Source: Bugula neritina
Lineage: Eukaryota > Animalia > Bryozoa
Direction: 5' to 3'
Length of the DNA stretch: 64,000 nucleotides
Assembly: GCA_964035545.1 (NCBI GenBank)
Contig: OZ037767.1
Coordinates: 23,452,628-23,516,627 of the forward strand
In this document: piece by piece, positions 1 through 64,000 of the stretch
Position numbering within the stretch: position 1 is the first letter of the stretch
How the letters are laid out: each line of letters begins with the position of its first letter
Program-made: the position numbers and the translations under genes
The notes under the pieces: model-generated
Told to the model about the DNA's origin: nothing
Databases searched by the model: none
Seen by the model: the letters and a program-made list of their open reading frames with translations, nothing else

Positions 1-3000
1 ATGCTGATAAGAAATTTACTATTACAATGAACTCAAAACATTAGCACCTGTGAACAGAACAAATTATAATGATACTACTAAAACGTTACTTATTTGATGG
101 ATAACCATTAACACTATTCACTTCACACTACTCAACAACATAACCTTACAGAGCCAAATTAAACTAACTAGCTGTAGTAAACTGTATATGTGAAAACCAT
201 TCAAATTCATCTCACCTAATCAGCATCACTCTTCAGAAATTCTAGTAAAGACTACTCAGTATACAGCACTATAATATAGTCTATACCTTACAACTATAAT
301 AATAAGCTAAGGCAGCAGCTGAGGCAGAACGTGCTGTCAGCAGCCACTAGCATTAAACTGTACCTGTAGTTAAGCCTACCTAAGCTAAATTTACTATCAG
401 CTCAAGATCTATGCTACAGTTTGCCTAAAAATGTTAACCTTTATAGTTTACAAAACACAAGGGAGTGTATTTATTCTCTAGCTAATAGTCTTGATGAGAA
501 TACTCAACCAGTGCATTAAAATAGTGGCAGATCTTTCAAGTGTAAACAAAGTAATTTCTAAAAATATAATAGGAGGGTTTGAATAAGAAATAGAGAAGTT
601 GCCGTTTACTACACTGTAGTAATACATCAATATTTTAAAGACTATATTAATAGTTAATTTAATGAATAACGGCGTATAATATAATTCATACATGTATAAT
701 TTTTACTTTTAATTCTCTGGTTTATTCTAGGCTTACTCGTTCATTCAAGTATAAACATAAGTATGACTCAAGTATAAACACAAGTACCACTCAAGTATAA
801 ACACACCACAACCTTTTGTATATTTTATTGAATAGATCAGCAAGATGAAAACTGTGTAGAGATTGGAAAGGTGACAGCTACCTATGTCTATGCCTTTAGA
901 GCAGGGGTGTCCAACCTTTTCAGAGCCACTGAAACGAAATATTCTGTAAAATTCTGGCCAATCTGTAAAATTTAGCTAGAGCTGGAGGCCACGGCATCTG
1001 TATTTTTCAAATTACTTTTTTCCGACTTCCTATGAATCTTTACAGAATGAAGTCCCAATAACTACTGCCTGCTGCATGTATTGCTGCATGTATATAAATA
1101 AGGCATTGAAAAGGTGGTTTTTAACCTCTAATTCATGTGTGCAAAATAGTTGTATTTGCTATGCCTTTGAAGGCCACATAAAATTAGGCTGAAGTTTGTA
1201 TTCAAAAATGCTGTTTTCATGTAAAATTAATTTTAGGTTACACATTTGAAGCTGGAGGATAAATTTTGGCTGCTTTGCTCAGTGCTTGGATGAGCTTCTT
1301 TGCTGCAGTTATTAGTTCTTAAACATGGAGTTGGCCAAAACAAAAGTGGGTTCCAAAACAAACCAGATTGATAATCTGATGCTTAAAGATATTTTGTGTG
1401 GTTCACAAAATAGGATGTTAAGTTGATGCCACATTATCAGTATATTTATAGGAGTTATCTCACCACATAAAGTGTGACATTGTTTTTAGGAATTGTCTTA
1501 CATTTTAACATCTTTCAATTTTAGTCCATTGGAAAAAGTTTTGATCAAGAAGCATAACCTCATTGACGACTATTACATCTGAATAAATTAAAATTATTTT
1601 GTCTGTATGTACATGATGTCGAAAGCTTTAAAAATTATTTTTTCTGTTTTTGTAGAGGAAAACCAAGCTAAAGTCTAACAAAACCAGCTCCCATTGTTGA
1701 GAATTTTAAAAAATTACTCCAGCACTTTAATCTGACATAGATGTTAGTAAAATTTCAAACCTTAAAACAAGTTCTTGCGATCAACATGTTTGGCGTGGCT
1801 CTTGTACATACAACCCATTGGTAGACTAGATATAACTGAAGTCACAACTTTTATTAGTCCTTATATTTAGTCCTTTTCCCAGCTGCTATCTCATAGCTCA
1901 TAGGCAGTAATTACATCAAACCTAAAACAAACATTATGATTTACAATCATCTAGATACTTTTATTAACTAAAGATTAGGCTTAGAAGCAAAATGTCTAAG
2001 CTGGAGTTAATAGGAACAAGCCTGGATGTAAATTAAAAGTTGGGCCATAAGAATGGTTACAACTAGCTGGTACCCATGTAGTTGCTTTATACAGCTCACT
2101 AAGAGATACCAATACAACAGTGGAAACTTATCAAATATTTTTAATTTAGTGCTTAGCTACTTTATATACTTTCCATGAGTTTTTTTAATTATGTCATTAA
2201 ATTTTACCAGCTTTACAACAGTTAGTTCAAATGAACTACAGAGTTAAAAAATTAACTCAGTATAATTGTTAAGCACTTCATTACTAATTAGGTTTGTCAT
2301 TAGCCCAGATGTAGGCTTAAAACTCAAGATGGGTAGTCAAGCAGGTAAAAAGAGGTAATCAGTAACGTATCAAACTCTTGCAATTCAGCTATAGAAGAGT
2401 TGTCCTCACGTGTACAGACATATTCTGTCTACCGGTTTTAGCTGATTACCAAAATGTTTTAAATCAAAACACACAGTGCAAGTTTACTCTAAGCCTTTAT
2501 ATCCTATATTCTATAAAAACCCTACATTAAATTTAATCACAACTTGAAATGTTGAAATTTCTCTGCTTCTTCACCCAAATGTTAATCTATTTAGTAATAT
2601 CATATATTAGTGTTTTTCTACTTTCATAAAATCAGCAATTACTGGTTTATTTCTGTTTCATGCGTTAAATTCAACAGAAAACATTTAAACTAATAAAGTT
2701 TGGCTTTAGTTCCTTTCTGGTGCAAATGTTGAAATAACATCACTTGTTATGTTTATAAAATAAGTATATTGTGAAACTAGTTTTTACTGGCTACTATGCC
2801 GTCTGGATAAAAACAATAACCATAAATACTAAGTTACCCGCAGTTGGAAGATTAGCAGTAACAAACTTATCTTTGGCCAACTCATTAACCCCATGCTTTA
2901 TTCTTACTAGTTGGAAGTTTGTAGATTTACTAGTGAAATCCAACAACTGGTAACCAAATTAAATCTTGCTATGAAATACCATACCTTTAATTTCTCAGGT

Positions 3001-3100
3001 TGATTCGGACAGGAAAGCATTCCCATGGGTTAGCCAGACACTATTGTAGATACCAAGGTGATGCCGTCAAGCTGTATTTGCTGCTGTCTGACTATAACAG

Positions 3101-3360
3101 GTGTCATGTGACTGCAGCAGATGTCATGTGACTGCAGCTTGTATTGTGTAGCTTTAGCTAATGTCATGTGACTGCAGTTAATGTCATGTGACTGCAGTTA
3201 ATTTCATGTGACTGCAGTTAATGTCATGTGACTGCAGTTAATGTCATGTGACAGCAGTTAATGTCATGTGACTGCAGTTAATGTCATGTGACTGCAGTTA
3301 ATGTCATGTGACTGCAGTTAATGTCATGTGACTGCAGTTAATGTCATGTGATTGCAGTTG
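3101..3360. repeat. 20-bp minisatellite, consensus ATGTCATGTGACTGCAGTTA, 12 recognisable units plus one degenerate slot
   Basis: Exact 20-bp periodicity read directly; unit at 3141-3160 is degenerate; no unique spacers. Confidence 0.95.
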
Positions 3361-4548
3361 ACTTGACTTAGAAGGTAAGTACTCTGCAGTTGCAATATAA
3401 AGTCATAAAAGTTGAGATGAATGAAACCCGGCAAGTCAAACCAAGTATTAAGATAGATAGAATGAAGTCACGGCTACAACAGCTGTATAGAGAGAGACTA
3501 AGAGTAAACCCTTTCAGCTAAAGGAGTAGACCCTGTACTGACACTAGACAACCACACAATCCTATTCCATGCAACAAACAAAACAAGTTCTAGAGAGGGA
3601 AAATAGAAAGAATAACATACAGAAGAGGCCAACATAAATGTGAACATGTTTCAACAAAACACTGCAACAGGCTCAGAGTTATCTTTCCAATGCTAAACAA
3701 CACTGAATACACAGCTCTGCTTTATGCAGAATGACAGCCAGAGGCAAAACATTGCTATGTTATACAATATGCATATCTAAAGTTACATCAGTTCTCAGAA
3801 AGCCCTGAAATAAAAATGAACCGCACACCATAAACAACAAACAGTATAGAAATGCAGGCAATAGTAGAGTGTAACATGCAACAAATGATATTTAGTATTA
3901 AATTGTAAAGTTGCTCATAGAATACATGAGATACAACATTTAAATGGCTTACCTGAAGTGAAATCTATGTATTACATAAGAATCAGTAAATCATATTATT
4001 GTCAAGTAATACAAAATAGGATTGCAGCATTACAGGGAAGAATTTTGTAGAACTAATATTACCAAGTTAATATAGTATATACATTCTTATCATGTGTTCT
4101 TATCGACACAAACTGACTTATAGTACCAAACACCGGAATTCCGCATTGTTTTGCACTTTACTCTTTGCAGCCCAACAATCAATGTACACAAACTTGTGCT
4201 AATTAAAAGTTGTCTGCACTTTCTACATCAATGAGCTCAAGTTTCACTGAATATAATTAACACTTAATTAGATGTACAGGAAATGAATTCTACAAGATGG
4301 GAGGGCAAGCCTTTTCTATGATTGGCTCATGTGATGATATTGCCCGTGTTCTAGAATCTAGACACAAAGGGGTCATAAGATCTCCGACCCCTCCACACTC
4401 CAAACAAAATTTCACAATTTTTAGAAACTTAGACTATTGAAACAACGCCCAAACAGTCAGTGAGTTTCAAGTTTCTTATGGTATAAAAGTGCTGGTTGAC
4501 AGAGGACCTTTAAAGGAATGACGCAATGACATGCATCTTTACACATAC

Positions 4549-7301
4549 CTGTACGAGTCATGTTTGTTGATGTGGAAAACTTCCAACTCCGGAAGGGAAT
4601 TGCATTCAGAGCTGACGGAGTCTCGTTTGGATAAGACATTATTGTTAGAGATTCCAGTGAAGATTTCTATCAACACAAATTTAAATTATCTTTTAAACTG
4701 CATTTCTAGGCTTCCACAAACTTTTACAGTGAGCTAGTGAGAAGATAATTCTAGTTGCCACATACACCATTTATTTCAATGTCATTGTAGAAAAGTTGAC
4801 TTTTAAAGAAAATTACAGCTAAATAAAGAGCCTTGCATATCTGCATGTATGAATGGTAGTTAGTATTTCAGCTCATTAGCTATGTATTAGCTGATTCCAG
4901 TTGTTGTGTGTACTAAGTGCAAGCCCTGGAGTTAATCTGCGAGAAATCCTAGTTATTACCTCCCACCTTTAAGGATATGTTGGCTTGGCCTTAAAACCTT
5001 GTAGATTCCAATTAATCCAGACTGTACTAGACTTACTTTTAGTTAAGAATCAAGACTTGGTTGGAATAACTCAAAACTACTTCCAGTCATAGATATTATT
5101 AAGTTGAACTAATGATTTGTTTAAATTTTTAGAAAAATGGAGATAAAGGAACCAGTTGTTGCAAGATTAAAAAACATGAATCCCTAGTAACAACTGCTGG
5201 CTAGTCCAGTCTTCCATTGTAGAAAATATTAGTAACTAGTTGGATTGAAAAATACAAGTTTTGAAAATACAATTTGCCATCATTTAGTTTCATAATTTAG
5301 TTCAATGGCCACAAAAAATATGATAGAATTTTATAGCATAAGAATAATACTTCAAATTTTTTTCAATAGTAAATATCTTAGTAAGAAATGAAGCTGAAAC
5401 GATTGAATATAGGCTAAAAAGCATTTAAGGCCTGGCCTCACTATCGTGAGAATCGTGTGACGATTTTCATGAGTTATCCTCTCTTTATGACCAACCACAC
5501 ACTCGTCAGACGAAACACATAAATAAATAGTCTGTGAATGAGTCTTGTACGAAATACAAACAGCAGAAAATTGCCAAATAGAAAAAAGTGGTAGAAATGA
5601 AATAATTACTGTTGCTAAAATTTTATTGACCAATTAAATGTGATTTTTCGTCCATCGTCATCTTTGTGTACACCCAGTGAAGACGATTTCGTTTGAATTT
5701 CCTCGATTTGTCTCGTACGATTCTTTTTTCGTATCAAATAGATGATTTCGCGTGAGGCCAGGCCTTTAAACAACTTTTCACAAAAAAGCACCCTGAGTTG
5801 TTTTGATATAATCTCAATGGCAGTAAACTAGTGCACCATTTGTGCAACTTGACTAGAATGTTATAATAACATTCTAGTTTAACAAAAGCCACACTCCCGC
5901 AGATTTTAATCACTTTTGAGAGTCAATTTTCTGCTATTTTCATTTACTGAAGTAGAGTTAGGTTGTAGTGTTGGGGTGCATTTAGGTAACTCTGCTATAC
6001 AGTATACTCAAGTAAGAGTGATTAAACTAAATACATCCCAAGAACCCAGTAAATTTATATATATCTCAACAGAAGAAAACTCCTTGATCTTTTTGGCTCT
6101 TCATCAACACCTTATATATTAGAAACTGGCTACATATACAAGTTATCTACTACACAGTGTAAACACTAAATGCTCAGGTCTGACTTTTTCTTAGCTGAGC
6201 CAACAGGAAGTCAGTCAAATGCTGCCTAACACACAATAACTGTTAGGAATGGAGAAAGTTGAACTTCCTCATTGCTGCTACCCAGTAACTGAACTTCCAG
6301 AACTATCCAGAAGAGGGTATTTTCATTTAGCACTTTACCTACTTATAATCATTATACTGATTAATGGTTTAATTTCAGCTGACGGTTATAAACTCATATA
6401 TCAAATCTAATATAAATTACCCATAACCATAAAAGTAGACTTTAAAGCAAAATAAAAAAAATGCAATACCTAAGATAAAAAATTATTTAGATTTGGTACT
6501 TAAAGTCTAAACAAAAATATAATATTATTTTTACTGCAAGAATGTTTATAGTAGCCTTATAGTAGGCACATTCGCATAGAAATCCAACATGCACAGACCT
6601 CTCGGCTCATCTGAGACACTGCGACAGAGTGTTTGATGTCTGTACACAACATTGACATCTTCAGAACCAGGATTCGCTGACTCAGCTCCTGCAGCTGCCT
6701 GCTTGCTCTCTGTGTTGCTGCCGTGAGTCAAGATTAAACTTAGTGACACAATCTGCTTCACACCTTCACTTATGGTGCTACTAGATACTCTCTCTACCTG
6801 CAAAGCAGTTATTAGTCATGAATATCAAGGCTATCACAGTAGTAATTCCTGTCAGGTAACATACATTGAAGAAAACTTTCTACGTAAGAATGAGTATTTA
6901 GTCAACTTTTTAATCTGCATGAATAGAGATTGTGAGAAATAGATGGGCATGAAATTTGTTAAGATATATCATTCTATTATAAAGTAATTCCTAGTATTCA
7001 TAGTATTGTAGTGTGTATTATGAGCCACCCTAGGATCAATTTCTAGTATTATTCTCTATAAGGTAATGCCTCTGTTAAAACAGCTCAATGTCAATGACAA
7101 ACTTACAGTTTTGGCTACGGAGGTTTGTTTTCGTGATGTACAAAACTAAGAAGGTTTGTTTCAACAATACACAAAACCACGGTAGTTTGTTTATAAACAG
7201 TCAAACACACATCTATGCTATAAGAACTACTCAGTATATCAACTAACTTTCTTTTTCCTAAACCCAACATCAGGCTGACCGGTCAAAGGAGTGTTCTCCA
7301 T
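4549..7301 (-). CDS. 5' coding exons of an unidentified minus-strand gene (Ser-rich, probably disordered N-terminus), continuing leftward
   Basis: Exons 7301-7248 (MENTPLTGQPDVGFRKKK), 6797-6599 (VERVSSSTI...SDEPR) and 4666-4549 (EIFTGISNN...HDSY) have GT-AG boundaries and join in phase (0, then 1) without stops. No homology recognised; downstream exons not found. Confidence 0.45.
5428..5765. mobile_element. PIF/Harbinger-type MITE, 338 bp
   Basis: Perfect 14-bp TIRs AGGCCTGGCCTCAC (5428-5441) / GTGAGGCCAGGCCT (5752-5765); 3-bp TTA duplication at 5425-5427 and 5766-5768; no coding capacity. Confidence 0.85.
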
Positions 7302-8999
7302 ATCTAGCTGAGCTTTGAGAATATTTGTTGGAACTGTTTACACGGCTACATTCTTCTGGACTGTTCTTGTTTGTTGAGAATGATGTATTTGGACTACTTC
7401 AGTGCACAAATCTGTAGAATCTAGAATGGATGGGAAGATTTCAAGTCAATAATGTTTTGCAAATGATAATTTTTTTTAATGTAAAGACAAAGGGTATTAT
7501 TAAATCTTATGCTATATATTCCAAATGCAAATTACAATCTTTAACTATTGTTAGTAGCAGCGTGGGTTATCATAATTGAATAAATTGCAAGGTGTAGTGA
7601 GACTCAGCCACTGATTACATCGAATATAATGGATTTTCCAAGAGTGAAAAACAATAATAAGTAAAGCCCAGCAGAAAAATGCACCTGAGTTACCGAAGAA
7701 ATAACACAGTTCTATATAAGTCACTAGTTTTGTTACACATGTGTTTATAATGTCAAGAAACCAGCTTATATTCAACATAAAATTTTGTACTTGATGCACC
7801 AAAAATACCAGGAATGGCGGACCACCTAACCAATACTTGAGAAAAAAACATATCAAAAACACCAGAATATTGACAAGAGCTGAGTACAATTCACTGCTCC
7901 TACAAGGTGGTGTTCAGATCCTAACCAAAATCCAAGCCAAGCAGTTCAGCCATTAACATTACTAATTAGAATAAAATTACCATCTACTTGATTTGGCTTA
8001 ACGTAGCCAACTGATATGGACTTAGTTTTGAAACTAGAATTAAACTGGTGCAAGCAAGTCAAACCCCAAGTGCCCAATACCTTTTAATAATAACTCAAAT
8101 ATCTACTGACTATTTAAATTATAGCCTTATGATCAATATGTTTTTCTTTTATACAGGATTATGGGTTGCAGCATTCAACACTAAAAAAGTAAAAATATTT
8201 TATAAATAGACGGTATTAACCTAAAAGTGAATGAAACATCAACTAAGGTGAAACGCAGCATGGTTGAACCAAGACAAATTTGTTCTTCAATAAAGACCTC
8301 AAATGACCAATTTTTTGATAGTTATATACCGTTTGCTTATATAAGAGCTACTTTAATGATGCTATGCATAAAAGAAATGATTTAATCAAAAACAAAAATG
8401 AGCAGCATGAATATGGATCATCTGAAAACCTAGCAACATTAAAATGAGACCTAGAATATTTATCACACATCCTGTTTTTTATTTTTAACTATCCAATCCA
8501 TTTCCCCACATTAGTGCAACGACAGAAATTTATGTCTTACAACCAATGCTTTAACTGATAATTAGACTTTAGCACTTAGCTATGCTTTATTTTAGTTTTA
8601 GCCTTTAATAAACAATTTGAAGATTAGCACCTGGAAGTTAAACTCTACTATTAAAACAAGCAGAGAGAAATAGTAAATGGCATCTTCATGCACCACTGAA
8701 ATTGAAAAGTAAAGTGAGAGCATTTGTGGGTCACTCTTTCTGAATGAATCTAACCATCCATCTCCTACTCAAAGCTGAGTGTACTTAATGTATTGATAGT
8801 CAATGATAATAGCTAATAGGTCCAACTTCAGTAATTTTCCGGTGTTCGATTTTTCATGGGCCAACGTTTAGTGATTTGATTGAAAATCCTGCCACTGCCA
8901 AAACTTATCAAAAGCATATTTGGTTATATTAAGTTTTCAGCTAATAGATTATATAAATTAGAGGTCAAATTCAGAAGGAACAACCTCAGAAAGATAAGA

Positions 9000-9275
9000 C
9001 CTCATTCACATTTGCCGTACCTTACACCCCAACAGCAAATATCAGCCATTTTTAATAAAAACTTCAACATGCTATTAGGCTATTAGGTACGATCTATGAC
9101 AATTCATTGGACAATCATATCCAATGAGTTGAAGTAAAAGTTTTTCTGTCCAATAGGAGCCCACTGCAACTTGTTTGAATCAAGCAGTGCTTGATCCTTG
9201 AACGTATCACAACACAGTACAGGAAAATCAGACATTTGTAAAAATGGCTGATATTTGCTGTTACCGTGAATGAGG
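9000..9275. mobile_element. Degenerate MITE with nested inverted repeats
   Basis: Outer IR CCTCATTCAC (9000-9009) / GTGAATGAGG (9266-9275); inner perfect 24-bp IR AACAGCAAATATCAGCCATTTTTA (9031-9054) / 9239-9262. TSD not clear. Confidence 0.6.
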
Positions 9276-9597
9276 AGGAAAACTTGAGAGACATGAAAAC
9301 AAAATGGTGGATTCTAGAAATTTTGGCAATTTCTTAGTTTAACAATTATCATTTTGAGTAGAGAAAAATTACTCGCCTCTTTAAATGAAAACAATGTTAC
9401 CTATGTAAACTATGGAGATGATCATGTGACCAATCACTTTTCTTACAGCTTCCTTAATGCTTCGCATTTTATAATAATATTCTTTATCAAATTTTTGAAA
9501 GACCCTTTATGAATTAAAATTACCTGCACTGTTTCATCAAATACAGTAGTTGAATTTAAACAAATATAAAAGGAACTAATTGTAAGCCAGTGTTTAA

Positions 9598-9788
9598 GAG
9601 CAGAAGTGGTCTAGCTGTTGAAGCTCTGGCATGGTGTGCTCAATGTTCATGGGTTTCAATCCCAACAGAACCATTAGTGGTGTCTGGAAAATTATGATTG
9701 TTTCTTTAGCACAGCCTACATAGTCTTTGGCCCACTTAGCAAACCCTTGCCATTAGGGGATCTTACTGGTATACAGACAAAAAAAAAA
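9598..9788 (+). mobile_element. Degenerate tRNA-derived SINE-like relic
   Basis: A-box-like AGTGGTCTAG, B-box-like GGGTTTCAATCCC (9651-9663), A-run at 9779-9788; body resembles 41115-41280. Confidence 0.45.
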
Positions 9789-12700
9789 CATGAGTTCTAG
9801 AACAGAAAGGGACTTTCTGAGATTCTCTAATGCTAAATTAAATAGAAGGTGCCAGTGATAACAGTTACACAGTTATTGCCCGCCAGCTTATGCAGTTGGC
9901 CAAACTCCAAAGCGAATAACTGACAATACTAACACTCCCTTACAACATAGGTGATGACTAGGAGTAAACCCTGAAATACACTTATTATGCTGCTTTTTCC
10001 TGTTTCAGTACAAAAGAGATTTAGCATGTTATTTAAGCCAAAAGAATAGTTGAAGTTCTCTTACAACACGCAAAAAATAAGAGAGAAGCAAAATTACTAT
10101 TTAACCTAGAACAGTCTACTCAAAATGGTGATCAGATCACATATTTGGAATACCATACTTTATCATTTAGGTGCAGTAATGGAGAAAGGTTAAATAGCTC
10201 AAGTTCTTTAACTTTCAGACAAACTAATATTCAGCAGTAGCCAACAAAGTCATAGCAAAGTTAATTATACTCTTCAAAATGACTACCTAGGACCTAGGTC
10301 CTAGTATAAAGATAATCTGATGACATAAACACCAAAAACTCATCTTTACGGCTGTATTACCCCATAAACCTCCACATATAGTTCAGCAGCAATGAAAGTT
10401 GGTAACAACATAGAAATGGCACCCAATTAAATGCCAAACATTAAATCAATTAGGTGCTATAAGTGCAAGAAACCAACTGCAGTTTAAAGTAGAATCTTTA
10501 TAACTGACTACTGAAATTAACAAGTGACCTCTACTAAATATGGCAATGATGGTTCTATGCTAGCAAATAAATAAATAATGTGCAACAATATATAATATTA
10601 TAAATTGTATGTGTTGAAATTTCACTAAGCCAATACAGTAGTTGTAACAGTCTGTTGATGCGTTAGGGTAACTGGCAGAGTAAGACTTACCAAGTTACTC
10701 TTAAATTTAACGATTTAGAGTGTTACTACTAGTTGAGTATTTTAAAATCAAAACACACTACACTCACACTGTTAGTGTTGCACTGACAGTATAAGTATCA
10801 GTGTTATGTGCATTATGATTATCATTATGATATTGATTATCAGTATAAAAACTAATAAGTATTAATATAATAACAGAACTTTCTACTTTTCATGGTGATA
10901 ATATTAGTAATAGCAACAATGCTACTATAACTATTACGATCAGTATTACTATTACTATAAATATAGGTTAACATAAGTATAACTATTAGTATTAGACTTT
11001 AATTAAACTAAATAAATATAAATACAAGTACTATAATCATAATGATAATAAAAATCATATTATTATTAATCTTATCAACTGTTGATAATTATTATTCTGA
11101 CATTTAACACACTGAATCTGATACAGTATCAGTGTGAGTATAAATATCACCACCACTATCAGTATGAGTAACACTAACAGTTAATACTAAAACTAAGTAT
11201 ACTACTAATAGTAATAGTAATAGTTAGTGTAATACTAATAGTAATCAATTGGTAATAGTAATACTAATACTAATAGTAATACTAAGTCTAATAGCAATAG
11301 TTATACTTTTACTTCAACCACTAGTAGTTTTTAGTATAACTATAACTATAAGTGTTGGACTAAGACTTGGTTGTTTCACTTGACTGGAGCTCACAGGTAC
11401 TTAAACTTAAAGTTTAAGCTAGTTATATTGAATAATTATAATCATAATGACAATGAATATGATACTAATTTATTAAATTAATATTAATTATATTTATTGT
11501 AACTATTACTAGTACAGTATTAGTATTAGTATTACTATTACTATTAGTATTAGTATAACTATAAGTAGTAGTATAACTATAAGTATTGGTATTACTATTA
11601 GTATTATTCATGGTAATCAATATTCAATATCATGATTTTGATTTCCTAACATCAATTTTTTCATATAACAATAATCATAATGGTGAACCCTATAAAGAGT
11701 CATTCTATGTTTTCCAACTAAGTGTTGAAACATACTTATTCACCAGATATCATGCATTACAACTACACGTACCGTCAGCGTCGTTGATGCTTGGATTAAA
11801 TTGTTTGTATATAATAATAATAGAAACTGAAAGCTCTATTTCCTTAGTCAGTTGTGTTTTCTTCTGAAATAGCCCCGGTTTTTCCAAAAGTATGATTTCC
11901 TAAGAATTTTTCTGCATTAGATAGGATAACTCTAAGGCTTAAAAAGATATTTTTATAATCGTGTTCCTGACCAGCTTCTTCATTAGTGGTTAACTGTGTT
12001 TTAAATATTATGCTTTATAAATTAACAATTTTTGCTCCTTTATTCATCCTCTAAAGAATTTTCTGTTTGCATGCTTTTTGCTTTAATGTACTTTGTTGTG
12101 CATACTTTCTTTACAACATCAATAGAAAAATAAGGCTGTTTTTTCTCAATCTGTTAAAATCTTTTCTACCAATTTGTTACAAAAGTACAACTCTATGCAA
12201 ATCTGCACACTATATTATAAATATTTGGTATTTACTAATGCAATGACTGACTGCAAATCATTCAACTAAGAAAATAAATCCTACGGCCAACAACTAATGA
12301 TGGGCAGTTAGTCAATTAGGATAGTCAACAGTTCTAACTTTTGAACTAATTACAAATAGGTTTACTCATAATCCTACAATTTTTTTTCAAGCTGAAATTA
12401 TATCATATAGTTGATTCCTTGTTTCTAATTAAACTCTATCACAAAATCTAGTTATAGGTTGTGACTTTTAAAATAATAAAACAGTTACTGTCGGTTAACT
12501 TCATTAAGTTCTATGATATAATATAGAACTAAGTCTCTATTATCCATCGTAGACTGTTTAAGCACTGCCAGTTAAGTCTCTTGACTATTTCTCCAGAAAA
12601 TGGCAAGTTATATAAAAAGCAACAGTTTTACTGACAGTTGAGTAATTGACAGTAATTGTTTAACCATAGACTAAGGGCACTAACGTGTTGTTTTGCTAAA

Positions 12701-13054
12701 TCATAGGAATGTTATAATAAAGAAGTGCAGGCTTAAGGTTGAAATTCGTACTTTCTAGCTAAAATATACAAAACCATGAAGAAAGTTGTATATAGCATAT
12801 TTTATTAGAATTAGTCAATTGGAAATATTGAGGTATGAATTAATCAGAAGCCCTGATAGCATAATATATGAAAAAGATAAAAACTCCAGAATTGCTAAAG
12901 CACCCTAACTGATAATACATACAATGCAAATGATACAATCTAAAAGATACAATCAGATTTACAGTTTTTCTTATGGAGGAACAAAGTCAGCAACAAAGTG
13001 AATAACATTCTTCATCATATAAAGTTCTATCCATACCATATGCCCACTCTTGCT

Positions 13055-16000
13055 TCAAAAGAATGCCCTACATCTTTCATGAAGTACCTATAAGAGACAA
13101 AACAACCTATCAGTCAAAGTATTCATGAAAACTACCATTACTTCTTTACAAACAACCAAAGGATTCATTTTTAATTTCAATTTTATGTAATTAAAATAAC
13201 AAAAATATTTTCAACTGAATAAAAAATTATCTGACTAGCAGAACTAACAGAATATAACACCTTCAAGTGCTGTGTATACCTTACGAGTTCTTTCTTGGAC
13301 GATTTCTTCAACACCTAACTCGGATTGCAGTGATCGCAACTAAAAACATAAAAATTGACTGAGCTGAAGTATGCAGGTGAAAATAAATGGTGAGATTTTT
13401 TTACCATGATAAGAAATCTCTTTTCACTTTTTGATAACTTCAAAATATGTAAATTTCAAGGTTGTTACAGTAGGGCCAAAACGCCCAACTACATAACTAT
13501 TAATGCTAATGGACAGAAGTTAAATCACAATTTGAGCTTCTTAAAAAGTCATTACACCAAAAAGATAGTAATGGCCACCCTTTGCTTTGATCTAAGGCAA
13601 AATATTAAAGTTGGCAAACACCTAGCATAGAACTACAATCTTGGAAAAGAAATTTATTATTCAATACTGCAAATACTATACCTTGATTTGAGCATTACTG
13701 AAAGCTTTTCTTGCTTGTCTTTCATTTGAAAAATCTGAAACATCTTTGGCTTTCCTAAGTCTTTCAGTATTTTCAGCGTGATATGAGATACATTTCTTTA
13801 TTGCTTCTTCCCGAGCCTTATGTGATTTGTCTAGCTACAGAAATAACTAAGCAATATTACTGTAATGCATTTCTTTTCGTGGATAACCATGGCCATCATG
13901 AAATTTTGCATTCTTGTCAGTGTATTGCATATTTCTAACATGTTAGAATTAAACCTAATATAATGAAAGTTAGCAATTTTTAGGTTATAACAGCTTGCAA
14001 CTTAGCATAAACTCAAATGTAAAAGCAAGTATAAAGTCATACCAAATTATATACAAACATTTAAAATAGTAAGAGCCATTACAAAGTTTGCATTATAGTT
14101 TCAAAAGAATAAATTTTCCGTTCTAATGAAGTGCACAAATCTTTCGACATTGGTTGAATGAACAGCCTTCAGTCAGCTTTGTAAAAAATTGGCAACTTAT
14201 GAGTTGAAAAGCAATTCTCAGCAACAACTAATATGTCTAACAATAGTGTGGAAACCCGAAACTTGAAAAAATATATATTATGTAAAATATTTTCCAGTAT
14301 ACTCACAATATTACTGAGAAAACTGCAAAAAAAAAACAAAATATGTTTCTACAGAACTATAACTTTCCTAAAAAATTTGGAAATAAAACTATATAGATGA
14401 ATATTGCGAAAACTAAATGGAAATTTATTAATTATGAGAATAATGGGCTACAGTGAAGTATTATAAAATGAAGTCAGGTAGTGTTTAACGACATAGTTGA
14501 GAGTTGAAAGTGATGTGTTAGGATATAATGATACATAACAAACTTTCGGCACTAATAATTTCAATGACTTGATCTAACAAATACAGCTGGGCTACCACCA
14601 CTCAATCTGGTGACATCATTCACTGAATTTAACTCTCACAATTTCTACTGAAACCATAAGTTACCAACATGACTGTTTTTAGTTGCAAGTGATTTAGTTT
14701 TGGGTGAACAATTACCACTGTTTCTTATTCACACTAGGCTATGTAGCAGTGCTTACATTTTCTTTAATTTCTTTACATTTTTCTTGAATGTTAGTTTCCT
14801 TTCTAAATGACTCAATGGATGGAATGGTGGAATTAATTAAATTTATAATAATGTCATCATTCTTCCTTTGTCTATCAAGCAAATCCTAAAACATAAACAA
14901 AAAATAGTCAGATTACTAAAGAAATATTTGGAGACCAAAATAATTACTTTTATGAAACAAAAGCTTCAGCTCAAAATTAGTTTGAAACAATTTTGAATAT
15001 CCCTTCCCCTACAACATCATATGACCAGGAGCTTTTCATGCTTCGAGAGTGTGACCTCAGTGCAACCAAGAAGATACACTTTATTCAATATAAAAGCATA
15101 AAAGAAAAATTGAAGTTGTACTGCAAAAAACTGCAAGATGTAGAAGCATTCTAAGAGCAAAGGGTTACTATAAGCTTTAAAAGCACTAACAATAAAGTAG
15201 AAGCATGTTTCTTGTGGAAATAGATTAACACTTCTATAATCTGGACCGTATTTGAAAGTTGTCACACGGTCTACATTAAAAAATATATATATATAAGGTA
15301 AAGTGCTAAAGTTTATAACTTGGGGCATATATTTTAGTCAAAGTAAAAAATCAATATTTATGTCATAACGCTATACTTGGCTTCTATTGAAAAAAAACAA
15401 AAAGTCTTAAAATAAATAAACATTTCAATACTGGCATTAGCAAAATTAAATAAATAAAATATAAAATCTGATTAAAAAGTAAAATATTAATATTTAAGAC
15501 AATAACAGAATATAAAATAATTATAATATATTAAGTGTCAAATTTAAAATTAATGATGATATATTATTATTGCATAAATTTGAAAGTAAAACTGTGAGTG
15601 GGATTAAAATTCGAGTGTATCAATATAAACATTAATAATATTAGTATTACTACTATTAATATTAAATTTTATCTTATCTTTACCATGAACTATTTTCCTT
15701 TTATAACCATGTCTAGTACTATAACTATTGGTATAAAAATTATCATTACTATTAGTATAACTGAAACTTACCAACTATCAAAATTAAGTTTAACTAATAC
15801 TATAAGTATAACTTAAACTATGTCTATGACTATAGGTATGTGTTGAAGAAAACAATTAATATTATATTCTTATTAATATTCATAGTTTTAGTAATACTTA
15901 TACTAATAGAAATACTGATCACTGTCTGATGGCCATGGTGATATTGATAATTATAGTCAAAATTAAAATATTTACTTCAAGTTCAATGTTCATGTTGACT

Positions 16001-19000
16001 TTGTCTCTTACTATTAGTAAAACTAAAAATAATGTAATCTTAAATTCGATGAAAACCACAAAGACAGTCAGTGTCACTACCAGTATGAGTACCGGTGTGG
16101 CGGTGTCACAATTCAAATTGAAATTGCCAAACTGAACAGAGAATCAAAATGGTCAAACTGAAACTCACTGACAGTGCGCGTGGGTGACTCTCAGTCTGAA
16201 AATTCAACCCGGGCTACACGTTTGACCATTTTGACTTTATTTTGTAATTTGCATTTAGTTTTAGTTTTACTGATTATCATTAAGATTTATTTTAAGTTTT
16301 ACGTTTATAAATATATTGTAGTAAGGACGTAATGCGCGCGTCACCCGTATTCCTTCAGCCTATCCAAGTGCGTCACGTGATAGCCCTCAGTTAGTAGTAG
16401 TTTTGCAGTAGAGCGAGCGTGCTAACTAAGCGAAGATGTAATCTCTAATCTGTGTACGTGCTGTATCTTTTATATAATTAGTAGTAAATAAACTTGGAAA
16501 CTTTTACCTAAATACTTTATTGGTGTAGATAAATAGACATAATTACAAGCTAGGAACCCACGCATAGTAGTTACATAACTTACTACAGTGGTGGCAGCGG
16601 TGGGATTTCTAGCTACTGTATGAGAACAATGAGAAGTATTAGAACATCATGGACGAGGGAGTAACTTCAATGGAAGGAGGTGAGCAGAACATTATTATAG
16701 GCCCTCTCGGAGCTGGAGAGGAGGTATATAGGAACACGTTGGAGGTTCCCGTGTTCACAGGCCGCGAGGATATTGAACAATTCGTTCAAGAATTCCGTGA
16801 AGCTGCAGCCATTACAAGATGGCCGCCAAGAGTAACCCTTACAAAACTGCGGATGGCACTGACGGGAGAAGCCAAGCCGTACGGGTGGAAGCCTAGCATA
16901 AACGGGATCATTGCTACACTACGGGCCCGTTTTGGCATGCCCGTTGCCGTCGCCAAGTCCAGGCTGCGAGGATTACTCCGCAAGACATGTACACCGCTTT
17001 CTGACCACGCCACTCTGGTGCAGAGACTGGCACGGACCGCGTATAGCGATCTGCCAGAAACACACAGACGGCACTACACATTCGAAGCCTTTGTACAGTC
17101 TCTCAACTCTTTGGACTTCCACCACCAGTTACAAGCCAAGGGAGTGACCACAATCGAGGCTGCAATCCAGGAGAACAAGGCCTACGCTGGAGCCGAGCGA
17201 CTCTATAAGACGGAAGAGACCACTCCCCAGACCTCTAGGGAACCAGACCATCCGGTCCACACAGCTGCCGCGACCACTAAACCCCCCATAGAGATGGAGA
17301 TAAGCCGCTTGATGACTAGACTGGGACAATTGGTGGCGACGATAACATACAACCACTCAAGGAAGAGTAAGAGGACGGCAGCAAAACCCCCCAGACCTAT
17401 GATGCGACGCTGGGAAAGCGGCAACCAGGGGCACCGCCACCTGAGCGGCCCACGATTCAAACGGCAGCAGAAACCACAACCTCCCCGGAGACCCCCAGAG
17501 CTCCGCGGGCACACACAGAGAGGAAAACGGGGTGGATGTCGCCAGGAGCCCGTACGGGCCCAGCAACACACCCCCCGTCAATGGCAAACACCTCGCCGAA
17601 CCAGCCAACCGGGTCGACCACGAGACCCCTTCTCTTTGCCTCTCACCAACCGCTTCAGTCCGTTACCAGTAATGGAACAGACCAGCGAGGCCCCTCAGGG
17701 CATCGGGGAGGATCAGAACGCCTCCCCGCAAGGAAACTCTCACCGGCCCCGCAAACCGCGGAACAAACGGGCACAGCCCCGTTCGGCCGAGACCGAGCAC
17801 GCTGGGGGAGTACGGGTACAACCTCACGGAGGCAGCTACTTCTTGCCAGGGAAGGTGGCCGGTAAAGCTGTCACCTTCCTGCTAGACTCCGGGTGTACCA
17901 CTAATCTCCTCAGCCGTCGGGTCTTCGACACCCTCCCTCTCAAGGAGAGGGGAGCCTTAGCTCCCTATACCGGGGAACCGGGCACCCTAGCTGACGGGTC
18001 ACGGATTCCTTTCTACGGTATCATAGAATTGGCTGGGCGCGTCCGCGACCAGGCCATTCAGGAAACCTTCGTCATCAGTCCACTGGAGGAAGATGCCATA
18101 CTGGGGATGCCGTTCTTGAAGAGACACGGGTGCCATATTGACTTTAGCAAGTCAGCCATGCTAATGGGCGGCAAAGAGCTCACCTGCGTCGACAAGTTCG
18201 GTCGTCCTCTAGCGGGAGGTGTGCAGGTAGTACGCAACTGTACTATACCCGGCCGCTCCCGGGCTACCGTTCACTGCAGAGTGAACAATAGCCAACTCTC
18301 GGGGCTAGGGGTTGTCGAAGGTGCGCACACTAGAATCCAACTCGCCAGCAGTCTTAACCGGCTGACTGACCGAGGAGAGATCTTGGTGCAGTGTGTCAAC
18401 CCCTTCTCCGAAGCGGTACAATTACCGTCAGGATCCATGCTGGGTCGCTTCCACTCCATCCAGGAGGAGGATATAGGGCTGTCGCTGGGAGCTGCGACGG
18501 AAGGTCCCCAACAGAGCCCGTCAGTTAGGCGGGGGACCGTCCCATCACACGTCAAAGAGCTATACCAGGCAGCGTGTAACGGCTGCACGGGCAACGTGGA
18601 ACGCCAGACTATGGCTCAGTTGCTACGTGATTATAGCGACGTGTTCAGCAGTGGGGACCATGACGTCAGCCTGACCACGGCCGTCCGTCATGAGATACCG
18701 CTGGCTGCAGGGACTACCCCTATTCGGCAGCCCACTAGGAGGCTGGGACCCGAGAAGGAAAAGGAGGTCAGCCAACAAGTCCAGGATCTTTTGGACCGCG
18801 GCCTCATCGAGCCAGCACATAGTGCGTGGAGTTCACCGGTCGTTCTGGTCCGAAAGAAAGACGGCAGTTGGCGGTTCTGTGTGGATTATCGCAAGCTCAA
18901 TAGCGTGACCATACAGGACGCCTACCCCTTACCCAGGATCGACGAATCTCTGGACGCCTTAGCCGGCAGCAAGTACTTCAGTACGCTAGACTTGTTGAGC

Positions 19001-22000
19001 GGCTATTGGCAGGTCCCCCTCAGCCCAGACGCCCAGGAGAAGGCGGCGTTCATCACGCGGGACGGCTTATGGAAGTGGAAAGTCCTCCCCTTCGGACTGA
19101 CTTCTGCCCCCGCCACGTTCCAGCGGCTCATGGAACAGGTCCTCAGTGGACTCCACTGGAAGACACTGCTAGTATACCTCGACGACGTCATCGTGATCTC
19201 CCCAGACTTTCAGACGCACGTCAGCCGTCTGCGGGAGGTCTTCGATCGACTCCGAGGCGCCAATCTGAAGCTCAAACCCTCCAAGTGCGCTCTCTTGCAG
19301 CCAGAGGTGAAGTACCTGGGGCACATCGTCGGCCGTCACGGTGTGGCGACGGATCCTGAAAAGGTACGAGCTATAGAAGATTGGGTAACCCCCCAGGATT
19401 TGACCGGGCTACGGGCTTTCCTGGGGCTGGTAGGGTATTACAGGCAATACATACCAGACTTTGCGGGGGTAGCGCAGCCATTAAACCGGCTCACCGCAAA
19501 GGGGGTGACCTGGCAGTGGACTCCCGTCGAACAGAGAGCGTTCGACTGCCTCAAAGGCCGCCTGCTGGAGGCCCCTATCCTGGCCTATCCAGACCCTGCC
19601 CTGGAGTACATCCTCGATACTGACGCCAGTGACCAAAATGTCGGCGCTGTGCTGTCCCAGGTGCAGGAGGGCCGCGAAGTAGTCGTGGCCTACTACAGTA
19701 AGTCTCTCTCGCCCACTGAACGAAATTACTGCACTACCCGAAAGGAATTGCTGGCAGTAATCAAGTCAGTGAAGCATTTCAGACCTTATCTATACGGCAG
19801 GAAGTTCCGCTTGCGGACCGACCACGCCTCCTTGATTTGGTTATGTAAGAGAGCAGAACCGCCCAGCCAAGTCGCCCGATGGCTCGAGGTCCTGGCTGAG
19901 TTCTCTTACCGGATCGAGCACCGACCCGGTAAGAAACACGGCAATGCTGATGGACTGAGCCGGCGACCGGACGAGGGGTGTAAACAGTGCCTCAACATCG
20001 AGAAGAGGGACGGAGGTCCTCCAAAATCCGAGTTGAGAGCACTGAACCACTCTGAAACGGAGTATGACTGGGACCAGGGTCAACTCCTACAGAAGGCCGC
20101 TACGCCCCCGGAGGCTATCCAACGCCTCCGTGCCAATCCTGTCTTGGCTGATAACGTTAGGGAGCTACGAAGACTCCAGGAGGACCTCCCTGGAGTGGTA
20201 GCCGACGTATATCGTGCCAAAAAGGAGGGGCGACGACCCAGTGAAGAACAACTGCGGCAGGGATGCACCGAGTTACGGTCGTACTGCCAACGTTGGGACT
20301 CCCTGCGGATCGGGCCAGATGGTCTGCTGACCATCACAGTGGCTGCTCACAACAACCAGTACGGCAGGAAGAGGGTGATCTGCCCAGCCGCCATACGCCG
20401 GGAGTTAGTATGGGACACCCACAAGCAAGCCCACGCCGGGGTGAGCAGGGTGCTCTCCAAGTTACAACTCCGGTGGTACTGGCCCGGCATGGAGCGTGAG
20501 GTGCGGCGTAGAGTCAAACAATGCGAAATCTGCCAGGCCAGCAAGCATGGCCGTCTCCCTGGTGAAGCGGGACGGCGTAGGCTATATGCTGGAAGGCCGT
20601 GGCAGGTGGTAGCTATCGACCTAGTCGGACCCATGCCCGTCACCCCCAGAGGAAACAGTTGGATCCTAGTATTAACCGACCACTTTACACGGTGGGCGGA
20701 TGCCCTGGCTATTCCAGATGCGTCCGCCCCCACAGTGGCCAGGGTGCTGGATCAAAATGTATTCTGCTATCTTGGATTACCTGAGCAAATACATTCGGAC
20801 CAGGGGGCTCAATTCCAGTCCCAACTGTTGAGCGACCTCTGCCGCCTCTGGGGAGTAAACCAAAGCAGGACCACCCCGTACCATCCTCAAGGCAACGGGG
20901 TGGTGGAACGCAACAATCGCATGTTGGGCGATGCACTGCGCAGTCTGCTCCTCGGCCGGGGTCAGGAGGAGTGGGATACGGTACTGCCGCAAGTCATGCG
21001 GGCCTACCGTAGTACACCACACACCAGTACGGGGGAAACCCCTAACCTCCTGATGCTCGGTCGAGAGATGCGAGTGCCTGACCACCTCACATACCACATC
21101 CCAGAGCAGGACTATACCATCCACGAGTATGCCAGTAAATTGATAGAGGACCTGAGGGCCGCACACGAAATACTGCGGGCGAAGCAGTGGCAGGTACGGC
21201 GAGAGGACTCTCAGGAACCACCTCTCTATCAAACTGGGGACTGGGTGTGGATGGTCAACTACCGTAGGCGTCGAGGACAAGCGGCTAAGCTCCAGCCTAA
21301 GTTTGTGGGACCCTACGTAGTAGTTGAGGCTATGCCCAATCATACGTACAAGTTGGAGCGATCTGGACAGGTCTCTGTCCAGAACGAAACCCGCTTGAAA
21401 CCGTATTGGGCTAGCCCAGGAGCAGCAGGAGCAGCCCCCCCGTTGTTGGAGCCCAGGAGGCAGACAGTAACGCGTGGGCGGCAACGGCATGGACCAGAGT
21501 ACGAAGTGGTCGTGCCGCGGGGAGAGGACTTGGTGAGGCAGGAGACGCCACTCCCACCAACGGAAGTGCGCCCACCGCCCCCAGTACCAAGTCTACCCCC
21601 ACCACTTCCGTTTCCGCATCCGCGTCCGGAAGTGCAAAACCCCCCCGTGGGAGGGGCTCCATCTGGAGACAACAGCGGAGAGGGGAACACCACCACCAAC
21701 GGCGGGCCAGAAACACCACAGGTGGAGCAAAATAGCCCACCAGTGAGTACGCCGCCCCAACCAACAGCTACAACTCCCTCTCCAGCTGATACGTCACCTC
21801 CCCTGGAACGGGGACAGCGTACTAGACAACCCTCAGCATACCTTAAAGACTACATATGTGACCGTGTTACAAACGGCAGTTATGAAAGTCTAGCTGGGCG
21901 CCGTACGGAAGGACTGGCAGCAAAGCGTGGGAGTTGTGAACACCACGGAAATCTCAACTTTTGCGAAGGCGGAGTAGTAAACAAAACTACTACGCCCGGG

Positions 22001-24089
22001 GCAAATAGTTCCAGCCGTGCGCAACAACCACGCTGCCCAGTCTTTTCGTACGCTGACGTTGTCAAGGGAAGACGCATTCAAACTCAATCCACGGACATCC
22101 AAGCTTGAACGCTGAGTATGATTACAAATACCGGGTTCTCAGGTAAGCTTGCTCTGAGCTAACATTTCCACTCATGGAAACCAGTCTACCATCAGTCAGT
22201 TCTGATTTAATCGCCTTGATTGAATCACAACTACTGGGGACTGAGTCTTACGTGAAAGGCGACGAGAACATAAAGATGGCCGACGATCTACTAGATCTGG
22301 AGCTTGACACTATGTCTCTCTGTCAGTCTACACGACACGACTCAGTCCCTCGAGTGCTATCTGAAAAGATGTATGACTCCCAGACTAGTAACAGTCGGTT
22401 GTCATCAGAATTATGGTGTAAAGATCATATTCGATCTAACAGTAATTCTGCTCTTTTAGATACCGCTCTCTCTCCTCTCTCTGGTGACATGCCGTCACTA
22501 GAAATGGCTTGGAACGAGGAACCCGTTCCCACTACTCTTCCGGAGGCACTCCTACAACAATCATGCTGGGTTACAACAGATACAGAAACACTGATACGAG
22601 AGCACAAAGGAGACGACCAATGCACCACCTGCCGTTTATGCCAGCTTCACTTCACTACCCCACGAAGACTTCGAGTTCATATTCCCCAACATTATTTCAC
22701 CACCTTTTGTCCCTGTGGTGAATATAGTTACCACAGGGACTACATCCTCCGTCACCAGCGAACTATGGGATGCCATATTGGACACCTGTTCGAAGTCGAC
22801 GAACCCTCCTTTCCACAATTCCTTAATCTCATCCGACCGTTCATATCAGACCCAGTTCGATATGAACGGCTGCGTCAGGAGTTCCCCGCACCCAGGACCA
22901 TCACACAGGGACCCTGCCCTAAACCACCCGGATATAGGAAACCACGCGTATCCCGTTCCTCACCCCCCGCACGCACAGTGCCCCACCCCGACTCCATACC
23001 AAGAGTCGTGTTACGACGCATCGATATACCACAGCGATGGCGTCCCTCCCCCCCTGTCTCCCCAAGGCCTTCTCGTAAACGGCGTTGGCCATCTTCATCC
23101 CCCAACCGACACTCTGCCCCTGCCAGGAATCTAGGCGAGGCAGAAGAGCGGATACGAGAATTAGAGAAAGAGGTGCAAAGACTGACACCGAGAATCTCCG
23201 CCGCCGCATCAGAACTCCGGGCCCTCTCTGCCTCTGTAGCCCGAATGAAAGGAAGTGCTTGAAGATGATGTCCCTCCTCTCCCTATCCGTGATGGTACAG
23301 CAGGTGGTGCCCCATTACAGACCCTTCTCACGCCGGTGCTCACAAACAATTACTCAGTGTAACAATATAGTAACCTACCAGTATACAGCTCTACCTCTAC
23401 AAACTATCCCTTATAAGTGCCTCCCGCCGGTGCCATTGTGTATTTACTGTTATATTTTTTTATATATGTATATGTTTCTTATTACTGTACATAGCCATGT
23501 TTTTCTCTTATGTGCCACACGCTCTCTCGGTTTTTTTTATATAGTTTTATAACATTTTATGTTCGAATTTATTGTATCTGTGTTATCAGAAAGTAGGGCT
23601 TTCTGCTGGGGGGGGGCGGTGTAGTAAGGACGTAATGCGCGCGTCCCCCGTATTCCTTCAGCCTATCCAAGTGCGTCACGTGATAGCCCTCAGTTAGTAG
23701 TAGTTTTGCAGTAGAGCGAGCGTGCTAACTAAGCGAAGATGTAATCTCTAATCTGTGTACGTGCTGTATCTTTTATATAATTAGTAGTGAATAAACTTGG
23801 AAACTTTTACCTAAATACTTTATTGGTGTAGATAAATAGACATAATTACAAGCTAGGAACCCACGCATAGTAGTTACATAACTTACTACAATATTAATAT
23901 TAATTAACGGCAATAGAATTTCTGTTAAACCTTAAAACCTAACAATAATGAAATAAAATGATTTAAACTACTCCATTATCTTTATCGTGACATAATGTTA
24001 AACTTCAAGCAATGTACCTGAAATTTCATGTAATCAGAACAAAGTTCTACATTTTGATTTTCCTTCTCCGAATTTATGGAGGCGGACAT
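13055..24089 (-). CDS. MIX23: Mitochondrial intermembrane-space protein MIX23 (CCDC58), 148 aa, 5 coding exons
   Basis: Exons 24089-24018, 14885-14757, 13834-13682, 13339-13280, 13087-13055; all GT-AG, all phase 0. Translation (..CSDYMKFQDLLDRQRKNDDIIINLINSTIP..KCKEIKENLDKSHKAREEAIKKCI..LQSELGVEEIVQERTRKVLHERCRAFF) matches CCDC58 as I recall it, including four conserved Cys and QSELxVEE/ERCR. Confidence 0.9.
16317..16587 (+). repeat. 5' LTR (271 bp)
   Basis: TGTAGTAAG...CTTACTACA perfect 9-bp terminal inverted repeat; differs from 3' LTR at 16343 (A vs C) and 16486 (A vs G); contains GTCACGTGA, TATATAA and AATAAA. Confidence 0.98.
16589..16607 (+). promoter_or_regulatory. Primer-binding site complementary to the tRNA-Leu (AAG/UAG type) 3' end
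   Basis: TGGTGGCAGCGGTGGGATT starts 1 nt after the LTR and is the reverse complement of the metazoan tRNA-Leu 3' end AATCCCACCGCTGCCACCA. Confidence 0.9.
16649..22108 (+). CDS. Gag-Pol polyprotein (1819 aa, single frame): capsid-like Gag, aspartic protease, RT, RNase H, integrase with GPY/F, Pro-rich tail
   Basis: Motifs: VPVFTG (gag), LLDSG and ILGMPFL (PR), WRFCVDYRKLN, LPFGL, YLDD (RT), TDAS..KELLAV..TDH..NADGLSR (RNase H), H..H..CEIC, IDLVGP, SDQG, VERNN (IN), KFVGPY. Confidence 0.97.
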   Translation: MDEGVTSMEGGEQNIIIGPLGAGEEVYRNTLEVPVFTGREDIEQFVQEFREAAAITRWPPRVTLTKLRMALTGEAKPYGWKPSINGIIATLRARFGMPVAVAKSRLRGLLRKTCTPLSDHATLVQRLARTAYSDLPETHRRHYTFEAFVQSLNSLDFHHQLQAKGVTTIEAAIQENKAYAGAERLYKTEETTPQTSREPDHPVHTAAATTKPPIEMEISRLMTRLGQLVATITYNHSRKSKRTAAKPPRPMMRRWESGNQGHRHLSGPRFKRQQKPQPPRRPPELRGHTQRGKRGGCRQEPVRAQQHTPRQWQTPRRTSQPGRPRDPFSLPLTNRFSPLPVMEQTSEAPQGIGEDQNASPQGNSHRPRKPRNKRAQPRSAETEHAGGVRVQPHGGSYFLPGKVAGKAVTFLLDSGCTTNLLSRRVFDTLPLKERGALAPYTGEPGTLADGSRIPFYGIIELAGRVRDQAIQETFVISPLEEDAILGMPFLKRHGCHIDFSKSAMLMGGKELTCVDKFGRPLAGGVQVVRNCTIPGRSRATVHCRVNNSQLSGLGVVEGAHTRIQLASSLNRLTDRGEILVQCVNPFSEAVQLPSGSMLGRFHSIQEEDIGLSLGAATEGPQQSPSVRRGTVPSHVKELYQAACNGCTGNVERQTMAQLLRDYSDVFSSGDHDVSLTTAVRHEIPLAAGTTPIRQPTRRLGPEKEKEVSQQVQDLLDRGLIEPAHSAWSSPVVLVRKKDGSWRFCVDYRKLNSVTIQDAYPLPRIDESLDALAGSKYFSTLDLLSGYWQVPLSPDAQEKAAFITRDGLWKWKVLPFGLTSAPATFQRLMEQVLSGLHWKTLLVYLDDVIVISPDFQTHVSRLREVFDRLRGANLKLKPSKCALLQPEVKYLGHIVGRHGVATDPEKVRAIEDWVTPQDLTGLRAFLGLVGYYRQYIPDFAGVAQPLNRLTAKGVTWQWTPVEQRAFDCLKGRLLEAPILAYPDPALEYILDTDASDQNVGAVLSQVQEGREVVVAYYSKSLSPTERNYCTTRKELLAVIKSVKHFRPYLYGRKFRLRTDHASLIWLCKRAEPPSQVARWLEVLAEFSYRIEHRPGKKHGNADGLSRRPDEGCKQCLNIEKRDGGPPKSELRALNHSETEYDWDQGQLLQKAATPPEAIQRLRANPVLADNVRELRRLQEDLPGVVADVYRAKKEGRRPSEEQLRQGCTELRSYCQRWDSLRIGPDGLLTITVAAHNNQYGRKRVICPAAIRRELVWDTHKQAHAGVSRVLSKLQLRWYWPGMEREVRRRVKQCEICQASKHGRLPGEAGRRRLYAGRPWQVVAIDLVGPMPVTPRGNSWILVLTDHFTRWADALAIPDASAPTVARVLDQNVFCYLGLPEQIHSDQGAQFQSQLLSDLCRLWGVNQSRTTPYHPQGNGVVERNNRMLGDALRSLLLGRGQEEWDTVLPQVMRAYRSTPHTSTGETPNLLMLGREMRVPDHLTYHIPEQDYTIHEYASKLIEDLRAAHEILRAKQWQVRREDSQEPPLYQTGDWVWMVNYRRRRGQAAKLQPKFVGPYVVVEAMPNHTYKLERSGQVSVQNETRLKPYWASPGAAGAAPPLLEPRRQTVTRGRQRHGPEYEVVVPRGEDLVRQETPLPPTEVRPPPPVPSLPPPLPFPHPRPEVQNPPVGGAPSGDNSGEGNTTTNGGPETPQVEQNSPPVSTPPQPTATTPSPADTSPPLERGQRTRQPSAYLKDYICDRVTNGSYESLAGRRTEGLAAKRGSCEHHGNLNFCEGGVVNKTTTPGANSSSRAQQPRCPVFSYADVVKGRRIQTQSTDIQA
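22174..23262 (+). CDS. Accessory retrotransposon ORF2 (362 aa): acidic N-terminus, C2H2 zinc finger(s), Pro/Arg-rich basic region, C-terminal coiled coil
   Basis: Long ATG ORF inside the LTRs, 65 bp after the pol stop, in a different frame. CRLC-x12-HIPQH canonical finger, then CPC-x12-H-x5-CH; RPSRKRR; heptad-like LGEAEERIRELEKEVQRL..ELRALSASV. Confidence 0.8.
   Translation: METSLPSVSSDLIALIESQLLGTESYVKGDENIKMADDLLDLELDTMSLCQSTRHDSVPRVLSEKMYDSQTSNSRLSSELWCKDHIRSNSNSALLDTALSPLSGDMPSLEMAWNEEPVPTTLPEALLQQSCWVTTDTETLIREHKGDDQCTTCRLCQLHFTTPRRLRVHIPQHYFTTFCPCGEYSYHRDYILRHQRTMGCHIGHLFEVDEPSFPQFLNLIRPFISDPVRYERLRQEFPAPRTITQGPCPKPPGYRKPRVSRSSPPARTVPHPDSIPRVVLRRIDIPQRWRPSPPVSPRPSRKRRWPSSSPNRHSAPARNLGEAEERIRELEKEVQRLTPRISAAASELRALSASVARMKGSA
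23608..23619 (+). promoter_or_regulatory. Polypurine tract
   Basis: GGGGGGGGGCGG immediately 5' of the 3' LTR. Confidence 0.85.
23620..23890 (+). repeat. 3' LTR (271 bp)
   Basis: 269/271 identical to the 5' LTR by manual comparison; TG...CA ends. Confidence 0.98.
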
Positions 24090-24462
24090 CTTGACTAGTA
24101 TTCGGCAGAAAATTTAGTCTCGAGATATGTAATGAACAAAAAATACTTTGCTGGACATTTTAACTGTCGCAATAAATTTTGTAATTTAAAACTATTTAAA
24201 GTACATAATAAGCTCTGTAAACGATGATTTAAAAAAAATTGTAATAATAAGACGAGTGTTGGAGTGTGGCTAGCTCAGCTGTGGTTATTACGAGAAAAGA
24301 CAACTAACATTATCAATTGCTACCGACATTCTACAGGTGGAAAACTTAAAATTAATCACATGGCAAGTTTCTAACTGGACAACAAAATATTAAAGAAAAT
24401 ATTTAAATTAATGAATTAATTTCCTTCATTCTGGCTACTACTAACTGCAAAAAGCACTAAAA
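24090..24462. promoter_or_regulatory. Probable bidirectional promoter region of MIX23 and CSTF1
   Basis: Only 373 bp separate the divergent start codons (24089 minus, 24463 plus); CpGs look locally more frequent than in flanking introns. Confidence 0.7.
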
Positions 24463-27400
24463 ATGACGTCCGGAGACTTGAATTTTTCAGTAAAAGATCG
24501 CGAAAATATGTACAGACTTATTATAAGGTAGGCGTGAAGGTTGATAAAATTATTATGATATTAATATTTACTATGATTACCATTTTTAACAGTTTGACTT
24601 TGAGTTCAACTTTTGTCATTATGATTATGATTATCCTATAAACTTCAGATTTAACTTTTACTTTATCGTTTATGATTGTGATATTCGTATTAATTTTAAT
24701 CATATTGTTATTGTGAAAGAGTAGAGAGTATGGTAATTTATGTACTTATAGTTATTTTAATCTTGAACTTAAAGTTAAAGTAAATCTGGTGCAAATATTT
24801 ATATTATTATTAATATAGCCTAATTATTTGTATCACTATCAATTATCAAATTCAATCGATAGAACATGAGCATACACGAAATTAAATGATAATGCTGTCT
24901 GCCAGTTTATTGTAGCCATTATTCTAAGTTTAACTTTGGCCAATACTGAATACTCTTAGTCTTAGTGATAGTGTCATACTGATACTGATAGTGATACTGT
25001 GAGTGAAAAAAAGGTGTAAACCTCGTTGTTATTTTTTTAAGCTATAAAAGTAAATTTAAAGCTTTAAGTTTATTTTATTTTACCAAAGTTAGTACTTAGA
25101 GTTAGTTATAATTTGATTTTTCTTGTAGTCAGTTGTTTTATGATGGGTATCAAAGCCTGGCTGTAAATTTGGCGACTACTGTGAAAGCTCACCCTGCATG
25201 CTCACCTAGTGACAGACTAATGAAAATCATTCAACTCGGTCTTCGCGAGGAGGAAGGTACTAATAACAGTTTTACTTAATAAAACATGTAATGATGATAC
25301 GATGATATGAGATTAATTAGCCTTGTTTGTTTTTTTTTGCTTTCACCTGTAAATGCTATTAAACCATTTGAACATAAGTCAACTGAGTTGTGTTGATTAG
25401 CTGTTGTTTACTAGTGAAGTCTCATGTGATTGGTCACAATTTGCTGACTCTTTTGGGATTGTGACAGCGGTAATAGCGTTTGCCATTCTTCTCCACAAAA
25501 CCAAATTCAACAAATTTGGTCTTCATTTGTCCGCCAATGTACCATTTTGAATTTAAGAGTAAATATACATTTTGTCTACATTTTTCAACTTCTTATTAGA
25601 AAAGTTCTTTTTGCACTTAACTACTTATGGTAAATTACTCTCTTATATTTTCTTGTTACAGAACATAATGATGCACAAAAGCAAAGTGTGATATTACCTG
25701 GAACAGGCATCGACCTAGAATTTGAGACTGATGTAAAGTCTATATCACCTGATGCTGCACAGTACGACACGCTCTATGTCACAGCACACAAAGGTCCATG
25801 TCGAGCTGGCGCTTTCCACCCTAAAGGTATAATAACATTTGCTTTTAATCAAACCATTTATAAGTTAATTTTTAAAGTTTTCAATTTTAGTACAATATAA
25901 ACATCCAGAGTATTAAAAGTTAAAACAGTAATATAGCAACTTTCTGTAACAGGTCATCTAGTAGCAACGGGGTCTGAGGATTCTTCCATCAAAATAATAG
26001 ATGTAAACAGAATGTTGGCTAAGGCCAATGAAACTGATGATGCTGAATCTAATAAAAGTACCAAGGAACAATTAGAAACTCATCCCGTGATTCGTACATT
26101 ATATGACCATTCTGCTGTAAGTTCAATAATTATATTTATATAATACTTTTTGTCAAATGTTTTGTTTTATACTTTTAGTGATAATTTATCGTTCTAAAAT
26201 ATTTCAATTTTCTTAATTTTGTTTGGCTAACATTTAAACCCAGAGACTGAGAATAGAGAATGGTTTATGTCAGTATTACATAGTCTACTGTTTTGTTCAG
26301 CCAAATAATCAGACAAGTTCATCAAGAAAGTTGTGTTGCAATTGTATAATGTTTTTGTTACCAAAGCATTGTTCACAAATCAACCATTTATATTTTCATC
26401 TAGGAAGTTACATGCCTTGATTTTCATTCCCACAATGCAGTTTTGGTATCGGGTTCTGTTGATCGAACAGTCAAAGTATTTGATTATTCAAAATCTTCTA
26501 CCAAGAAAGCTCAGAAATGCATCCAGGTATGTTCAATGACTCATGCCCTGTGCTTTGTTCTCAAGTTTTGATGTTGAAAATAACACAATTTTATATATTG
26601 TTTGAATTATTCCTACATTCGGAAATTTGATTTTAGCCTCACCACTATTTGCCATACACATTCCCACTTGGAAAGTTTACTTTCAGACAAAATCATTTTA
26701 ATATTTGTACTTTTTGAGTTTTACTGTCCATATGCAAGTACAATGCTACTAAATTGTTAGATAATGAATGTTATTGAAATATGCCCCCCCTAAGTTTTAA
26801 TTCAGTGATGAATATGTTGTTATACAATATAGATTAATAGCATACATAGAGCTATATTTTGAAATATTATAGTATTATAATCTGTGATTTGACTTTTGTG
26901 TAGGAGGCTTATCCAGTGAAGTCATTAAACTTACACCCTACTTGTGATTGGTTACTTGTGAGCACAGAACACCCCACAGGTAAGTGTTTACAACACCAGA
27001 GTATCACATAGAGTAACGGCTGTTGTGTTGTCGGCCATGTTTATGAATAACTAGATATTTTAATAGTTCTGACTTAACATTGGTGGTTAGTGCTAAGTTA
27101 GTTCATCTGAAAGTATAATTTTTGTTGCACGATATCGCTGATTTTGAGTATATGTGTTAACAATGGCTGTTTACAGCTCATGTGTTTCCCCGACATGTAA
27201 CTAGTTTCTGGTGATCACTGCGTTTCGAAGCTTCTGCGAATGGAATTTTTTATTGGTGTTTGTAAACAGTTGTATTGAATGAAAAACCACAAACCATAAG
27301 TTCATGCAAACTGCAACCACGAATTCATCCGCACTAATTCAAATGAGCTTTGTACAGTTTGACAAAATTTATAAAAATTTCAAAAGTTTAACTTATAACA

Positions 27401-30029
27401 CTAGTGTTGGTCAATATTAGAAAAAATCCTAACAGTAATGAACTGTCGAGAGTTTTTCTTGTAGCAAATTTCATTTCTACCTTTTGGATACCTTCGAATG
27501 AAGTAGAATCTTATGTGGACTTTACACTATTTGATATTTCCTAACCAGATCTTAAATTTAGTAATTCCAATCAAACAAAGTTTTTGCATTAAAATTCAGA
27601 ATTTTTCTATGTAATTATTGATGGTCTCAGCTTATATTTGTATTACGATAATTTTTCTTTGTGATGCAGCTATAATTCAGATTAATATTATAAGGTGTAT
27701 ATTTACATGCCCACAGTCCCGTCTATACTTGCGTCTATACTTGCGACAACAAGTAGTAGTAATAAATATTCTCAACTGCTGATAATAAATCATAATAATA
27801 AATTGTAACAATATTAATATTGATGATAATAATAATATGCTGTGTGTTTGTTGGTTTTCAGTCAGACTGTATGATATGAATACTCAACAGTGTTTTGTTG
27901 GAAGCAATCCTGGTGATCAGCACTCTGCCCCTGTTAACTCTGTGAGTTCTACTCTATATATCTGTTAACTCAGTGAGTACTACTCCTATATATCTGTTAA
28001 CTCAGTGAGTACAACTCCTATATATCTGTTAACTCAGTGAGTACAACTCCTATATATCTGTTAACTCTGTGAGTACTACTCCTATATATCTGTTAACTCA
28101 GTGAGTACTGCTCCTATATATCTGTTAACTCTGTGAGTACTACTCCTATACATCAGTTAGTCGCAGTAGAGGTTTACTCTAAACTCTCACACTGTCCTTT
28201 ACTAAGTAAACAAAAGTGCAGTCCATCTTTTATAATAGTAGTGTGCTTTCTTCTTTAAGCTTTTCTAGTATACTGCATATTTTGGTTTGTCCTTATAAAA
28301 TCATCGTTGTTTTCTTTTTTATTAACGTTAGTGCTGCTGGAGCTCAAATGCAAAGGTCTTTGCAACCGGTTCAGCTGATGGTAACATTAGACTGTGGGAT
28401 GGAATAAGTAATAAGTGCTTCTGCACATTCACTGGAGCTCATGGTGGCTCGGAAATTGTGTCTGTTACATTTTCCAGAAACTCTAAGGTGCGTCTAATTT
28501 ACTTTACTCTTATTTGCAAAGTTGGTTTAAGTTGCTAATGGTAATAGTTTTCATACCCTATATTTCAATTTATTTCTATCTAGCATTTGCTCTAAAATTG
28601 CTAAGATTTTTTCAGCTACGGTGTTTAATTTTTTTAATTGCTTCCATACAACATTTTGCTATTTAATTGAATTGTTATAATCGGAGTTTAAATGAAGTTT
28701 CGATAACTTTGAAATAAAGTATTCAGAAGTGCAGTAACTTGTTTATTAAACACATACAGTATTTGCTGTCTGCCGGGATGGACTCTATGGTGAAGCTGTG
28801 GGAACTTTCTACATCCAGGTGTCTCATAGCCTACACAGGTGCTGGCAGTACTGGCTCAATGACCACCAAGACTAATGCTGTCTTCAATCACACTGAAGAC
28901 TATGGTAAGTGCAGGCAGTGTCTACATAGATGTTGTGCAGCTCCTGCTGTTCCTGAAATATAACAGCACAGTTTTGCAATAAGAAATTGGTGAAAGCTGC
29001 TGTCATTTCAATCAATAGTTACTAACTGTTTTTCATGGCAAGCATCATAATGTCACACCAGAATATCGAATAGCTTGTACATTCCAAGTTTCTTTTGCTT
29101 TGAACTTGCTTTTGAGTTTTAGCGGAAATCAATTGCATATACATTTACACATATCTCAATATGCTTAAAATAAATATAGATGCATCTAGACAGTATTTTC
29201 CTACTGACTCTATTTCCTCTACTGCCTTTATGAATGCTCTTAATCTGTGTCTATTTCATGTTTTATTCAGTTTTGTTCCCTGATGAGAAAACCACTAGTC
29301 TCTGTTGTTGGGACTCAAGAAATGCTGAGCGACAGCCTCTACTTTCTCTCAGTAAGACTTACTCATAACTTTCAATGTATGCCTAACGGTGTTTAAACTG
29401 CCCTTTTTTACTAGTCCAGCCTCTGAGAGTAATGCCAACAGTGTGGAAATCTTAGCTAACTCTCTTGGGCTGCTGTAACATCTCTCATGATCTATTCCCA
29501 CTTATAAGTTTATATTTTTACTCTTTACCTGCTGAACAATTGTAGGTATATTTTGTTTTCTTGAGTTATATTGAAATCTACTGAGAAGTTTCTTTTAAAC
29601 TTCAGGTTTTTAGGGTAAACTGTAACAAGTTTTTAAATTATAATTGCTGTCGTAGCTTGATAATTACCGCTAATTTTTAAAACCACAAGTGGGAAGACAA
29701 TTTTTATTGCAATTTTTTCTAGTTTAGAATCTTACTTACTTAGATATAAACTAGGTGTTGGGATGCTACCGTTACAAGCCTTCAAATTTCGAAAATATGA
29801 AAGTCCAAATTTCAAATAACTAATTGGTTTGCTTTCACCTGTATTCATCTGTTTCAACGTTCACACTGCTCCACGTACTTCTTTGATTTTGACATGCTGT
29901 ACTTTTGTAGGTCATAACAACGTGGTGACCGCAATGCATCATTCTCCTGTTGCTGCCGCGTTTATTACATGTAGTGATGACCAGAGAATGAGATTCTGGC
30001 ACAGTAGAAGTGCTGCTGAAAGTCTATAA
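24463..30029 (+). CDS. CSTF1: Cleavage stimulation factor 50-kDa subunit (WD40), 11 coding exons
   Basis: Exons 24463-24527, 25129-25256, 25662-25826, 25953-26116, 26404-26526, 26904-26979, 27862-27941, 28332-28487, 28760-28904, 29271-29351, 29911-30029; GT-AG, in phase. Motifs [70 protein letters not shown]. Confidence 0.96.
27931..28153 (+). repeat. 32-bp tandem repeat x7 spanning the CSTF1 exon 7/intron 7 junction
   Basis: Unit CTGTTAACTC(A/T)GTGAGTAC(T/A)ACTCCTATATAT starts at 27931 (31 bp), 27962, 27994, 28026, 28058, 28090, 28122. Confidence 0.95.
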
Positions 30030-31323
30030 AAAGGACATTTTTGGCAGCACCAAGTTGTCTTCTATGTACAGAACTTGTAAATAAACTATAATTTTTGTAT
30101 TTGCTTAATGTGACAGCAATAGGACGGTTAATGTTATGTATGTTTATGTAATCATTATGTAAATGCTGGGGTATTTTAAGAGTGTAAGTAAGTTGATACG
30201 TGGCCTGTATTTCAGCCAACAATTGTGTCCAAACTTTCTTTAAATTTGAAGTTTTATTTATAAATATAAATAGTTAATTTTATTAGGCTGTAAATGTAGC
30301 AATAATTTGAAAACACTATTACTTATAGTAACAATACTATAAAATTGTAATGTTACGATTGAAGTTGTAGGTTTTGTGATTCTTTAAATAAAATTCTCAT
30401 ACAAAATAGTCCTATCTAGTTTATTCATTAGTCTACAGAAGCAGCCAAAAACACAATTTTAATATAATTACATTTTAACACTATGTGTAAAGCAATATAG
30501 AAGTGTGTGTGTGTAACAATATGTATAGCAATTAGTCAGACTGTTGCTTTTGCTTCGGATATTAGAAATCTAGCAAAGAGTAAATTAGTTAATATCTTGG
30601 CAGGCAATTGCAAGTATTTGCTGCATATAACCTCTGTCACAGTGATATCCTGCAGAATAGCTGTGCATGTTGTGAAGGCATTGCTTCTAAGCAGTTACCT
30701 TCCTAGCTATATTATTGTGACTCATAGCACATGTCTCAAGCTATTATCACCTTTATAAGAATTAAGAGAAGCATACTTTACCACGTTGCCAAACTTTTAG
30801 CTGCTGGCAAGACTTGAAGCCTTATAATGCGAAACTATAGCTGGTATTTCAATGGTTGCACCCTTCATACACAATAATCTTTATAACAGAATGTATATAA
30901 CATATGTATAAAATGTATTCACAAAATGAGAAAGATATTGTTGAGGTAATCACTGGTGCAATATAAATTAATTAGAGCAAACATAGTTTATGCTAATGTC
31001 AAGAGACTTCTTGCATATTTCAAAAAATATTATCTGAGGAGGCAAAACAGAAAATAAAAATAAAGTGAGTATTTGTCAACCTAATCGCAAGAAAATACTA
31101 TCAACACAGCATTTAGCACAGCAGGCTTAGTTTACGGAAGATATGATTTTTTATAGGAAGAATTAACATTAAATACTAGTAAAATGTAATAAAATAAATA
31201 AATAAATAGTAGACATGCAATACAACTTATTGTATAATATGTGTAAACTACATGTATTCAATAAATATAAGTGACTAGTAAATTGTCTGCTCTTCTCTCT
31301 AAATTGCAGGATTCCAACTGAAA

Positions 31324-33595
31324 TCAAGAATGGGACATGGGATCCCACAGAGGTTGAAGCCTTCTCACCATACTCCAATAATTTTGCTGAAAAAAACTAC
31401 AGCTGGTCATTGTTATACTATTATATTTAAATATCAATTGTAAAATATATAAAGACAGTATATGTTGTGATACACCAGTTGCTAACACAAATATCATCAT
31501 ACTATTTTTCAACAACCAAGGTTCTTATAAAACTTGTTCTAATAGTATTACCGATATATTTTTTATTTTTGATGCGCTATTTTCGTGAAATTTGGTATTT
31601 CTGGCCATTTTAGCTTTTGTCTTTCTTAGATCTTCAAGAAGCCGTTGGTTACGTTTTGCAGCTGTGTATATATTTTTCTTGTCTAAAGTTGAAGTAAGGT
31701 TTAGTTTTTCTGGATCTGGAATTCCTCGTAACAAAACTTCTCTCTCTGAAAGTCTACAAAAGTAAAAAAAAGGAGGCTGCTGTTTTAAAATCATTTTTAG
31801 TTTATTAATTACTGGGTGTTTAATCACATGTGCAGTTATAAAATTTGGCTGCAGGCTAACAAAATCTAATATGCAGCCTAAAACAATCGTACATTAAATA
31901 CAATTATTAATAAAAAACAATGGCAAGACAGATCACAATCTGCAATATTAATGTTTAAGAAAATAAAAGCCAACTTGAAGGTAGTAGATAACATTTGAAC
32001 ATAAAGTTTTTTCCTAGCACAATAATGTTTTTAAACTAATACTGCCACGTATTTCACTTGATAACAATTGGTATACCAATTTGTTTTATTCAATCAGGCA
32101 TGCATGCCTTACAGCACACAGAACCAGCATATCATCAAAATCAAATGTGCTCTTGAGTTTAACTCAAATGTTTGATTACAGCATTGAAACTATAAGCCAA
32201 CAAGTAGACTTTAAGGTAACATATAAGTATGTAAGATATTTAGAATAAAAATTTGAAGTAAAATGTGTTAAAATAAATCAGTTATCAAGACCTACATTTG
32301 CATGTGTCGACTCCGTAGCTCATCTTCTTGATTTGCTCGAGCAACGTCTTGAAAGTGTCTGTAGTCATACCTTCCAGTGAGATACGTATAGTCCATCATC
32401 CAATTATACTTGAAACTGTGTATGCTACTTAAAATAGCACGGATGTCTGTTGAAATATAACACAAATATAGCTATATAGATAAGGTTTCAGTATCACTTT
32501 GATACACTTTTCTACACTCTCACTGTAACAGGCAATGAAAAATGTACTAAGTAGTGCATGCGTTTTGTTGTTACATTGGATGTGGTCTATAATACATATG
32601 ATTATGAATATGATAATTATAATAATTCAAATTAGACCATAAGAAGTTATCCCAATCATAAGATTAGGTATTAGTATTGGTATTACATTAAATTTAATTT
32701 ACTTCACTACTCGGTACTCCTAAATTTCAATTTGTATTGGTATTATTAGTAGATATTCATCATCATAATTCATCAATTATATTTATGGCAATGTCAGGTT
32801 ATGCTTATTAAAATAAATAAAATAAATATATATCGTATTATAGAATTGTTACTTGCTACTTGTAGTGAAAAGTGGAGCAGAATCTCATGCGGTACTAGGC
32901 ACGCCAACCTTCGGGTAGCCAAAAGATGTTGTTAGGTAGTCAAGTGCAGAATAGTTAGATATATGCAACACTTTCTCGTCTAAAGGCGGGCCTATACTGC
33001 GGGTAATGATATTATTAATCTATATCGCATTATTATCATTATTATGCTAATTTTAAATCTATGGAGTTGCCCTACTTAACTAGCAACCCTAAAATTGCGT
33101 TACATAGATAGTACAGCAGCATTGCGCTTTGGCAATAGTAAATCAATCATTTCCATATGTTATGCGTGAAGTTATCTTTTCAATAAAGGAAATAACTCCA
33201 TATTATGATAACTACTTTCATAATAATTATTTTCTTTTTATATGTTTTGGGGAAACATTAAAATAGCAAGATTGTTACAGCAAACTGGTTAAGCAGTTTT
33301 CTAGCTATTGAGTACTGAATCGCAATTTATTTTTAGTCCCACATTTTAGTAGATTTTATAAAGTACCACAACCATTTTCAACATACTAGGTTGTTTGGCC
33401 AATTTAACTGTGACTATTCCAACAGTAATAGAGAAGGAGATGCTTCGACTCTAAAGAGTATAACCCAGTATAAGCAGCCTGGGTTATACCTTTCCTTATC
33501 TCATCCTCGTTTTTAAGATGGCCACCAGTAAAATAATAAATTAACACTGCTAATGCTTCATCTGCTCCTATAAGTTGTTTCACTGCGGTGGACAT
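31324..33595 (-). CDS. CEP15: CEP15/C3orf14-like coiled-coil protein (173 aa if the distal exon is used; start uncertain)
   Basis: Exons 33595-33490 (uncertain), 32446-32296, 31753-31552, 31386-31324 splice in phase. QEDELRSRHMQILSEREVLL, TAAKRNQRLLEDL and NYWSMVRRLQPLWD resemble recalled C3orf14 blocks (QEIRLSKRHEEI, TAFKRNLSLLKDI, RYWASV...PKWE). Confidence 0.7.
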
Positions 33596-36500
33596 CTTAT
33601 AGCTCTATCAAAATATTATTATTTATGTCAAACAATGTGCTCAAGTAAAATTTAATTTTTTATTTCAATGAATTAGCAAAAAAAAGTTAATCATACTAAT
33701 TTCAATCACTGAAGATTTTTTAGTAATGCAGCCAGCATAAAGTGAAATGTAGCTGTCCAAAAGTGCAAGAAATGGCTAATATATTTATTAAATATCATAA
33801 GCATAACTTGTACAAATAATTATGACTGTTATTTAGATATAATATGTGCACCAAGTGACATCTCTTGGCTTAAGATTAAACTATACATTGTAGATAATAA
33901 TTTTAGTGGTTCTAAACCTGTTTTGGTAGTCTTGGACATCACTTTGATGGCTGAGTGTACATTTTCTTTGAAGTAGATTAAATTCTAATGCTGTAGAATA
34001 TGTTATGTTATTATTGTTGTTATGATCAATCAACCCATGCCTGTCTACTTGTTTAAATCCTGTGGTGTTACACTAACTATAATATAATGCTGTACTTTAT
34101 GGTCTTATCTTTGAGTGCATTAAACTTAGACTCTCTAAGTTAGTCTAGCTGTAATAATATATTTCTGATCTAACAGTTTAACAAATGCCAATAGATTAGC
34201 TTGAATATTTTTGCTACAAAATACAAATAGGAGAATGATTTTTCAATGAATGACAAAATTAATGCCTTATATTTTTTATAAATCTAAAAGCATGTAGGAA
34301 ATTTAGACAATCTATACTTTAGAAAGCAATCTATGTAGATTTTAGAAGGCAATCTAGCACCTAAGTCCTAGAGCGTCTGCACTATTTTATAATCATCTAA
34401 CCATTGCAGGCTCTAATTTTGCTTAAATGTTAAGTTTACTATAAAAATTAAGGTAGGTTATATGTCTGAATCAACAAAATGAAGTGTCAACTCTCAAAAT
34501 ATGGCACCATGAAAATATGCATAACAATTTAAAATTGAGTAGCAGAATCTAAGACTGAAGGTTAAAGGTCAAAGCTTCCTACACTAAAAGGTGCAAAGCT
34601 AATTAATCAATAAACCTGGAAATAGCATTTATCAGTAGGTACACATGCTATATTCAAGATTTAAACTTAATGAAAAAATGTTATAACACTATTAAATTAC
34701 CAATCTAAGAGATTATATGATAAGCAATGGCTAAAGAAGAACTGACATGGCCCCTAATTGCATAAACAAGAGAAACAGGAAAGATAAAAGACATTCCAGC
34801 CTGTCTGGTCAGTTTCATGCCATAAAACATACATTTGGATCAGGCGTGGGAAAATATCTCATGTTAGTGTGAATCTTCAAAATAATTGCTAATCATCAAT
34901 TTTTTTCTATTCATCTGTTCAGCATGAGTGAGAGAATATGCCAGTCATGAGCCAAATATTTGTAAAAGTGCAGCTTTCTAAAAAGTAAAATTTACTTTAT
35001 TTGTTAATATTAATTTTGTTAATAATATGATTGCTTTCACTGCTGTATATATCTTTTGCTTGAGTTTAATATACGCATGCAGTATCATCTTAAACATGAA
35101 TATAATATTATAATCGTGTACATTGATGTGGACACAACTCTAGAATATTTCAAAAAGATTCCCTGTTGGCTTAGAATGTCCTGCAGCTTTTGAAAGGTTT
35201 TGAGATTTTTTTAAATATTGCTGCATTGCAATGGTTTTAAACAGAATTTGAATAATTTGAAATTTGAACTTTTAGCATGGTAGGGGTCTATTTTATGTTT
35301 TATAAACTAAATTGAATTTGTGCTGAAAAATAAAAATTAGTTCAGTTTAAAAATGCATATCCTAATATTTTGTTGAGCCTGGAGCTGCAGCTGCTAGGTG
35401 TAAAGACAATTTGACTGGTTGGTAAGGATATTATTATAATATTAGTCTGCCACTACAGCTGTACGAAAAAATATAAGTTGGTCACAATTGACATATAACT
35501 TAATAATTATTTGAGCTTCAGTGACCGTCCCTTCCCCTTCACTATGAAATAATTAGAACTTTTGACTGGAATAAGCAGCTATATGCTTCTGTTGAAATGT
35601 GAGCAGTGTGATTCAGCGCATAAACACATTTTATGTTACATTTTTTAGCTCAGCAACTTTAGCCATTTTCATGCCCCATAGGCTCATTTACCTGCTCTTT
35701 TGAAGTTATGACCTGCGAACTTCTACAAATATAACAACACAAATACTTTATCTTTGAAGTTGCTTTTCATATTTACTTATTGCAATAAAGTGCTGCCAAA
35801 ACTTTCAGTATTGAAGCTGGATAGGGTGGTGCAGGAGGCACCCCTCCTGACTAGCATGATGTGTTGTTAATCAACATTTCTTCTTCCTAGAAGACAAAGT
35901 ACAAAATTATGACTATTAAACGCTTAGCATTATTACTTGTTAATTGCAAAATCAGTTTCTTTTGGTAAAAGCATAAATAAATGTTAATTAGAATATTCCC
36001 TTCTGTTTGTTTGTAACCGGTGGGTGGTGTTGGTTAGAGAACACTGAATATAGACTGAGCACCGCCTATAGCACAACATTAAGGCAGATGTGTTAATATA
36101 GTCTGTGTTAATAGCTACATTGGGCTTTAATTTGCAGTTCTCTAGCTTATTTTGTGTATTCAAAGTGCCAATCTTCAAATATGTACTTAAATGCATATTG
36201 ATTACATCAATTGTATGCACAAAACTTTGAAATCTATGCAATATCAAGTGACTTGAGAATTGGTAGCATATGTGTGTATAAATAAATGACACGTCGTTCA
36301 GCTTGGATGGGAATTATTAACTTAACTCTGATATAATGTGCACTTTGTGTTACTTTGGGTGAGTTATAGCATTCTGTAATAGCTTTACACTACATATAGT
36401 AGCATCATCTCATGCTGTCAGTTAAAGCTGTCTTCTTTGCCTATAATATGCAAATCTATACAGCCAATTTACTTATTTCAACCATGAAGGTCTTTTTGCA

Positions 36501-37458
36501 AAATTTGTTGGTGTCTTTGCATAATGTTTTATCGTATTGTAGCTTTAACACATTAATTAATTATCATTTAAAAGTTTGGCTTTCATAGAAAACTTTCTGT
36601 TTTTCTGATATTGTAAAACTCATTAATTTAACCATAGTTGTAGTGTAATGTAATACTTGGTACTGTAATTAAAGTTGTTGCCATTCCTATTTATAAGGTG
36701 CACCGTGATTTGTTTTGTAAATTTTCATTCATGTAAGTTTTTATGTTGGCATCATTTTGCTTGCTGCATATATTTTTCCTATATGGACCTTTTTCGACCA
36801 TTTTAATTTACAACAATACTATGGCTACCACTTATAATTAACATAGCAGGAACGCAGCAAGAAATTAGCGTGAATGAAAACACCACCAACCAGTACTCTA
36901 AGTTATGTTTTATTGAATGTAAAAGCAAAACTATGACACAGTAGACTGGCAGCAAACTTTTTGCAAGATTGATGACTTAATATCTTTTAAAATAAAAATA
37001 ATATTAATTTCATTTTATACTCAATTTGGTTAATAATAATTCCAATTATATTAAGATAATTTATTTATTAATATTAATTGCTTTCGCTGGTTTTGCTCGA
37101 AAAGCTTAACCTTAGGTGGTGAACCTCAGTTAACAACTCATTTTCTTTAATATTTTTATTATGATTTTAGGTCATAACTCTTAATTTCTTTATACTTTCA
37201 ATCTCAATGCTTTGTCACAAAGCCGTGTGTCTTGCCTCCTTGCTAAGCTGGCTGCTGAACAGTTTCAATTTGTATCTTTGGTCTGTGTTGCTTTATAAAC
37301 TATGCAGGGAAACCTGCAGTGCATACTTCTACACCACAACATATTATATGTCATTAAGTTCTTTGTAGAAAATTTACTACTCATCAGTCAAGTCATCTAC
37401 AAGCATTCTAAAAGAAACCACTTTGAATGATCACCTAGTTAAGCTGTACTGTACAGTT

Positions 37459-40400
37459 ATGAATTCCTTCAAAGCACATCTAACAAGGTATTTTAAGTTA
37501 TATTACAAGTGCTGTTAGGCACACACAAGCAGTTCAAATATCTGCAATCAATGACGAATGCATATTAAAAAAATATTTTTATGTATGTTTGAGTTTGGGG
37601 TTGGGATGAAAGGGTTGGGGGTTTAGGTTTGGGGTTTGGACAAATTTAACATCAGTGCGCCATTTTTACCTACTTACCCATTTGTGCTATTATTACCTGT
37701 GCCATTATTTCCTGTGCCATTTTTACTGTGCCATTTTTACCTATAATCAATCTCAATCTTCAACCATCCTTAAGTTTAGAATCATCAAAAATTCCTAACT
37801 AGCATAAAGGTGAAAGTTATTTATTACCAGCTAAGATAGTGAAATGTAATAATTGCAATTATATCGGTTTTAGCAAGGAAGAGAGAAAGGCCCAAATGCT
37901 CAATAGAGTTCAACAATCAAAATATGAAAAAGAGTTGGCAAATATCTCAATTGAAAAGAGGTTTTCCCAGCATTCAGCTGGTTGCAACAAAAAGATGATG
38001 GAACAGAAGTTTAATTTAATCAATCAGAGCAGACAAAGAGTGGCTCAAGAAAAAACTCAGAGAAGAAATCTGGAAGAGGTTGTTATTATGTTACTTTATT
38101 TTTATACTTTGAAACATGTTTATGCTGTAGCATTTACTCTGAATAGAAGAGAATGGTACAACGTTGCCATATTTACAATGATCCATGCTAATGCATTTTT
38201 GCATCGCAGTAACTAGGCCCCTAGTGTAGCTTACAGTATATGCAGAACCAGCCAGTGCAAATAATTTTTATGGGACATTTTACGTATAATGAAGTGTTGA
38301 ATTGCAAAAATATATTCAATATTTCTCACTACCCAGATTCAGCTGATGGCAGAAAAATTCTTCACGGAGCAGAAGAAGCGGGATGCTCTTGCTTACCACC
38401 GATCAGAGACAGCTGATTTTATTGGCTCAATGACTGCCTCGAAGTTAAATCAACTTCTTCAAACGTCTCTCCCAGAAACCTTCATAGACAGGATGTTAGG
38501 TGAGTGACAGCAAACTCAACTGGCAGCATAGCAATATTTATTAATAGTATTTAGTAGTTACTACAAATTGATAATTTCTATAACTGTTTGCATGGTTTTT
38601 GTTTAATAAAATTTTCTTAGCACTTATAAACAATTAGCAACTCATTGAATTCCAGAAAACATCTACACTAAAAATAATTAAAATTACATTTAAAAGTTCA
38701 TGTTTTTATGCCTACATTTTAAAATGTTTCTATATGTCTATATGCTGATATGTTTACACGTTTTAAAGCTTATATACTTACATCATGTTTATACATTTAC
38801 AATTGTTATGCTTCTATGTTTATATTATGTTTTGATATGCCTTAATGTGCATATGTTTACATCATGTTTATGTGTTTATATTATGCTTATATGTTTGCTA
38901 TAGGACAAGAGAAAGCACGGCAGCAAAAACAACATAATGCAAAAACTTCAAAAGCTTTTCTTCAAGGAGTTCGACGTCCACGTACCTTTTTCGATCTAAT
39001 TCAGGTCTTAAGAGAAGAGGGCAGAATTAAAATGGGGCAGTTTGACATTGAGGATAAAACAGGTGATGGTGGAATTCCCAAAGTTAAAAGGCGGATACCT
39101 TTAGAAAGCAAGGTATAAGCTGACACTATTTTTGCACTCATGGTATTATAACCATGCAATAGTTTGCGTATGCAGTGTAGAAATGTTCCTACTGTGTATG
39201 CATAATATAGGTGTTCTGTCACCTCATTACTATTATATAGTCCTAATATCACTCTCAAGTGTCTTCTGCAGTTAGATGGAATGAAAAGCAATAATCTACT
39301 GAGATAATTAAAAACTCAACAACTATTATTACAGAATACAAGTAGCTTATCATAAAGATGGTAGTGTTATGGGACATACTGCGGTATTATAATGGACACA
39401 TCTAATATAGTATTATGGTGTATAGTGTATACACAGCAGTGTTATAATGTACATGCAGCAGTGTTATACTGTGCGCATATCAGTGTTATAATGTATATGC
39501 AGTAGTATTATGGTGTGTATCCAACAAGTCTCATAATATTTGCCATAGTGTCATAGTGTCATAGTCCATGTGTCATATGTATATCATGCATATGTCAATA
39601 GTGTCACAGTGTCATAGTTAATGTGTCATATTTTGAAAGGTGCAGTTCCATAATGTTTGCTTCTCAAAGAAAAGTTTAGATTTAATAATTAATTAATTAA
39701 TCCATTAATCATCAATAATTACTTATAAAGTTAATATTGTTCCATCAAAATATTTCAACTGCCACCCCCTCCCCTATTACCATTACCTGAAAGTTGTTAT
39801 CTCACTAGCTGATATTTCTGCTTAAGTATAGTAACCATAGCCACAATGATAATTTAATTTATTTCTTGATACTTATGGTGTGAAAGCTAGAAGATGGTGA
39901 AAATGAGTTTGTTAGTGCAGCTTAATACATTGGCAGAGGTATGGAAAGTTAGAAAATTAACGTTGTATTCTACCTTCACTATGTTTAGCAAACATTGACC
40001 CCTATAGGGCTTTTAAACTGCAAAGACAGAATTAAAACTTAAAACATATCAGTTTTGAAAATCAATAAGACTAGTAACGATGTTTTAGTATACGTTTCAC
40101 TCGAATGTATGGTTTCCAAGGCCTGGTGTTTGTAAATATATAAAAACAAACAGATATTATAGGAATTGCCTTTCTCTAAAGAATAGGATTATAAAGCAAT
40201 GCTTAAATTAACAATTACAAAGAGACTAGAAAAGTTGATTCTTAAATACTCTACTGTTGAGTATTAGCACAGGCATCTGCAATATCCTGTTTGTAATTGC
40301 ATAGGGTTAGGTACCAGGATAATATTTGATTAGCTAAGCTTTGGCAATCACTTGTTTCTAAAAGGCGATTGTCAAACAAACGATTAATTTTGCAAATAAG

Positions 40401-41671
40401 TTTCATATTCCTCCAGTTTCACATGTGATTAGGAAGAAGTTTGATATGGCAGCTGCCAGGTTTGGTTGGTCAGAAATACAGACTATACAAGATTGTGATT
40501 TTCTCAAATTAATATACTAAATTATTAACGATTATGTTATTAATTAGTTGACATTTATTCCAGGTGCATAGTTTCAAATATGTGTTCAAATACCTTAAGT
40601 ACAGACCCAATCTATTTATTTGTTTCAATTCACTTTTCACCTTACTGTATATAGTCTAATAATATATCTTATATCTTATATTTGTCCACCATGGTGATGA
40701 ATAGTTCCCAGTTGTATAGCATTTTCTATAAAGTTGAGCAATACTGATTTGCCTCAATTTCTATTCATTACTTAAATTGTGAAGATTGCATTAGGCCTTA
40801 AAGGAAACTAAATTATTTTCAGGTTGTAGACTGGTGGTAAAGCTGAGGGAGAAAAAATATATTTCTTTTAATTTTAGTTGCGATGGCGAAGGGTGTTTGA
40901 CCTGATGGTTAAGAAACACAAACAGGAAAAGGAAGCAGCAAAACACACAAATGTAGATTCATTAGTTGTGGCTCCTCAAATCAGCATACTGAAACGAGCA
41001 ACAACTTGCCTTGGTACCAGCAGACACTTCAGGGGCCTAAGTCTATCTGCTTGCCAACGAACTTCAGCAAAACCAATTCGTAAGCTATTATTTCTCATAT
41101 TTATTGATTAGAGCCTTTGGCTTAGTGACCAAGAAGTCATGGGCTCCAGCCCCAGCAAAGGCCATTGGTGATGTAAGAAAGAATATCCAGTCACAATTGC
41201 TCTTGTGTCCCATCTGAATAAGTCCTTAGCCCGATTTAACAAAAAACCTTTCCATCAGGGGTTCCCACAGGGATGGCGCCTTTAAACTTGTGTGAGTGAG
41301 TTTTATATATAACTTCTGATATCTAAAATTAAAAAGTAATCGTTTCAGAAAATAAATTATGTGTACAACTATGTGTATGTTAGTGCTCTTCAAGTATATA
41401 CATCATATACAACTATGATCAGAAGACACTACGCTAGCATAATTCTTAATCTAACATTCATTATTATACAGAGAGGCGTTGCTGGAGCTCCGTGAGGCCA
41501 GTTCAGAACTCAGTTGCTTTGTGCGCAGACCCGAAGAAAAGAATAGAAAATTTACTACTTTGTGAAGAAATGACTCAGCTAAAAATGCGAATGAAATTAA
41601 ACCAATACTACCGGTCCTTAGAGCATGCCCCCAAACTTGATGCTAATTTTGTATCTATTACTTCTTTTTAA
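37459..41671 (+). CDS. Uncharacterised basic coiled-coil protein, 335 aa, 6 coding exons
   Basis: Exons 37459-37487, 37874-38078, 38337-38499, 38904-39112, 40878-41079, 41472-41671; all GT-AG, phases compatible, 1008 nt open to TAA. No family recognised. Confidence 0.75.
37590..37748 (-). mobile_element. Partial copy of a non-autonomous DNA-transposon-like family with tandem GGTAAAAATGGCACA motifs
   Basis: Reverse complement aligns with 47220-47337 (AGGTAAAAATGGCACAG...ACTGATGTTAAATTTG.CCAAAC). Confidence 0.7.
41115..41280 (+). mobile_element. Second degenerate SINE-like relic
   Basis: Shares TCATGGG, CCATT.GTG.TGT and CCTT.CCAT.AGGGG blocks in the same order with 9598-9788. Confidence 0.4.
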
Positions 41672-41959
41672 ATGTCAAAAAAATTTTTGTTTCTGATGAG
41701 ACAGATACTAGTTGTAAAAAGTTTTTCTGCTATGAGGTCAAATTAAAAATATGTCATTTATATTATATGCTAATATTAGATTTTTATTAAAAATGGGGTT
41801 AAATTCCAAATTTTTTTTTATTGTTTTTCACAGATTTCTATTTCTATGGTTTTACCAAATTTTCTTTAGCTGTGCAAGTATAAAAGTAGGCCATATAGTA
41901 TTAGCTATCTGAAACAAGTGCCAACTTATAAGTTTGAGGTTTATTTTAGAGACAACTTT

Positions 41960-41961
<2 letters not shown>

Positions 41962-41996
<35 letters not shown>
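41962..41996. repeat. (AT)n microsatellite
   Basis: Direct reading. Confidence 0.95.
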
Positions 41997-41998
<2 letters not shown>

Positions 41999-42778
41999 TA
42001 TGCTGCTGTTTCCTTTTACTTGAAAGTTTCAGTAAAACTAACAAACAGAATTCAATTCTTTTACAAAAGAATTGAATGTTCATCAGTGTCCTTTGGCAGG
42101 CAGCTAGATTGGTGTCTGGCACATGTGTTTTGTTGCTACACTTCTGCCAAGATGACTTATAACACATGTTATGGCCATATCTGTGAAAGGTCATGTCAGT
42201 ATAAAGCTGTTTTTTGCAGTTTGATTATAATTTTATTGCTTAGAGTGTTTTTTAAGTGTTTTTACTATTCCTTTGTTCCTAATATGTTCTAGTCATAGTC
42301 TAGCAGTCTAACTTCTGTATTATTTGTAAAAATATTACTTATATTTATAATATCCACTATCGTGTATAAAATTAGTTTTTAATTATAATTAATTATTATA
42401 GTAAATTGGAAATATGTAATTTTTTGTGCACAATTCTGCAAAATCTCACTACCATATTATAATAAAGATGAAAGCTGCAAAAGATAGTTAGGAAATTGTA
42501 TGTGTTTTGATAAGATAACTTCAAGTTTAAAAAACGAAAATATCTGACTTTACAAATTATGTGCTTATAGGTTTTGAGCCTGTAATACTTTCAATTGTAC
42601 CTACGATACTGTTTATGTAAGTTGTTTGCCTATTGTACGTAATTGGCATTACATAAATGACAACATGTATATTTAAACACTATACACACTATATAAACTA
42701 TATACACTATATGCAATAAATGTGCACGTAGTGTTCGTACTATGTGCACACCATAAACACTGGGTACACACACTATCA

Positions 42779-43032
<254 letters not shown>

Positions 43033-45845
43033 GCCTTCTGTCAGGTGTTTGTTTGGACAATATCCTTAGCACAACCTGCTCAGTTGGGTTCTTGACAGTA
43101 GAAAAGAAACGTGTGCAGTTATCAATAACAACTTTTGAATTAGTAGGTTTGGGATTTATCTAAAATGACTTTAGACTTTAAACATTAATTGCTGCCACGC
43201 AAGTTATTCACATTTAATGAAACTACTGTTTAGCCTATAATACCCATTGAGATTAATGTCAGACCAGTAAACAAGCTGGACCTCATTCATGACACCTTAG
43301 ATATTAGAGCATATAGTCCATTGAAAGCTGACAGTTCTGGCTAATGACTTATGGAATCAATTCTTCAAGATGCTGTTGTACAAAAGCAGTCATTTACTTC
43401 GAAATTTAACTGCCATGAATTTACATATTAATGCTTCAAGGATCAATGATGGGCTAGTGTTTAATAGTAACATTTTGCATTAGCTGCCAAACAATTGTAG
43501 CTAGTGTTTGTATGTATATATATGTTATCTATACAAACATCTGTTTAATGAACTGTCAAACCGAAACACAGGCATCAAACATATAGAATGGTTTCAAGAA
43601 TTAAACAAAAGACTTGAATTTTTCTATTTTGACAATCACAGCGTCTCCATTGAATGACAAACTTAATCAAACTTTCTTAAGCATAAATAATGCTATTGTT
43701 GCAATTGAAAGCTTGTCGGAGTTTCAGATTAAAGATAAGGTATTTATGAAATAGAGAGATAGCATTTCCATGTGGCTTGTGACCATTGAATAGTGAAATG
43801 AAGCTGATATGATCTGAATTATTAACCAGAATAGCTTTGGCAAGCAAGCTAGATGGTTGGGTAAGTTACTCTACAAGCTTGTAAGAATTTTTTTAGCTGC
43901 AGTATTTGTAATATATTGGCATATTTTATTATATAATGTACAGTATACTTTTAGCACCACGTTGACATTGGCTTTCATACCATTTATATACAAGTCATAA
44001 AATTTTTATCACGCCATCTTGAGTCCATTTGGAGAATTCTGCCAAATTTATATACCTGAGTGTGCATATCCTAATCTCAACTTACATTCCTTTATTAAAC
44101 CTAAATGATTGAAACAAATTGCTAACCTCCAGCCACCATTTGCAAACTTTTTGGAATTTTATTTTAACTTTGTTGAAGATTATTGCAAATTTGCCCGCAA
44201 CTAGCAGCAGTTTTCCGTCTTGGTGTCGTGGAAAGGAAGAGTTGCTTTGTTTATTTGTGTTGTTAGAAATTCAAGCTAGGTAGCGTAGCTTGAAATATTT
44301 GGCAAATATATATTTTGAATATAATTGCATATAATTACAGTAATTTAACAGTGCCATTGCTTGGCTTACCTCTTGTTATAATAACATATAAGAAGAAAAT
44401 TGCTCTATTTTATGAAGCGTATAATACATTTTCATCAGAGATAAGCATGTACTCACTTACAGATAATGATTATTATGTATAATATCACCAACTTTAATGC
44501 CTCATTAATTATTATGTTATTTGGTACGCCTGTTAGAACTGCCACCAGGCCACCCCTACTTTTCTTGTCAGATTAAGTAGGGTTAGGGCTATGTTAAGTC
44601 AGGCAGTGTTGACAATTATAGAGGCTAGCAAGACAGGTCTCTCTGGGGAATAGCGGGCTAAGTAGGCTGAATAATAACATAATCTATTAGTTTGTTATTC
44701 TCTTGCTTGCATGGGTCATACGAGTGATTATTGAACACCAACAGTGCAGCATAGTCTAGCTACAATGAAGTTGTTGGTCTCTTCATCAGGTAAATATTAG
44801 CAGGTATTATAGCTGCATTATGCCTTTTTATGTTGATAATGAAAACTCTGTAATAGATAAACTGACAATATATTGCTAATGCAAAAACACTGGTTGCTAT
44901 GCGGGTAAGAATGAAAGAACTGTAGCTCAGATGTGAACTGGTTTCTAAAAATAGCTGCCGATACTTCTTTCTAGGCTGATGGTTTAAATATGTTTTATTA
45001 CGAAACCAGACAACCTCTTCTGCCAAAAAACATCTGCTCAGACTTCATGAATACAAATGTAATATAAAACATCTTTTTATATCAGAATAAGTCATTACAG
45101 TATCAGTCTGAAGATTTTCATTTGTTGTAAATAACCTGTTATTCAGTATTCACTTATTGCTAACATTTGGCTAACATGACTACAGCTAATAGAAATTCTC
45201 AGTGATTTTTTGTACTAGTCTACAAAAATAAGTTAAATAGTTATCTACTCATGAAATAAATATTTTAGTATGTTTTTATAAAGGGAATATTTCTAGCTAG
45301 GCGTCTTCTCAAACTTACCTTCGTAGAAGAGATTAAATAATTACAAAAGCTGCACATGACAATATTATAGAATTACTAGCCAGACGTGTTTTGACTTCAT
45401 CAAGTCATACATTTTACTTCCTAGCAGCTTGTTTAGTCTAGAAAGAACTATAAATCAGTTCTGATATTTTAGAATAATATGTCAAATATCTAACTCTTAT
45501 TTGTGATATTCTAAATTATTAGGCTTAACTCAAAATTCAAACAAAATAAATGAATTGATTATAAGAGAAACAAAGCAATGGCATATCAGGGGCTGCTTCT
45601 TTTAAGCAATCATTATTTCTACTAAAAATATTGGGATGGGCTGCATTATATGCAACTTGAAATCCCATCAGTATAATCAGAGACATTCAATGTAATACGC
45701 TGAAGTATAAAGGTCAGTCAGTTTATATTTTTGGGGATGGGCATAAAATATTAGTAAAATTAAAATCTAAATTCTATTGATAACCTCCCACTGATAGTTT
45801 TATAGTTCACTTAGGTCATATAGATAACTGCTTTAACCACAATTT

Positions 45846-45978
45846 ATTCATTGATACTATATTGATTCATTGAAAATATATTGATTTATTGAAACTATAT
45901 TGATTCATTGATATTATATTGATTCATTGAAACTATATTGATTCATTGATACTATATTGATTCATTGATATTATATTG
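45846..45978. repeat. 19-bp minisatellite x7 (ATTCATTGAWAYTATATTG)
   Basis: Units at 45846, 45865, 45884, 45903, 45922, 45941, 45960. Confidence 0.9.
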
Positions 45979-47218
45979 TTACTTGGCTTACTTCCCCCTG
46001 AAAAAGATTGTTTCTTTTGCTTGAGATTTAACCAAAAAGATATAGTTATCCAAAACAAAAACCAAGCTTTGAAAATTGAATTTGATATTCATGTTTTTGC
46101 TGTGGTTTTTGATGACCTGTTGACACAGACTTTCAAGATTTTAGCAATAAAAAGTTGTTTTGGGGAATGGCTTATTGTTAAAGTTAGATGTTATTTATTC
46201 CCAACCTGTCTGGGATAGAAAAGTATACTCCCAGGGCAAGTGTAGCTTTTTTTCCCTGATAATAAATGCATAGAGGAGGCTGTTCTTTGTTAACTCACTT
46301 CAATAGCATAGATGATATGTGCTGATTCTCGTGATAAGACTCTACTTTCTCATAGGGACTTACTTAAATATATAGTCCTAGCTACTTTTTACTAATATTT
46401 CAGTAAATAAACTTGAATTATTAAATATAAGTATATTTTATATTCTATACAGTTTCTTCTAGACACGTAATAAAACACCTGATTAATGTAAAGTTATAAA
46501 CTCCTAATGTAAGACTAGGTAGATATGCTCTAAACTACTAGCTGCCTCTCTCCATGCACAGCTTTATGTAATTTGATAATTATTAACAAATTGATTCTTA
46601 GAATCTCACAAGTTACTATATATAAGTTAATATAACTATAGAGACGGTAATGGACTTTAGTTAGCACAACAAAATTGTTTTTTTAAAGTAAAATGCATAG
46701 TTATATCTTTTTCCAACAACTAAACCAGCTTGCCAAAGTATGTTCTCTACTAATTGCTATAATTTATAGGTATGCTATTATTTAGTAATAGCATAGTCCG
46801 TAGAACATTGATGCAGGCTTAGGATTATCTCTATAAATCCTAAACCTTGTAAAATAGCAATAGGTTTATATCATTATGCCCAACCCATAAACACCCCCAG
46901 TATTTTGCTCATTAATAATGGAAGATAACCAGTAAAACTTTTAGCTTAGGATTGGGCAATCTTCAGACGTGGAAATTACTGTCAAAACAGTTGGCAGCAC
47001 CGAATAAATGACAAAATAAATACAAATATAAAGTTATTAGAATGTGAGTTAGGGCATTGGCTTCCAGTCAACCATCCCCTTATCTTATAGAAGTGAATTC
47101 TCATATCACAGTCTATCACTGTGAACTTTGTACTTTTTGTATATTCTATATCATTTTGTTGCGTAATATCAACAGTAAGTTGTAGCAAGTCACTAGTCCT
47201 ACCATGTTGTGGCTTATA

Positions 47219-47468
47219 CGATTTTAGGTAAAAATGGCACAGATAATAGTATGGCACAGGTAATAATGGCACAGGTAAATATGGTACAAATGGAAAAATA
47301 GGTAAAGATGGCACACTGATGTTAAATTTGCCCAAACTCTAAAACTGAAGTAGATGCAGCAATGGAGAGATTGAGAAAACCCAAACCCAATCCCCCAGCC
47401 ACCACCCTATATTGACAATGTGCCATTTTTACCTAATTTTTTATTTGTGCCATTATTACCAGACACCG
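47219..47468 (+). mobile_element. MITE-like element with subterminal GGTAAAAATGGCACA repeats in inverted orientation at its two ends
   Basis: About five direct copies of the motif at left, two inverted copies (TGTGCCATTTTTACC, TGTGCCATTATTACC) at right, C-rich spacer; second copy at 37590-37748; no clear TSD. Confidence 0.7.
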
Positions 47469-50400
47469 GCGCATATTTTACCTAGGTCAGATGGACAGCA
47501 CTTGATGCTCACCATTGAGAGTTTCTATTTTCCTATAGCCAAGTCTTCCAGGCAGTTAGGTAGCATTACATTATTCAACAGCTTAATTACATACATCTGC
47601 CTCTACTTCTTCTCCCCAGCAAATTACCACCTTTCCGACATAACCAGGTAGATGGAATGCTAATTTGTGATGAACCAGTGCATTTAATTGCTGGTCTGGA
47701 AATTGAGTTCAGAGCCATTATTTTACTTTGTAGGTGTAATTTAATGGTTACAACTTTTCTTTGAAATGGCTGAGACTGTACATCAGATTAAGTTAGTATG
47801 TTGCAGAGACCAATTCGAAAGACAGTTTCATTTAATTTCAACTTGCCAGCTAGAAATATCCTAACGTGAAGTAGTAAAAGAAATGTTATTTGAGAATTAT
47901 GAGAAATGATGACATATTTAAAAACTATAAAAAAGAATCTTGTTCAAAAAGTCAACACCACTCAACTTATACCTTTAAATTTACTGTTTGTTACTGAAAA
48001 TAACTGTTTGTAGAAAAAGAATCATTTGGATTTTTATGAGGTTGTGAGATTATATAGGCTATGTTATATATAAAACAATATGTATAAAATAAATAATATA
48101 CGTAATAAAATACTCATATAAGGCATACCATATTATACTAAAATATTATAGGGATTAAATTTGGGAAAGCTACTATACTATAGTACCTGAAGAGTGCAGC
48201 ACGCTGTACAAAACTACCCTCTAAATTTTCCATTAATAAATAACTGACTTTAAAAAAATTTCTAGTATACTACAAGCTCTATCCCAGTCTTGCTGCATTT
48301 ATAATAGAATTAACATTTCTTGGATATCTAAAGGCATTTTATTACCGGGTAGGCAAAGAGTCATAATATATAACCTAATCAACAAAGTTTTTCATCTCTG
48401 TGGGGATTGGGGACCATGCAATGCCACAGCAATTAACAGTTCCAGGCTATTTGGAGCCATATATGTTCAAGATTTACCAAAGACCTACAATTTTGAAAAC
48501 AAATCCGGTTATTTTACACATTCTGATTGTTTTTATACCAAGAGGCAGGGTTTCCAGACTACAGTGTAGACACTACATCATAGTTCCTGGATGTTTTCCT
48601 AAGAGTGCACTTAGGTTCAACTACTGAATGATAGAATAATTGAGGGAGGGTTTGAACCTATCCCATATTGCTGTCTAAGTAAAAATAATATTGCTCTTTG
48701 GCTAAGACTAATGATTCTGGCAGCTCCTAATGACATACATGTAGACAAAAACAATCATAATTGTTGGCATCGGATGTGTGTTTGATGATGCAGTTCTCAT
48801 CATAACTTCATTCATGAGCCAAGTAGCTAGTATAGTAGTATTCAGTACCGTTGATGCTGGGGAAGTGACAACTACGTGTTGACAAGACAGCAAACCAGTT
48901 TGGAGTTTACAGAATATCAAAGTAAAACACTAGTAAGGTAACTTGAGAACTTACAGTAGATACATCATTATTTAACAAGCTGTTGGGTGACTCGACAATC
49001 TTCAACTTTGTGACTGTTAGTAGGTACGTTGAATTTCCATCTGAGAAAATTCTCAACAAAATAATAATTACAGTTGTTGGTGATTCATGTGAAAGTAACG
49101 CTATGCTACTTTTTTTTGGCGAAACTTGGGTAGTAGAAGACTTGAACTGTCTTCTTAATCTTAAAACAGACCTATAGTTGTATATTAATGTTTAAAAGCA
49201 GCTCTAAGTATATAATAATAATAATGTGATGTAGTGATTGACTTTTAAAAATCATTCAGCACATAGCTATAAACAGAGTTTTGAGTACAATATAAAGTCT
49301 AATTCAAAAATTGCTTTTGACATTTTAAGCTTTATTGGTACCATTGAGTTTTTTTATTTGCGTAAAATTCAACCTGCTTGTAGACTAATATATTTGTTTC
49401 TTATTTGAAGCATAAGACTAAGAGGGCTGTTTTTGGATACTAAATAGCACGCAAATAAAAGTTTTGTGTTAAAGCAAATGTCTTTCTTGGAGCATATAAT
49501 AAACATGGCTGTCACTAGAAGGCATTTTTCAATTTAACTTTTTTGCAGAGTTATTTTTCTCAGTTTATAAACTTATATGAATGTTGAAGATAGTCCTTAA
49601 TTATATTATCATTCAACATATTATACTAGTTACTATTAGTAATTATTATGTAACGTCTATTATCACATATCTCGAGCATCTAATGCTAGTTTATAATTTT
49701 TGGTTTAGCATTTAAGTTTAGCCTTCAGAGTGTGGTACTTGCTTTATTTCACAATCAGACAACTTTTCATGCTGAAAATATTCTATAGAACTAGTGGCTA
49801 TTTGAAAAAACCTGCAACATCTTCTATAATCTATACTGACACATCGCATAGTAACACATTTATAGAGACATTGCGTAGTAACACATTTATAGAGGCATTG
49901 CATAGTAACACATTGTAAAGTGACACATTGACTAGTCACACAATACAATGGTAGTTTAAAAGCAAGATTTTGAGTTGGTTGGTTTTTGAAAATTAATTAA
50001 ACATTAAACCTTATCATTAATTATTTTATGTCTTTTTAATAAGATTGGTGGCCTTGTAACAACTGATAGCACCCAAAAGATTCTCTTAGTGCTCTTCCTG
50101 TGAAATATTAGTCATATCATAAATATTCTCATTTGATATTGGGCTAGTACTATGGGCTCTTATATTTTAGGTGGCTATCAGTTATACAAGAAATAGTTAT
50201 TGCATCCTCAGTTCCACAAATACTTCTTTAGTTTTGCTTAGTAAAGGTGCTGATTTGAATGATGCATGTCAACTTGCAGACACTGCTAGCATTAAAATAT
50301 ACACTACAATACCTGTGGACTGCAGTATTAGACTAATATTCCTGGGCTGCGAAGGGTATTTTGTTAAATCAAGGATTGAAAAGAGCAATCAGTGATGTGT

Positions 50401-50989
50401 TTACTAACTGCAGGAAACCTAATTTATTAATATTTGTAGATGAAAAGATAAATTTTATAGGTTTTATAAAGCTTAGACCCCTGGAGGATTAGAATTATAG
50501 CATATGACAATCTAATCAAACCATAAAGTAACAACTTTAATCTTGCTTAGTACAACTAATTAGAAAATCTGTAAACCTGCTTGCAAATCTAGACTAAAGT
50601 ATGTAAATGTGCAACATTGGAATGAGACTATACCAAATGCTAATGTGAATTAATTTGAACTTTAAACCCAACCGGAAGAAAATCTAACCAAATTCATATT
50701 TTACAGGTTAGACTGAAAAATAAGTTTATTGGATTGCAATTACTGCAGGGTATGCAGTTGTTTGTGTGTATATAATCATTATGTGGTTATATTAAGAAAG
50801 TACTAGTGGTTATATAACTAGCTGCTGCTGTATTGGTGAACCTAGATCTTCACCAACACCTGCATTGCAGTGCATGAACTAAGTCAGCTTGTGTATAGAA
50901 CAAAGTCTTTATGTTTTGTAGATGGAGGATGTTATGAGGTCAAAGGAAATCCCTAAATAGTTGTTAGAAACAACACCCCAGCGTGTACC

Positions 50990-51988
50990 ATGAGTTTGAT
51001 CCATATTGTAATCCCTGTTTACACATCTTTGCTATGTGTGATGATGGAAGCGAAGGTGACAGGAGCAAATGTTGATTTAACATTCTCACCATCAGTATAC
51101 ATCAACAGCTCCAGTAAACCACTTTCCACCGATGACAGGCAATGGGCAGGGCGTGTGGCTCAACTGGTAGCAGTAAAAGTTCAAACTGGATGCGGTAGAA
51201 TGCAAAATCGGTTGGTGACCTTTGAGGATGGAACAAAAGCGTGTGCAAGATATCGTGTAAATTCAAACTTGATGCAGGGAGAAATATACTCCTATTTCTT
51301 AGCCCAGTTACTAGGAATTAAAAATCTCCCACCTTTAGCTCTAGCGTTACCAGATATAAATACAAGACAGTGGAGCAGGGTAGCTGATGCAGTTCTTCAA
51401 TCTCAATGGCAAGCAGACAAGCTAATAATACTTACAAAATACATCTCTAACATAAATGAAGTGATTTTGCCTCAAAAACTGAAAGGTTTATTAAAAAACA
51501 GTGTTAAACCAAAAGATTTGACCCAAAACAATATGGAGTTGTATGCTCAATGGTCAGATTTGATTATATTCGATTACATAATAGGAAATATGGATCGATT
51601 GGTAAATAGCCTTCATAATCGACAGTGGAATTCCGAAATAATGGATATGCCAGTGCACAACCTGGCAAGAAAAGATAACTCCTTGTTATTTCTGGACAAT
51701 GAAGATGGATTGTTTCATGGCTATAGAATAATGAGCAGATATTCACAGTACCACGAACAATCTCTCCATACAGTTTGTGTGTTTAGAGCATCAACTGTAT
51801 CTCATATAGAACAGCTACTTCAGGCAAATGATCTGGGCCAAATGCTAATAGATGTGGTGCAGAAACACGAGCCTAAGGCCCTTAAATATTTGCCAAGAAT
51901 TTCAAATACAACTATTGATACTTTAACGCAACGCATCTCTAATGTATTGGAACATATTAAAAAATGTGAACAGCAATATTCCACATAA
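50990..51988 (+). CDS. fj: Four-jointed (FJX1-family) secretory-pathway kinase, 332 aa, single coding exon
   Basis: GCGRMQNRLVTFEDGTKACARYR, QGEIYSYFLA.LLGI.NLPP, QWSDLIIFDY..GNMDR, HNL, LFLDNE catalytic motif; hydrophobic N-terminus; accATG context with in-frame upstream stop at 50954. Confidence 0.92.
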   Translation: MSLIHIVIPVYTSLLCVMMEAKVTGANVDLTFSPSVYINSSSKPLSTDDRQWAGRVAQLVAVKVQTGCGRMQNRLVTFEDGTKACARYRVNSNLMQGEIYSYFLAQLLGIKNLPPLALALPDINTRQWSRVADAVLQSQWQADKLIILTKYISNINEVILPQKLKGLLKNSVKPKDLTQNNMELYAQWSDLIIFDYIIGNMDRLVNSLHNRQWNSEIMDMPVHNLARKDNSLLFLDNEDGLFHGYRIMSRYSQYHEQSLHTVCVFRASTVSHIEQLLQANDLGQMLIDVVQKHEPKALKYLPRISNTTIDTLTQRISNVLEHIKKCEQQYST

Positions 51989-53800
51989 GTTTGTTTGTTT
52001 GTTTGTTTGTTTGTTTGTTTGGTTTATTTCATCAAAGGTATTTAATAACACAAGGACATTAGAAAATGCCAAGGAGGCGATGATGAGGCCCATTGCGCTA
52101 TAGCCTAGCTAGTCATGCGCGGGCCAACACGAGCTGACAGCGACTCTATCCAGAAAAATACAAAAAAAATACAACTATTCTAACAGATAAAGCCTCAACT
52201 TCCTCCCAAATTCATTAGGGTTGCTAATTGACCGTAAAGGGATTGGCAGTTCATTCCATAGTGCCACCTCCTGATAACAGTTTCTTCTGTGACCTGCTGC
52301 TGTTTGAGAGTGAGGAAGGGGGAGATTTATGAATGATTGACGTGTATTGATAGAGTGAGTGGGAAAAAAATTGTCAGAGTAGAAAAAAGAATGAGCTTTC
52401 TTTAACACTTTAAAACGGTAAATCTGGTATATTGAGAGAACTTTATGCTTAGTAAATAGAGGCGCTGATGGATGGTCAAACGGTTTTTTGTTCATGATAC
52501 GCATTACCTTTTTTTGAAAAATAAAAATCTTGTTTAGATGGGTATTAGCTGCATTTCCCCAGGCCTCTGCACAATAATTTAACTTGGAATTGATGAAAGA
52601 ATTATATATCAAAAGTAAAATTTTTTGAGGGAGATATTCAGAACATCGGTATATTAATCCACTAAGTGGTCGTAATTTTGTAAGTAGGTTTGAGATGTGC
52701 AAGCTCCAATTTAAATTTTTATCTATTTGTACACCTAGAAAAGTTATGCTGTTAGAGTAATTTATAGGTCTTTTATTTAATAATATACAGTTTTCTAGAA
52801 TTTGAAAAGGATTTTGGTAGTTTTTTAAAACAATATAGTTGCATTTTTCATAGTTTATAGTGAGTTTGTTTTTATTGCACCAAATTGACAGAGAGTTTAG
52901 ATCTTGATTTATAGCTTCCAAATGGGAGTTCAAATCTTTTGATTCAAAAAATAAATTAGTGTCGTCGGCATAGAAAATGGGATTAAAAAGTTTAAATTGT
53001 TGAGCAAGATCGTTTATATATATCAAAAATAAGGTAGGGCCCAAGACAGATCCCTGGGGAACCCCACAGGTCACTGATCGTGAACTTGATAAGGTTGCAT
53101 TTACTAGTGTGGAATGACTTCGGTTTGATAGGTAGTTAGCAACCCATGACACTGTGGATTCACTAAAACCAAGTTTTCTCATTTTTGCAAGTAAAATATT
53201 GTGATTTATAGTGTCAAAAGCCTTACTAAAATCTATAAAAATTCCGAGAACGCAATTTCCATTGTTAAAAGCTTCGAGCGTATTATTTTTAAATTTAACA
53301 ACAGCATCTGCAGTACTTAAATTTTTTCGAAAGCCATATTGATTCTTAGAAATCAAATTTTTAGATTCTAAAAAGTTTAAAATTTGATTGTTAACAATTT
53401 TTTCAAGTATTTTACTAAAAATGGGGAGGATTGAAATAGGGCGGTAGTTTTCACATCTGTCATGAGAACCTTTTTTGTAGAATGGTAATATTTTAGCAGT
53501 TTTAATTTGCGCTGGAACAATTTTTTCTTCTATGCTTTTGTTAAATAAATAGGCAAGTGGTGTAGATAGTGAAATTTTGCAAAATTTGATAAGTTTAGTC
53601 GGGATATTGTCTAAACCTATAGCTTTCTTGGAATCTAGTTTTTCAATGATCTCAATTATTTGAGATTCATCAGTTTTTTTTAAATGAAATTCTTCTTTAG
53701 TAATATTTGTCAGCATTGAGTAGGTATCGGAGTTCGAATTTGTAAAATTTGAAGCTAGTTTTTGGGCTATTGTATTTTCATTATTCTTATTCCTAACCAA
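51989..53800 (-). mobile_element. 5'-truncated non-LTR retrotransposon (CR1/L2-group LINE) with (AAAC)8 tail
   Basis: RT frame 53800-52175, 3' UTR 52174-52021 with AATAAA, microsatellite tail (GTTT)8 on plus at 51989-52020; no endonuclease or ORF1. Confidence 0.92.
52175..53800 (-). CDS. LINE ORF2 C-terminal part (reverse transcriptase domain), uninterrupted but lacking its N-terminus
   Basis: NYRPISILP, QYGFR, FIDFSKAFDT, GVPQGSVLGP, YADD, FLGV, LWNELP motifs; no ATG at the truncation point. Confidence 0.9.
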   Translation of the reverse strand: MVRNKNNENTIAQKLASNFTNSNSDTYSMLTNITKEEFHLKKTDESQIIEIIEKLDSKKAIGLDNIPTKLIKFCKISLSTPLAYLFNKSIEEKIVPAQIKTAKILPFYKKGSHDRCENYRPISILPIFSKILEKIVNNQILNFLESKNLISKNQYGFRKNLSTADAVVKFKNNTLEAFNNGNCVLGIFIDFSKAFDTINHNILLAKMRKLGFSESTVSWVANYLSNRSHSTLVNATLSSSRSVTCGVPQGSVLGPTLFLIYINDLAQQFKLFNPIFYADDTNLFFESKDLNSHLEAINQDLNSLSIWCNKNKLTINYEKCNYIVLKNYQNPFQILENCILLNKRPINYSNSITFLGVQIDKNLNWSLHISNLLTKLRPLSGLIYRCSEYLPQKILLLIYNSFINSKLNYCAEAWGNAANTHLNKIFIFQKKVMRIMNKKPFDHPSAPLFTKHKVLSIYQIYRFKVLKKAHSFFYSDNFFPTHSINTRQSFINLPLPHSQTAAGHRRNCYQEVALWNELPIPLRSISNPNEFGRKLRLYLLE

Positions 53801-54506
53801 TATGACATTCTACATTATGTTATTTGCTCAGAATTTTGAATCAAACAAGCCATTACTTCCACAATTGTGGTGTGAAATGGCACTTTTATTTTATGCTATT
53901 CTACATGTTTATACTGTTATTTGAAATACTCAGTTTCCAGTGGCAAACTTAACAATGCCTACCAATTAATTACCACTATCTTTTTATGTGTCATTATACT
54001 TTGATGTTATACTCAGACCTTGTGTATATGAATTGTCAACAGATGGAAAGTTTAATTCTAATTAAAGTAAAATAACATAATTTGGATTTTGTAAAGATAT
54101 TGCTTTATATTTATGAGTAGAAATTCCAAACTGAGTTAGAGTATAATCTTCTGACTAAAACCACGCCTCAAATACATCATTTCTAATCTGTGAACACAAG
54201 CAAGTTACACCTGGAGAGATTAAATGGACAGTACTGGTTGTAAGTAGTAATTAATAGAAGGGAAATTTCCCCAAGAGTGAACTCCACTAATCAGGTGATG
54301 CAAAACTTGGCAAGTAAATTTGGCAGCATATGAATGTATATATGAATAAAGGATAGTACTTTGGTTTAGTATATAAATGCAATGGTTTAAAGCCAATCCC
54401 TAAATATATTATTTGTAGAGTAAAGTTGTAGCCAACAAAATGATGCATTAGGACTATCTTGTGTAAATACTGAGTCACCACTGAATTCAGACTAGATTTT
54501 AGTTTC

Positions 54507-57500
54507 TCAGATATCTTCAGCTGATGGAACTGAAGTTGTAGGAGTTTCTATATCTCTTATTGACTGTATCAACTGTAACTCAAGTTGCATACAGTTTGGC
54601 TTATTTCCTTCCCCAGCCAGCTCTAAAAGAAGATATCAAAATAGTTTTGCATTAGGTTGATAGGTTGCGCTGTAAAGGAAACACCACCCTTAATTTATTT
54701 ACACTACGGGCTTAAACTTAGGGCTACAAAATGAATAGTTATGGCCTGCAAAATCTCATCTACACTAATTTTTAAGCAGCATCTTAGTGTGTAAGCTGTG
54801 AAAGTATATATTACACTAGTCCGAAAGAAAGGTATCAAAAGGCACAAAAAGTATCATTAAGGTAGTATAGCCCATGAATCATCTCAGTTTCCAAAACATT
54901 AGGCAAAGCTGCTACACCCAAGAAATCTTATATCATGAACAATAAGACGGTTATCAGACTAAGAAAATAAATATTTTAGTATTAATAGTAGAAGGCAGTA
55001 CTATCAAATAATAACTTAATGAAATTCACCTTTGGCAGCTTTTAGTGTTCTGGTCAATACGTGCTGCATTGTGGAGATAACTTTAGAACAGGCTTCCTGT
55101 AAAAAATATATACATTTACAACACTGACTAGCTTTTTGTTAATAATAGACTACACATCGTAACCTGATTGCTGGGAATTCTGGAACTATTGGCCTTCCAA
55201 AGCAGTTGTTGTACAAGGTGCAACTAGCAGGAGAGCAGACAACTGCAAATTAGCAATCATAGTCTTACTTTTATATCAGCCTTTTCTGACCAAGCCAAGA
55301 GTAGAGCAGCAAACAGATCTCCGGTTCCCACAAACACAGCATCCTGTACGGGGATTTTCTGTTGGAACCTCACAAAACTACCATCACCTGCAAGAGAAAT
55401 CGTAATACTTAAAGGGTATAGAGCTAGCCATTACATCTTACCAAGTTGATAGTTGCACATAACAACCAAAGGAATAATACATCAATATAAATGTATGTAT
55501 ACGACATGTACTGGTCATTCACTGCTCTATGCTTAGATAATGGTTTTTCTGAGAAAGAATTTCCCAGACTGAAGAATCAGTTTTCAGGCTTTCATATGAA
55601 TTACAAACCTTTTCTATGGGAAGCTATCATGAGCAGATTATCAGCATCTCCTAACTCAGTACTAGTGATGATAACGGTATGGGGCCCTTTATCATGTACC
55701 GTCTCCATAGCACTAACCGCATCACACACAGAGGCTATCTTTTTACCAGTTAAACATCTGCACACAAAACACATTACTACTTATACATTAGATTACACTG
55801 TTCTTCTTAATAAAATAGGCCATACGCTATAATTTTAAAACATATAATAACAGTTGATTGCAAAACAGATTGCACCTCACCTTATAATTACTGTTGCACT
55901 AAGCATGTCTATTGAAATGTATGTATATTTGAGCAAATTGGTTGGAAAATTAGGAGTTGTGAGACCATTGGCTGCATTGTAGTTGATTATACAAATATGA
56001 ACTGTGCATAGCTCAATACTGGGGGTTTGATTGCAACATGTCTTGATTTGTTGATAAAAGCAACAGTAAGATAAAAAAGTCTATTTACATCAGGTCATTC
56101 TAACGTTTGTTCATCATTTATGCATGTGTATCAAAAACTGAATGCACATGCACTCTGCAAACTATACATGTAACTAAATACACTGAAACATAAACATTCC
56201 TTAACACCATAAAATTTACTTAGTATGCACTATGCAGTGGGTTAGTTGACTTACAGTCCATTAAATGACCTAAACTTATTGCCCATCTCATTTAGTATAC
56301 ATACAACGTCGTTGCTGTAAATAATCAATGAGCTGCAACTTGTTCGTAAGGCTTGGCAATCCAGGATAATTGAAAGATTAGTATAAAATCACTATGCAGT
56401 GAACTAGCCTTTGACAGTTATTTTATGGCATATAAGTCTTGCTAATATAACATAATTTTATCTCTTGCTCCTATTATTTTGCAACTACTAAAGTGATAAA
56501 GGTTTAAATTCTCGGCAGAACAAAATGCTTATGCCTTATTGCATTAAAATACTGCACAAAGTGACTAGAATTGCCAATCAGATATGGAATCCTTTCAGAG
56601 CAGAGTGAACTATAAACTTACTCAATTTCAAACTGATTAGGAACTACAATGTCTGCCACTGGCAGAACTTCATCTCTATAAACTGGCAAGAGTGCTTCAC
56701 TGGTGTACTGAAATAAAAAAATATAGTAAATGAAGAAAATACAGCGCACTAACATGAAAATATACAATACTTATAAATGCTGCGTAAACAGTGTAAATGA
56801 AGATCTAAGTAAGGCTAACAGAAAATTTTACATATGAAAGTTTCTAACCCAAGTAGAATCCAAGTTTTAAATTCAGTTTTCTTAAAATGGAAATCAGTAG
56901 TTATACATTTGAGGACATATTATGTCTTTGAAAGGGGAGATAGTTTCTACTTAACTTAAAACTAAAAAATCAACATTAAAATATTTTGATGACTTGAAAA
57001 TTTTCCTTAATTATCTATTTCAACAGAATTCAAAGCTTATAGTTTAGATAATAAGCTCATGCATGGTTTCCCCATGTAATTGAAAAAAGAGTTTATAATT
57101 TAAATTTACTACTGATAATGAAAATAAATGTATTTTCAAGTATGTGACATCAAACATGCTACATTTACTTCAGTTTCATTCTGATAGCAGGAACATGCAT
57201 TGGTATTTGCAACAAGTTTAAGTTGTAACTTAGTTGCACCTCAAAGAGTGATTAGAAAATGAAAATGTATTTTTGGTATTAGGACTTGATTGTTGTTTAC
57301 ACCAACAGCTTGGCCAACTAATGGTGAGATAACTCCATATTTTGATAGCTGAGTTATAATAACATGCAGTAGACAGAGACACAAACATATAGGTTCAGTA
57401 GGATTCTATTCTATATGGTGGTTGGAGGGGGGGGGGGAAGAATGAGATTAGTGATTGCACAAAATGAATTGCAAGATTATTGAGAAAAAAAACAATTAGT

Positions 57501-59549
57501 TTTATTTGAGCTTAAAAAAACTTAAGAACAATAATGTATTCAGTTTTAGTCCTGGTTCTTGGAATTAAAGCTTAAGCAAATTAAAAAAAGCGTAAAATAC
57601 TTCCTTTATTACTTTTATATATGGGGGAAAAGGAAATGCAATTAAAAATGATACAGACCTGCCAACAAGTATTTAAGCCTGCTCAGACCATAACAGTATA
57701 CAGTATATAAGTATAAAGAAGAGCAGAGAAATGTTAACATAATTCAAACAAAAGCAATGAGTCTAGCGTATAAGTTAGCAACTTACAAAACGGCCATGAT
57801 CGCCCATCACAGGGTCACACACTAAAAAAGTAAAATATTGATTGTATAGTCCAATGCTCTGTTATATGATGCAGAATAACAACTTTACAGAGAACATTGA
57901 GTTGGCAATAATGAGACAATATATGACCATATATGGTAAGGAAATGCATGTATGTACATGTACGCATATCTCTTGCATAACAGAAACTAACCATAAACAA
58001 GATGGGGGTTCAGAGCCTTCAACTCCTTAACCACAGCAGCTGTTTCTTGCAGAAATGAAGGATCACCGATATAACCTACATACATACGTAATAAAATAGA
58101 TTATATTAAAATCAGTGTAGGCTTAGTCTCATTTAGATATATTTGAAAATTTGGATGATTTATTGCATCAATTGCAACAACTTGGCATGCAAAGCAGTAT
58201 AAAATACACCAGAAAAATGACATACTACTTAAAACAATGTTACCGTTCCAACTACATAACTTATGGCAAACACTATACAGTGAAATTAATGCATACAATT
58301 AAATTTAAGCCAAACAAGAGATAGTTTGAAACAAAATATATGATAGATCTTATAAAAAAGCAAGCAATTCTTCTTACTATTATGAATGTACATGAATATG
58401 CTAACCAATATTTACCATGGAACATGGCAGTGCTTACCAGTTAGTAAATGAGAATATTTGCATAGTAAACCATTATTCCTCAAACCATTAACAAGCTCCT
58501 TCAACTCTCCACACTTGAGTATCTGACCACCAATATGAGGGTATTGAGTGTGGTTTGAGAATTGAACAGAATTAATGGCATCAACTTCATACCCTAAAAC
58601 CTGAACGAGAGCATCGGCATAGGTTATACATAAAAGTTACTACCTGCAGGACTACACAAATATAGCAAGACATCCCAATTCATAACGAAGTCATCCCGTT
58701 TTTAATGAAGAAATGGGTTTTAAAAAATATGATTTAGATTCTAGTACATTGTAATGAGTCCCAGGTTTGCAGAGGTTTCTGCTTTAACCCCGAATTTTCG
58801 AGAGGACTGCATTAGTATTCACAGCACTTGCTTCTTTTCGTTATGGAAAGATAGAATAAAATCTGGATAGCCAATATTATGAATATGATTGACTTCTTCT
58901 TTAGACTTGGAGGGTCCAGGATTACCTAGTGATTGAATATCTAGTCAGTAGTTGGATTAAATAATCTTGGCTTATTTAGCTAAGCAGTTGAGAAACATTG
59001 GGATATTCTTGACTGAACTAATGGTAGTATTGATAACGCCATAACAAAAACCTAAACATTATCACAATGAATATGATTAGAATTTAAGCTGCTAAAGCCA
59101 AAGGGAGGTTTGCCAATAAATTAAATAGTTAAATACTAGTAGTAGTAGTAGTAGTAGTAGTTTGCAATCACTCGTCGCCAATGGCAATTGACATGACTGA
59201 TAACATTATGATTAACTATCGTTATGCTGATATCCAACTTTATAATTACACTTCATTAAAGTAATTCATTAGTTTGACAAGGTGTTAAATATAATCACAG
59301 TGCCAGTCTTAGTCTGAATGGCAGTGTCGCAGAGTAGCAACGCGGGAGTACCGTATAGTTATTAGTAATGGTCAATGTTATAGTTATTACTATTAGATTT
59401 TCATTTACTTTTACTTTTTCGTGTTGCCATAATCATAATGATAATTTTACCTGCAATGGAAATGTTGCACTTTTGTTGCCAACATACCCTCTGACTACAT
59501 GACTTTGTATCGATAAAACACGTTTATGGTTATTTATCTCCGTTGTCAT
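54507..59549 (-). CDS. PDXK: Pyridoxal kinase, 305 aa, 9 coding exons
   Basis: Exons 59549-59451, 58600-58438, 58075-57992, 57821-57787, 56707-56622, 55757-55609, 55387-55269, 55096-55030, 54622-54507. Motifs [72 protein letters not shown]. Confidence 0.96.
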
Positions 59550-59639
59550 TTTATTAAGCTTACTTTTACGGTTCGCACGAAATCTTACCGTCTGCACCAA
59601 GATCAAAAATCACGATTATAAAATGTGGTAAAGAGTAAT

Positions 59640-59770
59640 ATCAATTATTATGGTTATCCAACGTGACAGATTACTAACATCGAAGGGGCGTGGTCAAGAT
59701 AAAGACAATTTCACCATCTATTGGTTAATTTTTACCCAATCTGTTCAATTAGAAATGTATATAAGCACCG
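59640..59770. promoter_or_regulatory. Candidate core promoter elements between divergent PDXK and VPS13D
   Basis: GC-box-like GGGGCGTGG (59685-59693), ATTGG (59720-59724) and CCAAT (59736-59740) within 200 bp of the PDXK ATG. Confidence 0.45.
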
Positions 59771-60994
59771 TTTCGTAAAAGCTGTGTTTTATTTATAAAT
59801 ACAATTCAAAATTAAACTGTGTAAATATAAAAAATATTATTTAAAAAATGCAATATAATCAAATTTAAATTTTGTGTACTGAGTTAATTTTATTACCATT
59901 TTAATTGGGAGTTGAAGTTAGTTTCGTCTTTCGAAAACATTGTAAATTATACCGAGCACATTTAGCTCCAATCTACTTCTAGCAACTCAAAGTTATTATC
60001 TCTACTAGTACTAATGTTCAATTTATTTGCTTAGCGATCAGTTTGAATAAGTTAAAATAAGAAAATCTTTATTAATGATATATATTATTATAATAGAAAT
60101 ATTCTATGTTGATTTTTCGTTTTTCTTAAGTTAGGCGAATGATCATAATAATGATGATGATCACTTTAAGTTTATCATTATCATTGAGATGATGATCATG
60201 ATGATGATGATCATCATCACAGCAATAACATTATGATTAACTATCAGTATCAAGATGATTGATAATGATGATCTGTTAATCATACTATTTACGGTTATAG
60301 TTAAACTTAATGTTATTAATATTATAACTGTATAACTATAACTATAAGTGTTATTCTTATCTTAATTTTGTAAGTTATATTTATAATTTATTAATTTAAA
60401 TTATAGTAATGCTGAACTAAATTATCATTATGCTTATACTTATAGTTATACTAAATTTGTAGTTATAAGCCTAGGGTTATACTTATAAATATATCAATAT
60501 TAATATTAGTAATATGAATATAGTAATGGTTATATACTTTATGATTATCATTTTGTTTCTGATGAAGTGATTATGAATATGATTATATATATGCTAGGCC
60601 ACGGCTGTGAAAGGTGACCAATAGTATTTTGTTTTTGTGCAGTGTTCAAAGAATAGTTAACTCTTTTATAGTCTTTGTATAGGTTACTAGATTTTTTTTG
60701 CTGTTTAATTGTTTTTAACAAGTTGCCTGGAGTAATGTTTTTTGATGTCTAGCAGTTGAAATTGCATATTTTATTATCTAATTACTTCAATAAAAAGTTA
60801 TATTGAAAATTTCACTTTGAATTCATTTAGTGAATGATTGAATAGTTAATGATTTAGTTTTAAGCTTTATAGTTATAGCATGTTATTTATTAATCTATTT
60901 TCAAATAAATGTGTTGTAATAATGAAATTATATTGTTTGCAGATGTTACATCTACTATACCTATTGCTGTAAATGGTCATGAATAATCGTAAAT

Positions 60995-62191
60995 ATGTTA
61001 GAGAAACTAGTAGCATGGATTCTAAACTCCTACCTGGGAGATTACCTGGAGCTGAATACAGATCAGCTTTCAGTTGGAATTCTAAGTGGACAAGTTGAAT
61101 TGGAAAATATCCCTTTGAAAAGTTCCGCCTTTGAAAAATATGACCTTCCTTTAGAGGTGAAATCGGGTAAGTTTGAATTGGCATTCATTTGGTACTCTTT
61201 ACTTTTGCTGGTTTTTTTACTGGCAAGTATTGTGTTCTAAGTGTGAATGTTGTTTTATTAGGTTTGGTTGGTAAAATAAAACTGTCCATTCCGGTTGCTG
61301 GACTGAGCTCTCAGCCATGGGTGATAGAAGTGAGCAATGTATACGTTGTTGTGAAACCCAGGCCTCACTACCAGGTTGGTATTCAATGAAGGTTACAATC
61401 TATTAGGGATAGCAGTATTTCTCTACTCTCTTCGTGTTAGTAAGTAAGGTGTAGATACTTCTTTTAAAGTTTCTGAGCTAACTTATCATCTTTGATTCAG
61501 AATAATAATGGTATTTAGCTTATGATATATTTTATATATAAACATTGTTTAGACATTAGCCAATAGGAATATCTTGTTATGTTGGCTCTAGTATGATGAG
61601 GAATCAATAAAAGCATGGTCAGCTGAGAATAAAAAGCGCTTGTTACAGGACTTGGAGAACAGCTGGAAGGTTAGTTTACCAATTTTAAGGTACGGAATTC
61701 TGATGGTTGTCTAAGCATGATGTAGCAGTGAAAGGGTGTGGAAGTTAGTTGCAAATTATACATCAATATTATAATACTATGGCGATCTGAAAACCTGATT
61801 TTATTGTACACGAAACAATTTTTGAGCCATAATGATTGTTTTGATTTTGTGTATAAACAGAGTTGGGAGTTGTAGAATCACTGAAGCCATTGGAACTGGT
61901 GAGTTTTGCGGTGATGTTTAGGTGAAAGGTTTTTAATTACACAGCTACGTGAATCAATCTTTGTTTCCATTTTGTTTTGGGTAGTTGGAACGGCAGCCTA
62001 GCAAACCTGCTAATTCATCCTATAGCTCCTGGATGTCTTATGGCACAGGCATTGCTACTAATATTATGGAAAACCTTCAGGTCAGTTTTCCTGTACTCGG
62101 CATGTGATAATTTAAATATAATACAACAAAAATGTATATATTATGTAATGATGAATATATAATAGAATAATGCATGTGTAGTTTAGTAACG

Positions 62192-62248
<57 letters not shown>

Positions 62249-64000
62249 CATTTGTATATAATATAGAATGTTGTTATGTACACATTATATAATTATGTAT
62301 ATATAATACAAATATGTACATGTAGTATGATTATGTATGTATAATGCAGTTGTGTATATAATATAATCATGTATATGTAATAAAAAGATGTATATATGAT
62401 ATAATAAAGCATATATGCTGATTCTTTCATTTGCTTCCTTGCAATCTACAGTTCTTTATTGTTGAGAAATCTAACCAAAAAACTTCTCCATCAGCTGGAA
62501 TGGAATTTGAGCTAGCCAAATGACTTTATGACTTTACTGTTTAAAGTCTAAAATGTTTTTGTAGATGCTATATATTTATAAATCTACCTGTTCCCATGTT
62601 CTTTCTCGTGTCCTTCTTTGTTTTCGAATCTTAGTAGAAGCAGGTTAAACTTGTGTTATTAACAAACCAAATATACTACATCATGCTGTTCTTCATTGTT
62701 GTCAATTTTCCTGGCTGTACTTCTTGTTCACTTTATGCCTTCTATTTAAAAACATAGATGCCTTGATGTAACTGTATCTGCTACGAGGATTTGTATCCTA
62801 CATAGTAACTGTTGGTGTACCTGTTACAGTTGAAGCTGCTGAAATTACACATCAGGTATGAGAGTGAGGGAGGCCATGATGCATCTGCGTTCTCCTTTGG
62901 CATCACCATAGACAAGTTGGCAGCACAGAGCACAGATCAGAACTGGGTGTGTGGCTTATTGTTTTTAAGATTGTCTTTCCTATCTTTCTTTGCTATGGTA
63001 CTGCGTGTTCCACAATATGTTGTCATTGCAGTTTCAAACCAACTTTCCAAATAAGTGATGAGAAAGCTCTATAAAGTCACAGTGCTCCAAATAACTCTAT
63101 TTAAATTAATGATTATTAACCTGTTATTCGAACAGTTTATATCAAAGTGATGGCAAATTTAACCTGAGTAAACAAATTTTTTGTAATTTCTACTAATTTT
63201 CATGTTGCATTCTTAATTAGACATAAAAAGTCCACAAAAATTCAATAAGAACAGAGATTAAAGTGATATAGAAAATATAATACAAGTAGAATAGAAAATA
63301 GAACAATAGAAATTCAGCAACAAACGAAGAATAAAGTAGTATGAAATATGTGATAACATTAGTATATTGTATTAGTATTAAATAACATCTGTGTGCCATC
63401 ATCAGGTTTTCAATGGAGCATTTTCATCTCTATCTTTCTGAGTAGATAATCAATATCATCAAGATATTTAGCTGTGTTTTACCCCCTAGCCTATAAGTTC
63501 TGTCACTTTTTGCACTATAAAACTTGTTGGGCCAATCCTTAGGCTAACTAACTTATTAGAAACTAGGTTATGATTAGTCGAATGCAGAATTAACGAACTT
63601 CAAATACCTTATGTTGTATAGATAAGCTTTGGTTTACAGTGAAGGGTAGATTTCTGATATTATATTTTTACTAGAGCTTTTTTAACCTTTCTTAAATGCT
63701 TTCCTGCCTTATCTAACATACAAATATATTGTATTTTAAGTTTAAAGCTTTTCCAAAGCTGTTCACTATTAATTATATAGTAATTAGCATTCTGCTCTGT
63801 GTAATATTTATTTTGATACAGTCACTTTTTGATTGTCTTTAAATCATTGTCTTGTCTGACATGACTTTTAGGTTCCACAATATGTGAGCAGTAGCACTGG
63901 CTCAGTAGTCCACAAGATGGTAGAGTTGGTGGGTATGTCTCTTTACTGGGACCACCACAATACAACTGTGTCCAAGGCCCTCAGTCTAAAAGAACAGCTA
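60995..64000 (+). CDS. VPS13D: VPS13D-like lipid transfer protein, N-terminal chorein domain (runs off the window)
   Basis: Exons 60995-61166, 61262-61374, 61592-61669, 61985-62080, 62830-62946, 63872->64000 in phase. [59 protein letters not shown]; the LVAW/NTDQLSV signature favours the D paralogue. Confidence 0.9.
62192..62244. repeat. (TA)n microsatellite
   Basis: Direct reading. Confidence 0.95.

What the first reader, a model, noticed from the sequence alone, without database searches (positions are those of the whole stretch)
22174..23262. Gypsy element carries a transcription-factor-like zinc-finger/coiled-coil gene in the env position
Seen: an intact 362-aa ORF between pol and the PPT. 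It has an acidic/Leu N-terminal segment (MADDLLDLELD), a canonical C-x2-C-x12-H-x3-H finger and an adjacent atypical C-x-C-x12-H-x5-CH finger (22630-22776), a Pro/Arg-rich region with NLS-like RPSRKRR, and a C-terminal heptad repeat (about 23131-23250). No signal peptide or transmembrane helix is visible. Known: extra 3' ORFs in animal Ty3/gypsy elements are typically Env or other membrane fusogens; C2H2 fingers are not a standard component. Inference: a nuclear, dimerising nucleic-acid-binding protein that could be an LTR trans-activator, an anti-silencing factor (by analogy to retroviral Tax/Tas or plant VANC), or an integration-targeting or packaging cofactor.
Basis: partly seen in the sequence, partly recalled or inferred. 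Interest (0 to 1): 0.88.

Follow-up and report, generated by a model that had tools for sequence, protein, structure and literature searches.

The report
Gypsy retrotransposon's double zinc-finger accessory gene
A recently inserted, intact jumping gene of an invertebrate (likely a bryozoan) carries, where an envelope gene would sit, a long-conserved extra gene for a protein with two zinc fingers and a coiled-coil-like tail, which likely acts in the nucleus as a regulator of the element itself.

Summary
Observation confirmed, with one correction. A young, intact Gypsy element (LTRs 2/271 mismatches, 4-bp target duplication) carries a 362-aa ORF2 65 nt after the pol stop. It has no membrane helix and is not Env. 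ORF2 belongs to an unnamed family: 74 close relatives and 168 clusters at 50% identity. Seven zinc ligands are kept in 58 of 64 distant relatives under 40% identity. A C-terminal heptad occurs in 77 of 103 tails (3.7% of shuffles). Residues 116-250 fold confidently (pLDDT 95) around a tandem C2H2-like pair. Several distant relatives sit in frame behind a Gypsy integrase tail or protease, so the module is an old cargo of several Gypsy lineages. The only named relatives are uncharacterised Bugula and Watersipora (bryozoan) proteins, so the domain is also in host genes; direction of transfer is unresolved. Most likely a nuclear, oligomeric DNA-binding regulator of the element (0.45); RNA export/packaging and integration targeting remain open. 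No function, expression, dimer or dN/dS was shown. The scan held no look-alike sequence, only unrelated analogues.

The parts
16313..16316 (+). target-site duplication, left copy (ATAT)
16317..16587 (+). 5' LTR, TG...CA, 271 nt
   Evidence: 2 mismatches to the 3' LTR
16589..16606 (+). primer-binding site starting TGG; assignment to tRNA-Leu is recalled, not from a call
   Evidence: sequence
16649..22108 (+). single gag-pol ORF, 1819 aa, order PR-RT-RNase H-IN-SH3-like, then a Pro-rich tail
16679..16680 (+). candidate splice donor 31 nt into gag (unproven)
   Evidence: donor count not above chance
22109..22173 (+). 65-nt spacer with a candidate splice acceptor at 22142 (the same site also reads as a donor)
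22174..23262 (+). ORF2, 362 aa, in a different frame from pol
22174..22518 (+). acidic, Ser-rich, mostly low-confidence N-terminal region (residues 1-115; 20 D/E against 8 K/R)
22519..22923 (+). folded double-zinc-finger domain (residues 116-250) with an N-terminal Trp/helix cap and a C-terminal strand plus helices
   Evidence: pLDDT 94.6, pTM 0.85
22630..22692 (+). finger 1, C2H2 (C153, C156, H169, H173)
22708..22773 (+). finger 2, C-x-C-x12-H-x5-C (C179, C181, H194, C200)
23065..23085 (+). basic NLS-like cluster RPSRKRR inside a Pro/Arg/Ser linker (residues 251-314)
23116..23256 (+). C-terminal heptad helix (residues 315-361)
23608..23619 (+). polypurine tract
23620..23890 (+). 3' LTR
23891..23894 (+). 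target-site duplication, right copy (ATAT)

Best explanation
ORF2 is a long-conserved accessory gene of a Gypsy retrotransposon lineage, and its protein likely works as a nuclear, self-associating, DNA-binding regulator that would promote the element's own transcription. Shown: an intact gene in an intact young element; a conserved family; a fixed order of acidic region, double zinc finger, basic Pro/Arg linker and heptad helix; no membrane helix; position 3' of integrase in several distant lineages. Inferred: (1) it is made from a spliced or internally started subgenomic RNA here, and as the end of the Pol polyprotein in some relatives; (2) the basic cluster takes it to the nucleus; (3) the heptad helix dimerises it, so that two short finger pairs read a usable DNA site; (4) the site is in the LTR and the acidic region recruits transcription or chromatin machinery, giving trans-activation or relief from silencing.
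Confidence: 0.45

Rival explanations
1. Rev/CERV-like RNA factor: the protein binds the unspliced genomic RNA through its fingers and basic linker, multimerises, and licenses nuclear export or packaging, perhaps standing in for a nucleocapsid knuckle that this Gag lacks.
For: CERV of C. elegans Cer1 is a nuclear accessory protein with a candidate NLS, leucine zipper and Cys loop, required for genomic RNA export (PMC10309623, passages). This Gag keeps the spacing and His of a CCHC knuckle but none of the three Cys (no zf-CCHC hit). Candidate splice sites would create a need to export unspliced RNA. RNA-bound C2H2 structures are among the weak matches.
Against: No sign of homology to CERV: it was not compared directly and did not surface in any search. 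The splice sites are not above chance in number (2 against 0.88). An acidic N-terminal region is not needed for this role. The knuckle state was seen in this copy only.
Confidence: 0.25
2. Integration-targeting or pre-integration-complex factor: like the chromodomain of chromoviruses, the finger module tethers integrase to a chromatin or DNA feature, either fused to integrase or joined to it through the coiled coil.
For: The domain follows an integrase tail in frame in P0192, P0186, P0196, P0219 and, by a looser motif, P0180 and P0223 (6 of 147 upstream regions against 0.66 in shuffles).
Against: In this element a stop and a frame change separate the two. The close family keeps its own conserved start Met. 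A free-running Pol tail can fall in frame by chance in roughly this share of families (my estimate). Two clusters keep protease plus the module with no RT or integrase match.
Confidence: 0.18
3. Decoy or dominant-negative against host regulators: the element carries a copy of a host zinc-finger domain in order to titrate the host paralogues or their partners.
For: Annotated Bugula and Watersipora genes carry the same domain, some with a C-terminal heptad as well.
Against: The host genes have no known function. They fall at several places among element-linked rows in a poorly resolved, unrooted tree, which fits repeated domestication from elements equally well.
Confidence: 0.07
4. Passenger: a recently captured host exon or a chance ORF with no role for the element, or a degenerate Env.
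For: Host genes with the domain exist; many database relatives are truncated or frameshifted; dN/dS was not measured.
Against: Host proteins are only 29-37% identical. Ligands and architecture are kept down to 25% identity. Neutral change would close the frame. No hydrophobic helix and no Env family match. Broken copies are normal for transposons.
Confidence: 0.05

Closest known systems
CERV of Cer1 (C. elegans Gypsy/Ty3 element; PMC10309623, passages seen)
   Same: Non-Env nuclear accessory protein of an animal Gypsy element with a candidate NLS, leucine zipper, Cys-rich metal site and predicted multimers.
   Different: CERV shares sequence with Gag and has a C4-type loop; ORF2 is a separate gene 3' of pol with a C2H2 plus C2HC pair. 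No homology surfaced.
Non-Env ORF3s of bdelloid rotifer LTR elements (Vesta, Juno, TelKA; PMC5408684, passages seen)
   Same: Family-specific extra ORF behind pol in invertebrate Gypsy elements; said there to be typically expressed from spliced messages.
   Different: Those are GDSL esterase, DEDDy exonuclease, transmembrane or coiled-coil ORFs; the word 'zinc' does not occur in the main text.
Plant additional ORFs: Grande gene23, Retand TRP28 (PMC7264820, PMC11963269, passages seen)
   Same: Conserved extra gene between pol and the 3' LTR; nuclear or predicted DNA-binding; a regulatory role is proposed.
   Different: Antisense, plant-specific, no C2H2 fingers described in the passages; unrelated domains.
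Env-carrying errantiviruses, including bryozoan ones (PMC13524379, passages seen)
   Same: Ty3/Gypsy pol with an additional gene.
   Different: Their extra gene is an F- or gB-type glycoprotein, and bryozoan ones are GAG-ENV-POL; 'zinc' and 'C2H2' do not occur in the main text.
Classical tandem C2H2 transcription factors (e.g. Kaiso, ZBTB7A, Zif268)
   Same: Finger-1 pattern and the geometry of the finger pair.
   Different: Only two fingers, a short linker, C-x-C and C2HC in finger 2, extra cap elements, a coiled coil; no Pfam family reaches its cut-off on ORF2.
Uncharacterised bryozoan proteins XP_067940963/4 and XP_067944745 (Watersipora subatra), KAF6040922/3 (Bugula neritina)
   Same: Same domain, 29-37% identical; some have a C-terminal heptad.
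   Different: Annotated as host genes; two have the domain twice; three share an N-terminal region not seen in ORF2 (by eye). Function unknown.

Membership tests
Ty3/Gypsy LTR retrotransposon | paired LTRs with TG...CA, target duplication, PBS and PPT | tested here: met
Ty3/Gypsy LTR retrotransposon | pol order PR-RT-RNase H-IN | tested here: met
Ty3/Gypsy LTR retrotransposon | placement in a named clade by an RT tree | not tested
Env / fusogen ORF (errantivirus) | signal peptide and transmembrane anchor | tested here: not met
   maximum 19-residue hydropathy 0.93; 4 of 230 relatives exceed 1.8, one of them a read-through into non-coding DNA
Env / fusogen ORF (errantivirus) | homology to F- or gB-type glycoprotein | tested here: inconclusive
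   no such match in Pfam, PDB or BFVD; the folded part resembles zinc fingers instead
Classical C2H2 zinc-finger transcription factor | C-x2-C-x12-H-x3-H finger with beta-beta-alpha fold | tested here: met
   finger 1:
Classical C2H2 zinc-finger transcription factor | tandem canonical fingers joined by a TGEKP-type linker (recalled) | tested here: not met
   5-residue linker and C-x-C...C2HC second finger
Classical C2H2 zinc-finger transcription factor | sequence-specific DNA binding | not testable with these tools
   needs a binding assay
CERV/Rev-like export factor | binds genomic RNA and is needed for its export | not testable with these tools
   needs CLIP and genetics
Chromovirus-type targeting domain | fused in frame to the integrase C-terminus | tested here: not met
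   stop at 22106-22108 and frame change in this element; met in some distant relatives
Conserved accessory gene of the element family | relatives lie 3' of pol inside LTR pairs | tested here: inconclusive
   no DNA of relatives could be fetched; indirect support from integrase and protease fusions and one read-through into PPT-like sequence (E 0.011)
Conserved accessory gene of the element family | purifying selection | tested here: met
   protein level only; dN/dS not measured

The most novel reading that the evidence does not exclude
A whole radiation of bryozoan Gypsy elements encodes its own dedicated zinc-finger transcription factor, a Tas/Tax-like trans-activator or anti-silencing factor in a non-retroviral animal LTR element. 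It is made as a separate gene in some lineages and as the tail of Pol in others, and the host has repeatedly domesticated it into a phylum-restricted family of zinc-finger genes.
Probability: 0.25. Interest if true: 0.85.

Novelty: new variant of a known kind. Interest (0 to 1): 0.62.

Why it matters
Extra genes in animal Gypsy elements are mostly studied as envelopes. C2H2-type fingers are usually thought of as the host's tool against transposons (recalled). A conserved, element-encoded finger plus coiled-coil protein in a young intact element gives a testable candidate for a retrotransposon's own regulator. It also defines an unnamed protein domain shared between Gypsy elements and bryozoan host genes, a clean case for asking whether zinc-finger genes flow from host to element or from element to host.

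Tried and rejected
No genome is held for the window, so there was no genome-wide copy survey. Loci of relatives: none in viral contigs (3 pattern matches, 0 confirmed) or metagenome contigs (100 pattern matches, 0 confirmed; 0 matches). Searches for longer fused forms found none at 672-2000 aa and only 4 Wiz proteins, by generic C2H2 likeness, at 840-2395 aa; these searches are weak, since they missed the 1145-aa fusion P0156. No RNA holder was listed, which is no evidence on expression. A closer look at variants over ORF2 was not obtained, so dN/dS is open. Kaiso tops the second-look list but ties with about 40 other C2H2 entries within 1 Z, so I draw no methyl-DNA inference. The Atlas gave unnamed or generic C2H2 clusters. 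The domain tree did not finish its careful search; the quick tree of 116 rows has 59 of 113 forks open and no root, so direction of transfer is not claimed. P0137 and P0150 are repeat proteins without the domain and were dropped. The antisense ORF 20777-21490 was taken as a shadow of pol and not followed. The bacterial promoter scan does not apply. Literature: 8 answered searches listed no paper on this ORF. Repbase, Dfam, subscription journals and supplements were not seen and could hold a description.

Full report
Setting. The window is AT-rich animal DNA (about 32% GC) with one GC-rich insertion. That insertion is a complete LTR element: 271-nt LTRs at 16317-16587 and 23620-23890 with 2 mismatches, ATAT on both flanks, a PBS and a G-rich PPT. 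One 1819-aa ORF (16649-22108) holds protease, RT, RNase H and integrase in Gypsy order. It is a young, intact insertion. Contigs of run X1 match the right flank without a difference over 836 nt and pile up over ORF2 at a summed depth of about 8,000-11,000, against about 100 on a flank bin. The tool warns this is no copy number; I take it only as a sign of a multi-copy family that includes ORF2.

The observation. ORF2 (22174-23262, 362 aa) starts 65 nt after the pol stop in another frame; its frame is open only 27 nt upstream of the ATG. It has an acidic region (1-115), a folded domain (116-250), a Pro/Arg/Ser linker with RPSRKRR (298-304) and a C-terminal helix (315-361). There is no hydrophobic helix (maximum 0.93), and no Pfam family reaches its cut-off.

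Conservation. A search of 5.8 billion proteins gave 74 relatives among 6270 candidates, 11 of them covering 97% or more of the query at 52-70% identity; many others are truncated or frameshifted. A full HMMER scan with the domain gave 168 clusters at 50% identity, 150 listed; two were repeat proteins and were dropped. From the 234 proteins then held, 169 domain rows passed my filter (score over 25, over 75 positions). Seven ligands are all kept in 68 of 82 close rows, 12 of 19 middle rows and 58 of 64 rows under 40% identity. An eighth Cys or His follows in 79 of 82, 18 of 19 and 62 of 64, with loose spacing in the distant set. A Trp before the first helix and a Val-Asp strand after finger 2 are kept in about 90% of distant rows. 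In the 11 near-full-length relatives the fingers are 80% identical against 50-66% for other regions. Random substitution to 63% identity left the frame open in 1 of 2000 trials. Ascertainment favours intact proteins and rows are related, but ligand retention at 25-35% identity is not explained by that. The architecture travels with the domain: heptad in 77 of 103 tails of 90 aa or more against 3.7% of shuffles; basic cluster in 80 of 106; net acidic upstream region in 77 of 100 (uncontrolled).

Is it element cargo elsewhere? No DNA of relatives could be fetched, so the evidence is from proteins. P0192 has 224 aa of integrase core and SH3-like domain, 56% identical to this element's, in frame upstream of a domain only 27% identical. 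P0186, P0196 and P0219 share its integrase-tail motif (E 1e-7 to 3e-5), and a looser motif adds P0180 and P0223: 6 of 147 upstream regions against 0.66 in shuffles. P0156/P0237 and P0233 carry a Gypsy protease 37-39% identical to this one upstream, with no RT or integrase match, as internally deleted elements would. P0077, a close relative, reads on into sequence resembling this element's 3' untranslated region and PPT (E 0.011). These rows fall at many places in the domain tree. The module is thus most simply an old cargo 3' of integrase in several Gypsy lineages. For most rows the context is unknown.

Host link. Of 30 proteins looked up, four clusters carry a species name: two Watersipora subatra and two Bugula neritina, all uncharacterised. 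Both are bryozoans; the window's host is therefore likely a bryozoan, by inference only. These proteins are 29-37% identical to ORF2's domain, so ORF2 is not a recent capture. The two Bugula genes have adjacent locus numbers, and three of the host proteins share an N-terminal region by eye, which suggests a real host family. In the quick tree (116 of 193 rows kept after redundancy filtering; 59 of 113 forks open; midpoint root only) host rows sit in at least three places among element-linked and unlabelled rows. That fits repeated domestication but does not show it.

Expression. The only two strong donor-like words in the element are 31 nt into gag and in the pol-ORF2 spacer, where the same AG is the best acceptor-like site upstream of the ATG. 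Joining them would give a 16-codon upstream ORF ending 11 nt before the ORF2 ATG. The count is not above chance (2 against 0.88, 20% of resamples), so this is a lead. No RNA run was listed.

Mechanism. Acidic region, two fingers, NLS-like cluster and heptad tail make the layout of a small dimeric transcription regulator, and a gene kept by many element lineages should serve the element. I put LTR trans-activation or anti-silencing at 0.45. A CERV/Rev-like RNA role gets 0.25, helped by a Gag that has a knuckle-like stretch without its Cys residues. Integration targeting gets 0.18 because of the in-frame fusions, a decoy role 0.07, and passenger or Env 0.05. Every functional step is inferred.

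Comparison. Non-Env extra ORFs are known in rotifer Gypsy elements (PMC5408684), Cer1 (PMC10309623) and plants (PMC7264820, PMC11963269); Env-bearing bryozoan elements are described in PMC13524379; PMC8220671 mentions additional ORFs only in general. For each I saw search passages only, not whole texts or supplements. None of the passages describes a C2H2-type ORF behind pol. Eight answered searches listed no such paper, but Repbase and Dfam could not be checked. The scan's own notes held no look-alike sequence and several unrelated zinc-motif extra ORFs in fungal, euglenid and arthropod elements (unchecked), so the general theme recurs. Verdict: a real, apparently undescribed accessory protein family; a new variant of a known kind; interest 0.62.

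Noticed in passing
window about 17406-17450 (gag-pol residues about 253-267): A stretch with the spacing and His of a CCHC nucleocapsid knuckle but none of the three Cys; no Pfam knuckle hit. Whether this is a family trait is unknown.
   Followed up: partly
proteins P0156/P0237 and P0233: Gypsy protease fused in one ORF to the finger domain and heptad with no RT or integrase match: possibly non-autonomous elements that kept only these parts.
   Followed up: partly
proteins P0246, P0247, P0168: Bugula and Watersipora host-annotated proteins share an unnamed N-terminal region ahead of the finger domain (by eye).
   Followed up: no
window 50990-51988 (+): Single-exon 332-aa ORF with a Fam20C-like kinase match; it looks like four-jointed (label recalled).
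   Followed up: no
window 52175-53716 (-): 513-aa ORF with a non-LTR-type reverse transcriptase: a truncated LINE (type recalled).
   Followed up: no
window 15500-16113: High summed contig depth just left of the element in all three runs: probably another repeat next to the insertion site.
   Followed up: no
window 37622-37748 and 47220-47349: Inverted pair of a 130-nt dispersed repeat, 85% identical.
   Followed up: no
window 3042-3401, 27922-28177, 42717-43092, 45823-45997: Tandem arrays with 20-, 32-, 2- and 19-nt units.
   Followed up: no
window 20777-21490 (-): 237-codon antisense ORF over integrase, taken as a shadow frame of GC-rich pol.
   Followed up: no
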